From positions 1,280-65,279 of the forward strand of contig JAKAKP010000140.1 in assembly GCA_021813445.1 (NCBI GenBank): 64,000 bases of DNA. The letters are read 5' to 3'. Source of the DNA: Deltaproteobacteria bacterium. GTDB lineage: Bacteria > Desulfobacterota > Desulfobaccia > Desulfobaccales > 0-14-0-80-60-11. The notes beneath the pieces are model-generated. The model was not told the DNA's origin. It did no database searches and was given only the letters and a program-made list of their open reading frames with translations. Every line of letters starts with the position of its first letter. Position 1 is the first letter of the stretch. This document shows positions 1-64,000 of this stretch, one piece after another. The translations under genes were made by a program, and so were the position numbers.

Positions 1-119
1 ACTAACTGCTATTTAGGCGCAGTTTAAATCAAAACATTTCATATTCGATATGGGAATCATAGTTAGGCATTGGATTCTACTGAAATCTTAAATTTTCCCT
101 CCATCAAATCTGACGGATT

Positions 120-1253
120 TTAAAGGAGCCCCACCAAATCTTTCAACCCGACCACCTTTACCTTCAACCCTTTATACTCTCGCCCATACGGACAGTCCAC
201 ATCGTGGGCCACTACCAGGTTTTCACCCAGGGGATACTGTTTTCTGAAGATGCTGAGATTGCCGGGATCAAAATCCCCGGCAGACCATTTGCACTCGATG
301 GCCGTCGGCTCAGCCGGCTTCTTTCTGAGAATAAAGTCGACCTCATGTGCCCGTTTGTCCCGCCAGTAAAATATCTGCCGGGTTTGGAGGTGGGCCTGCA
401 TTTCATTCAAAACCAGATGCTCCCAGAGGAGGCCGTAATCCTCCCGTCTTAGTTGCTGCCAACCTCGAAAGTAGCAAATAAAGCCGGTATCGAAGGCGTA
501 AACCTTGGGGGCCGAAACAATCTCAGTGGGACGGTGAGAACTGAAAGGTCTCACCACATGCATGAGGAATGTGGCCTCGAGGACACTCAGGTAGTTGGAG
601 ATGGTGGTGCGGCTCACTTCGCAGGGCCTGGCAAAGCTGCTGGCCTCAAAAATGCCGCCACTTTTAAGCAGCAACAACTCGACAAATTTTAAAAAAGCAT
701 GCCGCCTCTCCAACCGGAAGAGTTCCTGGATGTCCTTGGCCCAATAGGAATCCAGCCACTCCTGAAAATCCCGCTCCGGTATCTCGCTGGCCAGAAAGAA
801 AGGAGGCAATCCCCCAAAGAGAAATCGATGGCCCAGGTCCGTATTCTGAAAATCCTCAAGATCGGCCAAGATCATCGGGGTGAGCCATAACTCCGCTTTC
901 CGGCCGGCCAAGGTATCCCGAAATTTTGCCGATGCCCCCAGCGTTGAAGATCCGGTAGCCAGTACCTTCAGGCCAGGGAAATGATCCGCAGCAATTTTCA
1001 GCAGTTCTGAGGGGTTGGATAAGCGATGGATTTCATCCAGAACTAGGGTGCGGCTGCCAAGACCAGAGAGGAAAGACTGCGGGTCCTCCAGCATCCGCCT
1101 CACCCGGGGCAGCTCGCAATCAAAATACTCGATGTCGGCTAGGCTTCGGGAAAGATAAGTCTTCCCAACCCGCCGCACCCCGGCAAGCCAGACAATGGGG
1201 CGACGTTCCCAAGCCCTATTTAGCTGTTCCAGCCAAAATCGACGATTTACCAT
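120..1253 (-). CDS. AAA+ ATPase of the AAA_14/DUF4143 type
   Basis: 377-aa ORF. Walker A GVRRVGKT and Walker B-like LVLDEIH are present, and the C-terminal half is typical of DUF4143 ATPases. The gene is flanked by AT-rich DNA and gene relics. Confidence 0.8.
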   Translation of the reverse strand: MVNRRFWLEQLNRAWERRPIVWLAGVRRVGKTYLSRSLADIEYFDCELPRVRRMLEDPQSFLSGLGSRTLVLDEIHRLSNPSELLKIAADHFPGLKVLATGSSTLGASAKFRDTLAGRKAELWLTPMILADLEDFQNTDLGHRFLFGGLPPFFLASEIPERDFQEWLDSYWAKDIQELFRLERRHAFLKFVELLLLKSGGIFEASSFARPCEVSRTTISNYLSVLEATFLMHVVRPFSSHRPTEIVSAPKVYAFDTGFICYFRGWQQLRREDYGLLWEHLVLNEMQAHLQTRQIFYWRDKRAHEVDFILRKKPAEPTAIECKWSAGDFDPGNLSIFRKQYPLGENLVVAHDVDCPYGREYKGLKVKVVGLKDLVGLL

Positions 1254-1321
1254 TTGCAGCTATATTAGCATTTGGTGCTACTAATTGCAAATCAATATGC
1301 AATGAGTACATATTTTTCCCG

Positions 1322-1588
1322 CTACCCTAATCCTTTATTTTCGCTTTCATGTGGCTTATCTGTACCTCCGGGGAGACATTGCAATTTTCTAACAAGGGAA
1401 AGGTGCCGAGAATCAGAATTTTCCTCGACCTTAAGTTTGACTGTTAAGGTAGCTCCCGGAAGAGGTAATTCCCCAAAGAATCTTTTTCCTTCTTCCTCGC
1501 TGATTTCCGCAGTGTAGGTACGTCCCCGCTCAAAACCTTCCTCCCCGGATAGCTGGAAAAGAAATTCCCCCAAGGCTTCAAGATCCAT
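1322..1588 (-). CDS. Small acidic hypothetical protein (88 aa)
   Basis: The ORF has no recognisable motif. It is listed only because it is the sole non-overlapping ORF here and is co-oriented with its neighbours. Confidence 0.3.
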   Translation of the reverse strand: MDLEALGEFLFQLSGEEGFERGRTYTAEISEEEGKRFFGELPLPGATLTVKLKVEENSDSRHLSLVRKLQCLPGGTDKPHESENKGLG

Positions 1589-1600
1589 AGTTTTCCCCTT

Positions 1601-1726
1601 CTACCGCCACAACCTTTCAAACCTTGCCGGGTTTGCCGCCGTGTAAATGACGGTATGCTGAATGTTCCGGTGGCCCAGGTAGTCTATATCCGTGGATGAG
1701 AGCGTAAAGCACCAGGTCCGCCAGAG
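1601..1726 (-). pseudogene. 3' relic of a tyrosine recombinase/integrase gene
   Basis: My translation of the minus strand gives ...STDIDYLGHRNIQHTVIYTAANPARFERLWR*, the typical C-terminus of phage-integrase-family recombinases (LGH...T..Y with the catalytic Tyr). There is no upstream ORF or start, so the gene is truncated. Confidence 0.45.
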
Positions 1727-2115
1727 TTTTGAGATGCAATTTTCTCATGATGCTGCCGCAGGTGCGTCATGAAGGCGGCGAACCGGACCTCCCGGAGCCG
1801 GTCCTCAGCCTGCTGCCGTTCTTCGATTTCCTGTAGCAATTGCTCATTGGCCAGGATTGGCGGTCCTGATCTATCGATATCGCGAGTATTTATACCGCTG
1901 GATCAAAGCCTGGCATCTGGAAAAATTATAACCTACCCAGACACCGATACTGACTCATTCACTACCCCACTTCTTGTTATCCCCCGCAGCCATGATTAAT
2001 TTTGAATAGAAATAAGGCTCCCAAAGGCAATCATGCCGTCGGTTGGCCGAGAACGGAACTTGACAAATAACATTGGCTACATGTTTGGAGAAAAACCAGA
2101 AAGGGAACTCATCCT

Positions 2116-2670
2116 ATGGAAACATGGTTTGGGATCACAGCCATTTTCGTCGGTCTGGCCAGCTGCTTTTATGGCTACCCCTTATTCCGTATCCTTTTGA
2201 TCATTTCCGGCTTGATTTATGGGTACGTGCTTGGCCATTCCTGGATGTCGGCCAGCCATCCCTTTATGTCCCTGGCGATCGGGGTGGGGGCCGCGATAAT
2301 CCTGGCTATGCTCGCCTATCCTCTGTGGAGCATCGGAGTCGTCGTCATCGGTGCGGTATTGGGCCTGATGATCTTTGCCTCCATAGGGCTGGCCTTAAAT
2401 GCCTCCCAAGCGGTCAGAATCATGCTGGGGGTCATAGGTGCCGCGTCCATAGGGCTGCTGTTTTATCATGTACGGGACCTCTTCGTGATGCTGACCAGTG
2501 CCTTAAACGGGGCAGCCCTGGTGGTTTTTGGCCTGGGAGGTTTTTTCCCTGCCCCGGCGTTTGCCAGCCGGGGTAACCCATTTAATCTCGTGATCATGAT
2601 GGTTCTGGGCGCCTTTGGTTTTGCAGTCCAGTACGGGATGTTCAAAGAGCGCCGCACCTATTCAAAGTAG
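2116..2670 (+). CDS. Polytopic inner-membrane protein, about 6 TM helices (DUF4203/TMEM198-like)
   Basis: 184-aa ORF made almost entirely of hydrophobic helices rich in G/A/I/L. The family assignment is from memory only. Confidence 0.6.
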   Translation: METWFGITAIFVGLASCFYGYPLFRILLIISGLIYGYVLGHSWMSASHPFMSLAIGVGAAIILAMLAYPLWSIGVVVIGAVLGLMIFASIGLALNASQAVRIMLGVIGAASIGLLFYHVRDLFVMLTSALNGAALVVFGLGGFFPAPAFASRGNPFNLVIMMVLGAFGFAVQYGMFKERRTYSK

Positions 2671-2734
2671 CAGGGCCTTAGCCAATGTCCTTTTCTTGGG
2701 TTTCTTTACCTGCTGCAAATATTTGCCAAAAGCA

Positions 2735-3358
2735 TCAATCCAGGCTTTTGACGATATTTAATAGATGCCCTAAAATTTCCCGAAAGCGTTTCAGGAGGTC
2801 GATGTAAATGGACCAGGCGTCGGCCTGGCCTGGACTATCCATCATGCGGGTTTCATGCTCCGCTTCATTACGGAAACAACTGTCTCTGAGCTTCTCCCCT
2901 TCGGTTAGGACGTAAGCCTTCAGGGAAGCATCATTAATATGGAAGATATCAACCAGGGTGCTCATAACTCCGGTCAGCCGGGAAAACAGATCGTTGATGA
3001 AAAACAAATCCTGATCCGCCAGGATGGCCCCGCGGTTGCCCTTACGGCGTATGGGGTCCGCGAGTTTAGCGATCTTGTCCGCCATTGCTTCCATCTGGAA
3101 GACTATCCCTTGATGTTTGAGTAGATCAGGCTTTTCCCCTTCGGTGCAATTCTTTAAGTTTATTTCTAATTTCTCAAAAATCGGGTCCAGGTCCAAAATG
3201 ATATCATCCCGCAGCCGGGCAATTTCTGCCAATTCTGCCTGACTGTGCCGGTTGAAGGCGTGCCGCGCCGCCACCAGCATGAGGCGCAGATTGTCCATCG
3301 TGGGCCATAACTCCTTCATCAGGAGCAAAAAGGCCTCCTTTTTCGATTCCCCTGTCAC
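2735..3358 (-). CDS. Cytoplasmic helical hypothetical protein (possibly PhoU/DUF47-like)
   Basis: 207-aa ORF with charged, helical composition and normal codon usage. Function is not established from the sequence. Confidence 0.5.
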   Translation of the reverse strand: MTGESKKEAFLLLMKELWPTMDNLRLMLVAARHAFNRHSQAELAEIARLRDDIILDLDPIFEKLEINLKNCTEGEKPDLLKHQGIVFQMEAMADKIAKLADPIRRKGNRGAILADQDLFFINDLFSRLTGVMSTLVDIFHINDASLKAYVLTEGEKLRDSCFRNEAEHETRMMDSPGQADAWSIYIDLLKRFREILGHLLNIVKSLD

Positions 3359-3719
3359 GGTGTCTCCTCATTATCCTGGAATAGTTGTTTTCGCGGCTGC
3401 TCCCGGTCAGGCTTTATCGCGCTGAGACTATTATAATACCTAAAGAGCCGTAAAAGTCCTCAGCGCCGCCCAGGTGTGAATTAATTTCTTCTTCCCGATT
3501 CCGTGGAAAAATGGGTAGTGGGTTCTTGCTTTGTCCAGGCAATGGCTGCAATAAATCCAGCTCCATATCTTCTATCATTGCCAGAGGTGGATCTGCAGAT
3601 GGACTTAGGGGTTGCATCTCCAACTATCGTTATTAATTTTTACCCAAGTTCTGCCGGCTCACATAGCCTGCAGTAAGTCTTTCTGCACACCATGAACCCC
3701 AACTTTTCAGGATGTAATC

Positions 3720-4610
3720 ATGGGAAACCAGGATTCACCCAAATTTATGGCACTCTGGCCACAGGTATGGGTACTGTTAAAAAATACGTATGGGGAATGG
3801 AGCAAAGTGGATGCCCCGGTATTGGGAGCAGCCCTGGCCTTTTATACCATTTTTTCTCTGGCCCCGATTTTCATCATTGTGGTGGCCATTGCCGGAGTTA
3901 TTTTAGGCAGGGAATCCGTCCAGATATATATCATGGGCCAACTGGCGCAATTTGTAGGGCAGCATAATGCGTCAAGTATTATCCATATTATTCAGAATAG
4001 CTATAAAGTCGGCTCCGGTTTCGGAGCCACGATAATTGCTATTATCCTGATTCTTGTTGGCTCTACCACAGCCTTTGTCATGCTGAAAAATGCCTTAGAT
4101 ACCATTTGGGGAGTAAGCCATGCCGGCGGCTTGATAAATATAATTAAAAGCCGTTTAAAATCATTATTAGTCGTTTTATCTATAGGATTCTTATTATTAA
4201 TCTCAATGATATTGAGTTCGGTCATCTATGCCATGCAAAAATTTATGGGCGATATTATGCATATTCCATTCAACGTGATTGCCCTGAGTAATAATGTTTT
4301 GATGATCGTTATGGTTGCTTTTTTGTTTGCCATGTTATTTAAGATACTGCCGGATGTGAAAATTTCCTGGGGAGACGTCTGGATCGGAGGGGCAATAACC
4401 GCGGTATTATTTGCTTTAGGGAAATACCTCCTCGGCTTATACCTGGCGCGCAGCAGCATCAGCTCGGCTTATGGCGCTGCCGGTTCCCTGGTAGTCTTTC
4501 TGATGTGGGTCTATTATTCCGCCCAGATCTTTTTCTTCGGTGCGGTCTTCACCCGGGTTTATGTCAGAAGTTATGGCCCCGCAATAATCCCCCAGAAACC
4601 TGAAGGCTAG
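3720..4610 (+). CDS. YihY/BrkB (virulence factor BrkB / former RNase BN) family membrane protein
   Basis: 296 aa. The N-terminal ...GEWSKVDAPVLGAALAFYTIFSLAPIFII... signature is followed by 5-6 TM helices, which is characteristic of the YihY family. Confidence 0.85.
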   Translation: MGNQDSPKFMALWPQVWVLLKNTYGEWSKVDAPVLGAALAFYTIFSLAPIFIIVVAIAGVILGRESVQIYIMGQLAQFVGQHNASSIIHIIQNSYKVGSGFGATIIAIILILVGSTTAFVMLKNALDTIWGVSHAGGLINIIKSRLKSLLVVLSIGFLLLISMILSSVIYAMQKFMGDIMHIPFNVIALSNNVLMIVMVAFLFAMLFKILPDVKISWGDVWIGGAITAVLFALGKYLLGLYLARSSISSAYGAAGSLVVFLMWVYYSAQIFFFGAVFTRVYVRSYGPAIIPQKPEG

Positions 4611-5050
4611 GGCAGCTTGAGCGTCACCTGCCATCGGGGTGACCAAGCCCCTCACCAAAGGGGTGACTCTGTCGGTGGGACGCAAGTTAAATCCCGCGGA
4701 GGGGGATAATCCGTGCAATTGCGCCTGGAATACCGTATCAACCGCCATTTCAGCCTGGAAGCGGAAGGAGGTCAGAACCGGAAGGCAGCCGATGCCTTGT
4801 TCAACTATGAATGGTATTTCCCTGTATCCGATCAGGGGAATAAGTGCCGGTTAACCTTCGGCTAGATCGCCAGGTTTTGTTTAGGGCACCCAAGGCAATT
4901 CAAGATCCATTCTCGGGTTAGTTAAGAATGCCGATTACTCCTAGGTGCAAAGTCAAGTTCCAACGGCGCCCCGGTATTCTTTATAGAATCCAAGCCAGTC
5001 TCCTATTCGTGGTACCCCTCGCAAGTAGGACCGCAAGGAAGGTCGCGGAG

Positions 5051-5857
5051 TTACATAAACTCGGGCTCCGCCTGGGGTTCTTCCCTTTGCTTGAAGGGCT
5101 TGCGCTCTTCCCTGGCGGGTTTCTGTCCCCGGGGATAAATCACCGGCAGGGTTTGCAGAGCGCGGCCCGGGACCCAGCCCACCGCGCCGCTGGCAGGCTG
5201 GCGCACCTTAAACCAGCCGCCGCTCTCCCCGATCTTTTCCACCTGGGTGTTAAACTTAAGGGTTCTGATGACCTCGCTCCGGGGCGCGGGCTTGGATTTC
5301 AGGTTAAGTCTGGCAACCGCCACATAGTAATAGTTGCGGGCCGGCTTTTGCTGGGTCTCTTCGTACTGCGCGGTCAAAGCCGCGGCCGGAACCCAGCCCA
5401 AACTATGGCCCTTGATCACCAGGACCCGCCACCACCCCTGCTCTCCCTCCGCCACTTTTTGCACTTTCTCCCCCCGAAACAGCATCTGCAAGGGGAGGCA
5501 ATCTTGGCGGGGACACTCCTTAAGCGCTACGGTATCCGCGTTGATATAGTAAAACGCGGTGGGAACGGCCTCGGCACTGAGCAGCCCCTTCCGGACCCAG
5601 CCGCTCTGGCCGCTGCGCCGCACTTTCACCCGCCACCAGCCGGACTTGCCTTCCTCCATCTTTTCCACTTCATCACCCTGATAAAGCTGGCCCATGACAT
5701 TGGCAGCGTCACTGGGATTGTCTTTCAGATAGGTGATTTCCTGGTTCACATAGAAATGGGCCTGCGGGGCAGTAACCGGAGCAGTGGCGCAGGACCAGGC
5801 CAAGACCGAGACCAGGACCGCCAGCAGAAATCTTATCAGATGCTTGCGCGGCATCAC
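5051..5857 (-). CDS. Lipoprotein with three bacterial SH3 (SH3b) repeats
   Basis: Signal peptide with lipobox LAWSC. Three repeats end GWWRVKV..GQSGWVRKGLL, GWWRVLV..HSLGWVPAAAL and GGWFKVRQ..GAVGWVPGRAL. Confidence 0.8.
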   Translation of the reverse strand: MMPRKHLIRFLLAVLVSVLAWSCATAPVTAPQAHFYVNQEITYLKDNPSDAANVMGQLYQGDEVEKMEEGKSGWWRVKVRRSGQSGWVRKGLLSAEAVPTAFYYINADTVALKECPRQDCLPLQMLFRGEKVQKVAEGEQGWWRVLVIKGHSLGWVPAAALTAQYEETQQKPARNYYYVAVARLNLKSKPAPRSEVIRTLKFNTQVEKIGESGGWFKVRQPASGAVGWVPGRALQTLPVIYPRGQKPAREERKPFKQREEPQAEPEFM

Positions 5858-5871
5858 CGGTTCCTTCAGGA

Positions 5872-6459
5872 CTAGTCCGCCTTAGCCAAGGCGGAGATTT
5901 GCCATTGACCCGACTCCCGGGAAAAGGTGATCCAATAGGTCCGGGAAATATTCTGCTGCTTCATGGTGCTGATATTCTGCGCCTCAATCAGCCAGGTTAC
6001 CCGGGCCACCGCGGTATTGTCGGTCACGGGTTTGATCTCCTGGATCTCGAATGCCATTTTCGGGTAGTTATAGATCCTCCAGGCCTTGGAGATGCCTTGG
6101 GTGCGCTGCGTCAACTGCGGGAAGTTCGGGGAATAATAGCTCAAAAGTTGTGACAAATCCCTCTTCTGATTGGCCTCCCGGATGCCGGCCAGCACCTGCT
6201 CCAACTGGCTCCTTAAGTCGGGAGCCGGCGCGGTCGGGACTTTGGCGGCAATGGGAGGGGCGGCAGCCGCCTCGGGAGCCGGTAGGGCTTGCACCGGCGG
6301 AGCCTCTACCCCCTTGCCGGAGGTGGCAAAAAAGGCCCTGCCGTGAACAATAAACCAGAGGAGGTAGCTGACGAGCACCAACCCCAATACCGGCCCCAAG
6401 CCGTGAAACCAGAGAGATTTCCAGCGGGGCCAGAGGGTGGATTTAGGTCTATCAGTCAT
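5872..6459 (-). CDS. Membrane-anchored hypothetical protein with a Pro/Ala linker and a C-terminal NTF2/SnoaL-like region
   Basis: 195 aa with one N-terminal TM helix, a PA-rich linker and a C-terminal globular domain. It ends 15 nt upstream of the SH3b gene start, on the same strand. Confidence 0.55.
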   Translation of the reverse strand: MTDRPKSTLWPRWKSLWFHGLGPVLGLVLVSYLLWFIVHGRAFFATSGKGVEAPPVQALPAPEAAAAPPIAAKVPTAPAPDLRSQLEQVLAGIREANQKRDLSQLLSYYSPNFPQLTQRTQGISKAWRIYNYPKMAFEIQEIKPVTDNTAVARVTWLIEAQNISTMKQQNISRTYWITFSRESGQWQISALAKAD

Positions 6460-6656
6460 TTCCGGCGCTCAGCGAATCCTTAGGGGATATGATACCAAAA
6501 TTTGTACTGCTAAGGAAGGTGCGGGCCAGCCTCACCTGGGAATTGCCGTATGGTGCCGCGGCTCAATCTGTGGTAAGATAATATTGGGCATAATTTCTCA
6601 TAATAATTAACAAATGGCATCGTCATTTTTTACTGGCCTGAATCTAGTGCTACTGG

Positions 6657-8750
6657 TTGCCGAATTATGGAGTGCAAGTTAAGTTGATGTCAGCCACTGA
6701 TGATCTTCGAAAATTTCCCTGGTATTTTATTCTGATATTCTGCATTCTCTCCCTGGGAATACTAACGACGGGATATTTATATTACAAGAACCAGGAGGGG
6801 TACATCAAGAAAGAAAAGCAGCAAGAACTTGCTGCCATTATTGCCCTGAAAGTGGAGCAGATTATCTCCTGGCGCCAGGAACGCCTGGATTATGCCAGCA
6901 CTATTATGGATGACCCCTTTTTCGCCATGCAGGTGATGGATTTTTTCCGGGGGAAACCCAAGCCTCTGCTCCGGAAACAGATTCTGGAGCGGCTGACCAC
7001 CCTGGCCACATATCAATATCGCAGCCTGACTTTAGTCGACCCCCAGGGGCATGTCAGATTGGCGGCGCCGGCCTCAGGGCGGGAGCTTAACCCTTACCTG
7101 CAATCCCTGGCGGCGCAGGCAATCCAGACCCAAAAAGTCATTTTTTCAGATCTGTATCTGGATGAAGACTCGAAGCCCAGGCTCTGCGTCCTCACGCCGC
7201 TCCTGGTCATGCAGGGGGACAAGAAGATTACCGTGGGCGTGACTCTGATGAGCATCGAACCCTATCAGTTTCTTTATCCTCTGTTGAAAGAATGGCCCAC
7301 CCCGAGTCTGACCGGAGAGACCGAGCTGGTCCGCCGGGAGGGCCAGGAAGTGGTGTTTCTCAATGAACTCCGGCATCAGAAGAACGTTCCCCTGCACCTG
7401 CGGTTGCCCCTGGATTCCCCCCACCTGCTGGAGGCCAGGGTCGCCAGGGGGCAAAGAGGCATTGTGGAGGGCCTGGATTATCGGGGAGTGCCGGTTATTG
7501 CCGCGGGAGGAGCCATTCCGGACTCCTCCTGGTTTATCATCGCCAAGATCGACGCCGGCGAAATTTATGCCCCGCTGAAAAAGCTGACCCATGAAGTCGT
7601 TTTTCTCCTGATTATCTTGATCGGCAGCGCCGGCCTCGGTGTGGCCTATTTCTCGCGGAATCAGCAAATCAGCTTCTACCGCCGGCAATATGAAGTGGAG
7701 CGGGAGCGCCGCGCCCTGGCGCAGCGTTATGAGTATCTCACCAGGTTTGCCAATGACATCATCCTGGTGGCGGACAGGAATCTACTGATTGTGGAAGCCA
7801 ACGACCGGGCGGCGGTGGCCTACGGCTATGAGCGCGCTGAACTCCTGAAGCTCCATCTCCTGGATTTATATCCGCCGGGGTCGGAACGGGTTCTGGATAC
7901 CCTGATACTGCATGGCAAAGAAACCAGCGGGCTGATTTTTGAAGCTATTCAACAAAGGAAAGATGGTACGACTTTTCCAGCGGAGGTCAGCCTGCGCCAA
8001 TTGGAGATCGAAGGGGAGGTGTTGTTTCAGGAAATCATCCGGGATATCACTGAGCGCCAACGTACCGAGGAGGTGCTGCAAGAATCGGCCAAGAACCTGC
8101 GCCACCTGGCCTCGCAGCTGCTGCGGGCCCAGGAAGACGAGCGGAAACGAATCTCCCGGGAATTGCATGATCAACTGGGACACGCCTTGCTGGCCTTGAA
8201 GCTGCAGATCGAAGCGGTGGCCACCAAACTGTCTCCGGCCCAGAGTACTCTTAAAACCGAGATGCATAAGATCTTGGGCTACATGGGCACTACCATAGAA
8301 GAGGTGCGCCGCCTTTATCTGGATCTCAGCCCTGGCGACCTGGAGGACTTGGGTCTCACCGCGGCCCTGCAATCGTTGGTGGAGGATTTTGCCGACCTCC
8401 AAAAGCATGCGAAATTTACGCTCGATCTGGATGACCTGGACGGCCTCTTTGCCTTGCCGGTGCAGACCGCGATCTACCGGGTGGTGCAAGAAGCTTTGAC
8501 GAATATCGGCAAACACGCCCAACCGCAGCACGTGTCGCTGCAGATCAAGCGGGACGGGCAAAATGTCTCTTTTCTGATTGCCGACGACGGCAAGGGCTTT
8601 GACCGTCATTCAAACACCGACAAGAAAACCTTGGGCCTCCTGACGATGGCAGAGCGGGTGAGAATCCTGGGGGGCTCTTTTGACTTATGGAGCCAAAAAG
8701 GGCACGGCACCAAGATCTCCTTTACCATTCCCATAACCGGAGAATCATGA
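6657..8750 (+). CDS. Sensor histidine kinase (periplasmic sensor domain, PAS, HisKA_3, HATPase_c; NarX/DegS type)
   Basis: Two TM helices flank a domain of about 270 aa, followed by a PAS domain. H-box RISRELHDQLGHALLALK and ATPase motifs ALTNIGKHA and DDGKGF are present. TTG start at 6657; an alternative ATG (MSATDD) lies at 6687. Confidence 0.9.
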   Translation: MPNYGVQVKLMSATDDLRKFPWYFILIFCILSLGILTTGYLYYKNQEGYIKKEKQQELAAIIALKVEQIISWRQERLDYASTIMDDPFFAMQVMDFFRGKPKPLLRKQILERLTTLATYQYRSLTLVDPQGHVRLAAPASGRELNPYLQSLAAQAIQTQKVIFSDLYLDEDSKPRLCVLTPLLVMQGDKKITVGVTLMSIEPYQFLYPLLKEWPTPSLTGETELVRREGQEVVFLNELRHQKNVPLHLRLPLDSPHLLEARVARGQRGIVEGLDYRGVPVIAAGGAIPDSSWFIIAKIDAGEIYAPLKKLTHEVVFLLIILIGSAGLGVAYFSRNQQISFYRRQYEVERERRALAQRYEYLTRFANDIILVADRNLLIVEANDRAAVAYGYERAELLKLHLLDLYPPGSERVLDTLILHGKETSGLIFEAIQQRKDGTTFPAEVSLRQLEIEGEVLFQEIIRDITERQRTEEVLQESAKNLRHLASQLLRAQEDERKRISRELHDQLGHALLALKLQIEAVATKLSPAQSTLKTEMHKILGYMGTTIEEVRRLYLDLSPGDLEDLGLTAALQSLVEDFADLQKHAKFTLDLDDLDGLFALPVQTAIYRVVQEALTNIGKHAQPQHVSLQIKRDGQNVSFLIADDGKGFDRHSNTDKKTLGLLTMAERVRILGGSFDLWSQKGHGTKISFTIPITGES

Positions 8751-9391
8751 GCATGGCTGGCTATACCATCGTCATCGCCGATGATCACGTGATGTTCCGT
8801 GAAGGAGTTAAACACATTATTGAGCAGAGCCCGGAGGTCTGCATCAGCGGTGAGGCCAATGACGGACTCGAACTGATGGATTTGTTGAAAAAGTCTCCCC
8901 CGGACCTGGTCGTTCTGGACATTTCCATGCCCAATCTGCGCGGCCTGGAAGCCATTAAAGAAATTAAGCGCGGCTACCCCCAGGTAAAAATCCTGGTCTT
9001 GACCATGCACAAAAAAAAGGAGTTCATCCGCCAAGCCCTGGCCGGCGGTGCCGATGGCTATTTGCTCAAGGAAGATGCCGGCGGCGAACTGATTCAGGCG
9101 GTGCAGGCCATCAGAAAAGGCGGCAAATATTTTTCTCCCCTGGTGGCCTCCTTGATGACCAGCCTGGTCCTGGAGCCGGCCAAGGCCGAAATCTTATCAA
9201 TCCGGGAAAGGGAGGTCCTAAAACTCCTGGCGGAAGGGAAAAAAACCGAGGAAATCGCCGCCATTCTGTACATCAGCCCCCATACCGTGCGCCGCCACCG
9301 CGCCAATATCATGGAAAAGCTGGAGATCAACAACTTGGCCGATCTGCTCAAGTATGCCATTTCCCACCACTATCTCGTTGACTTTTCTTAA
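8747..9391 (+). CDS. Response regulator, NarL/LuxR family (REC + LuxR HTH)
   Basis: MSMAGYTIVIADDH...VVLDISMP, with C-terminal LSIREREVLKLLAEGKKTEEIA...TVRRHRANIMEKL. The ATG at 8747 overlaps the kinase stop as ATGA (translational coupling). The ORF-track start at 8687 is an artefactual extension. Confidence 0.9.
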   Translation: MSMAGYTIVIADDHVMFREGVKHIIEQSPEVCISGEANDGLELMDLLKKSPPDLVVLDISMPNLRGLEAIKEIKRGYPQVKILVLTMHKKKEFIRQALAGGADGYLLKEDAGGELIQAVQAIRKGGKYFSPLVASLMTSLVLEPAKAEILSIREREVLKLLAEGKKTEEIAAILYISPHTVRRHRANIMEKLEINNLADLLKYAISHHYLVDFS

Positions 9392-9422
9392 AAGCCATTT
9401 CCAAACCTCGACTTCCCCTATT

Positions 9423-9494
9423 TGTCATTCTGAGCGCCGCGAAGAATCTCGTTTTTTCAAGGCGTTGAGATCCTTCACTGCGTTCAGGATGACA
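9423..9494. repeat. 72-nt hairpin repeat, family A (TGTCATTCTGAGCG...CGTTCAGGATGACA)
   Basis: Arms of about 28 nt form an imperfect inverted repeat. A second 72-nt copy lies at 26506-26577. It generates spurious HSERSEESR / FTAFRMT peptides in the ORF track. Confidence 0.8.
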
Positions 9495-9916
9495 AAAAAA
9501 GAAGGGTTTGAAATAGCTTGCAGGCTTGCCATCCGGCAATTGATCAAAATGATCATGAGAAAATGGTCAGCGCATGTATCGACTTCCCGCCCCACCCTGC
9601 CCATACTAAAAGCCGAATGAAAGATTTTTCGGTTTTATACCAAGTTCGTTTTTGCACGTGACAAAGCCTAAAGACCGGCGTGCATCGGCGGATTATCTTT
9701 AACCGCCGATAAACGCAGATGAACGCCGGCTGATTCTGGCGGTTTGTTGCGTGGCAATATGAATTTGGTATTACTTGGCCTGGAGTAAGGCCCGGGGAAT
9801 AAAACTTTTCCCAGGCCCAATAACATCAGGACCAGCGGCGTCGGGGCCGGGATGCCAGGGCCTTTGGCGGCATCCGCCTCAATGCCAGGATTTCGCCTAC
9901 AAGGGGGAAGGAAACA

Positions 9917-10147
9917 ATGAAGTCAATCGTTCTGCCAATGGTGCTAATGCTGGCTTTGGCGGGCTGTTCCGGCATGACTCCCACCGAACAACGGGTGCTG
10001 AGCGGCGGGGCCATGGGTGCCGCGGGTGGCGCTCTCATCGGCGCAGCCGCGGGTTCGCCCGCCATAGGTGCAGCAGTCGGTGGTGGTGCCGGCCTCCTGG
10101 GAGGGTTGGCCTACGACCAATATCAAAAATCCCAGGGGAGACCTTGA
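9917..10147 (+). CDS. Small glycine-zipper lipoprotein (OsmB/YMGG-like)
   Basis: 76 aa. Signal peptide with lipobox LAGC, followed by the GGAMGAAGGALIGAAAGSPAIGAAVGGGAGLLGG glycine zipper. Confidence 0.75.
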   Translation: MKSIVLPMVLMLALAGCSGMTPTEQRVLSGGAMGAAGGALIGAAAGSPAIGAAVGGGAGLLGGLAYDQYQKSQGRP

Positions 10148-10244
10148 GGCCTGGGACTGGAAGCCAGATGTTTGGGGTCCAGCGCCGAGACGCGGCATTT
10201 CTGAGGATTGGCTTTTAAGGGAGATTGATCTGCTCCTGAAAAGT

Positions 10245-10494
10245 TGTCGGTGGTCAGTGGTCAGTAAAAGACAAGGCATACCGGAGGATTTCTCCCTCTC
10301 CCCCCGCCCCAGGAGTCCATTGCTCCTAACCGGCAATTCGCGGGGGGAGAGGGCTGGGGTGAGGGGGGCAAACTTTTCATCCTTTGTGGGTGCGCCTCAG
10401 GCCCATGAGGAGCTGTTACGAAAAGTTCCTATAGGTGGCGCAGGCTTTCCAGCCTGCGCGCCATTGCCGGGCGGGCGAGGACGCCGCCCCTACG
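10245..10494. repeat. Cluster of several short palindromic repeat elements
   Basis: Contains GGTCAGTGGTCAGT. Also contains CCCTCTCCCC...GGGGGGAGAGGGCTGGGGTGAGGGGGG. GGTGGCGCAGGCTTTCCAGCCTGCGCGCC is related to 29844 and 45531. ...CGCCGCCCCTACGA is related to the family B cores. Confidence 0.5.
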
Positions 10495-10566
10495 ATTCTT
10501 TTCATAATTTATGGGCGGGCCATAGGCCCTTCGGCCGTACCCCCGGGAAATGGGGAGAGAATAACC

Positions 10567-11316
10567 ATGCATCCCTATAAGATCGTCCTGGCCGATGATC
10601 ACACGATATTTCGGCAAAGCGTCAGGAGAGTGGTGGAAGAGGTCCCCGGCCTGGAGATCGTGGGAGAGGCCGCCAGTGGGCATGAATTGTTGCTGCTTCT
10701 GCAACAGACTTCTCCCCAGTTGGTTATTCTTGATCTTTCCATGCCGGATTATGGAGGCATGGCAGCCCTTAAAGAAATGAAACGCCCCCATCCCCGGGTT
10801 AAGGTGTTAATCTTAAGCATGCACAAAACCCGGGGACATGTTTATCGGGCAATATCCATGCAGGTTCAAGGATACCTGCTCAAAGAAGATACTCATGAGG
10901 AACTGATTGCCGCGATAAAGCTAATCCGGAGTGGCGGCACCTATTTTTCGCCGCTATTGGCCGGACAGATTTCCGAGATCAACGTAAAAAAGCGCCTCAG
11001 GGATTTGCTATTTCAAGAAGATCCTTTGAGTAACCGGGAAGCGCAAATCCTTAGTTTTTTGGCGGAAGGCAAAACCAGCCAACAAATCGCGGACCTTCTA
11101 TCTCTCAGCATCAAAACCGTAAATACCCATCGCCTGAAGATCAAAAGAAAGTTGGACCTTGGGAAATCCATTGAGTTGATAAAATACGCCATTCTCAAAG
11201 GATACATCATGGTGGACCCCGTTGAATTCCCGGAAGCATTAAACAATCCACCTGCGGTTAACGAAAGGTCTTCTCCGAAAAACTCAGAAGTTACCAGTAA
11301 AACCTCCTCAGGTTGA
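10567..11316 (+). CDS. Orphan response regulator, NarL/LuxR family, with a C-terminal tail of about 35 aa
   Basis: MHPYKIVLADDH...LVILDLSMP, LuxR HTH LSNREAQILSFLAEGKTSQQIA. ATG at 10567; the upstream part of the track ORF runs through repeats. Confidence 0.85.
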   Translation: MHPYKIVLADDHTIFRQSVRRVVEEVPGLEIVGEAASGHELLLLLQQTSPQLVILDLSMPDYGGMAALKEMKRPHPRVKVLILSMHKTRGHVYRAISMQVQGYLLKEDTHEELIAAIKLIRSGGTYFSPLLAGQISEINVKKRLRDLLFQEDPLSNREAQILSFLAEGKTSQQIADLLSLSIKTVNTHRLKIKRKLDLGKSIELIKYAILKGYIMVDPVEFPEALNNPPAVNERSSPKNSEVTSKTSSG

Positions 11317-11437
11317 CTCTAACGCCCTGAGAGATTTAAATACCCATCTTTTCCTGAATACTACTATCCGGCATTTTGCTGTTGCGCCTCCGTGAAACAA
11401 CCCGGAGGAGGTTAAAGCAAGGGGGAGAGGCCTCTAA

Positions 11438-11926
11438 ATGAGACCATCAACCGTTAAGGAGCGCCTCGGCGCCTGGATCTGCATTTTAGGGGTGGTCATC
11501 TGCCTGCTGGGCTGTCAGACCCAGGTTAGTAAAGCGCCGCCATTGCCGCCCCCGCTGCCGCCAAAGCCGGCGCAACCCAGAGCAGTACGCCCCACTTTTT
11601 ATGTGACCGCTAATCATCTTAGTTTACGGGCCTGTCCCGGCCTAGACTGCAAAAAAATCACTACCCTGAAATTAAATGCGGAAGTGGAAAAGATGGGGGA
11701 GAGTCAAAACTGGACCCAGGTCAAGGTAATAAAGGATGGGACGATAGGTTATGTCAGCTCCCGCTATCTCTCTTCGCACCCCGTGGACGCGGCCCATCTT
11801 GCCAGGAAAAAATCCAAGAAGACCAAACCCCGCAAAGTCACCCGGCCTCCAGAAGTGACGGTGGAAGAGGGGAAAGCCTGGCCCGCGAATCAGGAGCCTG
11901 CCCCTCCCATCCCCCGGGTCATGTAA
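11438..11926 (+). CDS. SH3b-domain lipoprotein
   Basis: Signal peptide with LLGC lipobox, Pro-rich linker and an SH3b core ...NWTQVKVIKDGTIGYVSSRYL. Confidence 0.75.
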   Translation: MRPSTVKERLGAWICILGVVICLLGCQTQVSKAPPLPPPLPPKPAQPRAVRPTFYVTANHLSLRACPGLDCKKITTLKLNAEVEKMGESQNWTQVKVIKDGTIGYVSSRYLSSHPVDAAHLARKKSKKTKPRKVTRPPEVTVEEGKAWPANQEPAPPIPRVM

Positions 11927-12231
11927 GAGGAGGCAGGAATTAGGGGCTTGGATTTGCAGGATGGAAATTTATGCCTTCCTGAAGCTTTTTCCCTGAAAGC
12001 TGCTAGCTCATTCTCGCGTATGTCCAGTGGGTTTCCGGTGCCAAGAAAAAGGGCGCAGACTGGCTGCGCCCTGAAATGGCAGAAGCAAATTTCAGCCTCA
12101 CCGGGTCAGTCCTAAGCCTTGGGGTAAGTTGCAGGTTTCTTCCTGGCTTAGAGGTTATGACCCTTCCAAAAATAGGCCCAAATCTTGAAAAGCTTTTGTG
12201 TTCATCACCTGGGGCTATGCCGGAATGCCAA

Positions 12232-12912
12232 TCAATGTCCAGCTCCAAGTTTGCCCAGCGCCTTGGTAAGTTCCATGGCCACGCCCAGGCCCTGCCGGGC
12301 TTCTTTACTACCCATGGCGCTCAACATGCCCAAGGGGCCCAAGGGTTTGGCCTCCTCCAGGTGGATGGCCGCGGGGAGTTCCAGCAGGCGATTCATGAAG
12401 TCGATCATCTGGGGATCGGACAACTTTTTCAGCATGCTCAAGAGCAGCACAAAGGCGTCGCTCATGGTGGCAATTTCCTCGGGGTCGTAATGGGCCGCCA
12501 CCTTGGCGCGGACCTCCAGCATGGCGGCATAAGTGCGAAAAACCCCTTTGCGCTCCAGGTTATCCATGTAGTTGATGAGATTGGGAACGGCGCTTTTTAA
12601 TAAAGGCTCCATGCATTTCCACATCTCGGAGAGGTTCTCCAGGGTCTCCAGGGCCTGGGTGAGGTTGCGGACGCTGCGGAGTCCCTGTTTCAGCAGGGCG
12701 AAGAGGTCTTCCAGTTGGAAGCCGGTCTCCAGGGTCCCCAGTTCCTCCAGCAGGATTTTACAGGCTGAATTCATCAGGGGCGCGAGGTCGTTCTTCAACT
12801 CGGTCAGGCCCTGTTGAGACTTGACCAGGGTTTGTATCTGGCCCTCCATCCGGTCGAGCCTCTCCAAGATCAGTTCTTCTGTGCCAGGTTTCTTCTCATT
12901 CTTATTAGGCAT
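12232..12912 (-). CDS. DUF1641-domain protein
   Basis: Helical protein with repeated L..L..L segments, as in DUF1641. ATG at 12912 is preceded by GAGAGGAGA; a TTG at 12930 would overlap the flavoprotein stop. It lies immediately downstream of the FAD oxidoreductase, the usual partner of this family. Confidence 0.7.
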   Translation of the reverse strand: MPNKNEKKPGTEELILERLDRMEGQIQTLVKSQQGLTELKNDLAPLMNSACKILLEELGTLETGFQLEDLFALLKQGLRSVRNLTQALETLENLSEMWKCMEPLLKSAVPNLINYMDNLERKGVFRTYAAMLEVRAKVAAHYDPEEIATMSDAFVLLLSMLKKLSDPQMIDFMNRLLELPAAIHLEEAKPLGPLGMLSAMGSKEARQGLGVAMELTKALGKLGAGH

Positions 12913-12926
12913 GGCCGTCTCCTCTC

Positions 12927-14171
12927 TCAACCATAGACATGATAGACATGTCCCAGCATTTTACCGGCCATGAACATCTGGGGTTCCAGGGGCAGTTCTT
13001 TGCCTTTGAGCATCATGTTGAAGTAGACCCACTTAAACATCATCTTGCCCCAGTAGTTGAAATGGCTTTCGCCCAGAAGGGTGAAGGGCCCCAGGCCCGG
13101 GAAGGGATATTTGCCCGGCAAGGGTTCTACTTTGTAGTTGAAGTCAATGAGGCTGGCCTTTTCGTAGCCGGTGACGATGAAGCAGGTGGAGTGGCCGTCG
13201 AATTCCGGCAGGGGCTCCTGGCCGTCGATTTCCCGGAGCAGGTTTTCCACGATGATGTCCGATTCATAGTGGGCCACGGCCCCGGCCTTGGAGGTGGGCA
13301 CGTTGGTGGCGTCGCCCACGATGTACATGTTCTCGTATTTTTTGGATTTTAAGGTGCCGTGGTCAGTGTCGAGGTAACCCATGGGGTCGCCGATCTCGCT
13401 GTCGATGATGACCTGGGCTCCGAAGTTGGGCGGAATAGTCACCAGCAAATCGTAATTGACCTCGTCGCCCTTGGCGGAAGATATTATCTTCTTGGCGGGG
13501 TCGACTTCGGCGATATCGAAGTTCGGGGTGATCCTGATCTTCTTCTCTTCGCACAGCTTGGTCAAAGCTGCGGTGGCCACCGGCTTGGTGAAGGCCCCGG
13601 AGAGCGGGGTCACCAGTTCCAGTTCGATGTCGTCCCGGACCCCGTTGACCGTGAAAAACCAGTCGGCCATGAAGATGAACTCCAGGGGCGCCACCGGGCA
13701 TTTGATGGGCATTTCGGCAATATTGAGGACGATCTTGCCTTTTTTGAAGTATTTCCATCTCTTGTAAAGGGCGATGGCGCCATCCGGGGTATAGAAGTCG
13801 TGGATGTCGCCGTGCCAGTCGTCCTTCATGCCGTCGATTTCGCCAGGCATGATCCGGCAGCCGGTGGCTATCACCAGCCAGTCATAGTCAACCTGCCCCT
13901 TTTTGGTCTTGATCCGTTTCTTGACCGGGTCGATATTGGTGACTTCGTCCAACACGAAATCGATACCCGGGAGGACAAAATCCATCTTGGGTTTAATGCA
14001 GTCCTCGGCCTTGTAAACGCCGAAGGGGATGAAGAGCCAGCCCGGCTGATAGTGGTGCTGCCGGTCCCGGTCAATCACGGTAATCTTCCAGTCGTTGTCG
14101 AGCTTCTCTCGCATTTTCGTGGCTACCATGGTGCCACCGGCTCCATACCCCAAAATTACCAGTTTTTTCAT
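12927..14171 (-). CDS. NAD(P)/FAD-dependent oxidoreductase, sulfide:quinone oxidoreductase/NDH-2-like (Pyr_redox_2)
   Basis: 414 aa. N-terminal dinucleotide fold MKKLVILGYGAGG, then ...HHYQPGWLFIPFG..., and a second Rossmann fold KIVLNIAEMPIKCPVAPLEF, typical of SQR-type flavoproteins. Confidence 0.85.
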   Translation of the reverse strand: MKKLVILGYGAGGTMVATKMREKLDNDWKITVIDRDRQHHYQPGWLFIPFGVYKAEDCIKPKMDFVLPGIDFVLDEVTNIDPVKKRIKTKKGQVDYDWLVIATGCRIMPGEIDGMKDDWHGDIHDFYTPDGAIALYKRWKYFKKGKIVLNIAEMPIKCPVAPLEFIFMADWFFTVNGVRDDIELELVTPLSGAFTKPVATAALTKLCEEKKIRITPNFDIAEVDPAKKIISSAKGDEVNYDLLVTIPPNFGAQVIIDSEIGDPMGYLDTDHGTLKSKKYENMYIVGDATNVPTSKAGAVAHYESDIIVENLLREIDGQEPLPEFDGHSTCFIVTGYEKASLIDFNYKVEPLPGKYPFPGLGPFTLLGESHFNYWGKMMFKWVYFNMMLKGKELPLEPQMFMAGKMLGHVYHVYG

Positions 14172-14323
14172 AGACCTCGCCTTTCTTGTAATTTGATCCA
14201 GTTCCTCGGCAGGAATTGGAAGGCATTCCTGTACTTGAGATGGTTGGCCGCCAGGCCAACGTTTGGAAAACCTGCGTTAAGGGCAGACCTGCGGGTCCAC
14301 CTCGAGAGCGCCTCCTGAGGCTC

Positions 14324-15091
14324 TTACAAACCCTTTTTCTTCCAGTTGCGGGTCACATTGGTCAGGAAAAATTCTTTAACCAGACGGCGCCAGCCAAGCT
14401 GCGGAAAATGGCCATAGACATCGCCGACGAGCGCGCCGCCGGACGGCAAGGTTAATCCCACCGTGGTTTCCATGAGGTTCAGCAAGCGCCAGGATTCTTT
14501 GGCAATCCAGGCCTCGTTATTCTCTTTGGAAGAGAGGCTGGCCAAATTCTGCCGGAGATTGGTCGGTTTGACCTTGAACAGCCAGCCTTCGCCATAGGGA
14601 TCGCGATGGAGCAGACGGGGATTCTGACAAACCTCGGGATTGACTGCCGTGACTAGACCGTCCACCGGAGCCTCAAAGGAAGCCTTGTGCTCCTTTTTGA
14701 TCAGAGCCATGCAGATGTGATCCTGAAAAAAGACTGCGCCCACTTCGGGTAATCTCAGGGCGTCAGCCGGACCCAGTATCTTCTGGGAAAAGTCATCCAG
14801 CCCCACCCGCACTTCGCCGCTCTCTTCGAGCGCTACCCAGGCGTGGCCCCGGTGCAGATAATAGTCCTCGGGAGGGGCTTGTACCCCGAGGGCTTCCACC
14901 ATCCCCGGTTCAGGGTGGGGTTCGGGGGCTGGGCCACCTTCTTTCAGAGGGTGGTGGTCTACCCGCCAGACTGCCCCACATTTTTGACACACGCACTTAT
15001 ACTCTGACTGGGTGCCGTTCTTAGGGCCAGGAACCTCACAGACCAGCCAATGCCCGGCCATGGCCCCGCAATTCTTACAATCGAGTCTCAT
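14324..15091 (-). CDS. Zinc-ribbon / GcvH-fold protein with conserved C-terminal extension (paralog 1)
   Basis: N-terminal CKNCG...CQKCG ribbon. The core YYLHRGHAWV..VRVGLDDFSQKILGPADALRLPEVG...APVDGLVTAVN...DPYGEGWLFKV aligns with glycine-cleavage H proteins. An extra tail of about 80 aa ends in WKKK. RBS GGAGG. Confidence 0.8.
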   Translation of the reverse strand: MRLDCKNCGAMAGHWLVCEVPGPKNGTQSEYKCVCQKCGAVWRVDHHPLKEGGPAPEPHPEPGMVEALGVQAPPEDYYLHRGHAWVALEESGEVRVGLDDFSQKILGPADALRLPEVGAVFFQDHICMALIKKEHKASFEAPVDGLVTAVNPEVCQNPRLLHRDPYGEGWLFKVKPTNLRQNLASLSSKENNEAWIAKESWRLLNLMETTVGLTLPSGGALVGDVYGHFPQLGWRRLVKEFFLTNVTRNWKKKGL

Positions 15092-15136
15092 GTGATCAGT
15101 CCTCCACCAGGACGGATTTCCGCCCCGGACCTCCGG

Positions 15137-15751
15137 TTAACGTTTCTTCCAGTCCTTGATCAAGTTGGTTAAAAAGAACTCCTTAGCCAGACGCCGCCAG
15201 GTCAAACGGGGATAATGCCCGCAAACATCATCGAGGATGACCCCGCCCATGGGGAGAGCGGCTCCCACAGTGGTGCTGAGGATAAAAAGCAACCTCTGGG
15301 CCTCCTGTTCGATCCAGGTGACATTGGAATCACCGTAAAACAACTGGTCGAGATTTTGCGGCAGATTGGTGGGTTGGACCGTGAACAGCCAGCCTTCGCC
15401 ATAAGGATCGCCATGGATCAGGCCGGGGCTCTGCCGCGCCCGGGGATTGATGGAAGTGATAATGCCGTCCACCGGGGCTTCGATGGAGGCTTTGCGTCCT
15501 TCCCGGAACAGCGCCAGGCACACATGGTCCTGATAGTAGGTCTTGCCGATTTCGGGCAATTGCACTTCGTCCGCCGGCCCCAGGATCTTCTGGGAAAAGG
15601 CGTCCAAACCGACCCGCACCAGGCCCGAGTCTTCAGGCACCGCCCAGGTGTGGCCCCGGTGCAGATAATAAATATCGGTCGGCACTTGGAAGCCGTAGAC
15701 GTCCACAAGCTGATGCCTTGGGGCGCGGGTTTCGCAACTGGCACCGGTCAT
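15137..15751 (-). CDS. GcvH-fold protein with conserved C-terminal extension (paralog 2, no zinc ribbon)
   Basis: Same core and tail as paralog 1. ATG at 15751 has GGAGG 8 nt upstream; the track start at 15766 is a GTG. Confidence 0.8.
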   Translation of the reverse strand: MTGASCETRAPRHQLVDVYGFQVPTDIYYLHRGHTWAVPEDSGLVRVGLDAFSQKILGPADEVQLPEIGKTYYQDHVCLALFREGRKASIEAPVDGIITSINPRARQSPGLIHGDPYGEGWLFTVQPTNLPQNLDQLFYGDSNVTWIEQEAQRLLFILSTTVGAALPMGGVILDDVCGHYPRLTWRRLAKEFFLTNLIKDWKKR

Positions 15752-15811
15752 GACTTGGACCTCCACCTCAAGCCTTCCTCTGATCTGATCCCCACCTTGG
15801 CATGACGGCCA

Positions 15812-16559
15812 TCAGGATTTTTTCTTCCATTCCCGGGTCAGGCTGGTGAGAAGAAACTCCTGGACCAGGGGCCGCCAGCCCAACTGGGGATAATTTCCAT
15901 AGACGTCATCAATAATGGTGCCGCCATCCGGCCCGGTGACTCCCACTTCGCTTTCCATGAGATTGATTAAGCGATGGGACTCCTGATGCATCCAATCGGC
16001 CGTGGCGTCTCCGGAAAACAGGTTGGTCAAATTGCGCTGGAGGTTGATGGGCCAGACCTTGAACAGCCAGCCGGCGCCAAAAGGATCGTTATGGATCAGG
16101 CGGGGATTCTCACGCACCTTGGGATTGATTGCCGTAATGGCGCCATCCACCGGGGCGAGAAAGGAAGCCTTCCGGCCCTGTCTGACCAGGGAGAGGCAGA
16201 TGTGATCCTGATAGTACGTCTTGCCGAGATCTGGCAGCTTCACCTCGTCTGCGGGCCCGAAGATCTTCTGGGAAAAGGCGTCCAGTCCCACCCTCACTTC
16301 GCCGGTGTCTTCGAGCACGGCCCAGCTATGTCCCGGGTGCAGGTAACAGTCACTGGCGGGCACTCCAAAACCGAAGATTTCCACTTCCTGGTTATTCCTG
16401 CTCTTCATGTCTGCCATTCCTTCCTTAAAAAGGTTGTGTTTTTCGATGAACCAGGTTCTTCCCACATTTGCGGCAGATGCACTTGCCGAGGGGTTTAGTT
16501 TTGTCGTGATAAAAGATCTCACTCCGCCAAGGCCCGCATCTTTTGCAAAGGATTTCCAT
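15812..16559 (-). pseudogene. Zinc-ribbon / GcvH-fold paralog 3, split by a 1-nt frameshift (or two coupled ORFs)
   Basis: A 44-aa ribbon ORF (MEILCKRCG...CRKCGKNLVHRKTQPF*, 16559-16425) is followed by the GcvH-fold body in another frame. The frame of the body upstream of its first Met reads GRTWFIEKHNLFKEG, homologous to paralog 1 AVWRVDHHPLKEGG. AGGAGG RBS precedes 16559. Confidence 0.7.
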
Positions 16560-16656
16560 GCAACTGTCCTCCTGTAGGACTTGAGGTTTGCGGCTTTCCC
16601 ATCTCCTCTCCGTCATCTTTGCCAGGAATGTCTCATCCGCAGCCCAGCTTCCTTTA

Positions 16657-16673
16657 GGCAAATTACGGGCCAA
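16657..16673 (-). promoter_or_regulatory. Sigma-54 (-24/-12) promoter candidate for the GcvH-like/flavoprotein operon
   Basis: The minus strand reads TTGGCCCGTAATTTGCC, against the consensus TGGCACG-N4-TTGCW. GG and GC are separated by exactly 10 nt. It lies about 100 nt upstream of the ATG at 16559. Confidence 0.6.
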
Positions 16674-16833
16674 ACCTGCGATGCCAGGGTAACCATCTAT
16701 AATTACAGCAATATTTATGATCACTCCCCATGCTTTCCCATCATCCGCCAGCGGCAAGGCGAGGTTTTGGTGAAAATTCGCACAGAGGCTCGGCTAAAAT
16801 TCGCTAACCCATTGATAATTATGGATGATTATT

Positions 16834-16850
16834 TGTACGAAAATCGCACA
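16834..16850. promoter_or_regulatory. 17-bp imperfect palindrome TGTACGAAAATCGCACA (putative activator-binding UAS, copy 1)
   Basis: TGTACGA-N3-TCGCACA. The 20-nt core GTACGAAAATCGCACAAAGA is identical to copy 2. It lies about 165 nt upstream of the sigma-54 promoter. Confidence 0.5.
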
Positions 16851-16908
16851 AAGATAGGAGGTAAGATGCCCGAATAAGGGTATCATATTGTTTTGATTAA
16901 TTATTAAT

Positions 16909-16925
16909 CGTACGAAAATCGCACA
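16909..16925. promoter_or_regulatory. Palindrome CGTACGAAAATCGCACA (putative UAS, copy 2)
   Basis: Exact 20-nt repeat of copy 1, 75 nt further upstream. Confidence 0.5.
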
Positions 16926-16993
16926 AAGAAGATTGGAGCGAGCCTGAGAACGGGCGTGAGCCGGGTCTTAGTGACAGTGGAGAGGCGGGGTGG

Positions 16994-17599
16994 TTACAGG
17001 TCTTGGAGGCTTTGAAAGTAATCGTCCAGCAGGATCAGACAATATTTGCACAGTCCGGTTTTCTTTTGGTCCAATTTTTCCAGGTTGGCGGCAAAGCCCA
17101 TGAGACAGCCGTCTTGGCGGCAGTGGGGGAGGCCGAAGGTATGGCCCAATTCATGTAAGCTTAACTTGATGAGCCGGCTTAATAAGAGGGATCTGGACGG
17201 TTTGACTTCCCCGGCGCCGGCGCCGGGACGAAAGGTTGAAATAATGGCGGCTTTGCCGTCCAACTGGGCCTCGCCAAAGACAAAAGTGAATATGGGAATG
17301 TAAAGATCCGCCGCGGTTATCCCCAGGATTCGAAAAGGATCTTCTCCGTGCTCGTCATTGAGCAGATAATCCAGGAGTTGGGTGGAATAATACTGATTAC
17401 GCCCTGGGTGATGGGTCTGGGGGGGCAGAGGTCTGGTGGGCAAAATCTTTACCGGCAGGAAAAGAAAATCGGCAATGGCCTGGCGTAAATCAGGCAAGAT
17501 CAGGTGATCCACCGGGGCCAGGGGAACCAGGCCCAGAAACGGACGGTATGACATATAGTGAACCGCTCTACAGCCCGGAAGCCGCAGGCTGAGCCCCAA
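16994..17599 (-). CDS. Archaemetzincin-family zinc metalloprotease (Amz-like)
   Basis: HELGHTFGLPHCRQDGCLM...CKYC matches the archaemetzincin signature HExxHxxGx3Cx4CxM...CxxC. The TTG start abuts the regulator stop; an alternative ATG lies at 17554. Confidence 0.85.
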   Translation of the reverse strand: MGLSLRLPGCRAVHYMSYRPFLGLVPLAPVDHLILPDLRQAIADFLFLPVKILPTRPLPPQTHHPGRNQYYSTQLLDYLLNDEHGEDPFRILGITAADLYIPIFTFVFGEAQLDGKAAIISTFRPGAGAGEVKPSRSLLLSRLIKLSLHELGHTFGLPHCRQDGCLMGFAANLEKLDQKKTGLCKYCLILLDDYFQSLQDL

Positions 17600-18949
17600 T
17601 CAGGGCGTTAAGCCATACTTTTTCATTTTTTCATAGAGAGTGCCGCGATTGATCCGAAGGACCTTGGCCGTATTGGAGATGTGACCACCCTGTGCGGTCA
17701 GGACTAAAGCGATGTGGCGGCGCTCCATTTCCCCCAAGGAGAGGTTGGCCACTTCCTCGGTGCCCTCCGAAGTCAGCGCGAAGGGCAGGTCACCGGGTTT
17801 GATCTGCCGGCCTTTGCCCACCACCACCGCCCGTTCGATGGCGTTTTGCAATTCCCGGATGTTTCCCGGCCAGGAATAACGCCGCATCGCCGCCAGAGAC
17901 TCCAGATGAATGCCATCAATCTTTTTGCCGGTCTCGGTGGCATAGCGTCGCAGGAAGTGCTTGGCCAGCAGGGGAATATCTTCCTGCCGCTCCCGCAAGG
18001 GAGGGACCTGCAAGTGAATGACGTTGAGGCGGTAGTAGAGATCCTGGCGGAAAGTCCGGTTGCGGATGCTTTCCTGCAGGTCCTGATGCGTGGCGGCAAT
18101 GACCCGGAAGTCGCTGGTGATCGCCGTGGTTCCTCCAACCCGGCTGAATTCGTGGGTTTCCAAGACTCGCAGAAGATCGATCTGCATCTTCATGGAGATG
18201 TCCCCCACTTCATCCAGAAAGAGGGTGCCGGTATTGGCCATTTCCAACCGGCCTTTCTTGGTGAATTTGGCATCGGTGAAGGCGCCTTTCTCGTGGCCGA
18301 AGAGCTCGCTCTCCAGGAGATGTTCCGTAAAGGCGCCGCAGTTGATGGCAATGAAGGGATTGTAACCGCGAGGGCTATGGGTGTGAATGGTCCGGGCCAC
18401 CAACTCCTTGCCGGTGCCGGTCTCCCCGGTAATCAACACGGTGGCGTCGCTTTGGGCCACCTTGACGATGGTCTCAAAAAGACTGAGCATCGGGGGGGAT
18501 TGGCCCACCAGGTTGTCAAAGCGGCTGATGGACGCTATCTGGTCCTTGAGAATCAAGTTTTCCATGGCCAGGGTCTGAATTTGCACCAGTTTCTCGATGG
18601 TGAGGCTGAGCTCATCCAACTCGAAAGGCTTCAGGAGATAATCGTTGGCCCCCAGCTTCATGGCCTCCACCGCGTCCTGAATGGCGCCGTGGGCCGTCAT
18701 CATCACTACAGAGGAATCGGGATCTTCCTCTTTCAGTTTCTTGAGCAGGGTGATCCCATCCATTCCCGGCATTTTGACGTCCACCAGCATGATGTCGTAG
18801 TGGCGTTCTTTGACCTTGGCCAGGGCCTCCAGGCCGCCGGCCGCAGTTTCCACCTCATAGCCATCCTGCTTTAGCCAATCACAGAAGGCTTCCCTGATGC
18901 TCAACTCATCATCCACTACCATGATGCAGATTTTTTTATGAGGCAACAT
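17600..18949 (-). CDS. Sigma-54-dependent response regulator (NtrC family: REC, AAA+, Fis-type HTH)
   Basis: REC (MVVDDE...MLVDVKMPGMDG), Walker A GETGTGKE, sigma-54 contact loop ESELFGHEKGAFTDA and a C-terminal HTH ...NTAKVLRINRGTLYEKMKKYG. The ATG at 18949 (MLPHKK) overlaps the kinase 3' end by 14 nt. Confidence 0.95.
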   Translation of the reverse strand: MLPHKKICIMVVDDELSIREAFCDWLKQDGYEVETAAGGLEALAKVKERHYDIMLVDVKMPGMDGITLLKKLKEEDPDSSVVMMTAHGAIQDAVEAMKLGANDYLLKPFELDELSLTIEKLVQIQTLAMENLILKDQIASISRFDNLVGQSPPMLSLFETIVKVAQSDATVLITGETGTGKELVARTIHTHSPRGYNPFIAINCGAFTEHLLESELFGHEKGAFTDAKFTKKGRLEMANTGTLFLDEVGDISMKMQIDLLRVLETHEFSRVGGTTAITSDFRVIAATHQDLQESIRNRTFRQDLYYRLNVIHLQVPPLRERQEDIPLLAKHFLRRYATETGKKIDGIHLESLAAMRRYSWPGNIRELQNAIERAVVVGKGRQIKPGDLPFALTSEGTEEVANLSLGEMERRHIALVLTAQGGHISNTAKVLRINRGTLYEKMKKYGLTP

Positions 18950-21227
18950 GGTCTTCCCCCGATTTTTGGGCGGGCAGACGTATGCTGAAGCAAGTACCCC
19001 GCCCCACCACACTGTGAACTCGAATGACCCCCTGGTGGTCCCCGATTATGCCCTGCACCACGGCCAGACCCAGCCCCGCGCCCAGGCCACCCGGCTTGGT
19101 GGTATAGAAGGGTTCAAAAATCTGGGCAAACTTGTCTCGGGGTATGCCCCCGCCGGTGTCGGCGATGAGCACCAGGGCCTCCCGATGTCTGGTATTTCTG
19201 GTGACAACGGTTAAGGTGCCCTCTTTGGGCATGGCATCCCGGGCATTGATCAGCAGGTTCAAAAAGACCTGCTTCATCTTCGCCGGATCGGCCCGCACCG
19301 GCAAGAGATCGGGAGCATAACGCGTTTCCACCGTGATTCCTTGCAACCGCATCTGGAATTCGGTTAACGCTAAAGTCTCCCCCAATAAGTTGTTGAGATC
19401 CACCGCCTTGAATTCCGGCTTGGCGCGGCGGGAAAAAGGCAGCAAGCTGGAAACGGTTTTGCTCACCCGTAATATTTCTTTGTAGATCAACTCCGTATGT
19501 TTTTTCATCATGCCCATGGCCTCCTGGTCGGGAGACTCCGCATCCATGATGCGTTTGATCATCCTGGCGGAACTGAGAATACCGGTCAACGGATTGTTGA
19601 TCTCGTGGACGACGCTGGCGGATAATTTTCCCAAAGAGGCGATCTTGTCTTCGTCCATCATGCGGGTGCGGCTGATTTCATGGGTGATATCCCGGGACAG
19701 ATCGACCACTCCCCGGATTTGTCCTTCCTCATCGAACAGCGGGTGGCAAACCACGTGTAGATAACTTTCCCGGCCATCCTTGTCAAAGTGGATGTGGATG
19801 GCGGAAGCGGCCTTGCCGGTGGCTACGGTCTTTTTTAAGGGACAGGGATGGTCAGGGCTGGAGCAAGGCTGCTGCGAGCGGTGGGATACTTCATAACAAT
19901 GCCGCCCCACCACGTCTTCGCGTTTTAGACCTATCATTTCCAGCAGCGCCCGGTTGACCTCGACAATGCGATAATCGAGATCAATGACCATCATATGGTC
20001 CTTGATGCCGTTGACGATGGTTTCCAGAAAGGCCTTCTCCTTGATGGCCTGCCGCAGCAGCTCCCGGGTTTCGGCTTGCGATCTTTGCAGAGCTTCTTCC
20101 AACTGCTTCCGGGCGGTAATGTCCGTGATGACCTCCACCACCCGTTTTTGGGTGGCTTCCGGAGGGAATAAAGGCGACATGGTGATTTCGTCGACCCGTA
20201 TCATTCCCTCGGGACTGGCATGCCACTGACAGACCTGGACGGTTTCGCAGTTTTCGAGGACGCGGGGCATAGGACAGGTCAAGCCTTTCCGGTCACAAGG
20301 CTCATCGATCTGATGCAGCACCTCATAACAAGGCCTGCCGATAACCTCTTCCAACTTTTTTTCAAAGCGGGCCAAGAAGGTGCGATTGGCTTCATCCACT
20401 ACATAATTGGGGAGTAAGACGAGCACCGGATCAGGCAGGTGGTCAAAAATCTTTTGGAACCGGCTGCGCTGTCCGGCCAGCTTAATTTCGCTTTCCACCT
20501 TGCAGCGCAGACGGTCTCCATTCCTCTGCAACAATTCCCAGAAAAGCCGGGCCTTAATATGATCGATAATCTGGGTGTGGGGGTGCCGGCGCTGGATAAT
20601 GCCCTCCCGCACCAGCGGGTCGCCGGTAAGTTCCAGGATCAAGTCCGGGGCCTTTTCCAGCAAAGAGGAATAGTCGCTAAAGGTGGAGATGCCCAGACGC
20701 TCAGCCAAGGCTAACCCCGGGGCCCGGGAATTGGAATCAGCCACCCCGACAATCTCGATCTTGCGCCGGTATCCCGGCTTCCTGGTGATCAGCTGCAGCA
20801 CCTCTTGACCTGCCCTGCCAGCGCCGACAATGGCGATTTTCAAGGGAGAGACGTCCTGAATCGACAGGTCCACAGGAATGAGGTCCCAAAAGGCCTCCAG
20901 AGTAAATTCCGGCCGGTCCGCACTCAGAACCGTTAACCGTTTGGGAGCTTGCTCATAAAGCTGTTGAGCTACTTCGGGACGCCCAGTGGCGTCGACAATG
21001 ATGTCCACTTCCGGGAGATGGAATAAGTCAGCCAGATCCAGGGTCACAAAGAGGTTAAAGCGATAGGCATAGATTATCCCGGGAGCTTCCGGGTTAATGT
21101 CCGCCACCGCCACGATCCGCAAGGATTGCTCTTGTTTTCGGGGAGGCACCAAGGCTTCCAGGATCGCCATGCCTTGCCGCCCCGCGCCGACAATAGCCAG
21201 GTTATATGACTTTTTGTCAGGATTCAT
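18936..21227 (-). CDS. Histidine kinase with two N-terminal Rossmann-like modules and two Cys-rich PAS domains
   Basis: YNLAIVGAGRQG and LKIAIVGAGRAG (GxGxxG) lie in two modules of about 130 aa. Two PAS domains each carry CYEVxH-x5-PC-x6/7-CP. H-box SASVVHEINNPLTGI, then HATPase (DTGGGIP, GLGAGLGLAVV). Start MNPDKK at 21227. Confidence 0.9.
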   Translation of the reverse strand: MNPDKKSYNLAIVGAGRQGMAILEALVPPRKQEQSLRIVAVADINPEAPGIIYAYRFNLFVTLDLADLFHLPEVDIIVDATGRPEVAQQLYEQAPKRLTVLSADRPEFTLEAFWDLIPVDLSIQDVSPLKIAIVGAGRAGQEVLQLITRKPGYRRKIEIVGVADSNSRAPGLALAERLGISTFSDYSSLLEKAPDLILELTGDPLVREGIIQRRHPHTQIIDHIKARLFWELLQRNGDRLRCKVESEIKLAGQRSRFQKIFDHLPDPVLVLLPNYVVDEANRTFLARFEKKLEEVIGRPCYEVLHQIDEPCDRKGLTCPMPRVLENCETVQVCQWHASPEGMIRVDEITMSPLFPPEATQKRVVEVITDITARKQLEEALQRSQAETRELLRQAIKEKAFLETIVNGIKDHMMVIDLDYRIVEVNRALLEMIGLKREDVVGRHCYEVSHRSQQPCSSPDHPCPLKKTVATGKAASAIHIHFDKDGRESYLHVVCHPLFDEEGQIRGVVDLSRDITHEISRTRMMDEDKIASLGKLSASVVHEINNPLTGILSSARMIKRIMDAESPDQEAMGMMKKHTELIYKEILRVSKTVSSLLPFSRRAKPEFKAVDLNNLLGETLALTEFQMRLQGITVETRYAPDLLPVRADPAKMKQVFLNLLINARDAMPKEGTLTVVTRNTRHREALVLIADTGGGIPRDKFAQIFEPFYTTKPGGLGAGLGLAVVQGIIGDHQGVIRVHSVVGRGTCFSIRLPAQKSGEDHVAS

Positions 21228-21287
21228 GAAGAACTCCCAAAACCGGATAACGCCTCTGGTGCCAGCCACGGGGCCGCTGCTACCCCT

Positions 21288-21304
21288 TGTACGATAATCG
21301 CACA
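21288..21304. promoter_or_regulatory. Palindrome TGTACGATAATCGCACA (copy 3 of the UAS-like motif) upstream of the kinase gene
   Basis: 16/17 identical to copy 1, 61 nt upstream of the kinase ATG. Confidence 0.45.
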
Positions 21305-21756
21305 AATAAGCAAGCGCCATTTGGCATTAGCTTAACACGAATCTGCAAACCATGCCATTTTTTGATTAAAAAATGAACATCGCTGCCATCAGATCAGTAA
21401 GGGAGGGGTAGGCGAGTGTGTCTGTGAGGGGGGGGACCGGAAAAAATTTTTTCTAATACTGCTTAGAAGCTAGCGAAAACCTGCCTTTCTTTTTATTATT
21501 TCAAACAGTTATCAGTTGCGCGAGGTGTTCCGCCAATCTGTGGGCCGCTGGATCGAATCCGGCAAGGCGCGCCAGTTTAGCAAAATGAACAGCCCCCCGG
21601 CAGTCACGCCAAGTTTGGAGTTGAGTCGGAGGCAAGTCAAGCCGGAAATCCTCGAGGATCATTGGGAAGCCAGGAGCTCTGGGCTGACCTGGCCCCAACT
21701 CAAACTCAAGTTCTGGGATGATCCTGGGAACCAGGTAGGTTGTTCAACCAGACATC

Positions 21757-22281
21757 CTACTTGGCTCCTTGCACCTCGTTATACTTTTTTATGACTATGT
21801 CGGTAATATCAATGGACTTCTGAGAATAGGCCACATTTTCGTTGGTGATGATCAACACGAATTTCTCTTCCTGGCCGATGGTCTCCAGGACTTTCCGGAT
21901 ATGTTCCAACACCACTTTCCTCAGGTCCGCGGCCTTCTTCTTAACTTCCCCATCGGCGGCGGCCACCAATTTCTGATACGCAGCCGCGGCCTTATTAAAT
22001 TCGTCCTTTTTCGCCTTAGAAGGTTCCCGTTCCAGGCTCTTTTTCAGCTTCTCCAAAGTCTCAGCCTTGCTTTTCAGAGCGGCCTGTCTGGCTTTCACCA
22101 GGTCGTTGACCTCGGCATTGGCCTTTTTGCCTTCATTGGATTCATTGATCACCCTGATCACATTCACCACCCCGATCTTGGGCGGCTCGCCCGTGCAGGC
22201 GATGCTCGTAAACAAGAGGAATCCCACGAGAACAGACCCCAGTCTTTTCAATTTCTTCTCCTTTTTTAAGGCCATTTGCAT
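21757..22281 (-). CDS. OmpH/Skp-family periplasmic chaperone
   Basis: Signal peptide/lipobox-like SIAC, followed by a long K/E/A-rich coiled region (IGVVNVIRVINESNEGKKANAEV...), typical of Skp/OmpH. Confidence 0.8.
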   Translation of the reverse strand: MQMALKKEKKLKRLGSVLVGFLLFTSIACTGEPPKIGVVNVIRVINESNEGKKANAEVNDLVKARQAALKSKAETLEKLKKSLEREPSKAKKDEFNKAAAAYQKLVAAADGEVKKKAADLRKVVLEHIRKVLETIGQEEKFVLIITNENVAYSQKSIDITDIVIKKYNEVQGAK

Positions 22282-22477
22282 CCATTATAGCAGCCGCTAA
22301 CAGATAAGCGGACTATAAAGAGATGTGCTTTTCAAGGTCAATAATCGTGGAGAGATGCCGCCCGCTACTGCTTTTAGGTAGGAAACGATGAAGACGCGGC
22401 ACCAGGGGCCAGGGGAGCGCCGGAGAAGATGCGCCTACCCCTGCTAATTATCCCTGATCGCAGCCGCTGGCTTTCTC

Positions 22478-22595
22478 ATACCAAGCCGCAATCAAAAGGC
22501 AACAAACTGGGCGAACCTTGTGTTCGCCCAACGAGGCAGGGCGAATACAAGATTCGCCCCTACGAAAAAATATCCGTTTGATTGCGACGTGGTAT
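22478..22595. repeat. Nested inverted-repeat element, family B (copy B1)
   Basis: The outer inverted repeat is ATACCAAGCCGCAATCAAAAGG ... CCGTTTGATTGCGACGTGGTAT. It encloses two hairpins, GGGCGAACCTTGTGTTCGCCC and GGGCGAATACAAGATTCGCCCCTAC. The cores are identical in copy B3. Confidence 0.7.
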
Positions 22596-22724
22596 CAGGT
22601 TTTGCCAGCACGCGTGGAGGCAATAATCGGACTTTTGCAGCGATGTCTGCCGTTCCTGGGGGAGGGGCTATTGGGAGAGAGAAGGAGATCATGCCCCTCA
22701 TCCAGGAGCAGGTTGATAGGCCGG

Positions 22725-24218
22725 CTACCCCTGGGCCGCCTGGATCATCTTCTTTAAGTCGGGTTTGGAAACCTTGCCCATGGCATTGCGGGGCAATTCC
22801 TTGAGGATGACGGCCTCCTGGGGAACCTTGTAGGTGGCCAGGCGCTCCTTACCCCAGGCCCTGAGGGACTTGGTATCCAGGCTGGCGCCGTTTTTAGGCA
22901 CCAAGGCCGCCACCACCCGTTCGCCCCAGACCGGGTCCGCCACCCCCACCACCGCCACTTCATTGATCCCCGGGTGGGTCAGGAGGACCTCTTCGATTTC
23001 CAGGGCCGAGACCTTATAGCCCCCGGTTTTGATGATGTCCACGCTGCTGCGCCCCAAGATGCGGTAGATGCCGTTTTCCTCCATGGCTACGTCGCCGGTG
23101 AGGAACCAGCCGTCCCGGAAAGACTTCCTGGTTTCCTCGGGCTTGCCCCAGTACTCCCGGAAGACCGCGGGGCCCCGGATTTCGATTTCCCCCGGGGTGC
23201 CGGGGGGCACGGGGCACCCCTGGTCCATCAAGCGGGCTTCCACTCCCGGCAGGGGCTGGCCGACACAGCCGGGATATCTCTGCCCTTGCAGGGAATTGGA
23301 AAGCGCCATGCCGATTTCCGTCATGCCGTACCTCTCCAGCAGGACGTGGCCGGAGATCTCCCGCCACTTCTCCAGGATGGGCACCGGCAGGGCCGCGGAG
23401 CCGGAGACCATGAGGCGCAGCCTGCGGCAGCCCGCGGACATCCGCTCCCTCTCCGCGGGCGCGGCCTTCTCCCAGGCGTCGATGAGCTTCACATAGATGG
23501 TGGGCACGGCCATAAACAGCGTCAGTTCCCCCGAGGCCAGGCGGGCCCAAACCTCCTGGGCGTCGAAGCGGGACAGGATCTCGCACACCGCCCCGGACCA
23601 CAGGGCGCAGGAGATGACGTTGACGATGCCGTGGATGTGGTGGAGGGGCAGGACTTCCAGAATCCGGTCATCGCGGCGCCAGCCCCAGGCCTCCACCAGG
23701 CTGGTGATCTGGGCGGCGATGTTGGCGTGGGTGGAAACCACGCCCTTGGGCTTGCCGGTGGTGCCGCTGGTGTAAAGAATCATGGCCTGCCGCTCCGGTG
23801 CTACCGCAGGCAGGGGACCCGCAGGATGCTTCAGGGCCGCATCAGCCAGGCCGAAGCGCAGGCCCCGCGCCGCCGCCAGGGGCTCGACGCGGTCGGCGAA
23901 ATCCGCATGGGCCAGGACCACCGCCGGGGTGGTATCATCCAGGACGTATTCCAGTTCCGGCCGGGGGTGGAACAGGGACAGGGGCACGGCAATGCCGCCG
24001 GCCCGCCAGATGCCCCACTGCAAGGCCACATACTGGAACCCCGGGGGGGCGATAAAGGCCACCGGCCGCTCTTGCAGGTCCGGGGCGCCATTTAAGAGAA
24101 AAGACGCCACCCGGGCGGAGGCGTCCAGGAGTTGCCGGTAGGAAAACTCGCCTTCCGGGGCGATGATGGCAGTCCGCGCCGCAAATTCCTCAGCCCGCGG
24201 CATCAAAAGTATCGACAT
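22725..24218 (-). CDS. AMP-forming acyl-CoA synthetase (MatB/ACSF3-like candidate)
   Basis: AMP-binding motif ILYTSGTTGKPKGV and C-terminal ...GDVAMEENGIYRILGRSSVDIIKTGGYKV. ATG at 24218 with AGGAGG 6 nt upstream. Confidence 0.9.
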   Translation of the reverse strand: MSILLMPRAEEFAARTAIIAPEGEFSYRQLLDASARVASFLLNGAPDLQERPVAFIAPPGFQYVALQWGIWRAGGIAVPLSLFHPRPELEYVLDDTTPAVVLAHADFADRVEPLAAARGLRFGLADAALKHPAGPLPAVAPERQAMILYTSGTTGKPKGVVSTHANIAAQITSLVEAWGWRRDDRILEVLPLHHIHGIVNVISCALWSGAVCEILSRFDAQEVWARLASGELTLFMAVPTIYVKLIDAWEKAAPAERERMSAGCRRLRLMVSGSAALPVPILEKWREISGHVLLERYGMTEIGMALSNSLQGQRYPGCVGQPLPGVEARLMDQGCPVPPGTPGEIEIRGPAVFREYWGKPEETRKSFRDGWFLTGDVAMEENGIYRILGRSSVDIIKTGGYKVSALEIEEVLLTHPGINEVAVVGVADPVWGERVVAALVPKNGASLDTKSLRAWGKERLATYKVPQEAVILKELPRNAMGKVSKPDLKKMIQAAQG

Positions 24219-24273
24219 GAATAACCTCCTATAAACCTGTAGTGGCACAGCTTGCTGTGCCCCTGGCTATTTT

Positions 24274-24918
24274 CTAATATCCCAAGTCCTCGCCCACCAG
24301 CTTGACGTGGATGCGGTTTTCGAAGCGGTGGCCTTCGATGATGGACCACAGGTTACAGAGCCGGGCGGGGCTCCTGCAATCGGCGCACTGGCCGGTGGCG
24401 GCGCAAGGCGTTTCCCGGCCGAGGCGGATGGCATTGATGGGCGCCGCGTGATGCTTCACCCGGGCCAGGGCCGCTTCCAGATCCGGGGCCACTTTGTTCA
24501 GGCCCACCACCAGAATGACTTTATCCGGGCCGAAACACATGGCGGCCACCCGGTTGCCCGTGGCATCCAGGTTGACCAGCCTGCCGTCCATGGTCAGGGC
24601 ATTGGAACTGGCGATCATAAAATCCGCCAGGAAGCCCCGGCGCATCAGGGCATAGGCCTCTTCCGGGCTGAGGCCGGGGGCAAAGGGGTCGAGGATTTCC
24701 ACCCCGGCCTTGGCCCTTAACGCCTCCCACAAGCCCATCTCCACCAGGGACATGGAGCCGGCCCGGCTGACCGTGGCCCCGGCCGGGATCATGGCCACGA
24801 TTTCCTCCCGGGCCTGGGCCGCAGTGGGCGCAAAGCTCGCGGCCATCCTTCTCCTGGTCAGCTGTTTGATCAGGTGCGCCGCCAATTTTTCCCGATACTT
24901 AATTTGTGGCTCGTCCAT
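24274..24918 (-). CDS. LUD-domain (DUF162, lactate-utilisation LutC-like) protein
   Basis: ...DATGNRVAAMCFGPDKVILVVGLNKVAPDLEAALARVKHHAAPINAIRLGRETPCAATGQCADCRSPARLC..., the conserved LUD-family core as I recall it. Confidence 0.65.
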   Translation of the reverse strand: MDEPQIKYREKLAAHLIKQLTRRRMAASFAPTAAQAREEIVAMIPAGATVSRAGSMSLVEMGLWEALRAKAGVEILDPFAPGLSPEEAYALMRRGFLADFMIASSNALTMDGRLVNLDATGNRVAAMCFGPDKVILVVGLNKVAPDLEAALARVKHHAAPINAIRLGRETPCAATGQCADCRSPARLCNLWSIIEGHRFENRIHVKLVGEDLGY

Positions 24919-24985
24919 GACTGCGTTCTCTTTCTTATTGCCTGGAGCAGCAGGTGATCTGGGCCAATCTTGCCCGCACCGGCCC

Positions 24986-26191
24986 TCAATCCGGTTGCTC
25001 GATGGGTTCGGTTTCCGGGATCATATAGGTGTCGGCATGGCTCAAGCCCAAACAGCCAAAGGCCGCGATTAACGCCACCGCTCCCAGGACCACGAAGCCG
25101 CTGATAAAGGTGCCGGTGAGGTCCACCAGCCGCCCGATGATGGGCGGAAAAACCATCACCCCGATGGCCCCCCAGGTGTTGACGAAACCCATGGCCACCC
25201 CGGGGCAATCCGGGCAGTTATCCCGGGCGGCGTTGAAGATGCCGGCGAAGGGCAGGCCCGCCATGATGCCGGTGAAGATGATGGCCAGGATGGCCATGCC
25301 CATGCTGGCGGACAGCCCCATCCACAGGAATCCCACAGCCAGGCCGGCGCAGGCCGCGGCCAGGAGCTTTTTGGTGGTCATCACCTTATGATCCAGGATG
25401 AAACCGCCCAGGGGCCGGGAAAAGATGCCCAGGAGCAGGACGATGGAGCCGATGATGCCCGCCGTTTTGGGGGGCAGATGAATGCTCTTGATCAACAAGG
25501 TATTGACCCAGACGCCGCAGGCGATGATTTCGCCGAAGCTGGCCAGTTGCGCCAGGGAGAGCAACCAGATATTGCGGCTGCCGATGACGCCGGACCAGTT
25601 GATCTTGGGAGTGATCGCGGCCCGGGGGGTCTCCGGGGCCAAAAAGTACCAGAGGACCAGGAGCACCGCGGCCATGCCGCCGGTGATCATGAAAATATTG
25701 TGCCATCCCACCAGGGGCAGGAGCTGGGGGATGCCGTAGATCACGAAGCCCGATCCCAAGAGGATGGAGCCGCCGTAGACGCCTTGGGCCCGTTGGATTT
25801 CCTTGCCGAGAAAGAAGGTGGGCACATACCGGGCCCCGGCGATAAAGCAGGTGCCGGTGCCGATGCCGATGATGAATTTCAACACTAGAATGGCGTAATA
25901 GGAATTGGAAAAGCCGATAATAAAATTACCCGCGGCGATGATCAGCAGCGCGAAATTGACCAGTTTCTTGGCGCCGAATTTATCCGCCAGCGCCCCGCCG
26001 GGGATCTGCAAGGCGCCATGGGTCAGGAAAATGGCGGTGGTCAGGAAACCCGCCATGGCGAAGGTGATTTCCAGTTGTTTGACCAGGGTGGGGATCAGGG
26101 GACCGTGGTTGGTGTAGTTGGCCGAGAAGACAAACCCCAGCGCGGTTACAAACCAGAGTGCTTTCCATCTCTGCGCCCATAATTCTTCCAT
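24986..26191 (-). CDS. MFS transporter (12 TM)
   Basis: 401 aa, 12 predicted helices, and an MFS loop motif GALADKFGAKK between TM2 and TM3. Confidence 0.85.
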   Translation of the reverse strand: MEELWAQRWKALWFVTALGFVFSANYTNHGPLIPTLVKQLEITFAMAGFLTTAIFLTHGALQIPGGALADKFGAKKLVNFALLIIAAGNFIIGFSNSYYAILVLKFIIGIGTGTCFIAGARYVPTFFLGKEIQRAQGVYGGSILLGSGFVIYGIPQLLPLVGWHNIFMITGGMAAVLLVLWYFLAPETPRAAITPKINWSGVIGSRNIWLLSLAQLASFGEIIACGVWVNTLLIKSIHLPPKTAGIIGSIVLLLGIFSRPLGGFILDHKVMTTKKLLAAACAGLAVGFLWMGLSASMGMAILAIIFTGIMAGLPFAGIFNAARDNCPDCPGVAMGFVNTWGAIGVMVFPPIIGRLVDLTGTFISGFVVLGAVALIAAFGCLGLSHADTYMIPETEPIEQPD

Positions 26192-26505
26192 TTTTTCCTC
26201 TCCTCTTGCAGGTAGAAGGGACAGTAAGTTGATCCAAATCTTTCTGGGAACCCTGCCGGCCGGAGACGTGGCCTCTGACTGCCCCTTGCCTCCAAGCCTC
26301 CCGGGAGATCAGGCGAAATACTCCCCGCCAGGGTTTCCCGGCCCGGGTGGGCCACCCCAATTCTGCCACCACCACCAAGCTGCTAAAAAATCCTCTTTCC
26401 CGACGCTCTCTCACCTCCCTCGGTTGACCTGGGGCTGAGCCACCGGCAGGTCGGCAGCCCTTTAGATTCCTCGAAGTCATTGCAAAACCTCAATTGGCCC
26501 TAAAC

Positions 26506-26577
26506 TGTCATTCTGAGCGCAGCGAAGAATCTCGTATTTTCGGGACGTTGAGATCCTTCACTGCGTTCAGGATGACA
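26506..26577. repeat. 72-nt hairpin repeat, family A (copy 2)
   Basis: TGTCATTCTGAGCGCAGCGAAGAATCTC...GAGATCCTTCACTGCGTTCAGGATGACA. Same length and ends as 9423-9494. Confidence 0.8.
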
Positions 26578-26601
26578 GAAAAAGTGGCTTTCCAATGGCT
26601 T

Positions 26602-27387
26602 CTAGGCTCCCTGAAAAGCCGGGGGCCTTTTCTCCAGGAAGGCGTTTTTGCCCTCCAGGTAATCCTGGCTGTCATAGACCCGCCGCCGCAGCCCCTGGAG
26701 CCGTTCAAAGGTTTCCGGACTTAAGGGGTGGGAGTTGGCCAGAATTCGCAATTGTTCCTTGAGCACCCCGATGCTCAAGGGCGAGTTGGCCGCGATTTGC
26801 CGGGCCATGGCCCGGGTAAAGGCCTCTAACTCCCCAGCGGGCACCAGGTGGTTGAGAATCCCCAACTTTTCGGCCCGGGCCGCGCCCACCGGCTGGGCGG
26901 TGAAGAGCATCTCCTTGGCCAGATTGAGACCGACGCCGCAGAGAAAGTGGAGCAGCCCGGAGGAGCTATAGGGGATGCCGATTTTGGCCGGAGTCATGGC
27001 GAAGGTGGTCCGGGGGGTGCCGATGAGGATGTCGCAGCTCAAGGCCAGGTCACAGGCCGCGCCCCAGACGCTGCCGCCGATCATGGCGATCACCGGTGCG
27101 GGGAACCGTTGAATACAGCGCCCGGCCTGGTCAAAGGGATCATCGTAAGGAAAGGGGTCCCGGCCCGGATTGGGGAGTTCGTTGACGTCGAGCCCCGCGG
27201 ACCAGACCTTGGCCCCCGCCGCGGCCCTGAGAATAATAACCCGGGCTTTTTGCTCCCGCATATCCTTGAGAGCGGCAATGAGTTCTTTTAATAACGCCGC
27301 ACTCAGACAATTGCGTTTCTCATGATTATTAAAGGTGATAGTACCGATCATTTCGCCAAAATCAGTCAAGATTAAGCTCATGTCCAA
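26602..27387 (-). CDS. Crotonase-fold methylmalonyl-CoA decarboxylase-like enzyme (YgfG/ScpB-like)
   Basis: 261 aa, collinear with E. coli YgfG as I remember it. Matching segments are ...VIILRAAAGAKVWSAGLDVNELP..GRDPFPYDDP..., GGSVWGAA, and the C-terminus RRRVYDSQDYLEGKNAFLEKRPPAF against YgfG RRAVYDSEDYQEGMNAFLEKRKPNF. Confidence 0.8.
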   Translation of the reverse strand: MDMSLILTDFGEMIGTITFNNHEKRNCLSAALLKELIAALKDMREQKARVIILRAAAGAKVWSAGLDVNELPNPGRDPFPYDDPFDQAGRCIQRFPAPVIAMIGGSVWGAACDLALSCDILIGTPRTTFAMTPAKIGIPYSSSGLLHFLCGVGLNLAKEMLFTAQPVGAARAEKLGILNHLVPAGELEAFTRAMARQIAANSPLSIGVLKEQLRILANSHPLSPETFERLQGLRRRVYDSQDYLEGKNAFLEKRPPAFQGA

Positions 27388-27610
27388 TTCTCCAAAATAA
27401 ATCTGATGATTTTGCCGGGGTCAGTAATGAATCCGGAAAATCGTCCGGACATCTAAAATAAAAAACCCCCATGTCCGGCCCCGGTTGGCTCGCACACAGG
27501 GGTAGCCCTTAAACCTTGACAAGAATCGGCAAAGGCTTTTAAAATAAACATGCGCTGTACCCAGCCCCGGCGGTGTTCCCAGCACCAAAGGGGCACTCTT
27601 TTTATCTGTT

Positions 27611-28324
27611 TTATCTTTTTCTGGTCTTAATCTCTTTCCTCAGGTTTTCCTCGGCATCGTAACTGGCCAGGGCGGCCCGTTGCGCCAGCAAATGATCATG
27701 CATGATTTTTTCGGCCGCGGCCGGGTTCTGGTTGTGAAACGCGGCCATAATCAGCCGGTGTTCTTTGAGCGAAGCCTGGAGACGGCCGGTCAGATACAAC
27801 TGCCGCCCCCGCAGGAGCTTGAGGAATTTGCGCAGGTCGCCCACGGTCTTTTGCAGCCAGAGGTTGCCGGCCAGCTTTTGCACGGCGTCATGAAAGATGT
27901 AATTCTGCTCGTAATAGCGCTCGATATCTCCGGCCGTGGCATACTTTTCCAGCTTGGCGTGGATGTCATCCAGGCGCTTGAGGTCCTGGGGCTTGGCCTT
28001 GCGCACCGCGTCATAGGCGCAGCGGCCTTCCAGGAGGGCCATGACCGGAAAGATCTCGTCCAGGTCCTGCTCGGTCAACTCCGCCACGAAACAGCCGCGG
28101 CGGGGCTTGAGCACCACCAGGCCTTCGCTGTTCAGGACCTTCAGGGCCTCCCGCAGGGGGGTGCGGCTGATGCCGAAAGATTCCGCCAGGGCCTGCTCGT
28201 CAATCCAGGCCCCCGGCTTCAGATCATGGCTGTAAATTCTCTGGCGAATGCGTTCGGCGACTTCCTGATAGAGGACCAAAGGTACGATGCGGCTGCTCAT
28301 TTTAGGCCCCCGATGTCCTTGCAT
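27611..28324 (-). CDS. GntR-family transcriptional regulator (FadR/FCD subfamily)
   Basis: Winged HTH LAESFGISRTPLREALKVLNSEGLVVLKPRRG followed by a helical FCD-like C-terminal domain. An alternative ATG lies at 28300. Confidence 0.9.
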   Translation of the reverse strand: MQGHRGPKMSSRIVPLVLYQEVAERIRQRIYSHDLKPGAWIDEQALAESFGISRTPLREALKVLNSEGLVVLKPRRGCFVAELTEQDLDEIFPVMALLEGRCAYDAVRKAKPQDLKRLDDIHAKLEKYATAGDIERYYEQNYIFHDAVQKLAGNLWLQKTVGDLRKFLKLLRGRQLYLTGRLQASLKEHRLIMAAFHNQNPAAAEKIMHDHLLAQRAALASYDAEENLRKEIKTRKR

Positions 28325-28327
28325 TCA

Positions 28328-28347
28328 TAATTCATAATTATGAATTA
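28328..28347. promoter_or_regulatory. Perfect 20-bp palindrome TAATTCATAATTATGAATTA (candidate GntR operator)
   Basis: Read directly from the sequence. It lies 4 nt (or 28 nt) upstream of the GntR start. A half-site-like AATGAAT also occurs upstream of the decarboxylase gene (about 27427). Confidence 0.4.
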
Positions 28348-28378
28348 GAAGGAAAAACCATTTCTGTCAAGTTTTTTT

Positions 28379-28580
28379 CATATCAAGTCGCAACCTAACG
28401 GCAATTTTTCTGTAGGGGCGGACCCATGTGTCCGCCCCAGCGCTCGCAACTTCCGCGGCGCCGTAATTCTATGATCACCTTGTTTTTTGGTGATCGGAAG
28501 ATGGTGTTTTACGCGCACCTGGGGGGCACACACGGGTGCCCCCCTACGAACCCCCCGCCGTTTGACTGCAACTTGGTATC
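28379..28580. repeat. Family B nested inverted-repeat element, long variant (copy B2)
   Basis: The outer arms are ATATCAAGTCGCAACCTAACGGC ... CCGTTTGACTGCAACTTGGTATC. The inner hairpins are GGGGCGGACCCATGTGTCCGCCCC and GGGGGGCACACACGGGTGCCCCCC. Confidence 0.6.
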
Positions 28581-28610
28581 AGACTTGGGGGAAAAGAACG
28601 GCGTGACCAC

Positions 28611-28640
28611 AAAAAAAGGGGCGAATCTTAGGTTCGCCCC
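28611..28640 (-). terminator. Rho-independent terminator of the alcohol dehydrogenase gene
   Basis: The minus strand reads GGGGCGAA-cctaaga-TTCGCCCC followed by TTTTTTT, about 30 nt after the stop codon. Confidence 0.6.
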
Positions 28641-28670
28641 CGGAGGGAAAGAATATCCTGGAATGCCTGC

Positions 28671-29702
28671 TTAGCCGGCAATGCGCAGCACCTTGGCGCC
28701 GCGAATCTTCCTGTCCTTCAGCTCCACCAGGGCCTGATTCGCCTCCTCCAGGGCGTACTCCTGAAACTCCGGCTTCAGCGGAATCTGCGCGGCCAGCTCC
28801 AAAAACTCGGCCACGTCCTGGCGGCTGACATTGGCCACGCTCTTGATCTCCTTTTCCAGCCAAAGATGCCGGGCGTAGTCAATTTGCAGCAGCGCCTCCT
28901 TGTCTACTTCCTCCTTGCGGATGGCATTGATCACCAGCCGGCCCCCTGGTTCCAGGTTCTTTAGGCCCTGGACAACGGGTGCCCAGACCGGGGTGGTGTC
29001 AATGGCCCGGTGCAGCTTTTCCGGGGGCTCATCTCCGAAGTCCCCGGCCCAGAAGGCCCCCAACTCTCTGGCAAAATCCCGCTCCGCCTGGGTCCGGGAG
29101 AAGACCAAAACCTTGCTCCGGGGATAGCGGTGGCGCACCATTTTCAGGACTAGGTGGGCCGAGGCGCCGAAGCCGATCAGACCGAGGCTGTCGCCGTCCG
29201 CCATATTGGTCAGCCGCAGGGAGCGATAGCCGATGGCCCCGGCGCACAGCAGCGGCGCGGCTTCTCCGTCGGCAAAGACCTCCGGGATGGGGTAGGCGAA
29301 ATCCGCGGTGACCGTAGTATATTCTGCGTAGCCGCCGTCCGCGTCCCGGCCGGTGGCCTTGAATTCGGGGCATAGGTTCTCGTTGCCCTGGCGGCAGAAG
29401 GCGCACTCGCCGCAGGCCCAGTTGATCCAGCCGATGCCCACCCGGTCGCCGACCCGGAAGCGGGTCACCTCTTTCCCCATTTTCTCGACCCGGCCGATGA
29501 CCTGGTGTCCCAAGACGATGGGGAACCTCTCCGGCGGGGTCCTCCCTTCGATTTCGTCCAACTCGGTGTGGCAGACCCCGCAGACGGAAACCCGCACCAG
29601 GATTTCCCGGTCTTTTACCTCCGGGATGGGCAAATCCATCAGTTGCAGGGGGGTTTTATTTTGAGCAAGATCGGTGACCCGGGGTAACACCATGGCTTTC
29701 AT
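28671..29702 (-). CDS. Zinc-dependent alcohol dehydrogenase (MDR superfamily)
   Basis: 343 aa. Catalytic-zinc region VSVCGVCHTELDEIEG, structural-zinc Cys cluster CGECAFCRQGNENLC, and NAD fold LGLIGFGASAH. Confidence 0.9.
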   Translation of the reverse strand: MKAMVLPRVTDLAQNKTPLQLMDLPIPEVKDREILVRVSVCGVCHTELDEIEGRTPPERFPIVLGHQVIGRVEKMGKEVTRFRVGDRVGIGWINWACGECAFCRQGNENLCPEFKATGRDADGGYAEYTTVTADFAYPIPEVFADGEAAPLLCAGAIGYRSLRLTNMADGDSLGLIGFGASAHLVLKMVRHRYPRSKVLVFSRTQAERDFARELGAFWAGDFGDEPPEKLHRAIDTTPVWAPVVQGLKNLEPGGRLVINAIRKEEVDKEALLQIDYARHLWLEKEIKSVANVSRQDVAEFLELAAQIPLKPEFQEYALEEANQALVELKDRKIRGAKVLRIAG

Positions 29703-29843
29703 GGGCTTTTCCTCTGCCTTTATCCAACAGTCATCTCAATCCTATTTCAGACCTCATCCTGTATCAACCAGGCGCGGTTAGATCAGCAAAAAAATACCCC
29801 CTTTTCTAAAGCTCATAATTACTCACAAGTTTTTTTTTTGACC

Positions 29844-29896
29844 GGTGGCGCAGCCTTTCTAGGCTGCGCCAAAAAACTGCGCAAGCCTGCCCCACC
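29844..29896. repeat. Palindromic repeat, family C (GGTGGCGCAGCCTTTCTAGGCTGCGCC...)
   Basis: Related copies lie at 10434-10464 and 45531-45588. The flank CACAAGTTTT is shared with the 45.5-kb copy. It is followed by a family D element (CCCCCTTTGAAAAAGGGGGCTGGGGGGATT) at 29927-29960. Confidence 0.6.
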
Positions 29897-30004
29897 AAAG
29901 AATACCTTAAATCAGGCACTTTCTTACTCCCCCTTTGAAAAAGGGGGCTGGGGGGATTTTGAGGCGCCCCAACCTTAAGACCCCGTGGCTCATAAGAATT
30001 TAGC

Positions 30005-30919
30005 TCAACCCACCCCGGCCCAATATGCGTCTACCCTGGCCTGGATTTCCTGCAGCAGGACCTCGTTGCGCGTAGGCGCGAAGAGGTGGGCGAAGCGGCC
30101 CTGGCGTTGCAGGTATTCCTCCACCGGCAACCGGGGGTGGGGGATTTTGGTATGGACGATCTCGCCGTCCACGTATTCCTTGAGGGGCCAGATGCCGGTC
30201 TTCACCGCCAGCCGGCCGATCTCCACCGTGGCCTGGGGGTTGAAGTCCCAGCCCGGGGGGCAGGGGGCCAGCGTGAGGATCAGCCGCGGGCCTTTGAGAT
30301 TCTTGGCTTTCTCGATCTTCCGGGCCAGATCCAGGGGTTCCGCGCCCACCGCAGTAGCGGCGTAGGCCGGCTGATGCGCGGTCCAGATGGCGAAGAGGTC
30401 CTTTTTGTAGCCCGGAAAGCCCCGGGCGCTGAGGCTGGTGGCGGTGCGGGCCGCATGGGGCGTGGCCTCGGAGTATTGCTGGCCGGTGTTGCCGAAGCCC
30501 TCGTTGTCATAACAGAGATAGAGAAAATTGAGACCCCGCTCCAGGGCGCTGGAGGTGGCCGACAACCCCATGCCGTAGGCGGAGCCGTCCCCGGTCAAGA
30601 CCACTACCTCCAGGTCCTCTTCCGGGGCCATGCGGCCCTTAGCCAGCAGCACGTCCAGGGCGTCCCGCACCCCCTGGGCCCCGGCCGGGGCCGAAGCCAT
30701 GGCCGTATAGAGCCAGGAGCCCCGGAAAGGGGTGAAGGGGTAGGTGGCCAGCAGCGTCAGACAGCCCGCGGCATTGACGAACACGGTCTTGGTCCCCAGC
30801 AGGTCATAGACCTCGTGGAGCACTTCCAGCCCCCCGCACCCGGCGCACATGGGCGTGCCGGTGCCCAAAAGATGGAGGGAGGGAAGGGGTTTGGGGGGAG
30901 TGGGTCTCGTGGCGTTCAT
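30005..30919 (-). CDS. 2-oxoacid:ferredoxin oxidoreductase, beta (TPP-binding) subunit
   Basis: CAGCGG near the N-terminus and the TPP motif GDGSAYGMGLSATSSALERGLNFLYLCYDNEGFGNTGQQ. Confidence 0.85.
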   Translation of the reverse strand: MNATRPTPPKPLPSLHLLGTGTPMCAGCGGLEVLHEVYDLLGTKTVFVNAAGCLTLLATYPFTPFRGSWLYTAMASAPAGAQGVRDALDVLLAKGRMAPEEDLEVVVLTGDGSAYGMGLSATSSALERGLNFLYLCYDNEGFGNTGQQYSEATPHAARTATSLSARGFPGYKKDLFAIWTAHQPAYAATAVGAEPLDLARKIEKAKNLKGPRLILTLAPCPPGWDFNPQATVEIGRLAVKTGIWPLKEYVDGEIVHTKIPHPRLPVEEYLQRQGRFAHLFAPTRNEVLLQEIQARVDAYWAGVG

Positions 30920-30976
30920 GGGCTTTTTCCTAAAGAATGCTGAAAGAACTCATAATATCGCGTGGGCGGTTCCACC

Positions 30977-31162
30977 TTACGGTTGCTGGATTTCGACGTC
31001 TCGGGGAAATCTATATGCGGTGGCATCATCAATGCAATTCGCCAACTCTTCCTCCGTGGCATGTTTAGGGTCTTTTAAGGCGTCCAAGGGGCAAATAAAT
31101 TCATTTCCGGCTGCATCTTTTACCCGCACAAAGCGTTTCCCAGCTTCAGTCCATTCTACCAT
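30977..31162 (-). CDS. Small hypothetical protein (61 aa)
   Basis: ATG at 31162 (MVEWTEAGKRF...) is preceded by GGGAGGAG. No recognisable family. Confidence 0.45.
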   Translation of the reverse strand: MVEWTEAGKRFVRVKDAAGNEFICPLDALKDPKHATEEELANCIDDATAYRFPRDVEIQQP

Positions 31163-31351
31163 GGCTATCTCCTCCCTTTTTCCCAGATTCCCTGGATTAA
31201 AATTAATCAGGGCCAGGAGGAAAAACAAGGGTATCTCAGATAGCGCCCAGGAGTGAATGGCAGGATTTAATGGGTTGAATCTTTGAAATCAGTCCCATGG
31301 CTTTAGTCCCAATTTGAGGTCTGTTAACCTGACTCTGTTTTCGAGGGTCTC

Positions 31352-32131
31352 CTACTCTCTTTCCCTGCAATTGGCTACTATCTTATCTTCTATCGCCATT
31401 TGCCGCCAGTAAGAGGCGTGCTCCCGGCCGGGGAACCCGGCGGTTTGGCCGGAGGCATAGATGATCTGGTAGAATTGGTATTGGTCGACCCGGCCATTCT
31501 CCGGGTTTTCGGGGTCCACTGCCCGGATGCCGTACTTCTCGACCCGTTCCTTGATGCCCAGAAGTTGCCGGCGGGCCATAATCGTATCAATTACTTGGAA
31601 GACCCCCACCGCCAGGCGGGCAGTCGGCCCGGCCATATCGCCGGAGATGCGGATTACCAAGCGGGAGCCCTCCCCCTGGGGCTCCACCAGGATATCGATC
31701 ACCATGCGGGCCATGGACCCCAAGAATAATTCCCCCCCGGCCCACCAGACCAGTTCCCGGCCCGGCTCCAGATGCCGCAGATAACCGATGGGGGAGGCGT
31801 CCCCCAACTGCGGCTCCGGGATCCAGGAGACCAGGTGGCGGGCGGACGCCTTGTTGCCGTTATCCAACAGGTCGTAGCTGTACCAACCCGCGCCCCGGCC
31901 AAGCTGCGCCAGCCAGGGCCAGACCACCTGCGGCGGCTGCGTTATGGAAACCGCCCGGGTCATGGCCACCCGGGCCGGAGGACCCCCCTCCAGATAGGCG
32001 TCCCCGGTCATCCGCCGGGCGCACTCTGCCGGGGTGGCGCCCCAACGCGCCCCCCAGGAGGTAAAGGCTTTAAAGAGAAATACGCTTCCCAGCATTAAGG
32101 CGGCGGCAATTATAAAGATGTATGGGTTCAA
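31352..32131 (-). CDS. SRPBCC (START/polyketide-cyclase-like) family protein with N-terminal TM helix
   Basis: ...VVWPWLAQLGRGAGWYSYDLLDN... resembles the Polyketide_cyc2/SRPBCC signature. 259 aa. Confidence 0.55.
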   Translation of the reverse strand: MNPYIFIIAAALMLGSVFLFKAFTSWGARWGATPAECARRMTGDAYLEGGPPARVAMTRAVSITQPPQVVWPWLAQLGRGAGWYSYDLLDNGNKASARHLVSWIPEPQLGDASPIGYLRHLEPGRELVWWAGGELFLGSMARMVIDILVEPQGEGSRLVIRISGDMAGPTARLAVGVFQVIDTIMARRQLLGIKERVEKYGIRAVDPENPENGRVDQYQFYQIIYASGQTAGFPGREHASYWRQMAIEDKIVANCRERE

Positions 32132-32285
32132 CTGTTCTCCTAAAGCAGCTGGGCTGCGGCCATCCTACCCCCGCTCGGCGCGTTTGCGGGTCCAGGTAAG
32201 CAGGACATAGACGGAGGGAAGGGGCTTGGAGGAAGTCATGGAGAAAGTGCTGTCCTCCTTTGCTCAATTTATTCTTTATTAATGA

Positions 32286-32510
32286 TCAAAGTTGCTTAAG
32301 TAACTCTTCCATAGTTACCCTGATATCCTTGGCAATTTGTCGCAACAGAATCGGGGAGATGTCCCGGCCCTGATGAAAGGGCACGGTGGTAAGCCGTCCA
32401 TCAGGGTGACGAAATTGTTTGTGGGAACCTCGCTGCCGCACTTCTATGAATCCTAATCTATTCAGAATGGCGGCAACTTCGCCGGGCTTAAGAACGGGGA
32501 TAGAACCCAT
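32286..32510 (-). CDS. hicA: Type II toxin HicA (mRNA interferase)
   Basis: 74 aa. ...[49 protein letters not shown]..., the canonical HicA/YcfA fold signature. Confidence 0.9.
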
Positions 32511-32513
32511 GAA

Positions 32514-32723
32514 TCAGGCCACTACCACGTTTTGGATGCCTACAAATTCCGTTTCCAGCTTCGGTTCGCCCTCTTCCCGGAGCATTTCGATGACCTCTTT
32601 CAGGTTCGCATTGAGCTCGTCTAAAGTTGCGCCCTGGGAATGGGCGCCAGGAAACCCCGGCACATACCCGACATATAAACCCGTATCGGGGCATCTCTCT
32701 ATGACCGCACTGAAGACTTTCAT
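32514..32723 (-). CDS. hicB: HicB-family antitoxin, minimal form (69 aa, no DNA-binding extension)
   Basis: MKVFSAVIERCPDTGLYVGYVPGFPGAHSQGATLDELNANLKEVIEML, the HicB/UPF0150 core. It stops 3 nt before the hicA start. Confidence 0.85.
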   Translation of the reverse strand: MKVFSAVIERCPDTGLYVGYVPGFPGAHSQGATLDELNANLKEVIEMLREEGEPKLETEFVGIQNVVVA

Positions 32724-32756
32724 GAAATCATCACTCCTTCTCAATGTTGATCCATT

Positions 32757-32978
32757 TCAACGGGCCAAAGCCTCCAGGGTGGCGCGGTGCTTTTTAATGG
32801 ACTCTTGGGCCAGCTCTTCAATCCGGCCCCATCTCTCTGGCTCCAGGGGACCGGCCAAAAGCAGAATATCTCCGCCGATCTCGACGGCCTCAAAGACCCG
32901 GCCTTCCTCCACTTCCTGGAAGGTGTCCGGCATCACCACTTGCCCCTTTTCCTTCTTGACGGTGCCCAGGTATTTCAT
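32757..32978 (-). CDS. AbrB/SpoVT/MazE-like small protein (possible third component of the hicBA module)
   Basis: 73 aa. The N-terminus MKYLGTVKKEKGQVVMPDTFQEVEEGRVFEAVEIGGDILLLAGP is reminiscent of swapped-hairpin AbrB-fold antitoxins. The gene lies 33 nt upstream of hicB. The assignment is tentative. Confidence 0.4.
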   Translation of the reverse strand: MKYLGTVKKEKGQVVMPDTFQEVEEGRVFEAVEIGGDILLLAGPLEPERWGRIEELAQESIKKHRATLEALAR

Positions 32979-33132
32979 GACTGCGCCTCCATCTCTAAGT
33001 AAAAATCATAAGTATTTTATGGAGGTTATTCAAGGAAAATGAAGACGTCAGGCCACTTCTTTAATGACAACTCAATGCCGTTGATTGCATACAGCAAACC
33101 AAACAACTTTGCCGCATCAGAACACCAGACGA

Positions 33133-33618
33133 TCAGCGTTTGGAAGGGCCCACCCGCCCAATATTATCAACAATCTCTTGCCTGGTTACCTTGCCCTGCT
33201 CCACCGTAATCACCAGGTCCTTTTCATGGATGGGCTGGGGCACGCCGACTTTGAGGATCTTGCCCTGGGGGACCCGGAGCTGGCCGGTAAACCAGGTGGC
33301 GGGGATGGGCGCTTTTTGGCCCGGGAAGAGGGCCTCCAGCCCTACCTCCTTTTTCCCGATCCAGGCCCGGATGCTTTTTAAATATAAGCGCCCCCGGTCA
33401 ATCTCCCAGGTGGCGACGTAGCCCCGCCAGTTGGCGGTGTGGGGCGAGCGGAACTGCGGCCGGGGGTGGCCGGCCCGGTAATACTGCTCCAGGGGCAGGC
33501 TATAGAGAGAATGTCTCTGGCCCTCGATGATGATGGCGTCCGGTATCTGGGTGGTGGCCAGGGCCGCCTGGGGCACCAGGAAGACCAACACCGCCAGCGC
33601 TGTGATCAAGACCCGCAT
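33133..33618 (-). CDS. Secreted hypothetical protein
   Basis: MRVLITALAVLVFLVPQAALA signal peptide at the ATG at 33618. No recognised domain. Confidence 0.5.
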   Translation of the reverse strand: MRVLITALAVLVFLVPQAALATTQIPDAIIIEGQRHSLYSLPLEQYYRAGHPRPQFRSPHTANWRGYVATWEIDRGRLYLKSIRAWIGKKEVGLEALFPGQKAPIPATWFTGQLRVPQGKILKVGVPQPIHEKDLVITVEQGKVTRQEIVDNIGRVGPSKR

Positions 33619-33671
33619 CTTTGCCTCCCCATGGCCCATAAGGACGTCCCTGGCTCATGCCCTGGAAAAAC

Positions 33672-34925
33672 TTACCTGGCTGGTGCGCTAACCCCCAACC
33701 TCTCCCTCTCCGCCTGGGCAATGGCCTGTAGTTTCCTGACCTCCAGCAACTCCTCTTCGGTGTAAAGGAGCCGGGGCGGCGGGGCCTGGCCGCTTTGTGC
33801 GGCCTGGCGGGTGATGGCGGCCATCTCGTAGAACTCTTCCGGCGCCAGGTCCCGGCCCCCCAGGCCGCCGATGAAGCTGGTGAGGATGGGCATGTCCTGG
33901 TGGCCGTAAAGGGCCGAGGCCAGTTCTGCGAAGAGCACCCCGCCTTTGCCCAAGGAGATATTCTGGTCGATGACCGCCGCGCCTTTCTTGCCCCCTAAGA
34001 TTTCCCGGAGCCGGGCCTCCGGGAAGGGCCGGAGCAGCCGGGGCCGCACCAGGCCGATTCGGTGGCCCGCTAGCCTGAGCCGGTCCACCGCGGCCTTGGC
34101 CTTGAGGGCAAAGGAGCCGATCATCACGAAGACTATTTCCGCGTCTGCGGAGCGGTAAGTCTCCACCGCGTCGTGGCGCCGCCCGAATTTTTGGGCGAAT
34201 TCTGCTGCCAGCTCGTCATAGACCGCCAGGCCGTTTAGGGATGCCAGGTGCATCTCGTAGCGGAAATAGGAATAGGCCGTGCCGCTGAGCACCGCCACCG
34301 CCTGGCTCACCGGGGCGCTGGCCCGGAATCGGATGTTGCCGGGCTCGAAAGGCCCCACAAAGGCCCGGGCCGCGTCGGCCTCGGGAATCTCCACCGGCTC
34401 CCGGGTGAAGGAGAGATAAAAGCCGTCCATATTGACGATCACCGGCAGGCGTACTTTTTGGTCCTCGGCCAGAAGGAAGGCCAGGAGCACGGTGTCCAGG
34501 ACCTCCTGGCAGGTGGCGCAGTGAAGCTGCAGAAAGCCCGAGTCCCGGGCCGCCAGGATGTCGTTGTGGTCGGGCTCCAGGGTGATGGGCGCGGACAGTC
34601 CCCGGGAGACGTTCACCAGGACAAAGGGCGCGCGCCAGCCCGCCACGGTGTAGAGCATCTCCATGGCATAGAGCAGACCCTGGCTGGAGGTGGCGGTGAA
34701 GACCCGGACCCCGGCGGCGGCCGCGGCCCCCGCGGCGGTCATCATGGAGTGCTCGGACTCCAGGGTCACCAGGCGGCTGTCCATGAGCCCGTCGTCCATC
34801 CAGTGGGCCAGGGTTTCGATGATCTCCGTCTGGGGGGTGATGGGGAAGGCCGGCACGTAGTCCACCCCCGCCAGCCGCGCCCCCCAGGCCGCCGCGCCGT
34901 TGCCGGTCAAAAGCACCCGGGTCAT
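33672..34925 (-). CDS. 2-oxoacid:ferredoxin oxidoreductase, alpha subunit
   Basis: MTRVLLTGNGAAAWGARLAGVDYVPAFPITPQTEIIETLA..., the typical PorA/VorA N-terminus. 417 aa. Confidence 0.9.
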   Translation of the reverse strand: MTRVLLTGNGAAAWGARLAGVDYVPAFPITPQTEIIETLAHWMDDGLMDSRLVTLESEHSMMTAAGAAAAAGVRVFTATSSQGLLYAMEMLYTVAGWRAPFVLVNVSRGLSAPITLEPDHNDILAARDSGFLQLHCATCQEVLDTVLLAFLLAEDQKVRLPVIVNMDGFYLSFTREPVEIPEADAARAFVGPFEPGNIRFRASAPVSQAVAVLSGTAYSYFRYEMHLASLNGLAVYDELAAEFAQKFGRRHDAVETYRSADAEIVFVMIGSFALKAKAAVDRLRLAGHRIGLVRPRLLRPFPEARLREILGGKKGAAVIDQNISLGKGGVLFAELASALYGHQDMPILTSFIGGLGGRDLAPEEFYEMAAITRQAAQSGQAPPPRLLYTEEELLEVRKLQAIAQAERERLGVSAPAR

Positions 34926-34985
34926 GGTGGGTCTCCTGAGTAGTGATTGGGGGGAGGGGGTAAGGGCCTGTGGCCCTTAGCCCCC

Positions 34986-35909
34986 TCACCCAGTTGCCTT
35001 TCCCGCCTCTTCCTCCGGGACGGCCCGGATGGCATGGGAGGGGCAGGAGGTCATGCAGATGAGGCAGCCCTTGCAGTGCTCGTAGTCGATCTGCGGGAAG
35101 CCTTCTTCATTAACCCTGATGGTGCTGTCCGGGCACAGGGTGCTGCAGATCCAGGCGCAGCGACGGCAGCGTTCGTAGTCGATCACCGGCCGCACCGTGC
35201 GCCACAGGCCGGTGGGCACCATCTCGCTGCTGGCCGGGGCGAAAATGTCAGGGGCTGCGAGATTGGCGGCGTCAAAGGGCAGATCGATCCAGCGGGGTTT
35301 TTCGTAAGTGTCCGCGGGCGTCTCCGGGATTTCGGCGACGCAGCCGGCGTGCTCCGCCAGGAGATCATAGGCCTCCAGGGCCACTTCCTGGTCCCGGGCC
35401 ACCACGGCTGCCCCCAGGTGGGCCAGTTCGTCCCGGATGGCCTGGGCCAGGCAGTCACGGGGAATAACCCCCACCAGCCGGGCCGCAGCCCCGGCGCAGG
35501 CCGCGCCGATAAAGCGCAATTCATGGGGGTCGGTGAGGGTCCCGGAGCGGGGCAGGGTGATGACCGGTCCGGCAAGGTTGAGTCTCTGCCGCCAGACTTC
35601 GGGGGTTTCGGCGCTGCTGATGAGGAGCACCGTCCTCGCGGTGATTCCCGCCAGCACCCCGGCCGCGGGGATGGCCACCAGGGTCTCGTCCGCGACGATG
35701 ATCAGATCGGGCCGGCGGATAATGCCCCGCTCATTGATGGGGGTCCGGGAGGCCCGGACATAGGCGAAGATGGGTGCGCCCCGGCGCTCCGCGCCATAGC
35801 GGGGGGCATCCTGGACTTCGAAACCGGCGAGGAAAAAGGCGGCGCCCAAGATGCGGCTGGCGGTCTTCATGCCCTGGCCGCCCCGGCCGTGGAAACGGAG
35901 GCGATACAT
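34986..35909 (-). CDS. 2-oxoacid:ferredoxin oxidoreductase, fused gamma-delta (ferredoxin) subunit
   Basis: Gamma motif FHGRGGQGMKTASRILG at the N-terminus, and two Cys clusters (CRRCAWICSTLCP, CKGCLICMTSCP) at the C-terminus. Confidence 0.9.
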   Translation of the reverse strand: MYRLRFHGRGGQGMKTASRILGAAFFLAGFEVQDAPRYGAERRGAPIFAYVRASRTPINERGIIRRPDLIIVADETLVAIPAAGVLAGITARTVLLISSAETPEVWRQRLNLAGPVITLPRSGTLTDPHELRFIGAACAGAAARLVGVIPRDCLAQAIRDELAHLGAAVVARDQEVALEAYDLLAEHAGCVAEIPETPADTYEKPRWIDLPFDAANLAAPDIFAPASSEMVPTGLWRTVRPVIDYERCRRCAWICSTLCPDSTIRVNEEGFPQIDYEHCKGCLICMTSCPSHAIRAVPEEEAGKATG

Positions 35910-35937
35910 GGCGCCCTCCCTGAGGGTGTTGCGCTGA

Positions 35938-37074
35938 TTAGAAAATTGACCAGCGCTTATAGGACATGGCTTTTTTCACCCGCTGCCCTGCGAAATTCAA
36001 GGCCGCTTGCCGGGGCAGGATATTTTTTGCCTTCGCTTCGTCCAACACCAGGCGGGTATTATGGCGCAGCTTTTCTTTAATGGCAGTAAAGACCTCATCC
36101 TGGCTTGCACCCCGGTATTCCATGGCCGCGCAGATCACCCCGCCGGCGTTGGCGATGAAATCCGGCACACACAGGACGCCCCAGTCATGCAGGTCTTGTT
36201 CCGCCTCGGCGGTAACGGGAATATTGGCGCCCTGGACCACCAGCTTGGCCCGGAGCCGGCGCACGTTCTCCTTATTGATCACATCCGGGCGGGCCGCGGG
36301 AATCCAGATGTCGCAGTCGAAGTCCACTACTTCCTCCCGCGCCTGCTTCCGGCCGTGGCGATAATCGGCCACGCTCCCGCTGGCTTCCTTCAACTTCCAG
36401 AGTGCGTCCACATCGAGGCCATCCGGATTATAGACCGCGCCCCGGGAATCGGACACCCCCACCGTCACGGCCCCCTGTGCGGCCAGAAAACGAGCGGCGT
36501 GTTTACCCACCGCGCCGAAGCCCTGAATTACCACCCGGGCATTTTTCAGTTGCAGGCCACAGTAAGCCGCGGCGATCTCCGCGGCCTGACACAGCCCCCA
36601 GCCGGTGGCGCCGATTTCGTCCAGGGGGATGCCGCCGATTGCCTCCGGCAGCCCCGCCGCCCGGCCTATTTCGTCTTTGACCCAGGCCATGCATTCCTCG
36701 TCCGTGCCCATGTCCGGGGCCAGGATATATTCCTGCACCTCCCGTAAGGAACAGGCCAGGGCCCGAATCAGGCGCTCCTTATCCGCTTTGGGCATATTCG
36801 GGTCGCCGTAGAGCACCACCTTGCCGCCCCCGTGGGCCAAGCCCGCGGCCGCGTTTTTCAGGGTCATGGCCCGGGCTAAACGAAAACACTCCTCCGTGGT
36901 GACATCCGGGGCCATGCGCACGCCCCCCAGTGCCGGCCCCAGGGCCACGTTATCCACCACCAGCACCGCTCTCAGGTTGATGGCGGGTTCATAGACGTGA
37001 ATAATTTTCGCCGGCCCCAAATCATCAGCAAATTTAAAAGGATCAGCCATGAGAGCTCTCTCGTTTTCTGCCAA
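35938..37074 (-). CDS. Glu/Leu/Phe/Val-family amino-acid dehydrogenase
   Basis: ...GPALGGVRMAP..., catalytic-Lys region AGLAHGGGKVVL, and NAD fold VVIQGFGAVGKHAA. 378 aa. Confidence 0.9.
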   Translation of the reverse strand: MAENERALMADPFKFADDLGPAKIIHVYEPAINLRAVLVVDNVALGPALGGVRMAPDVTTEECFRLARAMTLKNAAAGLAHGGGKVVLYGDPNMPKADKERLIRALACSLREVQEYILAPDMGTDEECMAWVKDEIGRAAGLPEAIGGIPLDEIGATGWGLCQAAEIAAAYCGLQLKNARVVIQGFGAVGKHAARFLAAQGAVTVGVSDSRGAVYNPDGLDVDALWKLKEASGSVADYRHGRKQAREEVVDFDCDIWIPAARPDVINKENVRRLRAKLVVQGANIPVTAEAEQDLHDWGVLCVPDFIANAGGVICAAMEYRGASQDEVFTAIKEKLRHNTRLVLDEAKAKNILPRQAALNFAGQRVKKAMSYKRWSIF

Positions 37075-37177
37075 TTATAAGGGATTCGACGGAGAATGAC
37101 GAGGAAGGATTGACGGGACGGCGGCTTTTATCTTTCAGCCCGGCCAGCATGAGTCCAACAGTGGGCCTTTTTCTTGC

Positions 37178-37654
37178 TCAGGATTTATTCTTCCCAGACT
37201 TTTGCAGCATCTTTTGGGCCCAATTACCCATGACCATGAGAAACTGCCCTTGCTGCACCGGCGTCATCAGGGCCAGGGCCTCATCCCGTTCCATTTTAAT
37301 GGAGGTGAAAAGCTTATCCTGGGCAGAGTTGGTGGCGCTAACCAAATTCTTAATCTTCTCTTCATCCGGTGTGGCTACGGCCAAGGCGGCTTGCATATCT
37401 CCCCGGCATTTCTGCAGGTCGGCCATAATGCTTTGGCGCTCTTTGGCATACTTTTGGTTCAAGGCCAGCAAGGCCGCTTCCTTCTCCGGGCCAAGCTTTA
37501 AGTCATGAAAGTCTTTCGCTATTTTTATCTGGTCTTTCAGGCCCTGCCAGCTCCATTCCTTGGCCTGCGCCAGATGCAGAAAAGGCAGCAGGAACAGCAT
37601 GTTCCCAATTATCCCCAGCGCTACAAACCTGGCATTTAATTTAGTTTTCATCAC
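37178..37654 (-). CDS. Periplasmic Spy/CpxP-like (LTxxQ-motif) protein
   Basis: Signal peptide, helical K/E/A-rich body, and the LTxxQ-like motif LMTPVQQGQF. Confidence 0.6.
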   Translation of the reverse strand: MMKTKLNARFVALGIIGNMLFLLPFLHLAQAKEWSWQGLKDQIKIAKDFHDLKLGPEKEAALLALNQKYAKERQSIMADLQKCRGDMQAALAVATPDEEKIKNLVSATNSAQDKLFTSIKMERDEALALMTPVQQGQFLMVMGNWAQKMLQKSGKNKS

Positions 37655-37856
37655 GGCCGTCCTTTGGCAAAGTAGTGGGCGCGGACTTTAGATACTGTTT
37701 CCGCTTTTCTCTAGAAAAACCTGGGCAATAAAAAACCGGCGCGACCGCGCAAATTTTTTTAAGCCTAAAAGAACCTTTTGCAAAATGCTTACTTAATCGT
37801 AAAAATTCTCCGCGAATTCTCTGCGTCCTCTGCGTCTGGCGGTGAATTTCCTACTT

Positions 37857-39095
37857 TTAGGCCAACATCTCCGCGGCCTCGCGCATGAACGCGGTGATGG
37901 CCAGTCCCTGGGGGCAGGCCCGCTCCGCCCGGGAGAAGTCCACCGAGGTTAACCGCTGCCGCACCTCCGCGGGCAACCCGGCAAAGGTCAGCCGGGCCAG
38001 TTCCGGCTCGCCGTAATAATGGTGGTACATGAGACAGCGCATGACCTCATTGACCGGCACGGCCCCGCCCACCGCATCCTGGCAGATCTGGCCGCAGCCG
38101 GCGCAATAGCCGGCCTGGGTCTCCAGGGCGTAGCGGCGCAAGGCTTCCACTTCCCCCCGGGTCAGCTTGGTCTGATCCCGGGCCGCGGCCACGTTGGCTG
38201 CGAGAATGGTCAAGTTGGGCATCTGCACGCAGATGCTGGCGATTTGGGGATTTTCCCAGATGAGTTTGATCTTGGCCTGCTTGTCGGTGAAGCCCCGCTT
38301 GAGGAAGCGCTCCACCAGCTCCAACTTGACCTCGCCGCCGATCTCATGCTTCCCCGGCCTGCCGGCCTGGGACTTCATGGCCACCAGGCCCACTCCCGCC
38401 TTCTCGCAGGCGTTTACGGCTTCTTTCATCTTGGGGTTATACATGACCTGGAAGTTGTAAGTAAACATCACCGCGTCGATCCAGTCCCGCTGGGCCGCGC
38501 CCAGGAGACAGTCTTCCATGTTGGTGTGGGTGCTGAAGCCGAAGAACTTGATCTTGCCGGCCTTTTTCATCTCTCCGGCCCAATCCTTGGTGGCCGGAGT
38601 CAACTCGTCGATGGCCGTAAGGCCATGCATGAAGAACAGGTCCACATAATCCGTCTGCAGCCTCTGCAGACATTTATCCAATTGAGCGCTTAAGTTGGGC
38701 TCTTTGGCCTTGAGCTTGGTTACCAGGAAGATGTCCTTGCGGGCCCCGGGGTTGCGGGCGAAGAAACGGCCCATGCCCTCTTCGCTCAGGCCATTGCCGT
38801 AAGCCTGGGCCGTGTCCCAATAGGTGACCCCCCATTTCCGGGCCTGCTTCAGGAGCAACTGGTTGTTGATGGTGTCAAACATGCCCCCCAGACAGAGAGT
38901 GGACACCTCCACGCCGGTCTTGCCCAGTTTGCCCCTGGGCATGCCCTGATTCTGGGCTTTGACCGGAGCGGGCGGCGGTTCCGGGGTGGCCAGGGCGCCG
39001 GTCACTCCGGCCCCGGCCGCGGCCAGGCCCGCCAGGCCCACGGTGGTGACGAACTCTCTGCGGGTCAAGTCGTTACCTTTGGTCTTCCGACTCAT
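37857..39095 (-). CDS. Tat-exported aldo/keto reductase with C-terminal Cys cluster
   Basis: Twin-arginine signal LTRREFVTTVGLAGLAAAGAG. AKR core (...GVTYWDTAQAYGNGLSEE...). C-terminal CAGCGQIC...C...CPQG. Confidence 0.85.
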   Translation of the reverse strand: MSRKTKGNDLTRREFVTTVGLAGLAAAGAGVTGALATPEPPPAPVKAQNQGMPRGKLGKTGVEVSTLCLGGMFDTINNQLLLKQARKWGVTYWDTAQAYGNGLSEEGMGRFFARNPGARKDIFLVTKLKAKEPNLSAQLDKCLQRLQTDYVDLFFMHGLTAIDELTPATKDWAGEMKKAGKIKFFGFSTHTNMEDCLLGAAQRDWIDAVMFTYNFQVMYNPKMKEAVNACEKAGVGLVAMKSQAGRPGKHEIGGEVKLELVERFLKRGFTDKQAKIKLIWENPQIASICVQMPNLTILAANVAAARDQTKLTRGEVEALRRYALETQAGYCAGCGQICQDAVGGAVPVNEVMRCLMYHHYYGEPELARLTFAGLPAEVRQRLTSVDFSRAERACPQGLAITAFMREAAEMLA

Positions 39096-39315
39096 ATTGA
39101 CGTCCTCCTAGTGATTTGCAGCGATATGCGTCCTGATACAATTCTTAATCTGGTCCCAAGCTCCCGCTTGGTAACCCAGGGGAAGAAAAAGCTGCTGCTA
39201 TTTTATCAGCCCTCCAGTGGCGAAGCCGGAGCTTCGCCCCCAATTGCGTCCCCCGCAAAGCTTGGGAATGAGCCATTCATGTTCCAAAGTGAACACCCAG
39301 AACCATGAAAGGAGT

Positions 39316-39373
39316 GGTGGGGCGGGCCTCCGTGCCCGCCAAGCGCTCGGCGGGCACGGAGGCCCGCCCCACC
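39316..39373. repeat. Perfect palindrome with 25-bp arms
   Basis: GGTGGGGCGGGCCTCCGTGCCCGCC-aagcgctc-GGCGGGCACGGAGGCCCGCCCCACC, verified base by base. It lies between the AKR and polyferredoxin genes. Confidence 0.8.
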
Positions 39374-39441
39374 ATCAACTGGTTTCCAAAGGAGCCTCTT
39401 CTCATCTTTTCGGCGCTTGAGGAGAGCTACGAAGGACACTT

Positions 39442-41241
39442 TCAGAGAATCGTAGCGGGCGTCTCACCCGCCCGGTAATCCACACAAGCCTGTGCCACCG
39501 TCCCATCATCAATCAGCATCCGCCCCGGCCGGGAGCGGGATTCGTTCTCGGCGAAAACCCGGATGGCCCGCTGGCCCGAAACCGGGCATTCGTGTTCGCA
39601 CATGCCGCAGCCGATGCAACGGGCCGGGTCCACGAAGGGGCGCAGCAGCCGCACCACGATATCTATCTTGCCCCCCGCGGCTTCCAGGGCCTCGGTGGTC
39701 ACGGGGCGCTCCAGGGTCAGCCCGGTGCCCGCCAGGCCGGTGATGCGTTTCAGCGCCGTTTCCGGCGCCCCCGTAGGCCGCAGGTAGTAGTCGCCGCTGA
39801 TCAAGTTGGCATGGGCGGGGAAAGCGGCCTCCAAGACCACCACCTGCCCCTGGATTTTGGCCGGTAGCCTCTGGCCGTCCCGGATGGTCTCAAACACGGT
39901 GCGGGTGAAGATGGCCTTGGGGCTCACCGGGCACAATTCATGGCAGACCAGGCAGGGCCGGTCCATGGCCCAGGGGAGACAGCGGCCCCGGTCCACAAAG
40001 GCCGTGCCCATGCGGATGGGCCCCTGGCGGGCGAACTCGCCGGAGCCCTGCTTCTCTTCCAGGCTCAAAGGGCGGATGGCCGCGGTGGGGCAGACCTGGC
40101 CGCAGGCGATGCAGTTGGGGAGGCAGCCGCTGCGGCCGCCGCGGTAGTTTACCGCCGGGGTCCACAGGCCCTCGAGGCCCGCCTCCAGGAGCGCGGGCTG
40201 GATGATGTTGCCGGGGCAGATGCGCATGCACTGGCCGCAACGCAGACAGCGGGCCAGAAAGCGCTCCTCGTCCAGGGCCCCCGGGGGCCGGATCAGGTGG
40301 GGGTTGCGGTTGGCCCCGGCCAGGCCGCCGAGGCCCCACATGGAGGTCAAAATCAGTCCGGTCCCGGCCGCGACAAAGCCGCGGCGGGACAGATCCGGCA
40401 GCCCCGCCTCTCCCGCGGCCGAGGGTTTGGCGGCGAAGGTGAGGCGGTCCGCGGGGCAGCGGTCCAGGCAGTTGAAGCACAAGACGCACTCGCCGCTGAT
40501 GATTTTGCCCGAGGGCCGGCAGGCCCCTTCGCAGTATTGCTCACAGATGCGGCAATCGCCGCAGCGGTCCGAGGTCTTGCCCAGGCGCCAGGGGGTGAAG
40601 CGGCTCAAAAGCCCGAAGAGCGCGCCCAGGGGGCAGAGGAAGCGGCAGAAGAAGCGGGGCAGGACCAGGTTCAGCCCTATCACTCCCAGAAAGATAACCC
40701 CCAGCAGCCAGGCCGAGGCATAAGAGCGGGGCGCGTCGCTGAGCAGCCCCAGGCGGTTGTCCGCCAGGGGGGCCAGGGCCAGATTGACGCTGCGGTGGAT
40801 CAGGGGCAGGGGGTCGAAGACCCCGGTCTGCACCGAACCCATGACGGCCAGGGCCAGCAGAAAGGCCAGGAGGTAGTATTTCAGGGCCTGGGAGCGGCGG
40901 TGGCGATTGGCCTCCACCCGGCCGTCCGGCTCCTGCCGCAGATTCCCTAACCAGCCGGTGAACTGGTTGAGCGCCCCCAGGGGACAGGCAAAGCCGCAAA
41001 AGAAGCGGCCCACGAACAGGGTGATGGCAATGGTGACCAAAGCCCAGAAGAGGTTTTGGTATAGCGTGCCGGTGGCCAGGACCGTGGCCAGGGCGGTGAG
41101 GGGGTCCAGCTCCAGAATCCAGTTGATGGGCCAGCCCCGCAATTGCCACCACCTGGCGCCCACGGTGGCGGTGATGCAAAACCACAGGAAGAGGGCGAAG
41201 AAAAAGATTTGGCTGAGGCGGCGGACGGTGACGATGCGCAT
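39442..41241 (-). CDS. Membrane-bound polyferredoxin (NapH/MauN-like N-terminus plus multiple 4Fe-4S domains)
   Basis: N-terminal TM helices with GFACPLGAL and RFLCPLGAL motifs. The CxxCxxCxxxCP-type clusters seen are CGDCRICEQYC, CVLCFNCLDRCP, CLRCGQCMRICP, CIACGQVCP, CLVCHELCP and CIGCGMCEHECP. Confidence 0.85.
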   Translation of the reverse strand: MRIVTVRRLSQIFFFALFLWFCITATVGARWWQLRGWPINWILELDPLTALATVLATGTLYQNLFWALVTIAITLFVGRFFCGFACPLGALNQFTGWLGNLRQEPDGRVEANRHRRSQALKYYLLAFLLALAVMGSVQTGVFDPLPLIHRSVNLALAPLADNRLGLLSDAPRSYASAWLLGVIFLGVIGLNLVLPRFFCRFLCPLGALFGLLSRFTPWRLGKTSDRCGDCRICEQYCEGACRPSGKIISGECVLCFNCLDRCPADRLTFAAKPSAAGEAGLPDLSRRGFVAAGTGLILTSMWGLGGLAGANRNPHLIRPPGALDEERFLARCLRCGQCMRICPGNIIQPALLEAGLEGLWTPAVNYRGGRSGCLPNCIACGQVCPTAAIRPLSLEEKQGSGEFARQGPIRMGTAFVDRGRCLPWAMDRPCLVCHELCPVSPKAIFTRTVFETIRDGQRLPAKIQGQVVVLEAAFPAHANLISGDYYLRPTGAPETALKRITGLAGTGLTLERPVTTEALEAAGGKIDIVVRLLRPFVDPARCIGCGMCEHECPVSGQRAIRVFAENESRSRPGRMLIDDGTVAQACVDYRAGETPATIL

Positions 41242-41278
41242 GAGGGTAGCCCGTTATCGGTTACTCCGATCCATTTTT

Positions 41279-41400
41279 ATACCAAGTCGCAATCAAACGG
41301 GAGTCAAACTGTAGGGGCGAACCTTGTGTTCGCCCGCCACACGGGGCGAATACAAGATTCGCCCCTACAGAAAAATTGTCGTTTGATAGCGATTTGGTAT
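41279..41400. repeat. Family B nested inverted-repeat element (copy B3)
   Basis: The outer arms are ATACCAAGTCGCAATCAAACGG ... CGTTTGATAGCGATTTGGTAT. The inner hairpins match B1. It is located between two co-oriented genes. Confidence 0.75.
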
Positions 41401-41499
41401 TAGTCACTGCCAAAAAGTCTTTCGAGGGCCCAGATTTGGGCGGGTTTTTCCCGGCACCGCCGGGATAGGCCCTACCCCCAGCGAACTCAGAATTAAGGC

Positions 41500-42495
41500 T
41501 CATAGTTTTAGCGGCTTAAACTTGGTGCCCAGCACCACGGGATTGAGGCTGCGGTAATCCGCCTGCCCCGCGCCCGCTTTCGCAGCCATCTGGATATAGG
41601 GAATCTCGGCCAGAGTGTGCCCCAAAAGCTCCAGGCCCACCGCGTCCGCGGCCACGGGGTCGGTGGAGATCACCATGGTGCCGGTGTCTTTCAGATCGGA
41701 CAGCGACCCGCCGGTGGGGCCGTTGGTCACCATGGACACCGTGCCGTCCAGGACGCACAGGGTGGGTTTGAGCAGTTGCGCCAGCTCGGTGATGATGCCG
41801 TTGATGTCCTGATGGAAGACGTTGCGCCGCCCCCCCAGAAAGCCGTAAAGATTCTTCAGGGTCATAGAGGCCCCGGCCCGTTGGTGGTCCTTGACCGGGG
41901 AGACGATAATGACCTTCGTCACGCCCTGGAAGGCTCCCGCCATGACCGGCCAGTTCTGGATCAGCCTGCCCCCGGGCAGGCTCAGGGGGGCAAAGAGGGC
42001 CAGCCGGGGCGGGATGATCCGGGCGCCGCTGGCCCGGGCCGCCTGGGCCAGGCCGGTGATCTCGAAACAGCTATCCGGGTTGTTGATGGGGTTGTCGGTA
42101 ATCAGCACCTGGGCCGCACCGGCCTTGAAGCACAGGTCCGCCACCGCGGCCAGGGTCTCCGGGTGGGTGGTGGCCCCCAGGGAGGCCGGGGTGGCGAACG
42201 CGGCGTTGACCTTGAGGAGCACCCGGTCGCCCTTGTGGATGAAAGCCGCCATGCCGCCAAGGGCCTTGACGCCCTTATCCACCAGCAAGACCCGGTCCGA
42301 GCCCCTGACGATGGCCATCTGCGCCGCGCCCGGGGCTCGGCCCTTGGCGGTGAAATCCCCCAACCCGGCCAGGGCCTTTGGTCCTTCGGAGGACGCGGGA
42401 CCTTTGGCGTCATGCAGGGCATACCCCAGGCCGCCTGCGGCCAGGGCCAGGGCGGAGGCATAGCCCACCCGCTTGAGGAAATCCCGGCGGTTCAT
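41500..42495 (-). CDS. Tat-signal DUF362-domain protein
   Basis: MNRRDFLKRVGYASALALAAGGLGYA twin-arginine signal at the ATG at 42495. The body (...GDRVLLKVNAAFATP...VSPVKDHQRAG...) is typical of DUF362 as I recall it. Confidence 0.7.
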   Translation of the reverse strand: MNRRDFLKRVGYASALALAAGGLGYALHDAKGPASSEGPKALAGLGDFTAKGRAPGAAQMAIVRGSDRVLLVDKGVKALGGMAAFIHKGDRVLLKVNAAFATPASLGATTHPETLAAVADLCFKAGAAQVLITDNPINNPDSCFEITGLAQAARASGARIIPPRLALFAPLSLPGGRLIQNWPVMAGAFQGVTKVIIVSPVKDHQRAGASMTLKNLYGFLGGRRNVFHQDINGIITELAQLLKPTLCVLDGTVSMVTNGPTGGSLSDLKDTGTMVISTDPVAADAVGLELLGHTLAEIPYIQMAAKAGAGQADYRSLNPVVLGTKFKPLKL

Positions 42496-42570
42496 CTCCC
42501 CGGCTTCTGGAACGCCGTCTTTTATCTTCGCTGGCAACTAATTGCCTCTGGTTGTCTCATGGTTATTAAG

Positions 42571-42653
42571 TCCCCCTTTGTTAAAGGGGGATTTAGGGGG
42601 ATTAGCGAGCGCCTATTAATCCCCCCTGCCCCCCTTTGGGAAAGGGGGAAAAA
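42571..42653. repeat. Family D palindromic elements (CCCCCTTTG-N-AAAGGGGG + GGGGGATT)
   Basis: TCCCCCTTTGTTAAAGGGGGATTTAGGGGGATT and AATCCCCCCTGCCCCCCTTTGGGAAAGGGGGAAAAAG. A related copy lies at 29927-29960. Confidence 0.6.
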
Positions 42654-42765
42654 GATTAGTTGTAAGATTCAAGGCGATGACCAGGGCTCCCTTTGGCAGC
42701 CGCAAGCTTGAGGTTGCGCGGGCTCAGGCTGGAAAGCCTGGGCCACCTTCAGCCATGGGCCAACT

Positions 42766-43773
42766 TTACGGCTTTTCCTGCAGTTTGAGCCGCAACTTGC
42801 CCGCCAGTTCCAAAGCCGCGGCCAGGGAAGTGGCGTCATGCACCCCGGCCATGGTCCGCGCCTGGACAAAGACTATTTCGAAGGAGTTATCCAGGACGAG
42901 CACCTGGGTCTCCGCCGGGGCCTCCGGGGCCTGGACCTTCTGGTAACCGTTGGCCGCCAAAAAATCGAGGTAACGCCTGGCGTCCACCTGGGCCGCGGCC
43001 GGGGTCTCCCGCGGGGCGAAAAAGGCCGTGGCCTTGCCGTTCTTCAGAGTGTATTCCCCGGTGTAGATATTATCTAAACCCTCACAACCGAAAGAATTGG
43101 CGCTGCACAGACGCACCGTGTCCGGGGCCAGGCCTTCTTTAGGAAAAGGTACGGCCAGGGCTGGAGCTTCACCCGCGGCCGCGGGAATTTTGGCCAGGAG
43201 CGCGGTGGCGTAAGCCTCCAGGGAATTCTGTAAGCCCGCCGCAGCCTTATCGGCCACGATCTCCGCATAAAACCGCCCCCGGGTGAAAAACAGGGCGTTG
43301 GCAGTGGCATAGGCGTTGGCGGTGAGAAGGATATTGGCGGCGCCCGGGCGGCGTTGCCCGCTGAACACGGCGAAGGCGTGGGGGGGCGCGCCCATATCGT
43401 AGAGAAAGGTCTCCACGCGGGTGTTCCCGGCCAAGCCGAAACTGCGGCAGGACATTTCTTTAAATCCCGCGGATAGATAGAGCTCGGCCTTGCCGTCGAT
43501 CTTGTCGGAGAGGTTTTCCGGGCCGAAGCTCTCCGGGGGAGTCAGGGGTGTAAAGCCTTCCACCTCGGGGAGGAGTGCGGCCGTGGCCTTAAGGACGGAG
43601 CCGCTCGCGGCCTGGGGCCGGCCCTGGATCGGGACGCGCAGGGCTACGTCCACCGCGGGATTGAAGCGGGATTGCTGCACCAGCAGCCAGACCGCGATCA
43701 GGCCCAGCAGCGCCAGAACGCCGAAGCTGACCACTCTTTGGGTAGGACCCACCTTGGTTTTAGCCCATGCCAT
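42766..43773 (-). CDS. Membrane-anchored/exported hypothetical protein (335 aa)
   Basis: N-terminal TM/signal anchor VVSFGVLALLGLIAVWLLV and normal coding composition. No family recognised with confidence. Confidence 0.6.
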   Translation of the reverse strand: MAWAKTKVGPTQRVVSFGVLALLGLIAVWLLVQQSRFNPAVDVALRVPIQGRPQAASGSVLKATAALLPEVEGFTPLTPPESFGPENLSDKIDGKAELYLSAGFKEMSCRSFGLAGNTRVETFLYDMGAPPHAFAVFSGQRRPGAANILLTANAYATANALFFTRGRFYAEIVADKAAAGLQNSLEAYATALLAKIPAAAGEAPALAVPFPKEGLAPDTVRLCSANSFGCEGLDNIYTGEYTLKNGKATAFFAPRETPAAAQVDARRYLDFLAANGYQKVQAPEAPAETQVLVLDNSFEIVFVQARTMAGVHDATSLAAALELAGKLRLKLQEKP

Positions 43774-43794
43774 AAATCTTCCGCGGCCCTCCGC

Positions 43795-44403
43795 CTACTT
43801 GCCCAGCCTCTGCTGCCGGTTCAGATCATAGATCGGGGCAACTTTGAGGTCCTTCAGGATTTTTTCCGGAGATTGATTCACCAGCTCCCCGTTCGTCTGA
43901 ATGAAGCGCAATTCCGCGCCCACCCCGCAGCCCGCGGCGCAGGCCTGGTCCAGCTTCGATTTGGTGGAGCCGTACTCCGGCTCTGGTTTGCTCTTGTGGA
44001 ATTTCTCCCGCCACTCGATCCATTGCTTGGGCGTCAGGTTGCTCTGGTCGATGAAGACATAGTAGACCACCTTGTCCGGGCAGTCTTCTTCCAGGTAGAC
44101 GGTGAATTCCTCCGGCTTTTCCGGGTTGGCCGCCCGAGCCAGGCGATTCTTTTGGTCCGCCTCGATGAGCCAGGCCGTGGGATATTTCCGGGAGGCAACA
44201 AAGGCTTTTACCGGACCGTAAATGAACGCAGGATTCATCTCATCGGCCACGAAATTCCCGGCCAGGAACTTGGCCGAAGGCGTGAAGGTCTCCAGCCCGT
44301 TGGCTTGCCGCAGGGCCAGGGCTTTCTGGCTGGCCGCCAGGGCTCCGGCGGCATGGCCCACCAATAATAGCAATCCTGCGACTAATGGCAATAGACGCTT
44401 CAT
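43795..44403 (-). CDS. Secreted hypothetical protein (202 aa)
   Basis: ATG at 44403 (MKRLLPLVAGLLLLVGHAAGALA) is preceded by GGAGGG. The longer track ORF is an upstream extension. Confidence 0.6.
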   Translation of the reverse strand: MKRLLPLVAGLLLLVGHAAGALAASQKALALRQANGLETFTPSAKFLAGNFVADEMNPAFIYGPVKAFVASRKYPTAWLIEADQKNRLARAANPEKPEEFTVYLEEDCPDKVVYYVFIDQSNLTPKQWIEWREKFHKSKPEPEYGSTKSKLDQACAAGCGVGAELRFIQTNGELVNQSPEKILKDLKVAPIYDLNRQQRLGK

Positions 44404-44739
44404 ACTCCCTCCTTCTTGACGGTAAGACGCGAAAGGCGTGGAGCGGCCTGGACCATGTTTATGGCCGGGAAGGGGATCAGAGGAGTACGGCCGAGGCCAA
44501 AGAGCGGGATCAGCCATGGAGATATTTCCTTCGACCAAATTATGTACAAGTTTCTCAAAAACTTGCAAGTGCCCCCCATCGATCTTATAAAAATATTACG
44601 GATTGAAACATTTCTAGTATGATACACCCTTAATGCTCCAAGAGCGCCGCGCCTGCCTTCACTGAAAAGTAAAGCGAAATTGGGGTAACTTAGACGCATC
44701 CTGCTGTCCCGGGGGCGGACTTCATTTACATAAGGAGAG

Positions 44740-45429
44740 ATGATGACCAGGAAATTATTGGCGGTCCTGGGGGTTATGCTTTTGGCGGCCCAGGCGAGCG
44801 CCGGGGAGATCAAGGAGCTTAAAACCGACAAAGACAAGGTGAGTTACGGCATCGGGGTTTCCATGGGCAAAAACCTCAAAAGCCAGAAGATCGAAGTCAA
44901 CCTTGCCCCCTTGTTACAAGGCTTGCGGGACGAGCTCGAGGGCAGCAAGCTCCTCATGACCGAGGCCGACCTCCAGGCCACCCTGGGCCAGTTTAAGCAG
45001 GAGCTGATGAAGAAGCATATAGAGGCCATGAAGAAGGCGGCGGCGGATAACCAGAAAGAGAGCGAAGCTTTTCTGGCCGCGAACAAGAAGAAGAAAGGCG
45101 TGGTGACGCGGCCCAGCGGGCTTCAGTATAAGATTATCAAAGAGGGCAAAGGCAAGAAGCCCAAAGAGAACGATATGGTGGAGGTCAACTACCGGGGCAC
45201 CCTGGTCAATGATACCGAGTTCGACAGCTCCTATAAACGGGGCCAACCCGCGACCTTTAAGGTCAAAGACATCATCCCCGGGTGGCGGGAAGCTTTGCAG
45301 CTCATGCCCGTGGGCTCCAAGTGGCAGATCGTTATCCCGGCCAAGCTGGCTTACGGCGAGAAAGGGGCAGGACCCATCGGTCCCAACTCCACTCTCATCT
45401 TTGAGGTGGAACTGCTCGCCATCAAATGA
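44740..45429 (+). CDS. FKBP-type peptidyl-prolyl cis-trans isomerase (FkpA/Mip-like, periplasmic)
   Basis: Signal peptide, an N-terminal helical dimerisation region, and the FKBP core GLQYKIIKEGKG...VEVNYRGTLVNDTEFDSSY...IPGWREALQLMPVGSKW...LIFEVELL. Confidence 0.9.
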   Translation: MMTRKLLAVLGVMLLAAQASAGEIKELKTDKDKVSYGIGVSMGKNLKSQKIEVNLAPLLQGLRDELEGSKLLMTEADLQATLGQFKQELMKKHIEAMKKAAADNQKESEAFLAANKKKKGVVTRPSGLQYKIIKEGKGKKPKENDMVEVNYRGTLVNDTEFDSSYKRGQPATFKVKDIIPGWREALQLMPVGSKWQIVIPAKLAYGEKGAGPIGPNSTLIFEVELLAIK

Positions 45430-45477
45430 GCCAGTCTAACCTGTTTCGATTATACCATTAAATTCCTCCATCTTTAT

Positions 45478-45650
45478 CCCTCTCCCCCTCGGGGGAGAGG
45501 CTTATCCTTACCCACAAGTTTTATAACCGTGGTGCGGCCTTTCCAGGCTGCGCCGAAAAACTGCGCAGGCTGGAAAGCCTGCGCCACCAAGACTCCCCTG
45601 AATCAACTGCTTCCTGACTTGTGGGTAATGCCTGGAGGGAGAGGGGGGGT
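45478..45650. repeat. Composite nested-palindrome element (families C/D-like)
   Basis: The left end is CCCTCTCCCCCTCGGGGGAGAGG. The outer inverted repeat is TTACCCACAAGT...ACTTGTGGGTAA. The core is GGTGCGGCCTTTCCAGGCTGCGCC-gaaaaa-CTGCGCAGGCTGGAAAGCCTGCGCCACC. Confidence 0.55.
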
Positions 45651-45660
45651 GCGGGGGGCA

Positions 45661-46464
45661 TCACACCCGGTGATGCAGGTTCAGGCGCACTGGCCGGCCG
45701 CCGCAGATCTCTTTGACCATCCCTTCCAGGAGCCGCAGTTCTTTAGGAGTGTGGATGATGCCGGCGACGGTGATCACCCCCTCCAGGCAACCCACCTCCA
45801 GGGTGGGGATGAGCACCCGGGGCTCGGTGGCCACCCTAGCTTTCAGCCGGTGCGCCAGGGCCAGGTCTGCCAGGTGCGCCCGGGCCTCCGGGGTGGCCTG
45901 GCGATCCTTGTCCGTCAAAGACTCGGCCAGCATCTCCGCCACCCGCTCATAAGTCAGGCTGCCGGTGTTTAAAGTCAGGTCGTAGACGTCCTCTTCAGCC
46001 CAATCCTCGCCGTAATTGGCCCGGATGTAGCAGGCCCGGTCCCCGTCCACCTGGGTAATGAGCCGCTGGGCTGCGTCCCGGCTCAGGCGCTCCCGGGCCA
46101 TGATGCGCTCCAGCCGCACCTCCAGGGGCGCCACCAGCCGCACCCGCAGGCAGAAGGGCACACCCTGGAGCAGAAAGGAGCCGCCCCGGCCGATGAGCAC
46201 CACCCTGTCGCCTGCGGCATACTCCAGGATCAAGGCCTCCACCCGGGCCACGTAGCCCCGGTATTGCCAATCATGGCGCTCCCAGAAGGTGGGACAGACT
46301 TCATCCACTTCCCGGGCCACCCGGCCCCAGCTTCCGCCGGTCTGGTCCAGGTCCTCGAAGAGCCGTTCCTTGTCTACGTATTCGTAACCCAGACGCTGGG
46401 CCACCAGCCGGCCGATCTCACGGCCGCCGCTGCCGTACTCCCGGGAAATCGTCAGGATCGCCAT
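45661..46464 (-). CDS. Cytidylate-kinase-like family protein with C-terminal BON-like domain
   Basis: MAILTISREYGSGGREIGRLVAQRLGYEYVDKE... (P-loop-like SGG) at the ATG at 46464. The C-terminus is ...LEVGCLEGVITVAGIIHTPKELRLLEGMV. Confidence 0.75.
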   Translation of the reverse strand: MAILTISREYGSGGREIGRLVAQRLGYEYVDKERLFEDLDQTGGSWGRVAREVDEVCPTFWERHDWQYRGYVARVEALILEYAAGDRVVLIGRGGSFLLQGVPFCLRVRLVAPLEVRLERIMARERLSRDAAQRLITQVDGDRACYIRANYGEDWAEEDVYDLTLNTGSLTYERVAEMLAESLTDKDRQATPEARAHLADLALAHRLKARVATEPRVLIPTLEVGCLEGVITVAGIIHTPKELRLLEGMVKEICGGRPVRLNLHHRV

Positions 46465-46498
46465 TGTCTCACCTTTGCAGCAGATGCCAGTCCGAACC

Positions 46499-47227
46499 TC
46501 ATTTGCCTTTGGAAGACGCCGTAACCCCGGCTCTGCGGAACGCCCACCAGATCCAGAACTTGCCCACCACGATGACGCCCCCCGCAAAAACTGCCTCCAT
46601 GACGTAGGTGAACCAAGGGGGCAGCTGGAGCCAACGCGCCACCAGGGGGTCGGTAAAGATCATTTCCCCGGACACCTTCCCCAGGATCGCCGCCCCGAGA
46701 TAAATGATAATGGGATAGCGGTCCATGAGCAAGGCCAGCAAGTTGCTGCTGAAAACCACGAAGGGGATGGACAGGGCCAGACCGAAGATCAGGAGAACCA
46801 GGTCGCCGTGGGAGGCCCCGGCCACCGCCAGGACGTTGTCGGTGCTCATGGTGAGGTCGGCGATGATGATCAGCCACATGGCCTGCCAGATGGTCTTGCC
46901 CGCCTGGCCGTGATCCTGCTCCGGCGCGCCCTCCAGGAAGAGCTTCACCGCGATCCAGGCGATGAGCAGCCCGCCGATGAGTTTCACCAATGGGACATTC
47001 AGCAGTTGGGCCACGAAGAAAGTGAGGACCACCCGCAGCAGCACCGCAGCCCCCGCGCCCAGGAAAATCCCCGCCTGTCTCTGCTTCCGGGGCAGGGACC
47101 TCACCGCCATGGCAATGACCACCGCGTTGTCCCCGGCCAGGATCAGGTCAATGATGACGATATTAAAGATGCCGACGCAAAAGGCCCAATTAAGCCGGTC
47201 CAGTCCCCAGGTTGCCAGGTCCATCAT
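46499..47227 (-). CDS. TerC/YjbE-family integral membrane protein
   Basis: ...IVIIDLILAGDNAVVIAMAV... and ...IIADLTMSTDNVLAVAG..., the duplicated TerC motif. The ATG at 47227 shares its A with the upstream TAA (TAATG). Confidence 0.85.
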   Translation of the reverse strand: MMDLATWGLDRLNWAFCVGIFNIVIIDLILAGDNAVVIAMAVRSLPRKQRQAGIFLGAGAAVLLRVVLTFFVAQLLNVPLVKLIGGLLIAWIAVKLFLEGAPEQDHGQAGKTIWQAMWLIIIADLTMSTDNVLAVAGASHGDLVLLIFGLALSIPFVVFSSNLLALLMDRYPIIIYLGAAILGKVSGEMIFTDPLVARWLQLPPWFTYVMEAVFAGGVIVVGKFWIWWAFRRAGVTASSKGK

Positions 47228-49887
47228 TATCCTTCCCCATGCAGGATGATGCCGGACCAGAAGTAAGGATGGGGTTCTTTGGCCCGCACCGCCTGCCGGG
47301 CCGCCTTGAGGGCCTGGATCTTGGGTTTGCCGGCTTTCAGGGCCTGGTAAAAGTCGAGGTAGAATTTGAGCGACTCGTCCACCGGGATGTTCCACAGGGT
47401 CACCATGACGCTGCGGGCCCCGGCCTGCTGGAAGGCCCGGGCAAAGTTGAGGACCCCTTCCCCCTGCATCACCTGGCCCACCCCGGTCATGCACGCGGCC
47501 AGGGTCACCAGGTCGGCGTCCAGCTTGAGGTAGAGCACATCGCTGAAGGTCAGGAAGCCGTCGTCCGGCTTTTTATTTTCCACCTGGCTGAGCACCAGGG
47601 TCGGCTCCTGCACCCCGGCCAGCTTATCCGCCAAAAACCCGTGGGTGCCGAAGAAGAGATAGCGGTACTGCCCCAAAGGAACGCGGCGCAATTTAGTTTC
47701 GGTGGCGTTGACGTCCAGGAGCACTTGGGGCGGTTGGGGCTTCTCCTGGAAGAGGGCCGCCAGCTCCAGCACGGTCTGGCGGGTCTCCGGCAGCGGCGGG
47801 AACTCCAGGCGGCCCCAGCCCCTGCTGGTGGCCGCCATGGTCAGGGCCTTTTCCGGTCCCGCAGGTTTGATCTCTCCCGCCTTCTCCTTGCCGGTTTTAT
47901 AAGCCAGATAGCGGCTGCTGCCTCTATCAAAGATGGGGTCGCCCAGAGCAAACAAGGGTTGACTGGCTCTCGCCAGCCCCAGATGCCGGTTCAGGGCCAG
48001 GATGGCCGCGGACTGGGAATAGGTCACCGGCCAGCGGTCCCCCACTAAAGCACACTTGCTCCAATCCGGCCCCGTCTGCACCACCAGGGACTCAAAGGGA
48101 AAAGCCCCCAAGGCGCCATCCGGCACGATGATCAGATGGGCGCCGGGATTTACCCCGGCCAGGGCCGGAGCCAGGATCTCCTGGTATAAAGAGGCCGCCG
48201 CGCCGATGGAAAAACGGTTCAAGTCTGCCCGATGCAACACGCTTTGCCGGAAAGGAGCCAGCATGGCCCCCAGGCGTCTCTCCAGGGCCTCCTGCCCCAG
48301 GGGCAGCCGGAAGACCTGGGTCTTGACCCCGGGCTCCACCCGGAAGAGAAAACTTTCTTTCTCCCCCAGGGAATATTCCAGGAGGACCTCTCCGGGTTTT
48401 AACGGCAGCTCCTGGGCCTTATAGGGCCGGGGATAGTGCAGGGCCGCATACCGGGGGGCGCGGCGGCGCAGCTCCGCCACCAGCCCATCCAATTCTCTTT
48501 GCAGGGCCTCCCATTTCCCCTGGAACTCCAGCACGGGCTCCTCTCGGCGCTCCGGACCTCTCCCCCGTTCCTGGTAGCTCTCCAGCCTCTGGGCCTCCAA
48601 GGTCTGAATCCGTTCCTGGATGCTTTTTTCCTTGGCCGCTAAATCCGGGGGCAGCTCAGAATTGCCCCGCTCGGCCCCGGCCGCCACGGCCTCTAGCAAA
48701 GAGCGGGCCTTGATGGATTCGGCAAAGTAGAAGGCTATGGCTGCGGCGTCCGGTCCATAGGTTTTCAGATTGCCGGGGACAGGCCCTCCTTTTTGCGCCA
48801 TTTCTGCAAGCAAGCCCACCATCCCCTGGTAGGCGCGGAAATAGCCGCCCAGACGCCCTCCTTCAAAAAAGCTGGCCCGTTCCCCCGGAGTCCGGCCGCG
48901 CAATCCTTCGATCTGGCGCACGGCTTCCGAGAAAGCCTCCAGGGCTGCTTGCTCCTGCCCCGTCCCCTTGAGCGCCAGCCCCTTTTGCGTATAAAACTGG
49001 GCCTGGTATTGGGGGGCCATCCAGGCCCAGGGAGTCAACTGGGGGAGCAGGTTCAGGGCCTCGCCATAACGCCCGGTGGCCAAATAAAGCTCCACCATGC
49101 CCTGCTTGCCCTGACGGTGTTTGGCCCGGCGGAAACAGGCCTCGGCCTGGCCATAATCTTTCTTGAGCAGGTAGAGATAGCCCAGATTTTTGAGGCTCAC
49201 CCCGGTCCACAGGTTGTCCGGTCCGAACAACTTTTCCCGGATCTGTACGGCGCGCTGGGCCAAAGGCAGGGCTTGGTCGTAAGAGCCCATCTGGGCATAG
49301 AGCAGCGCCAGATTGGTCAGGGCGGCTGCGGTCAGGGGCGTGTCCGCCTCCCCCGCCCGGTCGCTGATCTTTAAGCCTTTCTGCACCATGTGCAGGGCTT
49401 TTTCATGAGCCCCCATCTGCCCATACAGGAAGCCCAGGACAATCAGGCTTTGGGCGGTTTGGGGGTTATCCGGGCCCAAGGCTTTCTCTCGGATATGCAA
49501 GGACTTCTGGGCCAGGGGCAAGGCCTGGTCAAAGAACCCGAGCAGCGCGTAGGTCTTGGCCAAACGGGCCATACAGGCTGCGGTGAGGAGATGCTCCGGC
49601 CCCAGGGCTTTCTCGCTGCGCTGCAAGGCCTGCTGGTACACAGAAATGGCGGGATAGTTCTTGTTGGCGTTCTCTAAGGCCATGCCCTTTTTGAGCATTT
49701 CCCTGATTTCCGCGGCCTCCGGCTTCGAGTCGGCGGGCAAGACTTCTGCCGGCGGCGCCGCTTCTTTATCGACCCGCCCGTGGAACTCTCCCTTTCTGGC
49801 ATGGGCGGCAGTTCCCGGCCAACTCAAAAGCGCACAGCAGAGGCAAATGGCAATGAGCCGCAGCATCTTTTCCTCCCTGATCCGCAA
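47227..49887 (-). CDS. Exported TPR-repeat / CHAT-domain (caspase-like) protein
   Basis: Signal peptide, about 7 TPR_12-like repeats (...LAxxYxxxGxYdqAlpl...), and a C-terminal CHAT domain with candidate His (FFGTHGF) and Cys (LAACMTG) residues. Confidence 0.9.
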   Translation of the reverse strand: MRIREEKMLRLIAICLCCALLSWPGTAAHARKGEFHGRVDKEAAPPAEVLPADSKPEAAEIREMLKKGMALENANKNYPAISVYQQALQRSEKALGPEHLLTAACMARLAKTYALLGFFDQALPLAQKSLHIREKALGPDNPQTAQSLIVLGFLYGQMGAHEKALHMVQKGLKISDRAGEADTPLTAAALTNLALLYAQMGSYDQALPLAQRAVQIREKLFGPDNLWTGVSLKNLGYLYLLKKDYGQAEACFRRAKHRQGKQGMVELYLATGRYGEALNLLPQLTPWAWMAPQYQAQFYTQKGLALKGTGQEQAALEAFSEAVRQIEGLRGRTPGERASFFEGGRLGGYFRAYQGMVGLLAEMAQKGGPVPGNLKTYGPDAAAIAFYFAESIKARSLLEAVAAGAERGNSELPPDLAAKEKSIQERIQTLEAQRLESYQERGRGPERREEPVLEFQGKWEALQRELDGLVAELRRRAPRYAALHYPRPYKAQELPLKPGEVLLEYSLGEKESFLFRVEPGVKTQVFRLPLGQEALERRLGAMLAPFRQSVLHRADLNRFSIGAAASLYQEILAPALAGVNPGAHLIIVPDGALGAFPFESLVVQTGPDWSKCALVGDRWPVTYSQSAAILALNRHLGLARASQPLFALGDPIFDRGSSRYLAYKTGKEKAGEIKPAGPEKALTMAATSRGWGRLEFPPLPETRQTVLELAALFQEKPQPPQVLLDVNATETKLRRVPLGQYRYLFFGTHGFLADKLAGVQEPTLVLSQVENKKPDDGFLTFSDVLYLKLDADLVTLAACMTGVGQVMQGEGVLNFARAFQQAGARSVMVTLWNIPVDESLKFYLDFYQALKAGKPKIQALKAARQAVRAKEPHPYFWSGIILHGEG

Positions 49888-49904
49888 TGGCGGGGCTGAT
49901 TTCC

Positions 49905-50702
49905 CTAATTACATTGGGTCCGGACCCAGGCTCTCAGATCATTAAACCCCTTGTCCCCCGGCTTTTTCTGCAAGATCTGACTAAGCATCCGGTCCATTTC
50001 CGGGTATTGCCGGTGTTGCGCCAGGACTCCCAGGAAATATAATTCCGGAGTGAAATCGTCGGGGGCCGCCTTTTTCTTGAGGTCCTGGTAAACCGCCCTG
50101 GCCGCCTGGATATCCTGGCGGTCCGCAGCCGTGAGGGGAGCGGCCTGAGGACGCACCGGACAAACCGGCGCCATGGTCTGGATGACCCCGGAACGGCCCG
50201 GGGGGGCCTGCTCCATCATGGGTGTCGCGCCTCCGCGCTCCGCCCCTAATCCCCTGACCTGAGTGGCCCCGGAGAAACTGGCCCCGCCCCGGGCCAGGAG
50301 GAAAGGCGCGGCCGCCAGCTTTTTGGCGGCGGACGCGGGCAGCGTCTTCACCGCGGGGGGAGCTTGCTCCTTGCCGCCCAGGGCGGCGCTTTCCTGGTCC
50401 CCGGCCTGCAACCGGGCCGGACCGCTCCAGGTCTCCTGGCGGCCGCTGGTGAAGTAGAGGAGCTGCAACACCCCTGCCCCGGCCAACTGGAAGTGATCGC
50501 CCTGGCGCACCTTCATGAAGGCCTGCGCCTTAGCCGGCTGTTTTTCCTGGTCATTCCAGTAGGTGGCCTCGCCGCTCAGTTTGGTCACCAGGCCCACATC
50601 TGGGGGCGAGGTCTGGGCCAGGGCCGTAGCGGCGCAAAGCATGAGGGCGGCCACTCCCGGAAGGAAAGACTTTTTGGGAATCTTGATGATGAACTGCATC
50701 AC
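49905..50702 (-). CDS. Exported FecR-domain-like protein
   Basis: Signal peptide. GLVTKLSGEATYWND...MKVRQGDHFQLAGAGVLQLLYFTSGRQETW resembles the FecR beta-sandwich signature. The assignment is tentative. Confidence 0.5.
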   Translation of the reverse strand: MMQFIIKIPKKSFLPGVAALMLCAATALAQTSPPDVGLVTKLSGEATYWNDQEKQPAKAQAFMKVRQGDHFQLAGAGVLQLLYFTSGRQETWSGPARLQAGDQESAALGGKEQAPPAVKTLPASAAKKLAAAPFLLARGGASFSGATQVRGLGAERGGATPMMEQAPPGRSGVIQTMAPVCPVRPQAAPLTAADRQDIQAARAVYQDLKKKAAPDDFTPELYFLGVLAQHRQYPEMDRMLSQILQKKPGDKGFNDLRAWVRTQCN

Positions 50703-50793
50703 TTTTTCCTCCCACGTAATTTCCTTTAGATAGTGGTTAAATGGTATCCAGCAATATTAAAGAATAATTGATTACTGAAAACTAACAACTATC

Positions 50794-52641
50794 TTATTCT
50801 TCCAGGCCTTTCACCTCCAGGACCACCACCGGCTCCTGGCGGCCCTTGACCCGGCGTTCTTCCCGCCCCCCGGTCACCACTCCCGGCCCTGCCGCCTCGA
50901 TGGTGGCCTCACTGGCGACAATCTGCCACCCCAGTTCCTTGGTCAAGCCCTCCAGGCGGGAGGCCGTGTTCACGGTATCGCCGATGGCGGTGAATTCAAA
51001 CCTTTGCGGGGTGCCGATATTGCCCACCACGGTCTCGCCGGTATGCAGGCCGATGCCGATGTGGAATTCCGGGATATTTTGTCCGGGAAAACGCGCCGCC
51101 ATCCAGTCTTGAAATCCATGGGCCGCGGCGGCCATGGCCAGGGCGGCCCGCAGCGCCCGGCGGGCATGGTCCGGCTGGGGGTGGGGGGCCCCGAACACGG
51201 CCATGACCGCATCTCCCACAAACTTATCCACCATGCCCCCTTCTGCTAGAATCGGCTCGCAGGCCCGGCTGAAATAATTATTGAGCATCTCCACCACTTC
51301 ATGGGGATGCAAGGACTCGGACATGGTGGTGAAATTGCGGATATCGGCAAACAGGACCGTGACCGTGAAGGCCTCCCCTCCCAAATCGGGGGGCTTGCCG
51401 GAGGCCAGGATTTTCTCCATCACTTCCCCGGACACGTAACGCCCGAAGATTTGCCGCAGGCGGGCCCGTTCCCGTTCTTCCCCGGTGAGCCTCAGGCCCA
51501 GGACGGCCAGGTAGCCCAGCACCAGGGCCAATTGCGGCGCGGCCGTGGGCAGCAGCCAGTCCCGCCGGAACAGGAGATACGAAAAAACTGCCAGCAGCAG
51601 CCCCAGCAGGCCCAGGAGCGCCAGTCCCCGTAGCGGCGCAAAGCGGAAAAAGAGGGCGACGCCCAGGGCCAAAATGGCCGCCAGGTAAAGCAGCCGCCAA
51701 AGTGCGGGTAGTGGCCGGGGAAACCGCCCCCGGAGCAAGGTCTCCACGATGTTGGCGTGGACTTCCGGCCCGCTCATCAGCCGGGGGGGGATATTAAAGA
51801 ACCCCCGGGCATAAGGGGTTTGATGATTGTCCTGCATCCCCGAAGGTTCGTAGGCGACAATCACCACTTTGCCCTTGAGGGCCTGGATCTGCGGGTCCCG
51901 GGCGGCATCCGGGCTGAGGAAGCGCTGGAAGGAAACCCGGGGGATGGTCCCCGGCGGGCCGCTGAAGGCGATGGCCTTCAGCGGCTGGAAAGTCTCCGGG
52001 ACCTCCTGGCCCGCGGCCCGGGCGGCCAAAAGTTCGGCAAAGGTGACCCACCCCAGCCTTTTGCTTACGGGAAATACGGGCGCGAAGCGACGGACCACTC
52101 CGTCAGGATCATTAAAGAACCGGACCAGGCCCACGTCGTCCAGCTTCCCCGGCAAAGAAGCCCAGTAATCAGGGAGGGGGAGCAGGAGTTTGGCTTTGTC
52201 CTGGGCGTCAAAGGCCAGGTCTCCGGCCAGGATTACCTTGCCGGCGTCCAGTTGTTCCCGGAATGCCAGGTCATAGGTGCGGCTGAGCTGGCTTTCCGGC
52301 AGCTTGATCTTTTTCAGCCACGATTCGGCGCTGACGGAAAAGAGAAAATCCAGGCCGATGACTCTGGCCCCTACCTCCCGCAGAATCTGGATCACCCTGG
52401 CAAAATGCGGGCTCCAGAAGACCAGGGGCTCATCCTGGTGCTCCAGCCGCGTCTGGTCATCGATGGCGACAATGGCCGTATGCCGGGGTTCGTAAAGCCG
52501 GCCCGCCAACTGATGCCAGAGATCGGTGTAGCCGTTCTCCGGCCCTTGCAGCCAGGCGTCCCGGGTGGCCCATTCCGCGCCTGCGGCCAGCAAGACCACC
52601 ACCAGAACGCCATAGAGAATCTTTTTCTTCAAGGTCACCAC
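50794..52641 (-). CDS. CHASE2-sensor class III adenylate/guanylate cyclase
   Basis: N-terminal TM, an extracytoplasmic CHASE2 region of about 300 aa, and 3 TM helices. The cyclase core shows VTVLFADIRNFTTMSE, GDAVMAVFG and GLHTGETVVGNIG. Confidence 0.9.
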   Translation of the reverse strand: MVTLKKKILYGVLVVVLLAAGAEWATRDAWLQGPENGYTDLWHQLAGRLYEPRHTAIVAIDDQTRLEHQDEPLVFWSPHFARVIQILREVGARVIGLDFLFSVSAESWLKKIKLPESQLSRTYDLAFREQLDAGKVILAGDLAFDAQDKAKLLLPLPDYWASLPGKLDDVGLVRFFNDPDGVVRRFAPVFPVSKRLGWVTFAELLAARAAGQEVPETFQPLKAIAFSGPPGTIPRVSFQRFLSPDAARDPQIQALKGKVVIVAYEPSGMQDNHQTPYARGFFNIPPRLMSGPEVHANIVETLLRGRFPRPLPALWRLLYLAAILALGVALFFRFAPLRGLALLGLLGLLLAVFSYLLFRRDWLLPTAAPQLALVLGYLAVLGLRLTGEERERARLRQIFGRYVSGEVMEKILASGKPPDLGGEAFTVTVLFADIRNFTTMSESLHPHEVVEMLNNYFSRACEPILAEGGMVDKFVGDAVMAVFGAPHPQPDHARRALRAALAMAAAAHGFQDWMAARFPGQNIPEFHIGIGLHTGETVVGNIGTPQRFEFTAIGDTVNTASRLEGLTKELGWQIVASEATIEAAGPGVVTGGREERRVKGRQEPVVVLEVKGLEE

Positions 52642-53121
52642 ATCATCCTGCGGTGCATCGCCGGAGGGAGCGCCGGATGGCCCAGGGCCAGGATTGCCGC
52701 CAATGGAGCTGGCTTAACAAATTATTTTACTATTGTATCAAAAACTTGGGGCGAATGCGGATTTTAGCCGCGGGGCCGGGAAATGCCGGATAAGGTTCCC
52801 CCTACATTAATCTTTATCCTTAACCCCGCATCAGGCCAATAAGAATTAAAGAAAACCTTTTCACCCTGGGAAAAAAATTAAAAATTATGGGAATCATATA
52901 ACTTACGAAATCATTAAATAGTTTTTGAGTTTTTTATGGAAATATAGGGAATTAATAGTTAAACTAAAAAACCAGGAGCCTTTTTTAATCACCGCCTGTT
53001 TTAAGAGGGTATATTTTTCAAACCTCGATAACCCTGAAACCCGGTTGCTCCTGTACTATTCTTGTTCTTTTTTCCCAAGCGCAGACTGGCTGCGTAAGCG
53101 CTCTTAGATCTTCGATTTAAC

Positions 53122-53257
53122 TCCGGGAAAAGAGGTCCCCGACTATGGCGGGACTGCCAGGAAACCTAGCTCTTTGGTTGTGTGTCTGGCTTTTGGCAGC
53201 CTCGCTGCTGGCCGTCCCCGGCTCCTGGGCCAGGCCCACCTCGCCGCAGCAGACCCG
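53122..53257 (+). pseudogene. Duplicated 5' fragment (RBS, signal peptide, first propeptide residues) of the C10 peptidase gene
   Basis: About 135 nt align with 55612-55745, including a 29-nt exact run CCTGGGCCAGGCCCACCTCGCCGCAGCAG. The peptides are WLLAASLLAVPGSWARPTSPQQTR and WLLAALLLAVPETWARPTSPQQAR. Homology ends abruptly at about 53258 in AT-rich DNA. Confidence 0.65.
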
Positions 53258-53369
53258 GCGAACGATCAATATTGTCATAATTATCATCCTGGCCGAATGT
53301 GTCGATAACCTATGTGTTGCCGCGCAGTTATAATGTTCTGGATCAGAACGACAAGATGGGGAAAGCCAA

Positions 53370-53990
53370 ATGAATATAAAATTCCTCAAAGCAGCCTTAT
53401 TGGCGGGGGCTGTGCTTCTTCTAGTTCTTAATGCGGGCTATGCTATGCAACCTCCCCCTCCTCCCTTAAATCTTACAAAATTCAAGGACCTCATATCCCT
53501 GGCGGATATCATTGCGGTCGGCAAAATTGGTGCGGTGCGGCAAACCGATAAGTTGGTTAACGGGGAAATGCGCCGGACGGTGGAAGCCGACTTAAGCATT
53601 GAAAAGCTGTTAAAAGGCAAAGTGCCAGCAAAGAACCTTACTATTCAGGAATCCTATCCGGTCCTGAACCCTCCTGCGCCAGGGGCTGCGAGCAAAGGTG
53701 GAAATGAGTCCAAAGGGATGATTGTGGGCATGAAAGCCGGGCCCAGCGCTTATCATGGACAGTACTCAACGGGTATGCGGATAGTAGTCCTGCTTGAAAA
53801 AGCCCCAGGAACCCAGGGATATAGACCTTTGGGTTCCGGTTCGTATGATAAGTATCTCTGTGAGTTTTTGCTGGAGAAGGATGGCATTAAAACCCTCTAT
53901 TTCAGATTTGCCGAAGATATGAGCCATTACGCAAAATCTGAAGACCATTTCGTGCAATTAATTAACCGCTTGTGCAACCCAGGTTCATGA
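53370..53990 (+). CDS. Secreted hypothetical protein (206 aa)
   Basis: Signal peptide MNIKFLKAALLAGAVLLLVLNAGYA and a poly-Pro stretch. No recognised domain. It is the first gene of the peptidase island. Confidence 0.6.
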   Translation: MNIKFLKAALLAGAVLLLVLNAGYAMQPPPPPLNLTKFKDLISLADIIAVGKIGAVRQTDKLVNGEMRRTVEADLSIEKLLKGKVPAKNLTIQESYPVLNPPAPGAASKGGNESKGMIVGMKAGPSAYHGQYSTGMRIVVLLEKAPGTQGYRPLGSGSYDKYLCEFLLEKDGIKTLYFRFAEDMSHYAKSEDHFVQLINRLCNPGS

Positions 53991-54003
53991 GGGGAGAAAG
54001 AGC

Positions 54004-55323
54004 ATGAATATCCGGGCCAGGAATGCCTTTTCGTACCTTGTGCTGAGCCTTTTGGGATTATTGCTGTATGCCGGGCTGGCATTTGCCCAGCAAACTGGCA
54101 CCAGCAACCTGCCTATCAATCAATACGGCATACAGACGGACAACCCCTATGTGGTGAACCGGTTTATCTGGAATGGCCAACTGGTTGACGAGATTATTGT
54201 GCCCGGGAGACCGACACCGCCTGTCGGCTTTAAAGGGGAGGCGGCCAGCATCCCGGAGCCCAACCCTGCTGCCGGCATCAATAGTCTTAGCAATGTGCCT
54301 GCCCTGGAATGGTGTTTTGGCTGCTCTGCGACCTCCGCGGCCATGATGTTCGGCTATTATGACCGCACCGGTTGGCCCAATATGTATACCGGTCCCACCA
54401 GCGGCGGCGTCTTTCCTCTAACCAACGCGTCGTGGCCGCATGTGACGATCAATGGGGAAGACCGGGCCCAGTGCCCCCTCAGCGCCACCCGCAACGGTCT
54501 AGATGGGCGGACCATCAAAGGACATGTCGATGATTACTGGGTGAGGGTTGATGACCCGGGACCAGATCCATTCATCGGCCAGTGGACCGAGCACACCAAA
54601 GGGGATTGCACCGGTGACTTTATGGGCACGAACCAATCTTTGGTTTCCAATTCTGATGGAAGTACAACGTTCTACAATTATACCAATGGAGCCCGTCTGG
54701 TCGATTATACAGGATCAGAACCTGGGAGGCGGGATGGCTGCCATGGTATGAAGCTGTTTGTGGAGTCCCGGGGATACCAGGTGTCAACGAACGGGAACTT
54801 TTCCCAGTACATCTATGGATACAACGGGAATACCCAGGGGTTCACTTTTGCGGAGTATAAGACTGAAATCGATGCCGGCCGTCCGGTTCTCATTCAGCTC
54901 CAGGGTCATACCATGCTGGGTTTTGGCTATGATGACAGCGGCTCGGTGGTCTATATTCATGACACTTGGGATAACAGCGATCATACCATGACCTGGGGCG
55001 GCTATTATGGAGGCATGCGGCACTATGCGGTGACTGTAGTCCAACTGGTGGCTGCGCCGCCCGCTACTTTAACCATCACGGCCTCGGCCGGGACCGGCGG
55101 CTCTATTTCACCTTCCGGAGCCATCACGGTCAATTACGGGGCAAATCAGGTCTTTACTATTACTCCGTCAACTGGCTACCATGTGGCTGCCGTCCTGGTG
55201 GACAGCGCCTCAGTAGGGGCAGTGACCAGCTATACCTTCAGCAACGTCACTACCGACCACACCATTTCCGCCAGTTTCGCAAAAAACAAGGCCATTCCGT
55301 ACATGCAACTATTGCTGAATTAA
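54004..55323 (+). CDS. Secreted papain-fold cysteine peptidase (C39-like/C10-like) with C-terminal beta-repeat domain
   Basis: Signal peptide. Candidate nucleophile in EWCFGCSATSAAMMFGYYD, candidate His in LQGHTMLGFGYDD, then IHDTWD. The C-terminus LTITASAGTGGSISPSG...TPSTGYHVAAVLVDS...ISASF resembles InlB-B-repeat-type domains. Confidence 0.7.
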   Translation: MNIRARNAFSYLVLSLLGLLLYAGLAFAQQTGTSNLPINQYGIQTDNPYVVNRFIWNGQLVDEIIVPGRPTPPVGFKGEAASIPEPNPAAGINSLSNVPALEWCFGCSATSAAMMFGYYDRTGWPNMYTGPTSGGVFPLTNASWPHVTINGEDRAQCPLSATRNGLDGRTIKGHVDDYWVRVDDPGPDPFIGQWTEHTKGDCTGDFMGTNQSLVSNSDGSTTFYNYTNGARLVDYTGSEPGRRDGCHGMKLFVESRGYQVSTNGNFSQYIYGYNGNTQGFTFAEYKTEIDAGRPVLIQLQGHTMLGFGYDDSGSVVYIHDTWDNSDHTMTWGGYYGGMRHYAVTVVQLVAAPPATLTITASAGTGGSISPSGAITVNYGANQVFTITPSTGYHVAAVLVDSASVGAVTSYTFSNVTTDHTISASFAKNKAIPYMQLLLN

Positions 55324-55633
55324 TTAAAGGGAACAGCCGTACTTGTGATTAAGGGCGAAAACACGGTTCGGGGTTTGCGTCAGATTAAATATACGGGATA
55401 ATTCCCCAACCGGGGCTATCTTTCTTGGTTCGCAGGCGGTAGTATAACGTTCAACCCCTAATTAATAGGCCGTTCTTAGCCTTTTGTCAAAAGAAGGAGA
55501 GGGAGGTATTTCACCCACCCCGCCATCTTGCCGATATATTTTTTTGAGCTCTTCCTAGTATAATTCCCAGGTGCAGGACTACCTTGGGAAACCTTGGGTT
55601 CTAGACTCAATTCGGAAAAAGAGGTCCCCGTCC

Positions 55634-57175
55634 ATGCCAAGACTGCTGAGAAACGCAGCCCTGGGGCTGTTCATCTGGCTTTTGGCGGCCTTGCTGCTGG
55701 CCGTCCCCGAGACCTGGGCCAGGCCCACCTCGCCGCAGCAGGCCCGCACCGCAGTGCTCAACTGGTTAGGCTTAGACGCCAGGCCTCTGGGCGCGCGTAT
55801 GGGCCGGCAGGTCAAGGAAGTCCAAACCTTCAATTATGAAGGCGCTCCCGCTTATTATGTGGTGTACCTGAACCCCTCGGGCCTGGTCATTCTGCCGGCC
55901 GACGACCTGGTGGAGCCCATCATCTGCTTCATGCCCTCCGGGTATTATGACCCCTCCCCCGGGAATCCCCTGGCGGCCCTGGTGAGCCGGGATATTCCGG
56001 GCCGGGTCCTGGCGGCCCGGGCCCTGGAGGCCAAGGGGGCAGAGGCTCTGGCTCCCGCCAGCCGCCAGGCCAGAGCCCGGCGCCGCTGGGACTTGCTGAC
56101 GCAGGCCACCGCGCCCGAGGCCGCGGACCTCGGCGTCAGCACCATCTCCGACATCCGGGTGGGTTCCTTTGTCCAGAGCCGCTGGGACCAAAGTACGGTA
56201 AGCGGCCAAAACTGCTACAATTACTATACTCCCAATAACTATGTGTGCGGCTGCGTGGCCACCGCCATGTCCCAACTCATACGCTACTGGCAGTGCCCCT
56301 CTGGCGGTATCGGCGTCCACAGTTTCCAGATATGGGTGGACGGTGTCTCTCAATACAAGAATACCCGGGGCGGTGATGGCTCCGGCGGCGCCTATGAATG
56401 GAGCAGCATGGTGCTGGATCCCAAAAACTCAGGAGTCAATGACGCCCAGCGGGCGGCCATCGGCGCCCTCACTTACGACGCCGGTCTGTCGGTGCACATG
56501 AGCTACACCTCGGGCAGTTCCAGCGCCTATACCGAAGATGCGGCCGCCGGATTTGTTAACACCTTCGGTTATAGCAATGCCATTTACTATGCCCCTTATA
56601 GCAATATTCCCGATGACATCCGCAATGCCATGGTCAACCCCAATCTGCACGCCCGCTACCCGGTCTTATTCGGCATCACCGGGGATGGCGGCCATGCCAT
56701 CGTTTGCGACGGTTATGGCTACAACTCCTCCATCATGTACCACCACCTCAATATGGGCTGGTCTGGCGCCGACGACGCCTGGTACAATCTGCCCACGATT
56801 GACACCACCTATTACAATTTTAACAGCGTCTATAAATGCATCTATAACGTCTATCCCACCGGTTCCGGGGAGATCATCGCCGGCCGGGTGACCAATGCCA
56901 GCGGCAGCCCCTTAAGCGGGGTGACGGTGAGCGCCAGCGGCGGCTACTCCGCCACCACCGACGACAAAGGCATCTATGCCCTGGCCAAGGTCCCCTCCAA
57001 CACCACCTTTACCGTCACGGCCAGCAAAACAGGATATAGATTCACCTCCCAGACGGTGACCACGGGCATCAGTGTGAATAACAGCTCCGCCACCGGGAAT
57101 AAGTGGCCCATCGACTTTACGGGGTCCAAAGCTGGGCGCATCCCAGGCTCAGTGCTGCTGCTTCTGCTGAATTGA
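55634..57175 (+). CDS. Secreted peptidase C10 (streptopain-like) family cysteine protease with CarboxypepD_reg-like C-terminal domain
   Basis: Signal peptide and propeptide. SRWDQS...YYTPNNYVCGCVATAMSQLIRYWQCP carries the Cys. GDGGHAIVCDGYGYN carries the His. HHLNMGWSG follows. The C-terminus is GRVTNASGSPLSGVTVSA...TDDKGIYAL. ATG at 55634. Confidence 0.85.
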   Translation: MPRLLRNAALGLFIWLLAALLLAVPETWARPTSPQQARTAVLNWLGLDARPLGARMGRQVKEVQTFNYEGAPAYYVVYLNPSGLVILPADDLVEPIICFMPSGYYDPSPGNPLAALVSRDIPGRVLAARALEAKGAEALAPASRQARARRRWDLLTQATAPEAADLGVSTISDIRVGSFVQSRWDQSTVSGQNCYNYYTPNNYVCGCVATAMSQLIRYWQCPSGGIGVHSFQIWVDGVSQYKNTRGGDGSGGAYEWSSMVLDPKNSGVNDAQRAAIGALTYDAGLSVHMSYTSGSSSAYTEDAAAGFVNTFGYSNAIYYAPYSNIPDDIRNAMVNPNLHARYPVLFGITGDGGHAIVCDGYGYNSSIMYHHLNMGWSGADDAWYNLPTIDTTYYNFNSVYKCIYNVYPTGSGEIIAGRVTNASGSPLSGVTVSASGGYSATTDDKGIYALAKVPSNTTFTVTASKTGYRFTSQTVTTGISVNNSSATGNKWPIDFTGSKAGRIPGSVLLLLLN

Positions 57176-57261
57176 AGCGGTGTCTTCATCCCTTTGCTAA
57201 TTGCATCAGGAGAGTGCTGGAGACTCCCAAAGAGCTTGAAAAACGATTCCTCTTGAACGCA

Positions 57262-57289
57262 GGCGGACCTGCGGGTCCGCCCTGGTTTT
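57262..57289 (+). terminator. Candidate rho-independent terminator after the C10 peptidase gene
   Basis: GGCGGACC-tgcg-GGTCCGCC, followed by CTGGTTTTA. Confidence 0.5.
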
Positions 57290-57583
57290 ATGGAGACACC
57301 CGCCACCTACTTGCTGCCCCCCAGACCATCCTGGTTTGATCTCCAATTTGGTGTAACCCTATTAGCTACCTGGAAAATTTGTGAACGTTTTCTTTTTCAC
57401 TTCTAGACATTATTTGGGGAAAAGGCTTGCGAATTGAGTCAATCCTACCGATTTTTACATTATATGGCGTCTCAAAGATTTCCTAGAGGTAGTGGCCGGA
57501 AACCAAGCTGAATATGGGAATAGTTCCTCTCCCTGCGGCCCTTTCCGGCCTCCGGATCGGCGAAACTGCGGGAGGTGAGAACC

Positions 57584-57799
57584 ATGGGAGAAATTATTGA
57601 TTTCCACCTGACCAAAAAATCCATTTACCGGGCCGCGGTCAAAGAAATGGAGCGGATGTACCAGCTCTCCCACGGCGGCGACGACCCTATCGTGGACGAC
57701 TCCTCCCGGGAGATGTTCGAGCGAGGGGAGATTGACGAAGTGAAATGGCTGAGTTGGGAGCGGTACTGCACAAAAGTCTTGAATTTGCTGGGGGACTAG
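57584..57799 (+). CDS. Small acidic hypothetical protein (71 aa)
   Basis: ATG at 57584 has GGAGG 8 nt upstream. The opposite-strand ORF 57455-57853 lacks any such signal. Confidence 0.4.
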   Translation: MGEIIDFHLTKKSIYRAAVKEMERMYQLSHGGDDPIVDDSSREMFERGEIDEVKWLSWERYCTKVLNLLGD

Positions 57800-58277
57800 C
57801 ATATGGAAAAAGAAGCCGTATGAGCGGCCAGTTGAAATGATTTTTGATAGCACGTATTCTTACATCGATGCGGAATTCAAAAGCCGTGTGCCCGGGGGGA
57901 AACCGCGGTCATGGTTTTGGTCCAGGCCAACCCTGATGCCGCCCAGTTTGACGATATTTCCCCCGCTACCGGCGTTGGCTCACTTTTTTGGGTTATGACC
58001 CGGTTTTCCTGGTCCGGGCCACCGGCGTCAAAAACTCCGGGGATATTAACGGGCAAGGCGCGGTGCTGGCGGAGGCTGCGTCCCTGGCCCGGCGAATAAT
58101 AAATAAATAGGGCGCTTCCTATCTTTCCCCGCCATGATCGCCCTTGATTTTTTCAGGCCAGGTCTTATTTTCAGCTTACCCGCCTGAATGACAATCAATG
58201 ACATCGAGCCGCTCCAACAGCAGAAGGTGGAGTTCCACTGGTGGAGGGAAATCTGTCGTTTATCTGAAGGTAGAAAC

Positions 58278-58667
58278 ATGGAAAACCCCAGAAAAAATGT
58301 ATTGGTGGTGGACGACGTTGAAGTCACCAGGAAGATTATCTGCAATATTCTTAAATGGATCGGTTTTGAAAAAATCTTTGAAGCTGAAGATGGGAATACC
58401 GCCCTCTCTATTCTGGAGGAATCCAGGGTGGACCTAATCATTACCGACTGGAATATGCCCCAAATGTCCGGTTTGGAGCTTGTGCAAAAGATTCGGGCCA
58501 ACCCCAAGCATCAACATAGTCCGGTGCTGATGGTCACCGCCGAGGGTCAGGAGGAGTATCTTCTGGCCGCAGTAAAAGCCGGGATAGACAATTATGTGGT
58601 CAAGCCTTTTAAGGCGGAAATGCTAAAGGAGCAGATCGAGATAGCTTTCAAGAAGCATAGTGCTTAA
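58278..58667 (+). CDS. Single-domain CheY-like response regulator
   Basis: MENPRKNVLVVDDVEV...DLIITDWNMPQMSG...VLMVTAEG...YVVKPF. All REC signature positions are present. Confidence 0.9.
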   Translation: MENPRKNVLVVDDVEVTRKIICNILKWIGFEKIFEAEDGNTALSILEESRVDLIITDWNMPQMSGLELVQKIRANPKHQHSPVLMVTAEGQEEYLLAAVKAGIDNYVVKPFKAEMLKEQIEIAFKKHSA

Positions 58668-59976
58668 ACCCCCCGTTCCCCCCGCCTTGCTCACCCTTGA
58701 TTTCCCCATCACAGGTCTTATGTTCAAGTTACCTGGCAGGAGGATTACGGTCATCGAGCCCATCCAGCAAGATTTCCAAGTCCGCTATCGCTACACCGTC
58801 CATTTTACCAGGGAGGTCTTTGCCGGCAGCAACCCCCTGTTTAGTCAGGTGGCGGCCGGAGACCATGACTATCTTCCGAAAAAGCTGCTGGCGGTGGTGG
58901 ATCAGGGAGTCCACCGGCACCACCCCCGCCTGGTGGGGCAGATCGAGGCTTACTGCCGCCGCCATCAGGAGCGCCTGACGCTCGCCGCCCCGCCCCTGCT
59001 GCTACCGGGCGGCGAAACCGCCAAAAACGACAGCCGGCTGGTGGACCGCCTCCACCAGGCCATCCGGGACGCAGGGCTCTGCCGCCATTCCTTTATCGTG
59101 GCCGTGGGCGGGGGTGCGGTCATCGACCTGGCGGGCTATGCCGCGGCCACGGCCCACCGGGGGCTGCGGCTGCTCCGGGTTCCCACCACCGTCCTGGCCC
59201 AGGCCGATGCCGCCATCGGCGTCAAAAACGGCATCAATGCTTACCATCAAAAAAATTTCCTGGGGACCTTCGCCCCGCCCTGGGCGGTCATCAATGACGC
59301 GGCCTTTCTCCCCACGCTCTCCCGGCGGGATTGGCTGGGCGGCGTGGCCGAAGCCGTGAAAGTGGCCCTGATAAAAGACCCGGCCTTTTTCTCCTTTCTG
59401 GAGGCCAACATTGCCCAGCTCACCGCTCGCAGCCTGGAGACCATGGAGCAGGTCGTGTATCGTTGCGCCGCCCTGCACCTGGACCATATTGCCGGCGGGG
59501 GCGATCCCTTTGAGTGCGGCAGCTCCCGGCCCCTGGACTTCGGCCATTGGGCGGCCCACAAACTGGAGCAGCTCTCCGGCCACCGGTTGCGGCACGGCGA
59601 AGCCGTGGCCCTCGGCATGGCCCTGGACGCCACTTATTCTTATCTGGCCGGATTTCTCCTCCGGCCCGATTGGCTCCGGATCATGACGCTGCTGGAAAAC
59701 CTGGGCTTCAGCCTGTACGCGCCGGAACTGGACGACCCGGCCCGGGTCCTGGAGGGCCTCCAGGAATTCCGGGAGCATCTGGGTGGGCGGCTCACCATTA
59801 TGCTCCTGTGGGCCATCGGCCAGGGGCTGGAGGTCCATGAGATCGATCCGCAGTCCATGGCCGCGGGCATGGGCCTCCTGAAGAAACGGGCCGCGGCCGG
59901 GGCCGCGGCCACTGCGTCTATCCGGCCCCGAGCCTGGAGAAACCCGGGCTTGCCGGCCTGCGCCCTGCCGGACTAA
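58660..59976 (+). CDS. 3-dehydroquinate-synthase-family sugar-phosphate cyclase (EboD-like)
   Basis: ...GGETAKND..., SFIVAVGGGAVIDLAGYAAATAHRGLRLLRVPTTVLAQADAAIGVKNGIN, and metal-ligand His residues (HWAAHKLE...HGEAVALG). The start is uncertain: 58660, or the ATG at 58720. Confidence 0.75.
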   Translation: MLKPPVPPALLTLDFPITGLMFKLPGRRITVIEPIQQDFQVRYRYTVHFTREVFAGSNPLFSQVAAGDHDYLPKKLLAVVDQGVHRHHPRLVGQIEAYCRRHQERLTLAAPPLLLPGGETAKNDSRLVDRLHQAIRDAGLCRHSFIVAVGGGAVIDLAGYAAATAHRGLRLLRVPTTVLAQADAAIGVKNGINAYHQKNFLGTFAPPWAVINDAAFLPTLSRRDWLGGVAEAVKVALIKDPAFFSFLEANIAQLTARSLETMEQVVYRCAALHLDHIAGGGDPFECGSSRPLDFGHWAAHKLEQLSGHRLRHGEAVALGMALDATYSYLAGFLLRPDWLRIMTLLENLGFSLYAPELDDPARVLEGLQEFREHLGGRLTIMLLWAIGQGLEVHEIDPQSMAAGMGLLKKRAAAGAAATASIRPRAWRNPGLPACALPD

Positions 59977-60013
59977 AGCCCCTGGCTGCATCTCCCCCCC
60001 ACGAGGCAAAATC

Positions 60014-61237
60014 TTGCAAATCGGCCCTGACGGTTTTTTTCATCTCACCTACTGCACCAAGATTCATCCCGGCACCGGCTGGGAGGAACTCTGCCACCAC
60101 CTCCATACTCAAGTGCCCCGGCTTAAAGAGAGGTTATCCCCGGCCCAACCCTTCGGCCTGGGCCTGCGCCTCTCCGCAGGGGAATGCGAGGAGCTGCTGA
60201 CGGGAAGAAATCTGGAGGAGTTCCAGGAATTTTTGGCCGCCCAGGGTCTTTACGTCTTTACCATGAACGGCTTTCCCTACGGGGCCTTCCACGGCGGCCA
60301 GCGGGTCAAGGCCCAGGTCTTTGCCCCGGACTGGCAGACTGAAGACCGGGTGCGCTACACCCTGCGCCTCATAGAGATTCTCCGGCAACTGCTGCCTCCG
60401 GGCCTGGAAGGGTCCATCTCCACCTCCCCTCTTTCTTACAAGCCCTGGGTCAGGCCCGGGGACGCCGCGACCCGGGAGCGGATCGCCGCCAACCTGGCCG
60501 CGGTGGTGGCGGCCATGGCCCGCATCCGGGACGAAGACGGGACCTTGATCCACCTGGACCTGGAGCCGGAGCCGGACGGCCTGGTGGAAAACAGCGGGGA
60601 GTTGGCCGGGGTCTTCCGGGATTGGCTGCTGCCCCAGGCCGCGCCCCTCCTGGCCCGGGCGACCGGCATCTCTGTGGCCGCGGCCAGGGAGAGCCTGCTG
60701 ACCCACCTCCGGGTCTGCCTGGATACCTGCCACCTGGCCGTAGCCTACGAAGACCCGGCTGCGGCCCTGGATGCCTTGGCGCAGGAAGGCGTCCAGGTGG
60801 GCAAGGTGCAGATCACCGCGGGCCTAAAAGCGCTCCTGCCCCGGGACGCGGCCGGCCGGGCCGCGCTGGCCCGGCAGCTCCAGGATTTTGCCCCTTCTCC
60901 CTACCTGCACCAGGTCCTGGTCCGGAAAAACGGCGGCGGCCTGGGGCAATTCCCGGACCTCCCGGAGGCGCTGCCCACCCTGGCCGCCGGCCGGGACCGG
61001 GAGTGGCGCATCCATTACCATACCCCCCTTTTCGTGGCGGGCCACGGGCTGCTCCGGTCCACCCGGGACGAAACCCGGGAGGTGCTCAATCTCCTGGGGC
61101 AGCGGGGTTTTTGCCGCCACCTGGAGATCGAAACCTACACCTGGGAGATCCTCCCCCCGGAGCTGAAAAAGGACCTGGTGGACTCCCTGGAACTGGAATA
61201 CCGCTGGGTGTTGGGTAACCTCGGCTTTTGTCTTTGA
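60014..61237 (+). CDS. Xylose-isomerase-like TIM-barrel protein resembling EboE
   Basis: The N-terminus FHLTYCTKIHPGTGWEEL......PFGLGLRLSAGECEEL matches my recollection of EboE proteins. 407 aa, TTG start. Confidence 0.7.
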   Translation: MQIGPDGFFHLTYCTKIHPGTGWEELCHHLHTQVPRLKERLSPAQPFGLGLRLSAGECEELLTGRNLEEFQEFLAAQGLYVFTMNGFPYGAFHGGQRVKAQVFAPDWQTEDRVRYTLRLIEILRQLLPPGLEGSISTSPLSYKPWVRPGDAATRERIAANLAAVVAAMARIRDEDGTLIHLDLEPEPDGLVENSGELAGVFRDWLLPQAAPLLARATGISVAAARESLLTHLRVCLDTCHLAVAYEDPAAALDALAQEGVQVGKVQITAGLKALLPRDAAGRAALARQLQDFAPSPYLHQVLVRKNGGGLGQFPDLPEALPTLAAGRDREWRIHYHTPLFVAGHGLLRSTRDETREVLNLLGQRGFCRHLEIETYTWEILPPELKKDLVDSLELEYRWVLGNLGFCL

Positions 61238-61313
61238 ACAAGACAAAGATATTTTAAAATTTAGAAATCTGTGATAAGATGTGTAAGTTAAAGGGATTTT
61301 ATGGAATCTTGCT

Positions 61314-62009
61314 ATGAGATCAACCATACAGATTCAATTTAAATATTCAAGTGCAATTAAGATAATTTTTATCATTGCGTTTATATTCTGTGCTTTCACG
61401 TTCCTTACCCTGGGAATTCTTCTTTCTGGATTGAAATCCAGCGACTGGCTCACAGCTTATTTAACTTTTTACCTGGGGATAGCAACGGTTATATTGGCCC
61501 TAACGACTGCTGTAGTAATTATATGGCAGGGCCAACAACTAAAAAAGCAATTAGAATTACAAGTTATAACGGAATTATACAAAGAATGGAATGGGGAAGA
61601 ATTATTCGATGCGAGATGTAACTTATGTCAAATTTTAAATTCTGGAGGAGTAATCACAGAATTTGGCGGGGAAACATTAGAAAAAGTGGAAAATGTATTA
61701 GAGTTTCTTGAAAGGATAGCGTCATATTATGAGAATGAGGTATTGTCACGAAAGCTAGTTTGGGATACGTTTGGTTTTTATATCATGAGATATTATTTCT
61801 ATACACAAAATGCTATCAAAGAAATTCATATTAAATGGAGCAATGATGAAACATTATATAGAGACCTTGCTAATCTATATAAGGATTTAATGGATTATGA
61901 ATGTAAGGAGCGTAATAAAAGCAGAGATGAATTGGAGAGAACTTTTATAAATGAAATAAATAAATTTAAAAAATCCGAATGCTATGAAATTCACAAAACT
62001 GATAATTGA
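61314..62009 (+). CDS. Low-GC membrane-anchored hypothetical protein (possibly DUF4760-like)
   Basis: Two N-terminal TM helices followed by a soluble K/E/N-rich domain. It lies in DNA where a counted sample (61321-61380) has 15/60 G+C. Confidence 0.55.
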   Translation: MRSTIQIQFKYSSAIKIIFIIAFIFCAFTFLTLGILLSGLKSSDWLTAYLTFYLGIATVILALTTAVVIIWQGQQLKKQLELQVITELYKEWNGEELFDARCNLCQILNSGGVITEFGGETLEKVENVLEFLERIASYYENEVLSRKLVWDTFGFYIMRYYFYTQNAIKEIHIKWSNDETLYRDLANLYKDLMDYECKERNKSRDELERTFINEINKFKKSECYEIHKTDN

Positions 62010-62571
62010 ATTGAAGCCATCACGAATTGATAATGGCGGCGTAGGAGTGTTTGCCGTAGTCGCTATTAAGAAAAGAGAAAAAGTCACGGATGGCATCCCA
62101 ATAGAAGACTTCTCCGGGGTAGTCCCTTGGGGGGAGTTTGAATATTTAAATAAAGAATTACAAAAAAAAGTAATGGATTTCTGCGTTGGGACCTCTGAAG
62201 GCTTTATTCCACCTGATGACAATGATTTTAATAAATTATCCATCGAATGGTACTTTAATCACTCATGCAATGGAAATCTTGGCTTCGATAAAAATGGTGA
62301 TTTTATTGCAATCAGAGATATTAAGAAGGGAGAAGAATTAACTTATGATTATGGTCTAATAGAATCAAATCCAAACTTCAAGATGGAATGTAAATGCCCA
62401 GATATTAATTGCCGGCATATTATTACCGGAAATGATTGGAAATTCTTATCGAAAGACAAATCCAAAATGAAATACATGCACCCTTTCATAATATCGCTTA
62501 TTAGACAGGATCAGGCCATGAAGGGTATGACAAAAAGTATTGATGAGGCTGATAGAGGGTTACGAATGTAA
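61984..62571 (+). CDS. SET-domain protein (putative protein-lysine methyltransferase)
   Basis: GVGVFAVVAIKKREKV..., YFNHSCNGNL (NHSCxPN-like), GEELTYDYG, and a post-SET-like CKCPDINCRH. It overlaps the upstream gene by 26 nt. Confidence 0.8.
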   Translation: MKFTKLIIELKPSRIDNGGVGVFAVVAIKKREKVTDGIPIEDFSGVVPWGEFEYLNKELQKKVMDFCVGTSEGFIPPDDNDFNKLSIEWYFNHSCNGNLGFDKNGDFIAIRDIKKGEELTYDYGLIESNPNFKMECKCPDINCRHIITGNDWKFLSKDKSKMKYMHPFIISLIRQDQAMKGMTKSIDEADRGLRM

Positions 62572-62607
62572 ATATGCTATCCCTTATAACTTCCTGTTAT
62601 CCAAAGA

Positions 62608-63318
62608 TCATTTCCCCTTCTTCGTCGCCAACTCCTCCATCACCGCCAGTTGAATCTGCTGGATCTCCAGCAGGCGCCGCCATTGCCGGGTCAGCAGCAG
62701 GTCCATCTTTTCGTTGAGATGGCGCACCTCCAGCTCCGCCTTGAGATTCACCCGGTAGTCGTATTCCGAGCGCAGGCGGTCTTTGGCGTCCTGGCGGTTC
62801 TGGCTCATGAGAATAATGGGGGCCTGGACCGCCGACATCATGGAAAAGACCAGGTTTAAAAAGATGAAAGGGTAGGGGTCGAAGGGACGAACAATCCAGA
62901 CATAGGAATTGACCGCGAACCATAAGCAGGTGAAAAAGAGGAAGGAGAGGATAAAGGCCCAACTGCCGCCCCAGGCCGCCACCTTGTCGGAGAGCCTCTC
63001 CCAAAAAGTCAGGTCCTGCTCAAAGGCCACGTTGATATTCCGGGACAGCAACTCATGCTCCTTTAAGCGATCCAGCAAGCCGGTTTGCAGGGTCTCGATC
63101 TCCCCGATTCCTTCCTTGAGCACTTCCTCCACGTATTTGCCCCGGAACCGGTTCAGGTCCTGGAGACAGATGTAGCCCCGGCTGGACCACTCCGGGCATT
63201 CTTCCCGGATGGTTTTCTCCACCCCCTCCCGGACCAATTCCCCGGGCCAGACTTCGTCCAGGGTTTTGGGCTGCCTGCAAATCTGGCAGGTCACCTGCGC
63301 GTTGGGTGCATTTTCCAT
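62608..63318 (-). CDS. DUF1003-domain membrane protein
   Basis: ...GSWAFILSFLFFTCLWFAVN...FDPYPFIFLNLVFSMMSAVQAPIILMSQNRQDAKDRLRSEYDYRVNLKAELE..., the conserved DUF1003 core. An N-terminal CxxC is present. Confidence 0.85.
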   Translation of the reverse strand: MENAPNAQVTCQICRQPKTLDEVWPGELVREGVEKTIREECPEWSSRGYICLQDLNRFRGKYVEEVLKEGIGEIETLQTGLLDRLKEHELLSRNINVAFEQDLTFWERLSDKVAAWGGSWAFILSFLFFTCLWFAVNSYVWIVRPFDPYPFIFLNLVFSMMSAVQAPIILMSQNRQDAKDRLRSEYDYRVNLKAELEVRHLNEKMDLLLTRQWRRLLEIQQIQLAVMEELATKKGK

Positions 63319-63506
63319 AACTACTTAACCTTTATGCATAAATCCTTAGTGGTGGTAGCAACTTGCCCCACTCCCTCACCAAAAATAAGACTGATTTGCA
63401 GTGAATCAAGGAATGCTGCTGAAGAAAGGGATTGGTGGGGGAGTACAGGGGATCGGGGAGTTCTGCCCCTCCCCCAACCCCTTGGAGGATGATACAATGT
63501 TAAGCA

Positions 63507-64000
63507 GTGAGAATCATTGCCCACCTGGATATGGATGCCTTTTTTGCGGCCATCGAGGAGCGGGACCATCCAGAACTCCGGGGCCTGCCCCTGGTCGTGG
63601 GCGCGGATCCGGCCCAGGGCAAAGGCCGGGGGGTGGTCTCCACCGCCAATTACGCGGCCCGGCGCTACGGCATCCATTCGGCGCTGCCCATCTCCATGGC
63701 CTGGCGGCTCTCCGAAAAGGCCCGGCAGCGGGGGGAGCCCGGCGCCGTCTTTTTGGGCGTCAATCACCGCCGCTACCGGGAGGTCTCGGAGCGGATCATG
63801 GCCCTGGTGCGCCGCCATGCCCCCCTGGTGGAAGAGGCGAGCATCGATGAAGCCTATTTCGATCTGAGCCGCGCCGGTTCTTTTGACCGGGCCGCGGCCA
63901 TCTGCCGGCAACTCAAACGGGAAATCCAGGACCAGGAGCGGCTCACCGCGTCCATCGGCCTGGGCCCCAACAAATTGGTGGCCAAGATCGCGTCCGATTT
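63507..64000 (+). CDS. dinB: DNA polymerase IV (Y-family), 5' part, continues beyond the window
   Basis: My translation from the GTG at 63507 is (M)RIIAHLDMDAFFAAIEERDHPELRGLPLVVG...RGVVSTANYAARRYGIHSALP...ASIDEAYFDL.... It is absent from the ORF track because no stop falls within the window. Confidence 0.9.
   Translation, partial: MRIIAHLDMDAFFAAIEERDHPELRGLPLVVGADPAQGKGRGVVSTANYAARRYGIHSALPISMAWRLSEKARQRGEPGAVFLGVNHRRYREVSERIMALVRRHAPLVEEASIDEAYFDLSRAGSFDRAAAICRQLKREIQDQERLTASIGLGPNKLVAKIASD

Follow-up and report, generated by a model that had tools for sequence, protein, structure and literature searches.

The kinase locus

Within the window, which is the whole 64-kb stretch of DNA analyzed here, a sensor histidine kinase gene and a response regulator gene lie together on the minus strand, with the following features.

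18936..21227, minus strand: sensor histidine kinase gene, 763 aa (ORF, RBS, Pfam domains, hydropathy, and a public record with the same start)
20874..21212, minus strand: Rossmann-type input module 1, residues 6-118 (Pfam NAD_binding_3, AF2 topology, ortholog invariance)
20520..20852, minus strand: Rossmann-type input module 2, residues 126-236 (Pfam GFO_IDH_MocA, AF2, Foldseek, PDB profile)
20442..20519, minus strand: helical linker between module 2 and PAS1, residues 237-262 (38% of columns invariant; helix predicted)
20073..20441, minus strand: PAS1, residues about 263-385 (Pfam PAS_8, PAS_4, PAS_9)
20271..20330, minus strand: PAS1 site C300-x4-H305-x5-C311-x6-C318-P (regex match; 4/4 residues invariant in 19/19 orthologs)
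19668..20036, minus strand: PAS2, residues about 398-520 (Pfam PAS_4 at 410-516)
19839..19898, minus strand: PAS2 site C444-x4-H449-x5-C455-x6-C462-P (regex match; invariant in orthologs)
19425..19634, minus strand: HisKA, residues 532-601, with H541 in HEINNPL (Pfam 37.5 bits, cut-off 26.9)
18966..19289, minus strand: HATPase_c, residues 647-754 (Pfam 81.6 bits; PDB ZraS 9jfj, E 3e-32)
17600..18949, minus strand: sigma54-dependent NtrC-type response regulator (Pfam Response_reg, Sigma54_activat, HTH_8; NCBIfam AtoC/NtrC/ZraR-like)

The kinase open reading frame extends over 18936..21320, and ATG 21227 lies inside it; a GGGAG ribosome-binding site sits six nt 5′ of this codon, and an identical 763-aa product in public collections begins there, in agreement with the start chosen in a sequence-only reading of this DNA. 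That reading had described a kinase without membrane segments, with Rossmann-type modules in tandem ahead of two PAS domains that carry Cys/His motifs, an architecture borne out by Pfam, motifs, and hydropathy. The order is module 1, module 2, a conserved helix, PAS1, PAS2, HisKA, and HATPase_c, and no transmembrane helix was found in the kinase, as had been claimed, the 19-residue Kyte-Doolittle mean peaking at only 1.3. The product belongs to the HisKA/NtrB-AtoS-ZraS type of sensor histidine kinases and is soluble, with multiple inputs. The regulator ATG at 18949 overlaps the kinase stop codon, an overlap that is kept in ortholog loci, and the regulator is the cognate partner of the kinase.

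Conservation was assessed with 19 full-length Desulfobaccales orthologs (58-76% identity), among which the HEINNPL motif is kept and 26% of all kinase alignment columns are invariant. PAS2 is the most conserved region (41% of columns) and the Rossmann modules are the least conserved (15-19%).

Two truncated Rossmann modules

The glycine-rich and strand-2 motifs picked out by eye were recovered in both modules, with LAIVGAGRQG at residues 10-19 (GAGRQG at 14-19) followed by IVAVAD at 38-43, and IAIVGAGRAG at 131-140 (GAGRAG at 135-140) followed by IVGVAD at 159-164. The presence of two modules thus stands, although the second had been placed at residues 165-290 and in fact spans about 126-236, because the numbering of two start codons had been mixed. 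Pfam NAD_binding_3 matches residues 14-94 of the protein (42.9 bits) and GFO_IDH_MocA residues 129-197 (45.1 bits), each against a gathering cut-off of 24, and the two modules are homologous to one another (28% identity, E 1e-13). In module 1, D43 ends strand 2 and T81-G82 follow strand 4; module 2 has D164, T201-G202, and D222-H223, and its C-terminal end is an ARLFWELL helix. Invariant among the orthologs are G14, G16, G19, D43, and T81 of module 1, and G135, G137, D164, T201, G202, D222, and H223 of module 2, whose third glycine varies (G, A, or C).

Structure prediction, proposed earlier as a check on these modules, gave a confident five-stranded Rossmann domain for module 2 modeled singly (AF2, pLDDT 91.3, pTM 0.84) and the topology b1-aA-b2-aB-b3-aC-b4-aD-b5-aE for module 1; the glycine loop, the strand-2 acidic residue, and the T-G after strand 4 fall in canonical positions for dinucleotide binding in the predicted fold. 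A model of the tandem has a pTM of 0.51 and low inter-module confidence, so any mechanism of transmission is speculative.

A kinship to Gfo/Idh/MocA proteins or homoserine dehydrogenases had been suggested, but profile, NCBIfam, and Foldseek searches all point elsewhere. Among solved structures, the module is closest to the NAD-binding domain of acylating acetaldehyde dehydrogenase (DmpF 1nvm_B, E 1e-6 over 98/108 positions of the module sequence profile), and then to Rex (5zz5, E 3e-5). With the module 2 model, the top nine Foldseek matches (E<=1e-3) are acylating acetaldehyde dehydrogenases, except for one PurN chain (dehydrogenase matches: TM 0.62-0.69, rmsd 2.1-3.1 Å over about 100 residues, 21-26% identity), with other NAD(P) Rossmann domains ranked below; NCBIfam matches are to acetaldehyde dehydrogenase, homoserine dehydrogenase, and Rex models. 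The module stops right where these enzymes start their catalytic or dimerization domain; with its five strands, each copy is a compact form of the acylating acetaldehyde dehydrogenase/Rex dinucleotide-binding domain, cut short of the catalytic part. Binding of NAD(H) by both is plausible from their sequences.

A widespread family of N-terminal input domains

Fusion of such modules to signaling proteins is not peculiar to this kinase. A profile search of 1.84 billion proteins returned 1805 clusters at E<=1e-3, of which 1155 reach E<=1e-10, with the matches nearly all at residues about 7-113 of their protein. The module is almost always N-terminal, in kinases and in PAS, GGDEF, HD-GYP, LuxR, and sigma54 proteins; fusion partners include PAS (69/85), HATPase_c (58), GGDEF, HD_5, GerE, and Sigma54_activat, and in some members a HisKA helix follows directly. 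No Pfam or NCBIfam model covers the family. The modules form a discrete family of input domains, placed at the N terminus and numbering at least 1155 clusters, that serves kinases, sigma54 activators, and c-di-GMP enzymes in anaerobes, and this front-end domain represents a widespread sensor family without a name in current databases.

Across the family, conservation peaks in the glycine loop, in the loop that follows strand 2, and at the T-G and D-H pairs behind strands 4 and 5, respectively. Only 63% of members have Asp at the strand-2 acidic position (22% have Cys and 12% Ser), and 78% carry Cys in place of the third glycine; the family may use several ligands or different chemistry.

Paired Cys/His sites in the PAS domains

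Both PAS domains (PAS_4 whole-protein E 1.4e-31) carry the motif G-R-x-C-Y-E-V-x-H-x4-P-C-x6-C-P; its presence in each had been recognized from the sequence, although with H-x5-PC and x6-7 for what is H-x4-P-C-x6-C. The C-x4-H-x5-C-x6-C residues are kept without exception in PAS1 and PAS2 of all 19 orthologs, which answers the earlier question of ortholog conservation, and the remaining five kinase cysteines are variable. Invariance of all 8/8 residues has a chance of about 1.4e-4 at region-specific rates, with columns treated as independent. PAS2 also has invariant H478, H480, and H495. A further C-x5-C-x-W-H element reported in PAS1 is present (C327, C333, W335, H336) but is not conserved, with C327 retained in 14/19 orthologs and C333 and H336 in 1/19 each.

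By alignment, C444 corresponds to the photoactive Cys of LOV domains, and the site falls in the LOV-type cofactor pocket, a buried part of the PAS fold. Across a wider Cys-PAS set the three Cys are invariant or nearly so and the fourth ligand position varies, the His of the site showing no conservation there. Judged from aligned sequences, the site coincides with the Fe-S positions of OrpR and NreB, with different spacing; it could equally be a structural zinc site.

A sulfide-oxidation operon under probable sigma54 control

The adjoining operon and its candidate regulatory elements are as follows.

12232..16559, minus strand: probable target operon (Pfam, NCBIfam, synteny)
16657..16672, minus strand: sigma54-type -24/-12 element TGGCCCGTAATTTGCC (scan)
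16834..16850, minus strand: 17-bp palindrome TGTGCGATTTTCGTACA, candidate enhancer site 5′ of the GcvH-like operon
16909..16925, minus strand: 17-bp palindrome TGTGCGATTTTCGTACG, candidate enhancer site 5′ of the GcvH-like operon
21288..21304, minus strand: 17-bp palindrome TGTGCGATTATCGTACA, candidate regulator site 60-77 nt 5′ of the kinase ATG

The operon codes for a 44-aa Zn-ribbon-like ORF, three GcvH-like paralogs (Pfam GCV_H three times), a flavoprotein (Pyr_redox_2), and a DUF1641 protein. The flavoprotein is a type III sulfide:quinone reductase (SQR; NCBIfam SQR_III, 672.7 bits, cut-off 525), and sulfide or sulfane sulfur therefore becomes a candidate signal, a possibility absent from the sequence-only reading. 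In most of 29 related loci, the genes for the kinase, the regulator, M54, and GcvH-like proteins lie side by side, with GcvH-like genes in 22 and the SQR gene next in four (L007, L012, L018, and L021). The element TGGCCCGTAATTTGCC has two mismatches to the sigma54 consensus and is without significance alone; sigma54-type elements lie 5′ of the GcvH-like genes in 15/22 ortholog loci (background rate, 0.09 per kb). The palindrome has three matches in the 64 kb (0.02 expected), only 5′ of the kinase and of the operon. The exact 17-bp sequence is missing from all 29 ortholog loci; L018 and L021 have comparable TGT-N11-ACA palindromes in the corresponding place. The link to a flavoprotein/carrier operon that had been surmised is supported, in genomic sequence, by synteny, sigma54-type promoters, and the repeated palindrome, which together tie the two-component system to the GcvH-like/type III SQR/DUF1641 operon.

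Acyl-CoA genes (an AMP-binding ligase and an enoyl-CoA hydratase) also sit 5′ of the kinase gene in the window; they have no synteny with the kinase in the other loci.

A model for signal integration and its alternatives

Through the kinase, the neighboring sulfide-oxidation operon probably responds to the redox or sulfide status of the cell. We lean, at slightly better than even chances, toward a mechanism in which dinucleotide-sensing modules and PAS metal centers act through the kinase and regulator on the sigma54 promoter of the SQR operon. Each Rossmann module would bind a dinucleotide, and the GxGxxG and strand-2 terminal Asp retained in both point to NAD+/NADH as the most probable one; ligand occupancy or redox state would alter module packing, a change that could travel along the ARLFWELL/linker helix into the helical PAS-DHp spine. 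In each PAS domain, a metal center would be held by the three Cys and the His in the Eα-Fα pocket; the analogous OrpR and NreB make an Fe-S cluster the likeliest kind, and the center would report either redox potential or sulfide/sulfane sulfur. Autophosphorylation of H541 would be set by the combined inputs, and the phosphorylated regulator would bind the 17-bp TGT-N11-ACA palindromes, activate the sigma54 promoter of the adjoining operon, and perhaps autoregulate. We infer dinucleotide, metal, and cluster binding by the kinase from motifs and predicted structure.

The same kinase and regulon could instead have modules that are ligand-free Rossmann relics used in dimerization or scaffolding, with structural zinc at the PAS sites and sensing elsewhere, for example in a partner protein. 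The low conservation of the modules, the varying third glycine of module 2, and the uncertain tandem packing fit such an arrangement, and Cys3His is a classical zinc ligand set. However, the residues that are invariant in these poorly conserved modules are exactly the canonical dinucleotide loops, the family has been recruited repeatedly to the N terminus of many output types, as input domains are, and a Cys-PAS set that fixes three Cys and varies the fourth ligand is more like the Fe-S sites of OrpR and NreB than like zinc; we think this arrangement unlikely. We are similarly doubtful that the modules bind NADP(H), CoA/acyl-CoA, or FAD, in which case the kinase would report on carbon or thioester status and not on the NADH/NAD+ ratio. 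The closest relatives, acylating aldehyde dehydrogenases of the DmpF type, use one domain for both NAD+ and CoA; there are weak matches of Pfam CoA_binding to residues 6-48 and of NAD_binding_9 (FAD-NAD(P)-binding) to kinase residues 11-55 and to P0055, and a third of the family has Ser or Cys at position 36, one sub-family reading GVASRNP, a pattern typical of NADP sites. Yet Asp ends strand 2 in both modules of the kinase and all 19 orthologs, and in Rossmann folds an Asp there usually favors NAD over NADP; moreover, the module profile also matches Rex, an NADH sensor, and the acyl-CoA genes of the window lack synteny with the kinase elsewhere.

The PAS cysteines might also work without metal, sensing sulfane sulfur or oxidants directly through a persulfide, polysulfide, or disulfide among the three. 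The type III SQR in the candidate target operon and the closeness of the three conserved Cys in the sequence speak for this, and thiol-based sulfane-sulfur sensors that regulate sqr exist, including FisR (a sigma54 activator), SqrR, and CstR. The invariant His of the site and H478, H480, and H495 of PAS2, in contrast, suggest metal ligation, both characterized three-Cys PAS sensors (OrpR and NreB) hold Fe-S clusters, and the site lies within a buried cofactor pocket, making thiol chemistry the most improbable of these alternatives in our estimation.

Comparison with known systems

The best profile and fold match to the module is acylating acetaldehyde dehydrogenase (DmpF/MhpF/BphJ/HsaG; 1nvm_B, 4lrs, 4jn6, 7z3s, 8ih7), with which it shares the glycine loop, xAxG after strand 2, T/S after strand 4, and ID after strand 5. 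Unlike the enzyme, the module ends after strand 5 and helix E, lacks the catalytic Cys, dimerization domain, and aldolase partner, and is fused to signaling domains, in tandem in this kinase. Rex (5zz5, 3wg9, 2vt2) is an NADH/NAD+-sensing transcriptional repressor in which a Rossmann dinucleotide domain acts as a sensor without an enzymatic role, as the module may do; both carry GxGxxG and, after it, a strand 2 that ends in Asp, with NCBIfam Rex models matching at E 1.5e-5, below family cut-offs. The kinase lacks the winged-helix DNA-binding domain and the domain-swapped C-terminal helix of Rex, and its output is a histidine kinase rather than DNA binding.

The PAS-HisKA-HATPase_c core and NtrC-type sigma54 partner are those of AtoS/ZraS/NtrB kinases (AtoS E 9e-85, 285 bits against an equivalog cut-off of 646, all scores being far under equivalog cut-offs), but this kinase has no membrane or periplasmic sensor and its N-terminal input differs. 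NreB is a three-Cys PAS Fe-S sensor kinase that controls sqr (PMC13478379). Like it, the kinase described here is a cytoplasmic PAS histidine kinase, encoded in the neighborhood of an sqr gene, whose three conserved Cys lie between strands B and G. The spacing differs (C-x2-C-x11-C in NreB, C-x10-C-x6-C here), NreB lacks Rossmann modules, its partner NreC is LuxR-type rather than a sigma54 activator, and no specific relationship is detectable, NreB being absent from the best 60 of 253 PDB matches to the Cys-PAS profile. OrpR of Desulfovibrio vulgaris is a sigma54 activator with a [4Fe-4S] PAS domain whose three conserved Cys are C52/C61/C65 (PMC8359166). Whereas OrpR is a one-component activator with C-x8-C-x3-C spacing, the PAS domains here lie in a kinase, in two copies, each with an invariant His; the two systems share the phylum, sigma54 regulation, and three conserved PAS Cys in a matching region of the fold, those of the kinase at equivalent PAS positions about 52, 63, and 70.

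A soluble histidine kinase overlapping an NtrC-type regulator gene

The kinase gene lies in a minus-strand open reading frame spanning 18936..21320, for which we prefer the ATG at 21227; a GGGAG sits six nucleotides upstream, the N-termini of aligned orthologs start at the same place, and the 763-aa product is present in public collections with an identical start, and on these grounds we rejected the longer start at 21320. At its stop codon the kinase gene overlaps the start (ATG 18949) of a gene for a sigma54-dependent NtrC-type response regulator with Response_reg, Sigma54_activat, and HTH_8 domains, the predicted cognate partner, and this arrangement is kept in ortholog loci.

Pfam domains of the kinase (residues)
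14-94, NAD_binding_3; 42.9 bits, above the gathering cut-off, over profile positions 1-78 of 116 only
129-197, GFO_IDH_MocA (PF01408); 45.1 bits against a cut-off of 24, over profile positions 1-66 of 120 only
~263-385, PAS1
~398-520, PAS2
532-601, HisKA; 37.5 bits against a cut-off of 26.9
647-754, HATPase_c; 81.6 bits

As predicted from these matches, the protein has the features of a HisKA-class two-component kinase: a HisKA domain with its histidine (phospho-acceptor H541 in HEINNPL, kept in orthologs), a HATPase_c region that matches ZraS in the PDB (E 3e-32), and the predicted cognate response regulator. The PAS-kinase core belongs with AtoS/ZraS/NtrB, yet scores far under every equivalog cut-off. 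The Kyte-Doolittle mean stays at or below 1.3 in every stretch of 19 residues; the kinase is therefore soluble, and a membrane sensor is rejected by the same maximum. Pfam finds no helix-turn-helix or winged-helix domain, and the first N-terminal module already begins at residue 6.

Scanning genome contigs yielded 29 related loci, all in Desulfobaccales/Desulfobacca-type MAGs, and 19 full-length orthologs from such contigs (751-778 aa, 58-76% identity) were aligned. Invariant columns make up 26% overall, 38% in the ARLFWELL/linker helix, and 41% in PAS2, the most conserved region of the kinase, where H478, H480, and H495 are invariant too. Conservation is lowest in the Rossmann modules (15-19% of columns invariant among the 19 orthologs), which nevertheless have G14, G16, G19, D43, T81, G135, G137, D164, T201, G202, D222, and H223 unchanged throughout; in module 2, the position of the third glycine (G140) varies between G, A, and C.

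Many database homologs of the kinase are only 280-445 aa long. These might be truncated Rossmann-plus-PAS proteins or products of read-through with a TGA-encoded selenocysteine replacing a motif Cys, readings that we rejected given their out-of-frame C-termini and the recovery of 19 full-length orthologs; the short entries are frameshifted or fragmentary gene calls. They include P0005, P0007, P0020, and P0021, with out-of-frame tails typical of noisy long-read metagenome assemblies, and such entries make the kinase family look like short Rossmann-plus-PAS proteins.

A predicted family of Rossmann-type input modules

The sequence-only reading had recognized two Rossmann-like modules by LAIVGAGRQG...IVAVAD and IAIVGAGRAG...IVGVAD, and both strings are present (residues 10-43 and 131-164). 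The second module is real, but its limits are about 126-236 rather than 165-290. The two modules are homologous repeats (28% identity, E 1e-13), and weak homologs have single copies fused directly to a HisKA, PAS, or sigma54 AAA+ domain.

Profile A3, built from 11 modules, was run on 1.84 billion cluster representatives and matches 1805 proteins at E<=1e-3 and, at the stricter E<=1e-10, 1155 clusters, almost always at protein residues ~7-113; with so sharp a boundary, the profile is not collecting ordinary dehydrogenases. Both modules of our kinase align to the ~108-aa family pattern (G-x-G-x-x-[CG], G-V-A-[DCS]-x-N-P-x-A-x-G, E-L-T-G, K-P, and D-H-x-x-A-R-L-F-W), and we regard the N-terminal module, as defined by this profile, as a distinct family. 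Among the 25 Pfam families matched most often in 85 members scanned, none models the module, and an isolated consensus-type module has no match in NCBIfam. The same Pfam scan gave the partner domains.

Partner domains among 85 module-family members
PAS, 69/85
HATPase_c, 58/85
HisKA, 52/85
Receiver, 10/85
GAF, 7/85
GGDEF, 4/85
GerE, 4/85
Sigma54_activat, 2/85
HD_5, 2/85

The named members belong to Desulfobacteria, Desulfobacterales, Nitrospirota/Thermodesulfovibrionales, and Calditrichaeota, and their annotations go no further than "PAS domain S-box protein", "response regulator", or "ATP-binding protein". Tandem copies are a minority within the family; two proteins, P0055 (811 aa) and P0057 (345 aa), have three in tandem, separated by charged coiled-coil-like linkers, and in P0055 these are followed by a Cys-rich PAS domain (GKKCYNAFPGPLCHTAKCP) and then the kinase core.

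The most conserved family columns are G7, G9, position 12, G33-V-A, position 36, N-P-x-A-x-G, E-L-T-G, K-P, D-H, and A-R-L-F-W. At position 12, where GxGxxG has its third glycine, 78% of the family carry Cys and 17% Gly (consensus GGGPGC), and position 36, at the end of strand 2, is Asp in 63%, Cys in 22%, and Ser in 12%. These cysteine frequencies make thiol-based or otherwise non-canonical chemistry possible in most members; our kinase is atypical, with Gly at position 12 in both copies and Asp at position 36.

Fold and nearest relatives of the modules

An AF2 model of the tandem modules is mediocre (pLDDT 75, pTM 0.51) and gave only weak Foldseek matches, although each copy has the topology b1-aA-b2-aB-b3-aC-b4-aD-b5-aE. 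The fold comparison therefore rests on module 2 alone, modeled from a deeper, 47-sequence alignment (pLDDT 91.3, pTM 0.84). Its best Foldseek matches are the NAD-binding domains of acylating acetaldehyde dehydrogenases (1nvm, 4lrs/4lrt, 7z3s, 8ih7, and 4jn6; TM 0.62-0.69, rmsd 2.1-3.1 A, 21-26% identity), followed by DapB, PYCR1, and Gfo/Idh/MocA enzymes.

For the Gfo/Idh/MocA- or homoserine dehydrogenase-type fold suggested earlier, the Pfam matches to NAD-binding domains are partial, and neither catalytic domain is present: module 1 is followed by module 2, and module 2 by the linker and PAS1, in place of the C-terminal alpha/beta substrate-binding/catalytic domain of Gfo/Idh/MocA oxidoreductases, and the catalytic Homoserine_dh domain is likewise absent (the NCBIfam homoserine dehydrogenase model scores 26.5 bits against a cut-off of 205). 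The acetaldehyde dehydrogenase DmpF is closer, sharing its NAD/CoA-binding Rossmann domain with the module; DmpF (1nvm_B) matches the module profile at E 1e-6 over 98 of 108 positions, and other acetaldehyde dehydrogenases match it too, yet the DmpF catalytic Cys and C-terminal dimerization domain are missing from the module, which ends ~15 residues after strand 5, and TIGR03215 for these enzymes gives 31.4 bits against 282. Rex matches at E 3e-5 with similarity spanning strands 1-4 only (NCBIfam 24.7 bits against 126), and the kinase lacks the N-terminal winged-helix DNA-binding domain of Rex. From these fold and profile relatives, and because the module ends before the catalytic part of DmpF, we conclude that it is a non-catalytic dinucleotide-type domain. 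An Asp lies directly after strand 2 in the module 2 model, the canonical adenine-ribose position of Rossmann folds. Our best guess for the ligand in this kinase is NAD(H); NADP, CoA, or FAD are alternatives, particularly in sub-families with Ser or Cys at position 36.

A conserved Cys/His site in both PAS domains

Both PAS domains contain the Cys/His motif previously noted, although the true spacing is C-x4-H-x4-P-C-x6-C-P (C300/H305/C311/C318 and C444/H449/C455/C462). The expectation that it is conserved holds up: all 8 residues are invariant in the 19 full-length orthologs, with a chance probability of ~1.4e-4 under region-specific rates and columns treated as independent. The five other cysteines are all variable. 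An additional C327-x5-C333-x-W-H336 arrangement is indeed present in this protein, but C333 and H336 are essentially unique to it among the orthologs.

The best solved sequence matches of the site are LOV domains, with C444 aligned to the photoactive Cys and followed by a four-residue insertion. The motif reads GRHCYEVSH with this insertion, versus GxNCRFLQ and the flavin-binding Asn/Gln/Arg in LOV domains, and we reject LOV-type flavin binding; c-type haem is rejected too, as the motif regions lack CxxCH. The alignment would place the three cysteines on Ealpha, in the Ealpha-Falpha loop, and at the start of Falpha, and they thus probably fall in the usual PAS cofactor pocket. We found no solved structure with the same Cys/His motif; the Cys-PAS profile has 253 PDB matches, and NreB is absent from the best 60 of these. 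Homologous-protein searches with the Cys-PAS returned a few short fragments only. Within the module family, a Cys-rich PAS follows the module in 39 of 145 proteins, in a long C-x10-C-x6-C or a short C-x10-C-x2-C form, and across 29 such domains the three cysteines are invariant or nearly so and the His is not.

The neighboring GcvH-like/SQR operon

Downstream of the regulator gene and on the same strand lie, in order, M54, a 44-aa ORF, three GcvH-like paralogs, a type III sulfide:quinone reductase (SQR), and a DUF1641 protein.

Features near the kinase gene
10435..11316, plus strand, separate LuxR-type response regulator (Response_reg + GerE)
12232..14171, minus strand, SQR and DUF1641 protein genes, the DUF1641 start overlapping SQR
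14324..16522, minus strand, three tandem GcvH-like paralogs (~200-255 aa each), including GcvH_a (14324..15091); likely true start of the first copy ATG 16417
16425..16559, minus strand, 44-aa ORF MEILCKRCGPWRSEIFYHDKTKPLGKCICRKCGKNLVHRKTQPF with an AGGAGG RBS and CxxC...CxCxxC, Zn-ribbon-like
16657-16672, counterpart of the sigma54 element, TGGCCCGTAATTTGCC
~16776..16795, weaker fourth palindrome copy, CTGTGCGAATTTTCACCAA
16834..16850, 16909..16925, and 21288..21304 (-), 17-bp palindrome TGTGCGA-N3-TCGTACA; no other sites in 64 kb
16994..17599, minus strand, archaemetzincin-like (Peptidase_M54) gene

The flavoprotein is a type III SQR by NF049943 (672.7 bits, with the cut-off at 525), a sulfide-oxidation gene within a sulfate-reducer-type lineage. 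The NCBIfam model is that of the selenoprotein subtype; the ORF is uninterrupted and therefore presumably codes for the Cys form. The GcvH-like paralogs retain the lipoyl-lysine position ([RH]-K-A-S-x-x-A-P-V-D-G) and share a ~60-aa C-terminal extension ending W-R-R/P-L-x-x-E-F-[FL]-L-T; they match no GcvH model above its cut-off, NF045810 ("GcvH-related protein") included. The 44-aa ORF, flanked by the sigma54-type element on one side and the first GcvH-like gene on the other, has counterparts at the same place in locus L021 (an MKCRK...EIFFHE... frame) and locus L018 (an MKCKK start), and is comparable to the Cys-rich N-terminal extension of GcvH_a.

Most of the 29 related loci repeat the order kinase, regulator, M54, and GcvH-like genes (two to four copies), with GcvH-like genes, variably oriented, in 22 and SQR following them in four; M54 keeps its place between regulator and GcvH-like operon in ~20. 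Several genomes have two copies of the kinase-regulator-GcvH-like arrangement (L004 with L018, L011 with L021), and loci L013 and L023 (~1800-7600) have an extra, more distant kinase, sigma54 regulator, GcvH-like, and M54 set directly upstream on the opposite strand. Loci L007, L009, L012, and L016 have, just upstream of the kinase, a relative of the LuxR-type regulator (36-37% identity).

In 15 of 22 loci a strict sigma54 -24/-12 pattern occurs just upstream of the GcvH-like genes (background, 0.09 per kb), and 17 of its 39 matches in 434 kb are at GcvH-like genes. No such pattern occurs upstream of the kinase gene, where two TGGCA-containing stretches have the wrong GG-to-GC spacing. The 17-bp palindrome TGTGCGATTTTCGTACA has three sites in 64 kb (0.02 expected), two upstream of the operon sigma54 element and one 60-77 nt upstream of the kinase ATG; the weaker fourth copy is further downstream in the same operon-upstream intergenic region. 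The exact palindrome has no match at <=3 mismatches in 434 kb of ortholog loci; L018 and L021 have four TGT-N11-ACA palindromes at the same place with a different inner sequence, and only the outline recurs. From the synteny, sigma54 elements, and palindromes we infer, with good comparative support, that the kinase-regulator pair controls the GcvH-like/SQR operon, in line with the link to a flavoprotein/carrier operon proposed in the sequence-only reading.

A proposed mechanism and comparison with known systems

With its architecture, homologies, conservation, and genomic linkage established, the kinase could operate as follows: the two modules would bind a dinucleotide, each PAS domain would hold a metal or Fe-S center, and the signal would pass via the conserved ARLFWELL/linker helix, leading to phosphorylation of the sigma54 activator and activation of the GcvH-like/SQR operon. 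We speculate further, while thinking it rather unlikely in full, that the ~108-aa module represents an undescribed, widespread cytoplasmic dinucleotide-sensing family, one that senses NAD(H) as Rex does and is built directly into the histidine kinases, sigma54 activators, and c-di-GMP enzymes that anaerobes use; here, two copies together with two Cys3His Fe-S PAS domains would integrate NADH/NAD+ with sulfide or redox potential and control an uncharacterized sulfur pathway of lipoyl-carrier-like (GcvH-like) proteins and type III SQR.

Rex, a one-component repressor, is known to sense the pyridine-nucleotide pool directly. There are likewise precedents for the fold, for the kinase class, and for the concept of Fe-S PAS domains and of NADH-sensing Rossmann domains; new are the way in which the domains are combined, the arrangement of input modules in tandem, a family that lacks a name, and the Cys spacing. 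The limited collection of literature that we searched describes neither a Rossmann-type input domain in histidine kinases nor this PAS Cys/His motif. With a name, this family of at least 1155 sequence clusters would give an identity to what is now a blank "N-terminal region of unknown function" in numerous signaling proteins from sulfate reducers, Nitrospirota, and related anaerobes. An uncharacterized sulfur or lipoate-linked pathway with a regulatory handle is suggested by the conserved pairing of the kinase with triplicated GcvH-like proteins and type III SQR, and a PAS site beside an sqr operon allows a direct test of sulfide sensing in a sulfate-reducer lineage.

Two Fe-S PAS sensors offer the closest comparison. 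In OrpR, C52/C61/C65 ligate a [4Fe-4S] cluster (PMC8359166), and in Bacillus licheniformis NreB, which senses sulfide and controls sqr, C63/C66/C78 hold a [2Fe-2S] cluster that has a labile sulfur ligand (PMC13478379). Both use three cysteines in the same fold region as those of our kinase, but the spacings are unlike: C-x2-C-x11-C(-x2-C) in the NreB type and C-x8-C-x3-C with a nearby Asp/Glu in OrpR, versus C-x4-H-x5-C-x6-C (C-x10-C-x6-C for the cysteines) in the kinase. By this analogy, the Cys3His site would be a third spacing variant among the few Fe-S PAS sensors (NreB, OrpR), and may at most work like the OrpR and NreB sites.

What the first reader, a model, noticed from the sequence alone, without database searches (positions are those of the whole stretch)
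55285..57175. Both peptidases end with the same short tail ...IPxxx(L)LLLN-COOH, a possible novel sorting or processing signal
Seen: the 54004 gene ends NKAIPYMQLLLN*, and the 55634 gene ends KAGRIPGSVLLLLLN*. The DNA ends are CTGCTGAATTAA and CTGCTGAATTGA. The tails follow unrelated beta-rich C-terminal domains and are too short (5-7 hydrophobic residues) for a TM anchor. They differ from PEP-CTERM, LPXTG, GlyGly-CTERM and Por-type C-terminal domains as I know them. Inference: this could be a shared C-terminal recognition tag for secretion, surface attachment or maturation.
Basis: seen in the sequence. Interest (0 to 1): 0.6.

Follow-up and report, generated by a model that had tools for sequence, protein, structure and literature searches.

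The report
Leucine-tail tag on secreted proteins
Two neighbouring secreted peptidases end in the same ~10-residue leucine-rich tail; the tail is conserved, occurs on at least seven unrelated secreted protein families of Thermodesulfobacteriota, and sits where relatives carry known sorting signals, so it is most likely an undescribed protein-sorting or retention signal.

Summary
Both peptidase genes (C39_2-like, 54004-55323; I69/C10, 55634-57175) end in ...IPYMQLLLN and ...IPGSVLLLLLN. The same tail ends 72-81 of the 120 closest C10 homologues and about 13-15 of 120 C39-like homologues. It also ends GloVer repeat proteins, an InlB-B-repeat protein, an 'NNxGQVVW' repeat protein and two proteins of unknown family. 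Consensus: basic/Gly linker, then (P)-Φ-Φ-x-L-L-L-L-[N/D/Q/E]-COOH.

- Every full-length carrier has a Sec signal peptide.
- Leu codons vary freely, and the linker to the last folded domain varies from 9 to 18 residues.
- AlphaFold shows the tail as a short free helix after the last domain.
- In homologues the same position holds PEP-CTERM, the CFI-box sorting motif, the GCX_COOH module, dockerin-like modules or TM+basic anchors.
- A PSSM trained on C10 tails alone scores held-out families at 10-23 bits, against a background maximum of 8.2 bits in 1,411 ORFs.
- No Pfam or NCBIfam model matches, and five literature searches found no description.

The tail lacks the TM helix and Arg cluster of all established sorting signals. 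The best reading is an orphan, non-tripartite C-terminal sorting or retention tag read by an unidentified partner. Neither the function nor the machinery has been demonstrated.

The parts
54004..55323 (+). Gene for a secreted C39_2-like cysteine peptidase (439 aa) with a C-terminal divergent InlB B-repeat domain and the Leu-tail
   Evidence: ORF; Pfam PF13529 1.2e-08 and PF18998 8.7e-05; called as a gene on public contigs
54004..54087 (+). Sec signal peptide of the C39-like peptidase (MNIRARNAFSYLVLSLLGLLLYAGLAFA|QQ); the cleavage site is inferred by eye
   Evidence: Sequence; the N-terminal pattern is conserved in homologues
55294..55320 (+). Leu-tail 1: IPYMQLLLN-COOH
   Evidence: PSSM 10.2 bits against a background maximum of 8.2; related forms [LM]P[WF][LI]xLLLL[NDE] in C39-like homologues
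55634..57175 (+). Gene for a secreted C10 (streptopain-family) cysteine peptidase (513 aa): I69 propeptide, C10 domain, CarboxypepD_reg beta-sandwich, linker, Leu-tail
   Evidence: Pfam PF01640 2.1e-41, PF13734, PF13620; gene call of 513 aa; AF2 model with mean pLDDT 83.9
55634..55720 (+). Sec signal peptide of the C10 peptidase (MPRLLRNAALGLFIWLLAALLLAVPETWA|RP)
   Evidence: Sequence; an AWA|KP-type site is conserved in homologues
57119..57139 (+). Flexible basic/Gly-Ser linker (TGSKAGR) between the last beta-strand and the tail
   Evidence: pLDDT drops from above 90 to about 57 after residue ~499; linker length varies from 9 to 18 aa among homologues
57140..57172 (+). Leu-tail 2: IPGSVLLLLLN-COOH
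   Evidence: PSSM 21.8 bits; predicted as a short isolated helix, residues 505-512
57262..57281 (+). Intrinsic-terminator-like hairpin about 90 nt after the C10 stop codon; this shows the tail codons are not part of a terminator
   Evidence: 8-bp stem, 7 GC pairs, T-run

Best explanation
The tail is a modular C-terminal sorting or retention tag ('Leu-tail') for Sec-exported proteins of Thermodesulfobacteriota. Its anatomy is a flexible basic/Gly-Ser linker of 9-18 residues, often a Pro, two or three hydrophobic residues, a nearly invariant run of three to four leucines, and then one or two polar or acidic residues at the free C-terminus. Proposed mechanism: the protein is exported through Sec by its N-terminal signal peptide. 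In the periplasm the tail forms a two-turn Leu-faced helix dangling from the last domain. An unidentified protein partner (a receptor or a processing enzyme) reads that helix close to the free carboxylate. That partner then decides the protein's destination: retention on the cell envelope or surface, or hand-over for passage across the outer membrane. The tail therefore plays the role that PEP-CTERM, CFI-box, GCX_COOH, T9SS or dockerin modules play in homologues from other lineages. Shown: existence, conservation, modularity, link to a signal peptide, positional equivalence to known sorting modules, and appendage-like structure. Inferred: recognition by a protein rather than by lipid, and the localisation outcome.
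For: (1) Conservation in orthologues. The tail ends 81/120 (regex), 79/120 or 72/120 (PSSM >=10 bits) of C10 homologues, and about 13-15/120 C39-like homologues. (2) Modularity. The same tail follows three different penultimate domains within the C10 family. It also ends TIGR03803 GloVer proteins, a 689-aa InlB-B-repeat protein and a further ORF in L150, a 452-aa 'NNxGQ[IV]VW' repeat protein in L157 and an unknown protein in L145. (3) A PSSM trained on C10 tails only scores the held-out families at 10-23 bits, against a background maximum of 8.2 bits in 1,411 ORFs. About 140 unrelated CarboxypepD_reg proteins score at most 0.9 bits. (4) All full-length carriers have Sec signal peptides. (5) Positional equivalence. 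GloVer relatives carry PEP-CTERM at the same spot (at least 29/120). C39-like relatives carry CFI-box (NF041763), GCX_COOH (NF045639) or TM+basic anchors. C10 relatives carry dockerin-like ends. In L153 three different secreted proteins all carry GCX_COOH. (6) Selection acts on the peptide: the Leu codons are CTA, TTG, CTG, CTT, CTC and TTA, and the terminator lies about 90 nt downstream. (7) Leu is specifically conserved rather than generic hydrophobics: 88, 100 and 95 of 102 unique tails at the last three run positions. In addition, 93/102 tails end within two residues of the run. This argues for a sequence-reading partner that needs proximity to the C-terminus. (8) AF2 shows a confident beta-sandwich ending at ~499, then a low-pLDDT linker and an isolated helix at 505-512. 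(9) Tail genes cluster: window 2, L005 2, L006 3, L008 3, L150 3, L151 2.
Against: No receptor or sorting enzyme was found. The window contains no sortase, exosortase, rhomboid, CPBP or T2SS gene, and no neighbour recurs across loci. No whole proteome could be scanned, so enrichment among signal-peptide proteins rests on about 0.3 Mb of loci chosen around carriers. The metagenome-wide positional test was uninformative, and the bare 9-mer PWLxLLLL[ND] also occurs internally in unrelated families. Pro is not invariant, and some tails carry extensions of up to 14 residues. There are no experimental data on localisation or processing. A passive hydrophobic role is not excluded.
Confidence: 0.58

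Rival explanations
1. Passive hydrophobic mini-anchor or self-association element. The 7-9 residue Leu-rich helix dips directly into one membrane leaflet (or another hydrophobic surface), or bundles with other tails to form oligomers or micelle-like assemblies. No dedicated recognition protein or processing is involved.
For: The tail is short, strongly hydrophobic and helical, and hangs on a flexible linker. No candidate enzyme or receptor was found in any neighbourhood. Precedent from general knowledge: penicillin-binding proteins 5/6 are held on the membrane by a C-terminal amphipathic helix.
Against: Lipid anchoring tolerates any hydrophobic residue, yet positions -2 to 0 of the run are Leu in 86-98% of 102 unique tails, with very few I, V, F or A. 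The preferred polar or acidic end residue, the frequent Pro at fixed spacing and the strict closeness to the C-terminus are not needed for lipid insertion. Eight hydrophobic residues are too few to span a leaflet stably, and the helix is not amphipathic.
Confidence: 0.2
2. A shortened derivative of PEP-CTERM that is still handled by an exosortase-type enzyme. The [IV]P start and Leu-rich continuation would be the remnant of VPEP plus the start of the TM helix.
For: Tails often begin [SA]-[IV]-P, as PEP-CTERM begins V-P-E-P. In GloVer proteins the tail replaces PEP-CTERM at exactly the same place.
Against: No hit to the PEP-CTERM model or any other CTERM model at E<=10. The second Pro and the Glu of P-E-P are absent. 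The TM helix and Arg cluster that define all exosortase, sortase and rhombosortase substrates (bioRxiv 10.1101/2023.06.07.544157) are missing, and the end is acidic rather than basic. The tail ends at a conserved point rather than at random truncation points.
Confidence: 0.08
3. A peptidase-specific maturation or latency peptide. The tail folds back on, or is cleaved by, the cysteine peptidases that carry it. For example, the C39-like enzyme might cut at the Gly-Gly often found in the linker.
For: The two window carriers are both cysteine peptidases and are adjacent. 'GG' occurs in the linker of 22/72 tail-positive C10 proteins. C39-family enzymes classically cut after Gly-Gly (general knowledge).
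Against: Non-enzymatic repeat proteins (GloVer, InlB-B repeat, NNxGQVVW repeat) carry the same tail. In the AF2 model the tail does not dock on the C10 domain. Most C10 loci with tails have no C39-like neighbour. Gly-rich linkers are common anyway.
Confidence: 0.06
4. Chance or compositional similarity, or a DNA-level feature (CTG repeat, terminator) with no meaning for the protein.
For: The tail is short and of low complexity. Leu is the commonest residue. The same 9-mer occurs internally in unrelated proteins.
Against: 0 of 1,411 background ORFs reach the tail scores. The tail is conserved over orthologues down to about 50% identity, with varying Leu codons. The terminator is about 90 nt downstream. 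The tail recurs in seven families.
Confidence: 0.02

Closest known systems
PEP-CTERM / exosortase sorting signal (TIGR02595)
   Same: It sits at the extreme C-terminus of Sec-exported, often multi-paralog, surface or secreted proteins. It is modular across unrelated families. It starts with a Pro-containing motif followed by Leu-rich residues. It occupies the same position in GloVer proteins.
   Different: The Leu-tail has no P-E-P, no membrane-spanning helix (only 4-9 hydrophobic residues) and no Arg cluster. Its end is polar or acidic instead of basic. There is no HMM hit.
CFI-box putative sorting motif (NCBIfam NF041763)
   Same: It is a very short (about 14 aa) non-tripartite C-terminal motif after a Gly-rich linker, on the same C39-like secreted peptidase family. 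It is only a 'putative' sorting motif with no known machinery.
   Different: CFI-box is built around an invariant Cys-Phe-Ile. The Leu-tail has no Cys and a Leu run. The tails do not hit the model.
GCX_COOH '3-coathanger stack' C-terminal domain (NF045639), T9SS C-terminal domains and dockerin-like ends
   Same: These are alternative C-terminal modules found at the same position on homologous C39-like, C1 and C10 peptidases in other lineages.
   Different: They are folded domains of about 40-100 residues. The Leu-tail is a 10-12 residue peptide.
Eukaryotic receptor-read C-terminal peptides (KDEL/HDEL ER-retrieval signal; PTS1 -SKL peroxisomal signal)
   Same: From general knowledge, these are very short signals that must sit at or next to the free C-terminus and are read by a receptor. 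This matches the Leu-tail's strict end position and sequence-specific conservation.
   Different: The sequence, compartment and domain of life all differ. No bacterial receptor is known. This is an analogy of mechanism only.
C-terminal amphipathic-helix membrane anchors (E. coli PBP5/PBP6 type)
   Same: A C-terminal helix on a periplasmic, Sec-exported enzyme that has no TM segment.
   Different: Those helices are about 18-20 residues, amphipathic and poorly conserved in sequence. The Leu-tail is 8-9 residues, uniformly Leu and sequence-conserved.

Membership tests
Tripartite C-terminal sorting signals (LPXTG, PEP-CTERM, GlyGly-CTERM, PGF-CTERM, MYXO-CTERM etc.) | Signature motif recognised by the family's curated HMM | tested here: not met
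   NCBIfam scan of both whole proteins at E<=1 and of seven isolated tails at E<=10 gave no hit. The same scan did detect CFI-box and GCX_COOH in control C-termini.
Tripartite C-terminal sorting signals (LPXTG, PEP-CTERM, GlyGly-CTERM, PGF-CTERM, MYXO-CTERM etc.) | Hydrophobic segment long enough to span the membrane (about 15-20 residues) after the motif | tested here: not met
   The hydrophobic run is 3-6 residues, at most about 9 counting the residues after the Pro.
Tripartite C-terminal sorting signals (LPXTG, PEP-CTERM, GlyGly-CTERM, PGF-CTERM, MYXO-CTERM etc.) | Cluster of basic residues (usually Arg) at the C-terminus | tested here: not met
   The residue after the Leu run is N, D, Q or E in 91/102 unique tails, and extensions are acidic. 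The definition of the architecture is taken from bioRxiv 10.1101/2023.06.07.544157.
Tripartite C-terminal sorting signals (LPXTG, PEP-CTERM, GlyGly-CTERM, PGF-CTERM, MYXO-CTERM etc.) | Cognate sorting enzyme (sortase, exosortase, rhombosortase, archaeosortase or myxosortase) encoded in the same genome | not testable with these tools
   Whole genomes could not be retrieved. None is encoded in the 64-kb window or in about 0.3 Mb of related loci.
Generic prokaryotic C-terminal sorting signal (operational criteria of Haft et al.) | Located at or very near the C-terminus | tested here: met
   93/102 tails end within two residues of the Leu run.
Generic prokaryotic C-terminal sorting signal (operational criteria of Haft et al.) | Multiple occurrences per genome on otherwise unrelated proteins | tested here: met
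   Single contigs carry 2-3 carriers of different families: L006 has GloVer x2 plus C10; L150 has C10 plus an InlB-B-repeat protein plus an unknown; L157 has C10 plus a repeat protein; the window has C39-like plus C10. A whole-genome count was not possible.
Generic prokaryotic C-terminal sorting signal (operational criteria of Haft et al.) | Carriers have N-terminal signal peptides | tested here: met
   All 14 full-length carriers inspected in loci, and the C10 homologues with an intact N-terminus, have one. This was judged by eye, not with a predictor.
Generic prokaryotic C-terminal sorting signal (operational criteria of Haft et al.) | Restricted taxonomic range that matches a candidate processing enzyme | tested here: inconclusive
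   All 12 named tail-positive C10 hits are Thermodesulfobacteriota or 'Deltaproteobacteria' (one MAG is labelled Proteobacteria). Planctomycetota homologues (named hits and L012), the L013 and L014 homologues (unclassified bacterium; Verrucomicrobiota) and the Desulfopila homologue (L011) lack it. No enzyme could be profiled.
CFI-box putative sorting motif (NF041763) | Cys-Phe-Ile core after a Gly-rich stretch; HMM score at or above 15.9 bits | tested here: not met
   There is no Cys in the tails and no HMM hit, whereas a CFI-box control scored 21.4 bits.
T9SS C-terminal sorting domain | Folded beta-sandwich C-terminal domain of about 70-100 aa recognised by the TIGR04183 or type-B models | tested here: not met
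   No NCBIfam or Pfam hit of that kind. The tail is about 11 residues after the CarboxypepD_reg domain.
Type I secretion C-terminal signal | Substrate lacks an N-terminal signal peptide and is exported in one step by an ABC/MFP/TolC system | tested here: not met
   All carriers have Sec signal peptides.

The most novel reading that the evidence does not exclude
The Leu-tail is the address label of a wholly new bacterial protein-sorting pathway. A periplasmic or outer-membrane receptor (or transpeptidase) would read a two-turn leucine helix next to the free C-terminus. This would be a bacterial counterpart of KDEL/PTS1-type signals rather than of sortase-type tripartite signals. It would direct a whole set of hydrolases and repeat proteins to the cell surface of syntrophic and sulfate-reducing Thermodesulfobacteriota.
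Probability: 0.35. Interest if true: 0.85.

Novelty: new variant of a known kind. Interest (0 to 1): 0.68.

Why it matters
All experimentally established short C-terminal sorting signals of prokaryotes share one design: motif, TM helix, Arg cluster. Each led to the discovery of a dedicated enzyme (sortase, exosortase, archaeosortase, rhombosortase, myxosortase). A conserved, modular tag that breaks this design implies a different recognition principle and an undiscovered partner. In practice it gives a simple sequence rule for flagging part of the exported or surface proteome of Thermodesulfobacteriota. These organisms include syntrophs and sulfate reducers that are important in sediments and anaerobic digesters, and their secreted peptidases and repeat proteins are mostly annotated as 'hypothetical'. 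It also defines a clear query for phylogenetic profiling to find the machinery, and it might be usable for surface display. One carrier, the C10 peptidase of Desulfolutivibrio sulfodismutans, is from a named, sequenced species, so the idea may be testable in culture.

Tried and rejected
(1) Tail-only profile search of the 5.8-billion-protein database. 

(2) DNA pattern for P-W-L-x-L-L-L-L-[N/D], to test whether matches pile up at ORF ends. The viral collection gave 14 random hits, which served as a negative control. It was dominated by unrelated internal motifs: desaturase-like PWLNLLLLNFxxHNAHH, a TRAP-like TM segment, and a recurrent out-of-frame gut sequence. Only L145 was a true tail, so the test was inconclusive.

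(3) Genome-collection scan with the C10 protein. It returned only 7 loci, which was useful for taxonomy but too few for profiling.

(4) Exhaustive HMMER search with the last 104 aa (CarboxypepD_reg plus tail). It was swamped by giant multi-repeat proteins and served only as a control showing that the tail is not part of that fold.

(5) AF2 of the C39-like protein. The model was poor (mean pLDDT 47.6), so nothing can be said beyond a low-confidence terminal helix.

(6) Search for a sorting enzyme by neighbourhood. Nothing recurs. The ~200-aa protein upstream of C39-like genes is also present with a tail-less C39-like gene, so it belongs to the peptidase and not to the tail. The DUF697 membrane protein in L006 occurs only there.

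(7) Literature. Five full-text searches on tail strings, sorting-signal terms, choice-of-anchor/CFI-box, GloVer/PEP-CTERM and motif keywords found no description.

(8) Readthrough past the stop codons. The in-frame sequence after each stop has no TM or Arg cluster (read), so the tails are not truncated annotations of a longer signal.
Full report
**1. What is in the window**

Two adjacent plus-strand genes encode secreted cysteine peptidases.
- Gene 54004-55323 (439 aa) has a Peptidase_C39_2 domain (PF13529, 1.2e-08) and a divergent InlB B-repeat (PF18998).
- Gene 55634-57175 (513 aa) has an I69 propeptide, a C10 streptopain-family domain (PF01640, 2.1e-41) and a CarboxypepD_reg beta-sandwich. 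Public gene calls agree on these boundaries.
- The first ends ...NKAIPYMQLLLN* (tail 55294-55320) and the second ...KAGRIPGSVLLLLLN* (tail 57140-57172).
- Both proteins begin with Sec-type signal peptides.
- A terminator-like hairpin lies about 90 nt after the second stop (57262-57281), so the CTG-rich tail codons are not part of it.
- The in-frame sequence beyond either stop shows no TM segment or Arg cluster, so these are not truncated longer signals.

**2. Is it more than chance?**

Yes. Only these two of 511 stop-to-stop ORFs of at least 60 aa in the window end this way. I built a 12-position PSSM from the tails of C10 homologues only and scored the C-termini of all ORFs of at least 150 codons. 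In 0.94 Mb of unrelated metagenomic and viral loci, 1,411 ORFs scored a mean of -19.6 and a maximum of 8.2 bits. The window tails score 21.8 (C10) and 10.2 (C39-like).

**3. Conservation in orthologues**

- Of the 120 best C10 homologues (100-50% identity), 81 carry the tail by regex, 79 by a stricter rule and 72 by PSSM at 10 bits or more.
- Within that family the tail follows at least three different penultimate modules...TTGNxWGxDF (CarboxypepD_reg)...GSDCGWVDKVVY (an extra ~130-aa domain) and ...GFPFIIEG.
- The spacer between the last conserved domain motif and the Leu run varies from 9 to 18 residues.
- Of the 120 best C39-like homologues, about 13-15 carry a sharper version, [LM]-P-[WF]-[LI]-x-L-L-L-L-[NDE]1-3.
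- Leu codons in tails from different loci use CTA, TTG, CTG, CTT, CTC and TTA, so selection acts on the peptide.

**4. Other families**

Scanning every ORF in loci fetched around carriers found the tail on unrelated proteins:
- Two TIGR03803 'choice-of-anchor tandem repeat GloVer' proteins next to a C10 gene in a Syntrophobacteraceae MAG: L006...SSIPIFQLLLLDH and ...LSVPILELLLLQQ.
- A 689-aa InlB-B-repeat protein (...ALPGMQLLLLLDN) and a further ORF (...YLPFQLLLLD) in L150.
- A 452-aa 'NNxGQ[IV]VW' repeat protein (...SLGHLQLLLSD) in L157.
- A protein of unknown family in L145 (...YLPWLPLLLLDE).

These held-out families score 13.5-21.5 bits with the C10-trained PSSM. All full-length carriers have signal peptides. 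A search with one GloVer carrier found four more GloVer proteins with the tail.

Pooling 102 unique tails, and counting from the last hydrophobic residue as position 0:
- Leu occupies 88, 100 and 95 of 102 at positions 0, -1 and -2, and 64 of 102 at -3.
- Pro is the commonest residue at -6 and -7.
- I, L, Y or V dominate at -5.
- K, R, G or S dominate at -10 and -11.
- The next residue is N (33), D (28), Q (18) or E (12).
- 68 tails end there and 93 end within two residues.

**5. Position-equivalence with known sorting modules**

This is the strongest argument for function.
- In the GloVer family, at least 29 of 120 relatives carry a textbook PEP-CTERM (VPEPS...LL...RRRR) exactly where the five Thermodesulfobacteriota-type members carry the Leu-tail.
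- In the C39-like family the same position holds the CFI-box putative sorting motif (NF041763, 21.4 bits), the GCX_COOH '3-coathanger' module (NF045639) or TM+basic anchors.
- In the C10 family, Planctomycetota and Desulfopila homologues end in dockerin-like modules and another lineage ends in ...RFYRV.
- In one genome without Leu-tails (L153), a C39-like peptidase, a C1 peptidase and a 675-aa protein all end in GCX_COOH. Each lineage therefore puts its own C-terminal module on its secreted proteins.
- All twelve tail-positive C10 hits that carry a taxon name are Thermodesulfobacteriota or 'Deltaproteobacteria': Desulfobaccales, Syntrophales, Syntrophobacteraceae and Desulfolutivibrio sulfodismutans, plus one MAG labelled Proteobacteria.

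**6. Structure**

An AF2 model of the window C10 protein (mean pLDDT 83.9) has the beta-sandwich ending near residue 499 with pLDDT above 90. A low-confidence linker follows, and then an isolated helix at 505-512 with pLDDT about 57-65. About 140 unrelated CarboxypepD_reg proteins lack the tail (at most 0.9 bits), so it is not an extension of that fold. The model of the C39-like protein was too poor to use (mean pLDDT 47.6).

**7. Comparison with what is known**

The established prokaryotic sorting signals (LPXTG, PEP-CTERM, GlyGly-CTERM, PGF-CTERM, MYXO-CTERM and relatives) are defined by three parts: a motif, a membrane-spanning helix and an Arg cluster (bioRxiv 10.1101/2023.06.07.544157). 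The Leu-tail has only 4-9 hydrophobic residues and a polar or acidic end. It hits none of the curated models, even at E<=10 on isolated tails, although the same scan detects the 14-position CFI-box. It is therefore not a member of any of those families. It does meet the generic operational criteria for a sorting signal:
- it is terminal;
- it is present on several unrelated signal-peptide proteins per contig;
- it is taxonomically restricted.

Five literature searches found no description. Absence from these libraries is not proof that nobody has noticed it.

**8. Mechanism**

I consider a receptor- or enzyme-read tag most likely (about 0.58). The reasons are the Leu-specific conservation, the fixed polar end and the need to be next to the free C-terminus. 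Those are hallmarks of peptide recognition (as with KDEL or PTS1 in eukaryotes) rather than of lipid insertion.
- A passive mini-anchor or self-association element is the main rival (about 0.2).
- A degenerate PEP-CTERM (about 0.08) and a peptidase-specific latency peptide (about 0.06) are disfavoured by the missing TM and Arg parts and by the non-peptidase carriers, respectively.
- Chance is excluded.

**9. What is missing**

- No partner was found. The window holds regulators and amino-acid and 2-oxoacid catabolism genes, but no sortase-like, rhomboid, CPBP or T2SS genes.
- No neighbour recurs across twelve loci.
- Whole proteomes could not be scanned with the tools.
- The metagenome-wide positional test failed for technical reasons.

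Noticed in passing
window 53124-53257 (ORF 53146-53334, + strand): This is an 82%-identical DNA copy of the start of the C10 gene (55613-55746: ribosome-binding site, signal peptide and RPTSPQQ). It gives a 62-aa ORF that public pipelines call as a gene. It is probably the 5' remnant of a lost tandem C10 paralog, since the syntenic locus L005 (and also L008) carries tandem C10 paralogs.
   Followed up: partly
window 53370-53990 (+); also L007 9333-10001, L151 7691-8311 and 9420-10004, L153 9367-9777: A ~200-aa secreted protein with no Pfam or NCBIfam match (motif MQPPPPPL right after the signal peptide) sits immediately upstream of C39_2-like peptidase genes, often overlapping their start. This holds whether or not the peptidase has the Leu-tail. 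It looks like a dedicated partner (inhibitor or chaperone?) of this peptidase family.
   Followed up: partly
window 47227-52641 (- strand); syntenic in L005 3614-9408: A three-gene module lies next to the peptidase genes and is conserved in synteny in a related contig: a CHASE2-domain adenylate/guanylate cyclase, a ~265-aa protein of unknown family, and a TPR-CHAT (caspase-like) protein. It may be a signalling unit, and it is possibly unrelated to the peptidases.
   Followed up: no
window 14324-16522 (- strand): Three tandem paralogs each have a glycine-cleavage H-protein (GCV_H) domain with extra N-terminal sequence (255, 209 and 236 aa).
   Followed up: no
L153 10001-17761: In a genome lacking Leu-tails, a C39-like peptidase, a chagasin (I42) plus C1 peptidase pair and a 675-aa protein all end in the GCX_COOH '3-coathanger' module. 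This suggests that module is likewise a lineage-wide C-terminal tag for secreted proteins.
   Followed up: partly
P0135, P0169, P0173, P0177, P0187, P0191, P0193, P0199 (C39-like homologues): Several C39-like homologues end in a Gly-run plus CFI[ST]T (CFI-box). This is a second very short non-tripartite C-terminal motif in the same protein family, and it too has no known machinery.
   Followed up: partly
L006 8642-9907: A DUF697/TIGR01620-like membrane protein is wedged between two Leu-tail GloVer genes and a Leu-tail C10 gene. It is the only membrane protein found inside a tail-gene cluster, but it was seen in just this one locus.
   Followed up: no

Follow-up and report, generated by a model that had tools for sequence, protein, structure and literature searches.

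A 1385-bp stretch of foreign composition, lying between the convergent host genes eboE and DUF1003, is an insertion that carries two overlapping genes, both under purifying selection. It was studied within a window of 64 kb (the whole stretch of DNA analysed, 64,000 nucleotides). The upstream gene (ORF A) encodes a membrane protein of the DUF4760 family and the downstream gene (ORF B) encodes a SET-domain protein. The cassette is probably an acquired and since then vertically inherited operon, making a membrane-tethered SET methyltransferase with ORF A as its anchor or regulator. The features of the locus are specified in Table 1.

Table 1. Features of the cassette and of its junctions with the host genes, in window coordinates
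Feature	Coordinates	Strand	Description
Left flank, host eboE	60014..61221	+	GC3 0.82; NCBIfam NF035939, E 3e-131; 80-85% nucleotide identity to L061, L062 and L146
Inserted DNA	61222..62606	none	1385 bp, 33% G+C; bounds from blastn breaks against empty-site relatives and from composition
Last five eboE codons and stop (..GFCL, stop)	61222..61237	+	Contributed by the inserted DNA; EboE C-terminus of relatives diverges from here on
AT-rich palindrome	61226..61248	+	CTTTTGTCTT-TGAAC-AAGACAAAG, then a T-rich run; spans the eboE stop; read from the sequence
AT-rich leader, 76 nt	61238..61313	+	TGTGATAAGAT, resembling an extended -10; AAGGGA, a Shine-Dalgarno-like site
ORF A, 231 aa	61314..62009	+	Two N-terminal transmembrane helices and an all-helical DUF4760 domain, predicted cytoplasmic; Pfam PF15956
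ORF A/ORF B overlap, 26 nt	61984..62009	+	ORF B is read in frame +1 with respect to ORF A
ORF B, 195 aa	61984..62571	+	SET and post-SET; NHSC 92-95, Y123 in ELTYDYG, C136/C138/C143, TGNDWK 148-153
Right flank, host DUF1003 gene, convergent with eboE	62608..63318	-	GC3 0.80; Pfam PF06210; 85-92% nucleotide identity to L061, L062 and L146

An earlier note on this DNA had described a recently acquired two-gene cassette of unassigned role, flanked by EboE and convergent DUF1003 genes, with a fall in G+C from 47/60 (60601-60660) to 15/60 (61321-61380). The G+C counts were exact on recount, and the identities of both flanking genes were borne out by their family profiles. Over positions 61238-62607 the G+C content was 33.4%, against a mean of 57.9% (sd 5.1) for the other 1370-nt intervals of the 64 kb (z = -4.8), and this was the lowest value of all such intervals. 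The checks on k-mer and codon usage that the note had proposed both set the island apart: its tetranucleotide distance from the rest was 0.85, compared with 0.55 or less for intervals outside it, and GC3 was 0.28 for ORF A and 0.35 for ORF B, far from the values of the flanking genes (Table 1).

The bounds of the insertion were obtained by blastn against three relatives in which the site is empty. Homology ended at 61221 with L061 and L062 and at 61218 with L146, and resumed at 62607 in all three cases. In these relatives EboE is directly convergent with DUF1003, the cassette is absent, and the place of the inserted DNA is taken by a variable intergenic spacer (127-296 nt); one of the three is a fully syntenic Desulfobaccales MAG of 85-92% nucleotide identity. 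The pair is present at this position in all contigs (10-15) of the same species and in the sister lineage L006/L007, where it is colinear, about 90% identical and as diverged as its flank (dS 0.16-0.52). Comparison with the sister lineage gave dN/dS ratios of 0.23 for the membrane gene and 0.08 for the SET gene. The claim of acquisition holds: conservation of the pair at this position in all relatives, which the earlier note had named as a refuting outcome, was not observed, the site being empty in three of them. "Recently" applies in a relative sense, since the cassette is at this site in the sister lineage too.

Only two ORFs were found within the 1385 bp. The direct repeats or att-like sites that the earlier note had suggested as a check were absent from the island boundaries; no integrase, tRNA target or Rfam element was found, and no tRNA lies anywhere in the window. 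Self-mobility of the cassette was rejected (no direct repeats, att site, integrase or transposase, or tRNA target). Because the insertion is proven by its composition and by the empty sites, yet is devoid of mobility features, the DNA was probably acquired by recombination and not by mobility of its own.

At the left junction, the C-terminus of EboE was remodelled by the insertion (407 aa here, 420 aa in L146). The palindrome over the eboE stop is kept in the sister L006 and adjoins a terminator-like match (61210-61225); it could act weakly as a terminator or be a scar of the junction. The leader possibly holds a cassette-borne promoter. Its TGTGnTAnGAT motif is common to an independent cassette in L001, a weak likeness among very few sequences, and consensus scans of the island for promoters and terminators were not significant in such AT-rich DNA.

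ORF B matched the Pfam SET profile over its entire length (PF00856, positions 1-105 of 105; E 1e-10, 42.4 bits for a cut-off of 22.4). In an alignment with 38 homologues, H93, C95, Y123, C136, C138 and C143 were invariant, and N92 and S94 nearly so. The NHSC and ELTYDYG motifs had aligned counterparts in MLL4 and ASH1L, and C136, C138 and C143 (CxCx4C) coincided with cysteines of the ASH1L and MLL post-SET regions; a zinc cluster that includes the cysteine of NHxC is predicted. The AF2 model (pLDDT 93.5) adopted the predicted SET beta-fold, and Foldseek searches with this model returned 292 PDB matches at E<=1e-3, of which the best 50 were all SET domains. The earlier reading of a 195-aa SET protein with NHSC, ELTYDYG and post-SET CxC...C motifs was thus upheld at the levels of Pfam, PDB profiles and fold, and failure of the motifs in profile alignment, the other refuting outcome named there, did not occur. 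With these residues in place, ORF B would be a catalytically intact, SAM-dependent methyltransferase. Residues ~176-195 form a C-terminal extension specific to its lineage.

The best sequence and fold matches of ORF B were the SET and post-SET domains of KMT2/MLL, ASH1L and NSD, with profile E-values from 4e-12 (KMT2D) to 1e-8 (ASH1L) and ASH1L as top Foldseek match (E 3e-8, TM 0.54). In common with ORF B, these enzymes have the SET fold, both sequence motifs (NHSC, ELxYDY) and a post-SET zinc cluster of the CxCx4C type. The ORF B family differs from them in its minimal size (175-195 aa, without AWS/pre-SET or reader domains), in an identity of 20-27%, in the additional invariant W49, W89 and TGNDWK, and in being bacterial and encoded by a gene that overlaps a membrane-protein gene. 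A total of 381 relatives were found, and among uncultured bacteria of more than 10 phyla the family keeps an identity of 55-77%. The hosts belong to Desulfobacterota, Nitrospirota, Acidobacteriota, the Bacteroidota/Ignavibacteria group, Binatota and CPR, with one DPANN archaeon; they are environmental MAGs of free-living uncultured anaerobes, largely from peat, bog and sediment, also from soil. The earlier view of bacterial SET proteins as sporadic imports does not describe this family, which is highly conserved.

A second stand-alone bacterial SET protein, the 172-aa Burkholderia methionine S-methyltransferase BurB (PDB 9l4t/9l4v), was also matched (profile E 2.6e-8, fold E 1e-6), more weakly than the lysine methyltransferases and with only the C-terminal half of the protein covered. 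The gene for BurB is part of a biosynthetic cluster and is not accompanied by a membrane partner, whereas the cassette has no biosynthetic neighbours. BurB binds methionine via main-chain atoms and shows that proteins are not the only possible substrates of small bacterial SET enzymes (PMC12542666); that BurB methylates a small molecule and not a protein speaks against a lysine target. Assignment of ORF B as a BurB-like methionine S-methyltransferase was rejected, KMT2D being closer and a bur/DMSP biosynthetic context being absent.

The two transmembrane helices that the earlier note had read in the 231-aa ORF A were reproduced in the AF2 model (pLDDT 89) as residues 11-37 and 44-~70, followed by a confidently modelled helical domain. 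ORF A scored above the cut-off of Pfam DUF4760 (31.2 bits, cut-off 25) over profile positions 72-139 of 141 only; the homologous fusion protein P0197 covers positions 2-137, and the precomputed Pfam labels of homologues agree. The positive-inside rule puts the DUF4760 domain in the cytoplasm, in versions with one as well as with two transmembrane helices. Residues Q72, Q79, W92, R101, E130, W150, Y160, W175 and D178 are invariant in the family alignment, which holds no invariant lysine. No fold relative of the domain was found among solved structures, and the literature (one paper found) mentions DUF4760 a single time and in passing, with no function given for any member.

In an exhaustive profile search, 1412 representatives passed a threshold of E<=1e-3 and 66 passed E<=1e-30, and the SET-linked clade was nested within the larger DUF4760 family. 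It forms a discrete subgroup in a word-indexed profile search (55/55 matches below E 1e-25). Unlike ORF A, the more distant DUF4760 proteins examined were encoded by orphan genes with no SET gene alongside, in mobile-element-like regions rich in hypothetical genes. Their neighbours included a terminase small subunit, an rve integrase, DUF3800, PRiA4_ORF3 and a faint PycTM match, and one such region was a Serratia genomic island; two further distant members sit on contigs under 2 kb, where the context is uninformative.

The two genes overlap as the earlier note had stated, by 26 nt, and the start of ORF B in the +1 frame suggests translational coupling. For a programmed frameshift giving an A-B fusion, inspection of the overlap by eye showed no convincing shift site. 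Stop/start spacing, measured in 17 related loci, ranged from 1 nt apart to a 59-nt overlap, with overlaps of 8, 26 and 32 nt being the commonest. Co-occurrence of the pair, which had been put forward as a check, was found well beyond this lineage: a DUF4760-type partner lies directly upstream of SET, usually overlapping it, in 27/46 genome loci from more than 10 phyla, and likewise for all close metagenomic homologues that were examined. In 7/46 loci (Bacteroidota, Ignavibacteria, Kryptoniota) an unrelated protein with four transmembrane helices (4-TM) takes the place of DUF4760, again upstream of SET and overlapping it; that this partner is a diverged DUF4760 was rejected (hhalign probability 1.8%). 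Both partners also occur fused to SET, the DUF4760-SET fusions being P0128, P0197 and P0211/L048. The feature common to the two partner types is the membrane anchor. With the same pair recurring in many phyla, the cassette looks like an undescribed membrane-tethered methylation module.

We propose that a self-contained two-gene operon entered the variable eboE-DUF1003 spacer of a Desulfobaccales lineage by horizontal transfer, and would since then have been passed on vertically under purifying selection. ORF A would insert in the inner membrane with its helical DUF4760 domain in the cytoplasm, and ORF B would be translated by coupling from the overlapping frame. Binding of ORF B by ORF A would localise or regulate the SET domain. 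The target of SET would lie at the membrane or close to it, and the group methylated would be a conserved amine, most probably that of a protein lysine. CPR bacteria and a few additional genomes have a SET gene with no partner; the enzyme can therefore presumably work untethered, which counts against the tether.

The cassette is self-contained. Its neighbourhood differs in every lineage, and the 148 flanking ORFs across loci were mostly housekeeping genes, with no recurrent family (maximum 5/148) and no conserved third gene. Neither a third gene nor an invariant lysine of the partner points to a substrate, and this also weighs against the proposed model.

A patchy distribution in a different context per lineage would also suit a module that is selfish or serves in conflict (toxin-antitoxin, abortive infection, exclusion), in which DUF4760 would be the effector or sensor (e.g. 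by membrane perturbation) and SET would switch or neutralise it, or modify an invader protein. Such a module would fit a cassette that is small, mobile and foreign in composition, with overlapping genes; the decayed copies in L057, L058 and L050 and the orphan status of distant DUF4760 genes in regions rich in mobile elements point the same way, as do the few cassettes that adjoin type IIG restriction-modification, Vsr-like or caspase-like genes. However, PADLOC, PHROGs and NCBIfam gave no match for ORF A or ORF B, and defence genes were not enriched among the 148 neighbouring ORFs (2-3 at most per family: restriction-modification, Dnd, Ssp). Nothing was found in IMG/VR to indicate phage carriage, and INPHARED and PLSDB yielded distant, partial SET matches only, with no match for the partner. 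The SET protein is also unlike arms-race proteins in its conservation across phyla and its low dN/dS, and it persists alone in CPR genomes. The defence or conflict role that the earlier note had listed among its candidates consequently gained no direct support from PADLOC or from the gene neighbourhood, and we consider it unlikely. Rather improbable, too, is a two-component conflict or signalling system based on lysine methylation and spreading horizontally among anaerobes, CPR and DPANN archaea, in which DUF4760 or the analogous 4-TM protein would be a membrane sensor or effector switched by, or directing, SET. If true, it would be the first SET-based system of such kind in prokaryotes.

We attach a similarly low probability to SET acting on a free amine or thioether, like BurB, or on the amino head group of a lipid (ornithine lipid, lysine lipid, phosphatidylethanolamine), with the membrane partner positioning the enzyme at the bilayer. 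An enzyme acting on lipid would need a membrane tether, the methionine-methylating BurB is among both the sequence and the fold matches, and peat, bog and sediment are the main sources of the hosts; a cation or quaternary amine could be bound in a pocket made up of the invariant aromatic and acidic residues of the partner (W92, W150, Y160, W175, E126, E130 and D178). Against this, the family is nearer to KMT2, ASH1L and NSD than to BurB by profile and by fold, and main-chain binding of methionine in BurB leaves no diagnostic residues to compare. No biosynthetic, lipid or secretion-system genes recur beside the cassette among the 148 ORFs. CPR and DPANN hosts, moreover, have minimal lipid biosynthesis.

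Chromatin-acting prokaryotic SET enzymes include Chlamydia NUE, Legionella RomA/LegAS4 and the Methanosarcina SET protein that methylates MC1-alpha. These are secreted pathogen effectors or soluble nucleoid enzymes. The ORF B family instead has a membrane anchor as its partner or fusion half, and its hosts are uncultured, free-living anaerobes. Two papers describe prokaryotic SET lysine methyltransferases, several of them horizontally acquired, as well as SET proteins of bacteria and archaea whose targets are host histones or chromatin proteins (PMC3980110; PMC2904774). Although the SET and post-SET regions of ORF B are most like those of eukaryotic histone lysine methyltransferases, methylation of a nucleoid protein, or of eukaryotic histones by a secreted effector (like NUE or RomA), is very improbable: most lineages outside CPR conserve as partner a membrane anchor whose domain is cytoplasmic, sometimes fused to SET, which argues against secretion and free nucleoid access, and the hosts are free-living anaerobes, CPR and a DPANN archaeon (soil, peat, sediment) and not intracellular pathogens. 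A secreted effector of the NUE or RomA kind was rejected on the environmental MAG hosts, the cytoplasm-facing anchor and the absence of recurrent secretion genes, and the conservation of a membrane tether lowers the likelihood of the nucleoid or chromatin modification suggested in the earlier note.

Bacterial SET proteins are usually discussed as rare eukaryotic-type imports or as histone methyltransferase mimics that pathogens use as effectors. The SET protein of the cassette belongs to a different group, a large, highly conserved and widely spread family. In most lineages outside CPR, the overlap of the genes, the repeated fusions and the use of one position by two unrelated families of partner suggest that SET does its job at the cytoplasmic face of the membrane, and no description of SET methylation at this face of a prokaryotic membrane was found in the literature. 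The pairing provides the first functional association for the orphan family DUF4760, and the compact two-gene, 1.3-kb system is suited to substrate finding. Should the substrate be an ordinary housekeeping protein, the finding would add only modestly to what is known of bacterial protein methylation.

The AT-rich island between eboE and the DUF1003 gene was found exactly, to the base, as the earlier note had described it, in its G+C counts (47/60 at 60601-60660 and 15/60 at 61321-61380), its two ORFs, their overlap of 26 nt and its flanks. Positions 61238-62607 have a G+C content of 33.4%, the lowest of the entire 64 kb (57.9 ± 5.1% in the other 1370-nt windows; z = -4.8). When k-mer and codon usage were scanned, the island was an outlier in tetranucleotide distance (0.85, with no window elsewhere exceeding 0.55), and GC3 was 0.28 in ORF A and 0.35 in ORF B versus 0.82 in eboE and 0.80 in the DUF1003 gene, so that its low G+C is not merely an effect of amino-acid composition. 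Milder G+C dips were seen at 3001-5000 (0.47-0.48) and at 57200-58500 (0.43-0.50), the latter around a response-regulator gene with a GC3 of 0.58 versus about 0.80 in adjoining genes.

Genes of the island and its flanks, with profile matches
Feature	Position	Length	Match
ORF A	61314-62009	231 aa	Pfam DUF4760 (31.2 bits, cut-off 25)
ORF B	61984-62571	195 aa	Pfam SET (42.4 bits, cut-off 22.4)
Flanking gene eboE			EboE (NCBIfam equivalog, E 3e-131)
Flanking gene DUF1003			DUF1003

Relatives of the junction were found by scanning metagenome contigs with the EboE protein. In the two nearest contigs (L061 and L062, 78-79% amino-acid identity), eboE is directly convergent with the DUF1003 gene across a spacer of just 127-141 nt, without the cassette. 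The site is also empty in L146, a Desulfobaccales MAG (GCA_054635535.1) whose gene order follows that of the window between the peptidase C10 gene and the glycosyltransferases, with 85-92% nucleotide identity on either side of the junction; its spacer consists of 296 nt of unrelated sequence. The pair is thus not conserved at this position in all relatives. Homology to L061 and L062 ends at window position 61221 (61218 for L146) and restarts at 62607 in all three, which defines an insert of 1385 bp (61222-62606); eboE draws its final five codons and its stop from this insert. Flanking direct repeats or an att-like site, which the earlier note had proposed to seek, were not found, nor were an integrase, a tRNA or an Rfam element. 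The eboE-DUF1003 spacer differs in every relative, indicating that the site tolerates change and is a turnover hot spot. The cassette probably arrived by recombination and not by mobility of its own.

The spacers of L061 (1505-1585) and L062 (1725-1790) contain G+C-rich REP-like inverted repeats (GTAGGGGCGnACC..GGTGTnCGCCC ... GGGCG..CGCCCCTAC), and that of L146 a G/C-tract palindrome unlike them. Against the window at 57.8 kb and 63.33-63.37 kb, L146 also shows gene-sized differences: a flavodoxin-like gene ahead of the response regulator, a gene for a Rieske/pyridine-nucleotide oxidoreductase separating DUF1003 from dinB and, beyond dinB, a PIN/DUF6364 toxin-antitoxin pair, all missing from the window or its same-species contigs. 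At 58660-61237 of the window, an eboD-like gene (3-dehydroquinate synthase family) and eboE are the only ebo genes together, no further ebo-cluster genes being seen nearby; upstream lie genes for a CheY-like response regulator and for peptidases of the C39-like and C10 kinds.

The window's own species has the cassette in all of its 10-15 contigs; in a sister lineage, L006/L007 (GCA_041890195.1), the stretch from eboE through the cassette to DUF1003 is colinear, with nucleotide identity near 90%. With L146 empty and L006 colinear, entry is dated between two splits, that from the L146 lineage and the later one from the L006 lineage. The island had been called a recently acquired cassette: its acquisition is borne out by the empty sites and the foreign composition, which has persisted throughout the time since entry, but "recent" is relative, as the sister lineage already carries it. 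Between the window and the sister lineage, dN/dS was 0.23 for ORF A, 0.08 for ORF B and 0.27 for the adjoining part of eboE, with comparable synonymous divergence (0.16, 0.52 and 0.24, respectively). From that entry on, inheritance of the cassette has been vertical, with both genes remaining functional.

For the pairing survey, one genome per GTDB species was used, giving 46 SET loci, all in MAGs. The hosts are several Desulfobacterota and Syntrophales, Nitrospirota, Thermodesulfovibrionales, Acidobacteriota and Binataceae, together with Bacteroidota, Ignavibacteria, Kryptoniota, several CPR groups and one Micrarchaeota archaeon. In 27 of the 46, SET is directly preceded on the same strand by a DUF4760-type gene, whose stop codon falls from 1 nt before to 59 nt past the SET start (17 loci measured). 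In L001, another Desulfobaccales genome, the overlapping pair is flanked by DUF5677 and short-chain dehydrogenase genes, and in L013/L019, a Syntrophaceae MAG, by ruvB and queH. Locus L048 carries partner and SET as one fused gene, and further independent fusions were found in P0128 (358 aa) and P0197 (382 aa, both Pfam domains); the P0211 fusion (426 aa) has the length and domain layout of that in L048. In 7/46 loci (Bacteroidota, Ignavibacteria, Kryptoniota and the Micrarchaeota contig), the partner position is held by an unrelated 4-TM protein, separate and upstream of SET in L024, L026, L033 and L056 and fused to it in L016/P0032, L037 and L049. In this family (about 190 aa, without a Pfam match), an acidic loop on the cytoplasmic side, EK(L/I)(S/T)DALDE(D/K)DV(D/K)KY, is invariant, and the tail reads KW..D...Y..Y.EL.G; that it is a diverged DUF4760 was ruled out (hhalign probability 1.8% versus DUF4760 partners). 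The archaeal fusion (L037, DPANN) adjoins a type IIG restriction-modification-like gene. SET stands alone in CPR genomes and a few others; in the CPR solo loci (L034, L038, L045, L051, L052, L054 and L059) its G+C equals that of the host, unlike most other hosts. Decayed cassettes were found at three loci (L057:5260-6491, L058:5312-6470 and L050:5572-5808; Acidobacteriota and one proteobacterial MAG), in which either SET is broken over two frames or all that is left of the partner is a frameshifted remnant (..LEPILEFLEEFAGFRKR..). By these gene arrangements, the membrane partner and SET are a conserved module.

A word-indexed search of 5.8 billion proteins gave 381 relatives of ORF B; the best 120 all had E < 1e-59, nearly all with 170-195 aa and 53-91% identity. 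In an alignment of 38 sequences, H93 and C95 (NHSC), Y123 (ELxYDY) and the post-SET C136, C138 and C143 are invariant, N92 and S94 are near-invariant, and family-specific residues including W49, W89 and most of TGNDWK are invariant too. The SET motifs therefore pass profile alignment. The family profile matched the SET and post-SET of KMT2D (E 4e-12), ASH1L (1e-8) and BurB, a bacterial SET-domain methionine S-methyltransferase (2.6e-8). The AF2 model (pLDDT 93.5) superposed best on ASH1L, NSD1 and MLL (E 3e-8 to 1e-7, TM ~0.5) and more weakly on BurB (E 1e-6), so that in profile and fold ORF B is nearer to the lysine methyltransferases than to BurB. Judged by its sequence, ORF B is a SET and post-SET protein with catalytic residues intact, from a large conserved bacterial family.

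The AF2 model of ORF A (pLDDT 89) has two TM helices and a compact eight-helix bundle behind them; the second TM helix extends into a long juxtamembrane helix. A Foldseek search found no PDB relative (best E 0.7), and a single viral protein was a borderline hit. Family members have one or two TM helices, and from the lysine/arginine distribution the DUF4760 domain is predicted to be cytoplasmic in both forms. Q72, Q79, W92, R101, E130, W150, Y160, W175 and D178 are invariant; no lysine is invariant in the alignment, which makes methylation of the partner by SET at a fixed site unlikely. Partners linked to SET make up a clade of their own (55/55 hits of a word-indexed profile search at E < 1e-25) within a wider DUF4760 family (1412 representatives at E<=1e-3, exhaustive search). 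Distant members outside the clade (loci L150, L152/L153 and L154) are orphan genes in hypothetical-rich or mobile-element-like regions, beside terminase small subunit, rve integrase, DUF3800, PRiA4_ORF3 and SEC-C proteins, with one faint PycTM hit; one lies inside a Serratia genomic island. A mobile-element or conflict setting is suggested for the wider family.

For the genomic context, the two nearest ORFs per side were counted at 44 loci (148 ORFs). No family recurred (most frequent <=5/148), and any single PADLOC defence family was matched by only 2-3 ORFs; the neighbours are mainly housekeeping genes (gyrB, enoyl-CoA hydratases, hydrolases, histidine kinases, tRNA synthetases). Cassette G+C is below that of the flanks in nearly all hosts, most in the window (0.34 versus 0.60) and L001 (0.32 versus 0.57) and least in CPR and other low-G+C hosts. 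In a rough neighbour-joining SET tree, the window and L001 group together with Nitrospirota copies next, the Desulfobacterota copies are scattered over several clades and the archaeal copy lies among bacterial ones, a pattern in keeping with repeated horizontal transfer among habitat-sharing organisms. IMG/VR gave no relative, and SET matches in INPHARED and PLSDB were distant and partial only.

The strongest clue to mechanism is that two unrelated partner families hold the same position and are both found fused N-terminal to SET, because the trait they share is a membrane anchor that would place SET at the cytoplasmic side of the membrane. Across phyla SET shows very high conservation, while the partner diverges fast and is even replaced, and this suggests a constraint on SET from a conserved cellular substrate, not from the partner. 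We favour, with moderate confidence, a model in which ORF A is anchored in the inner membrane, translation of ORF B is coupled to it via the overlapping frame, and the cytoplasmic DUF4760 domain would bind the SET enzyme and position or regulate it; SET would then methylate a conserved membrane-located target on an amine, most probably that of a protein lysine. A conflict module resembling toxin-antitoxin systems would suit the mobility, the patchiness of occurrence and the settings in which other DUF4760 genes lie, but seems unlikely, since defence signatures are missing and the cassette is strongly conserved and vertically maintained. That SET methylates a small molecule or lipid head group has a precedent in BurB and would suit a membrane tether, but is distinctly improbable, because ORF B looks more like lysine methyltransferases and biosynthetic genes do not recur nearby. 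That it acts on the nucleoid or on histones of eukaryotes is very unlikely, given the membrane anchor and the hosts' lifestyle.

The SET domain is well known, as are bacterial SET genes of horizontal origin. In the literature, no description of a conserved membrane-partner/SET operon and no SET domain tied to an anti-phage defence system was found, and DUF4760 had only a passing mention, in one paper. That the island is an acquired cassette and a conserved two-gene system is solid, and the target and purpose of its SET protein are directly testable.
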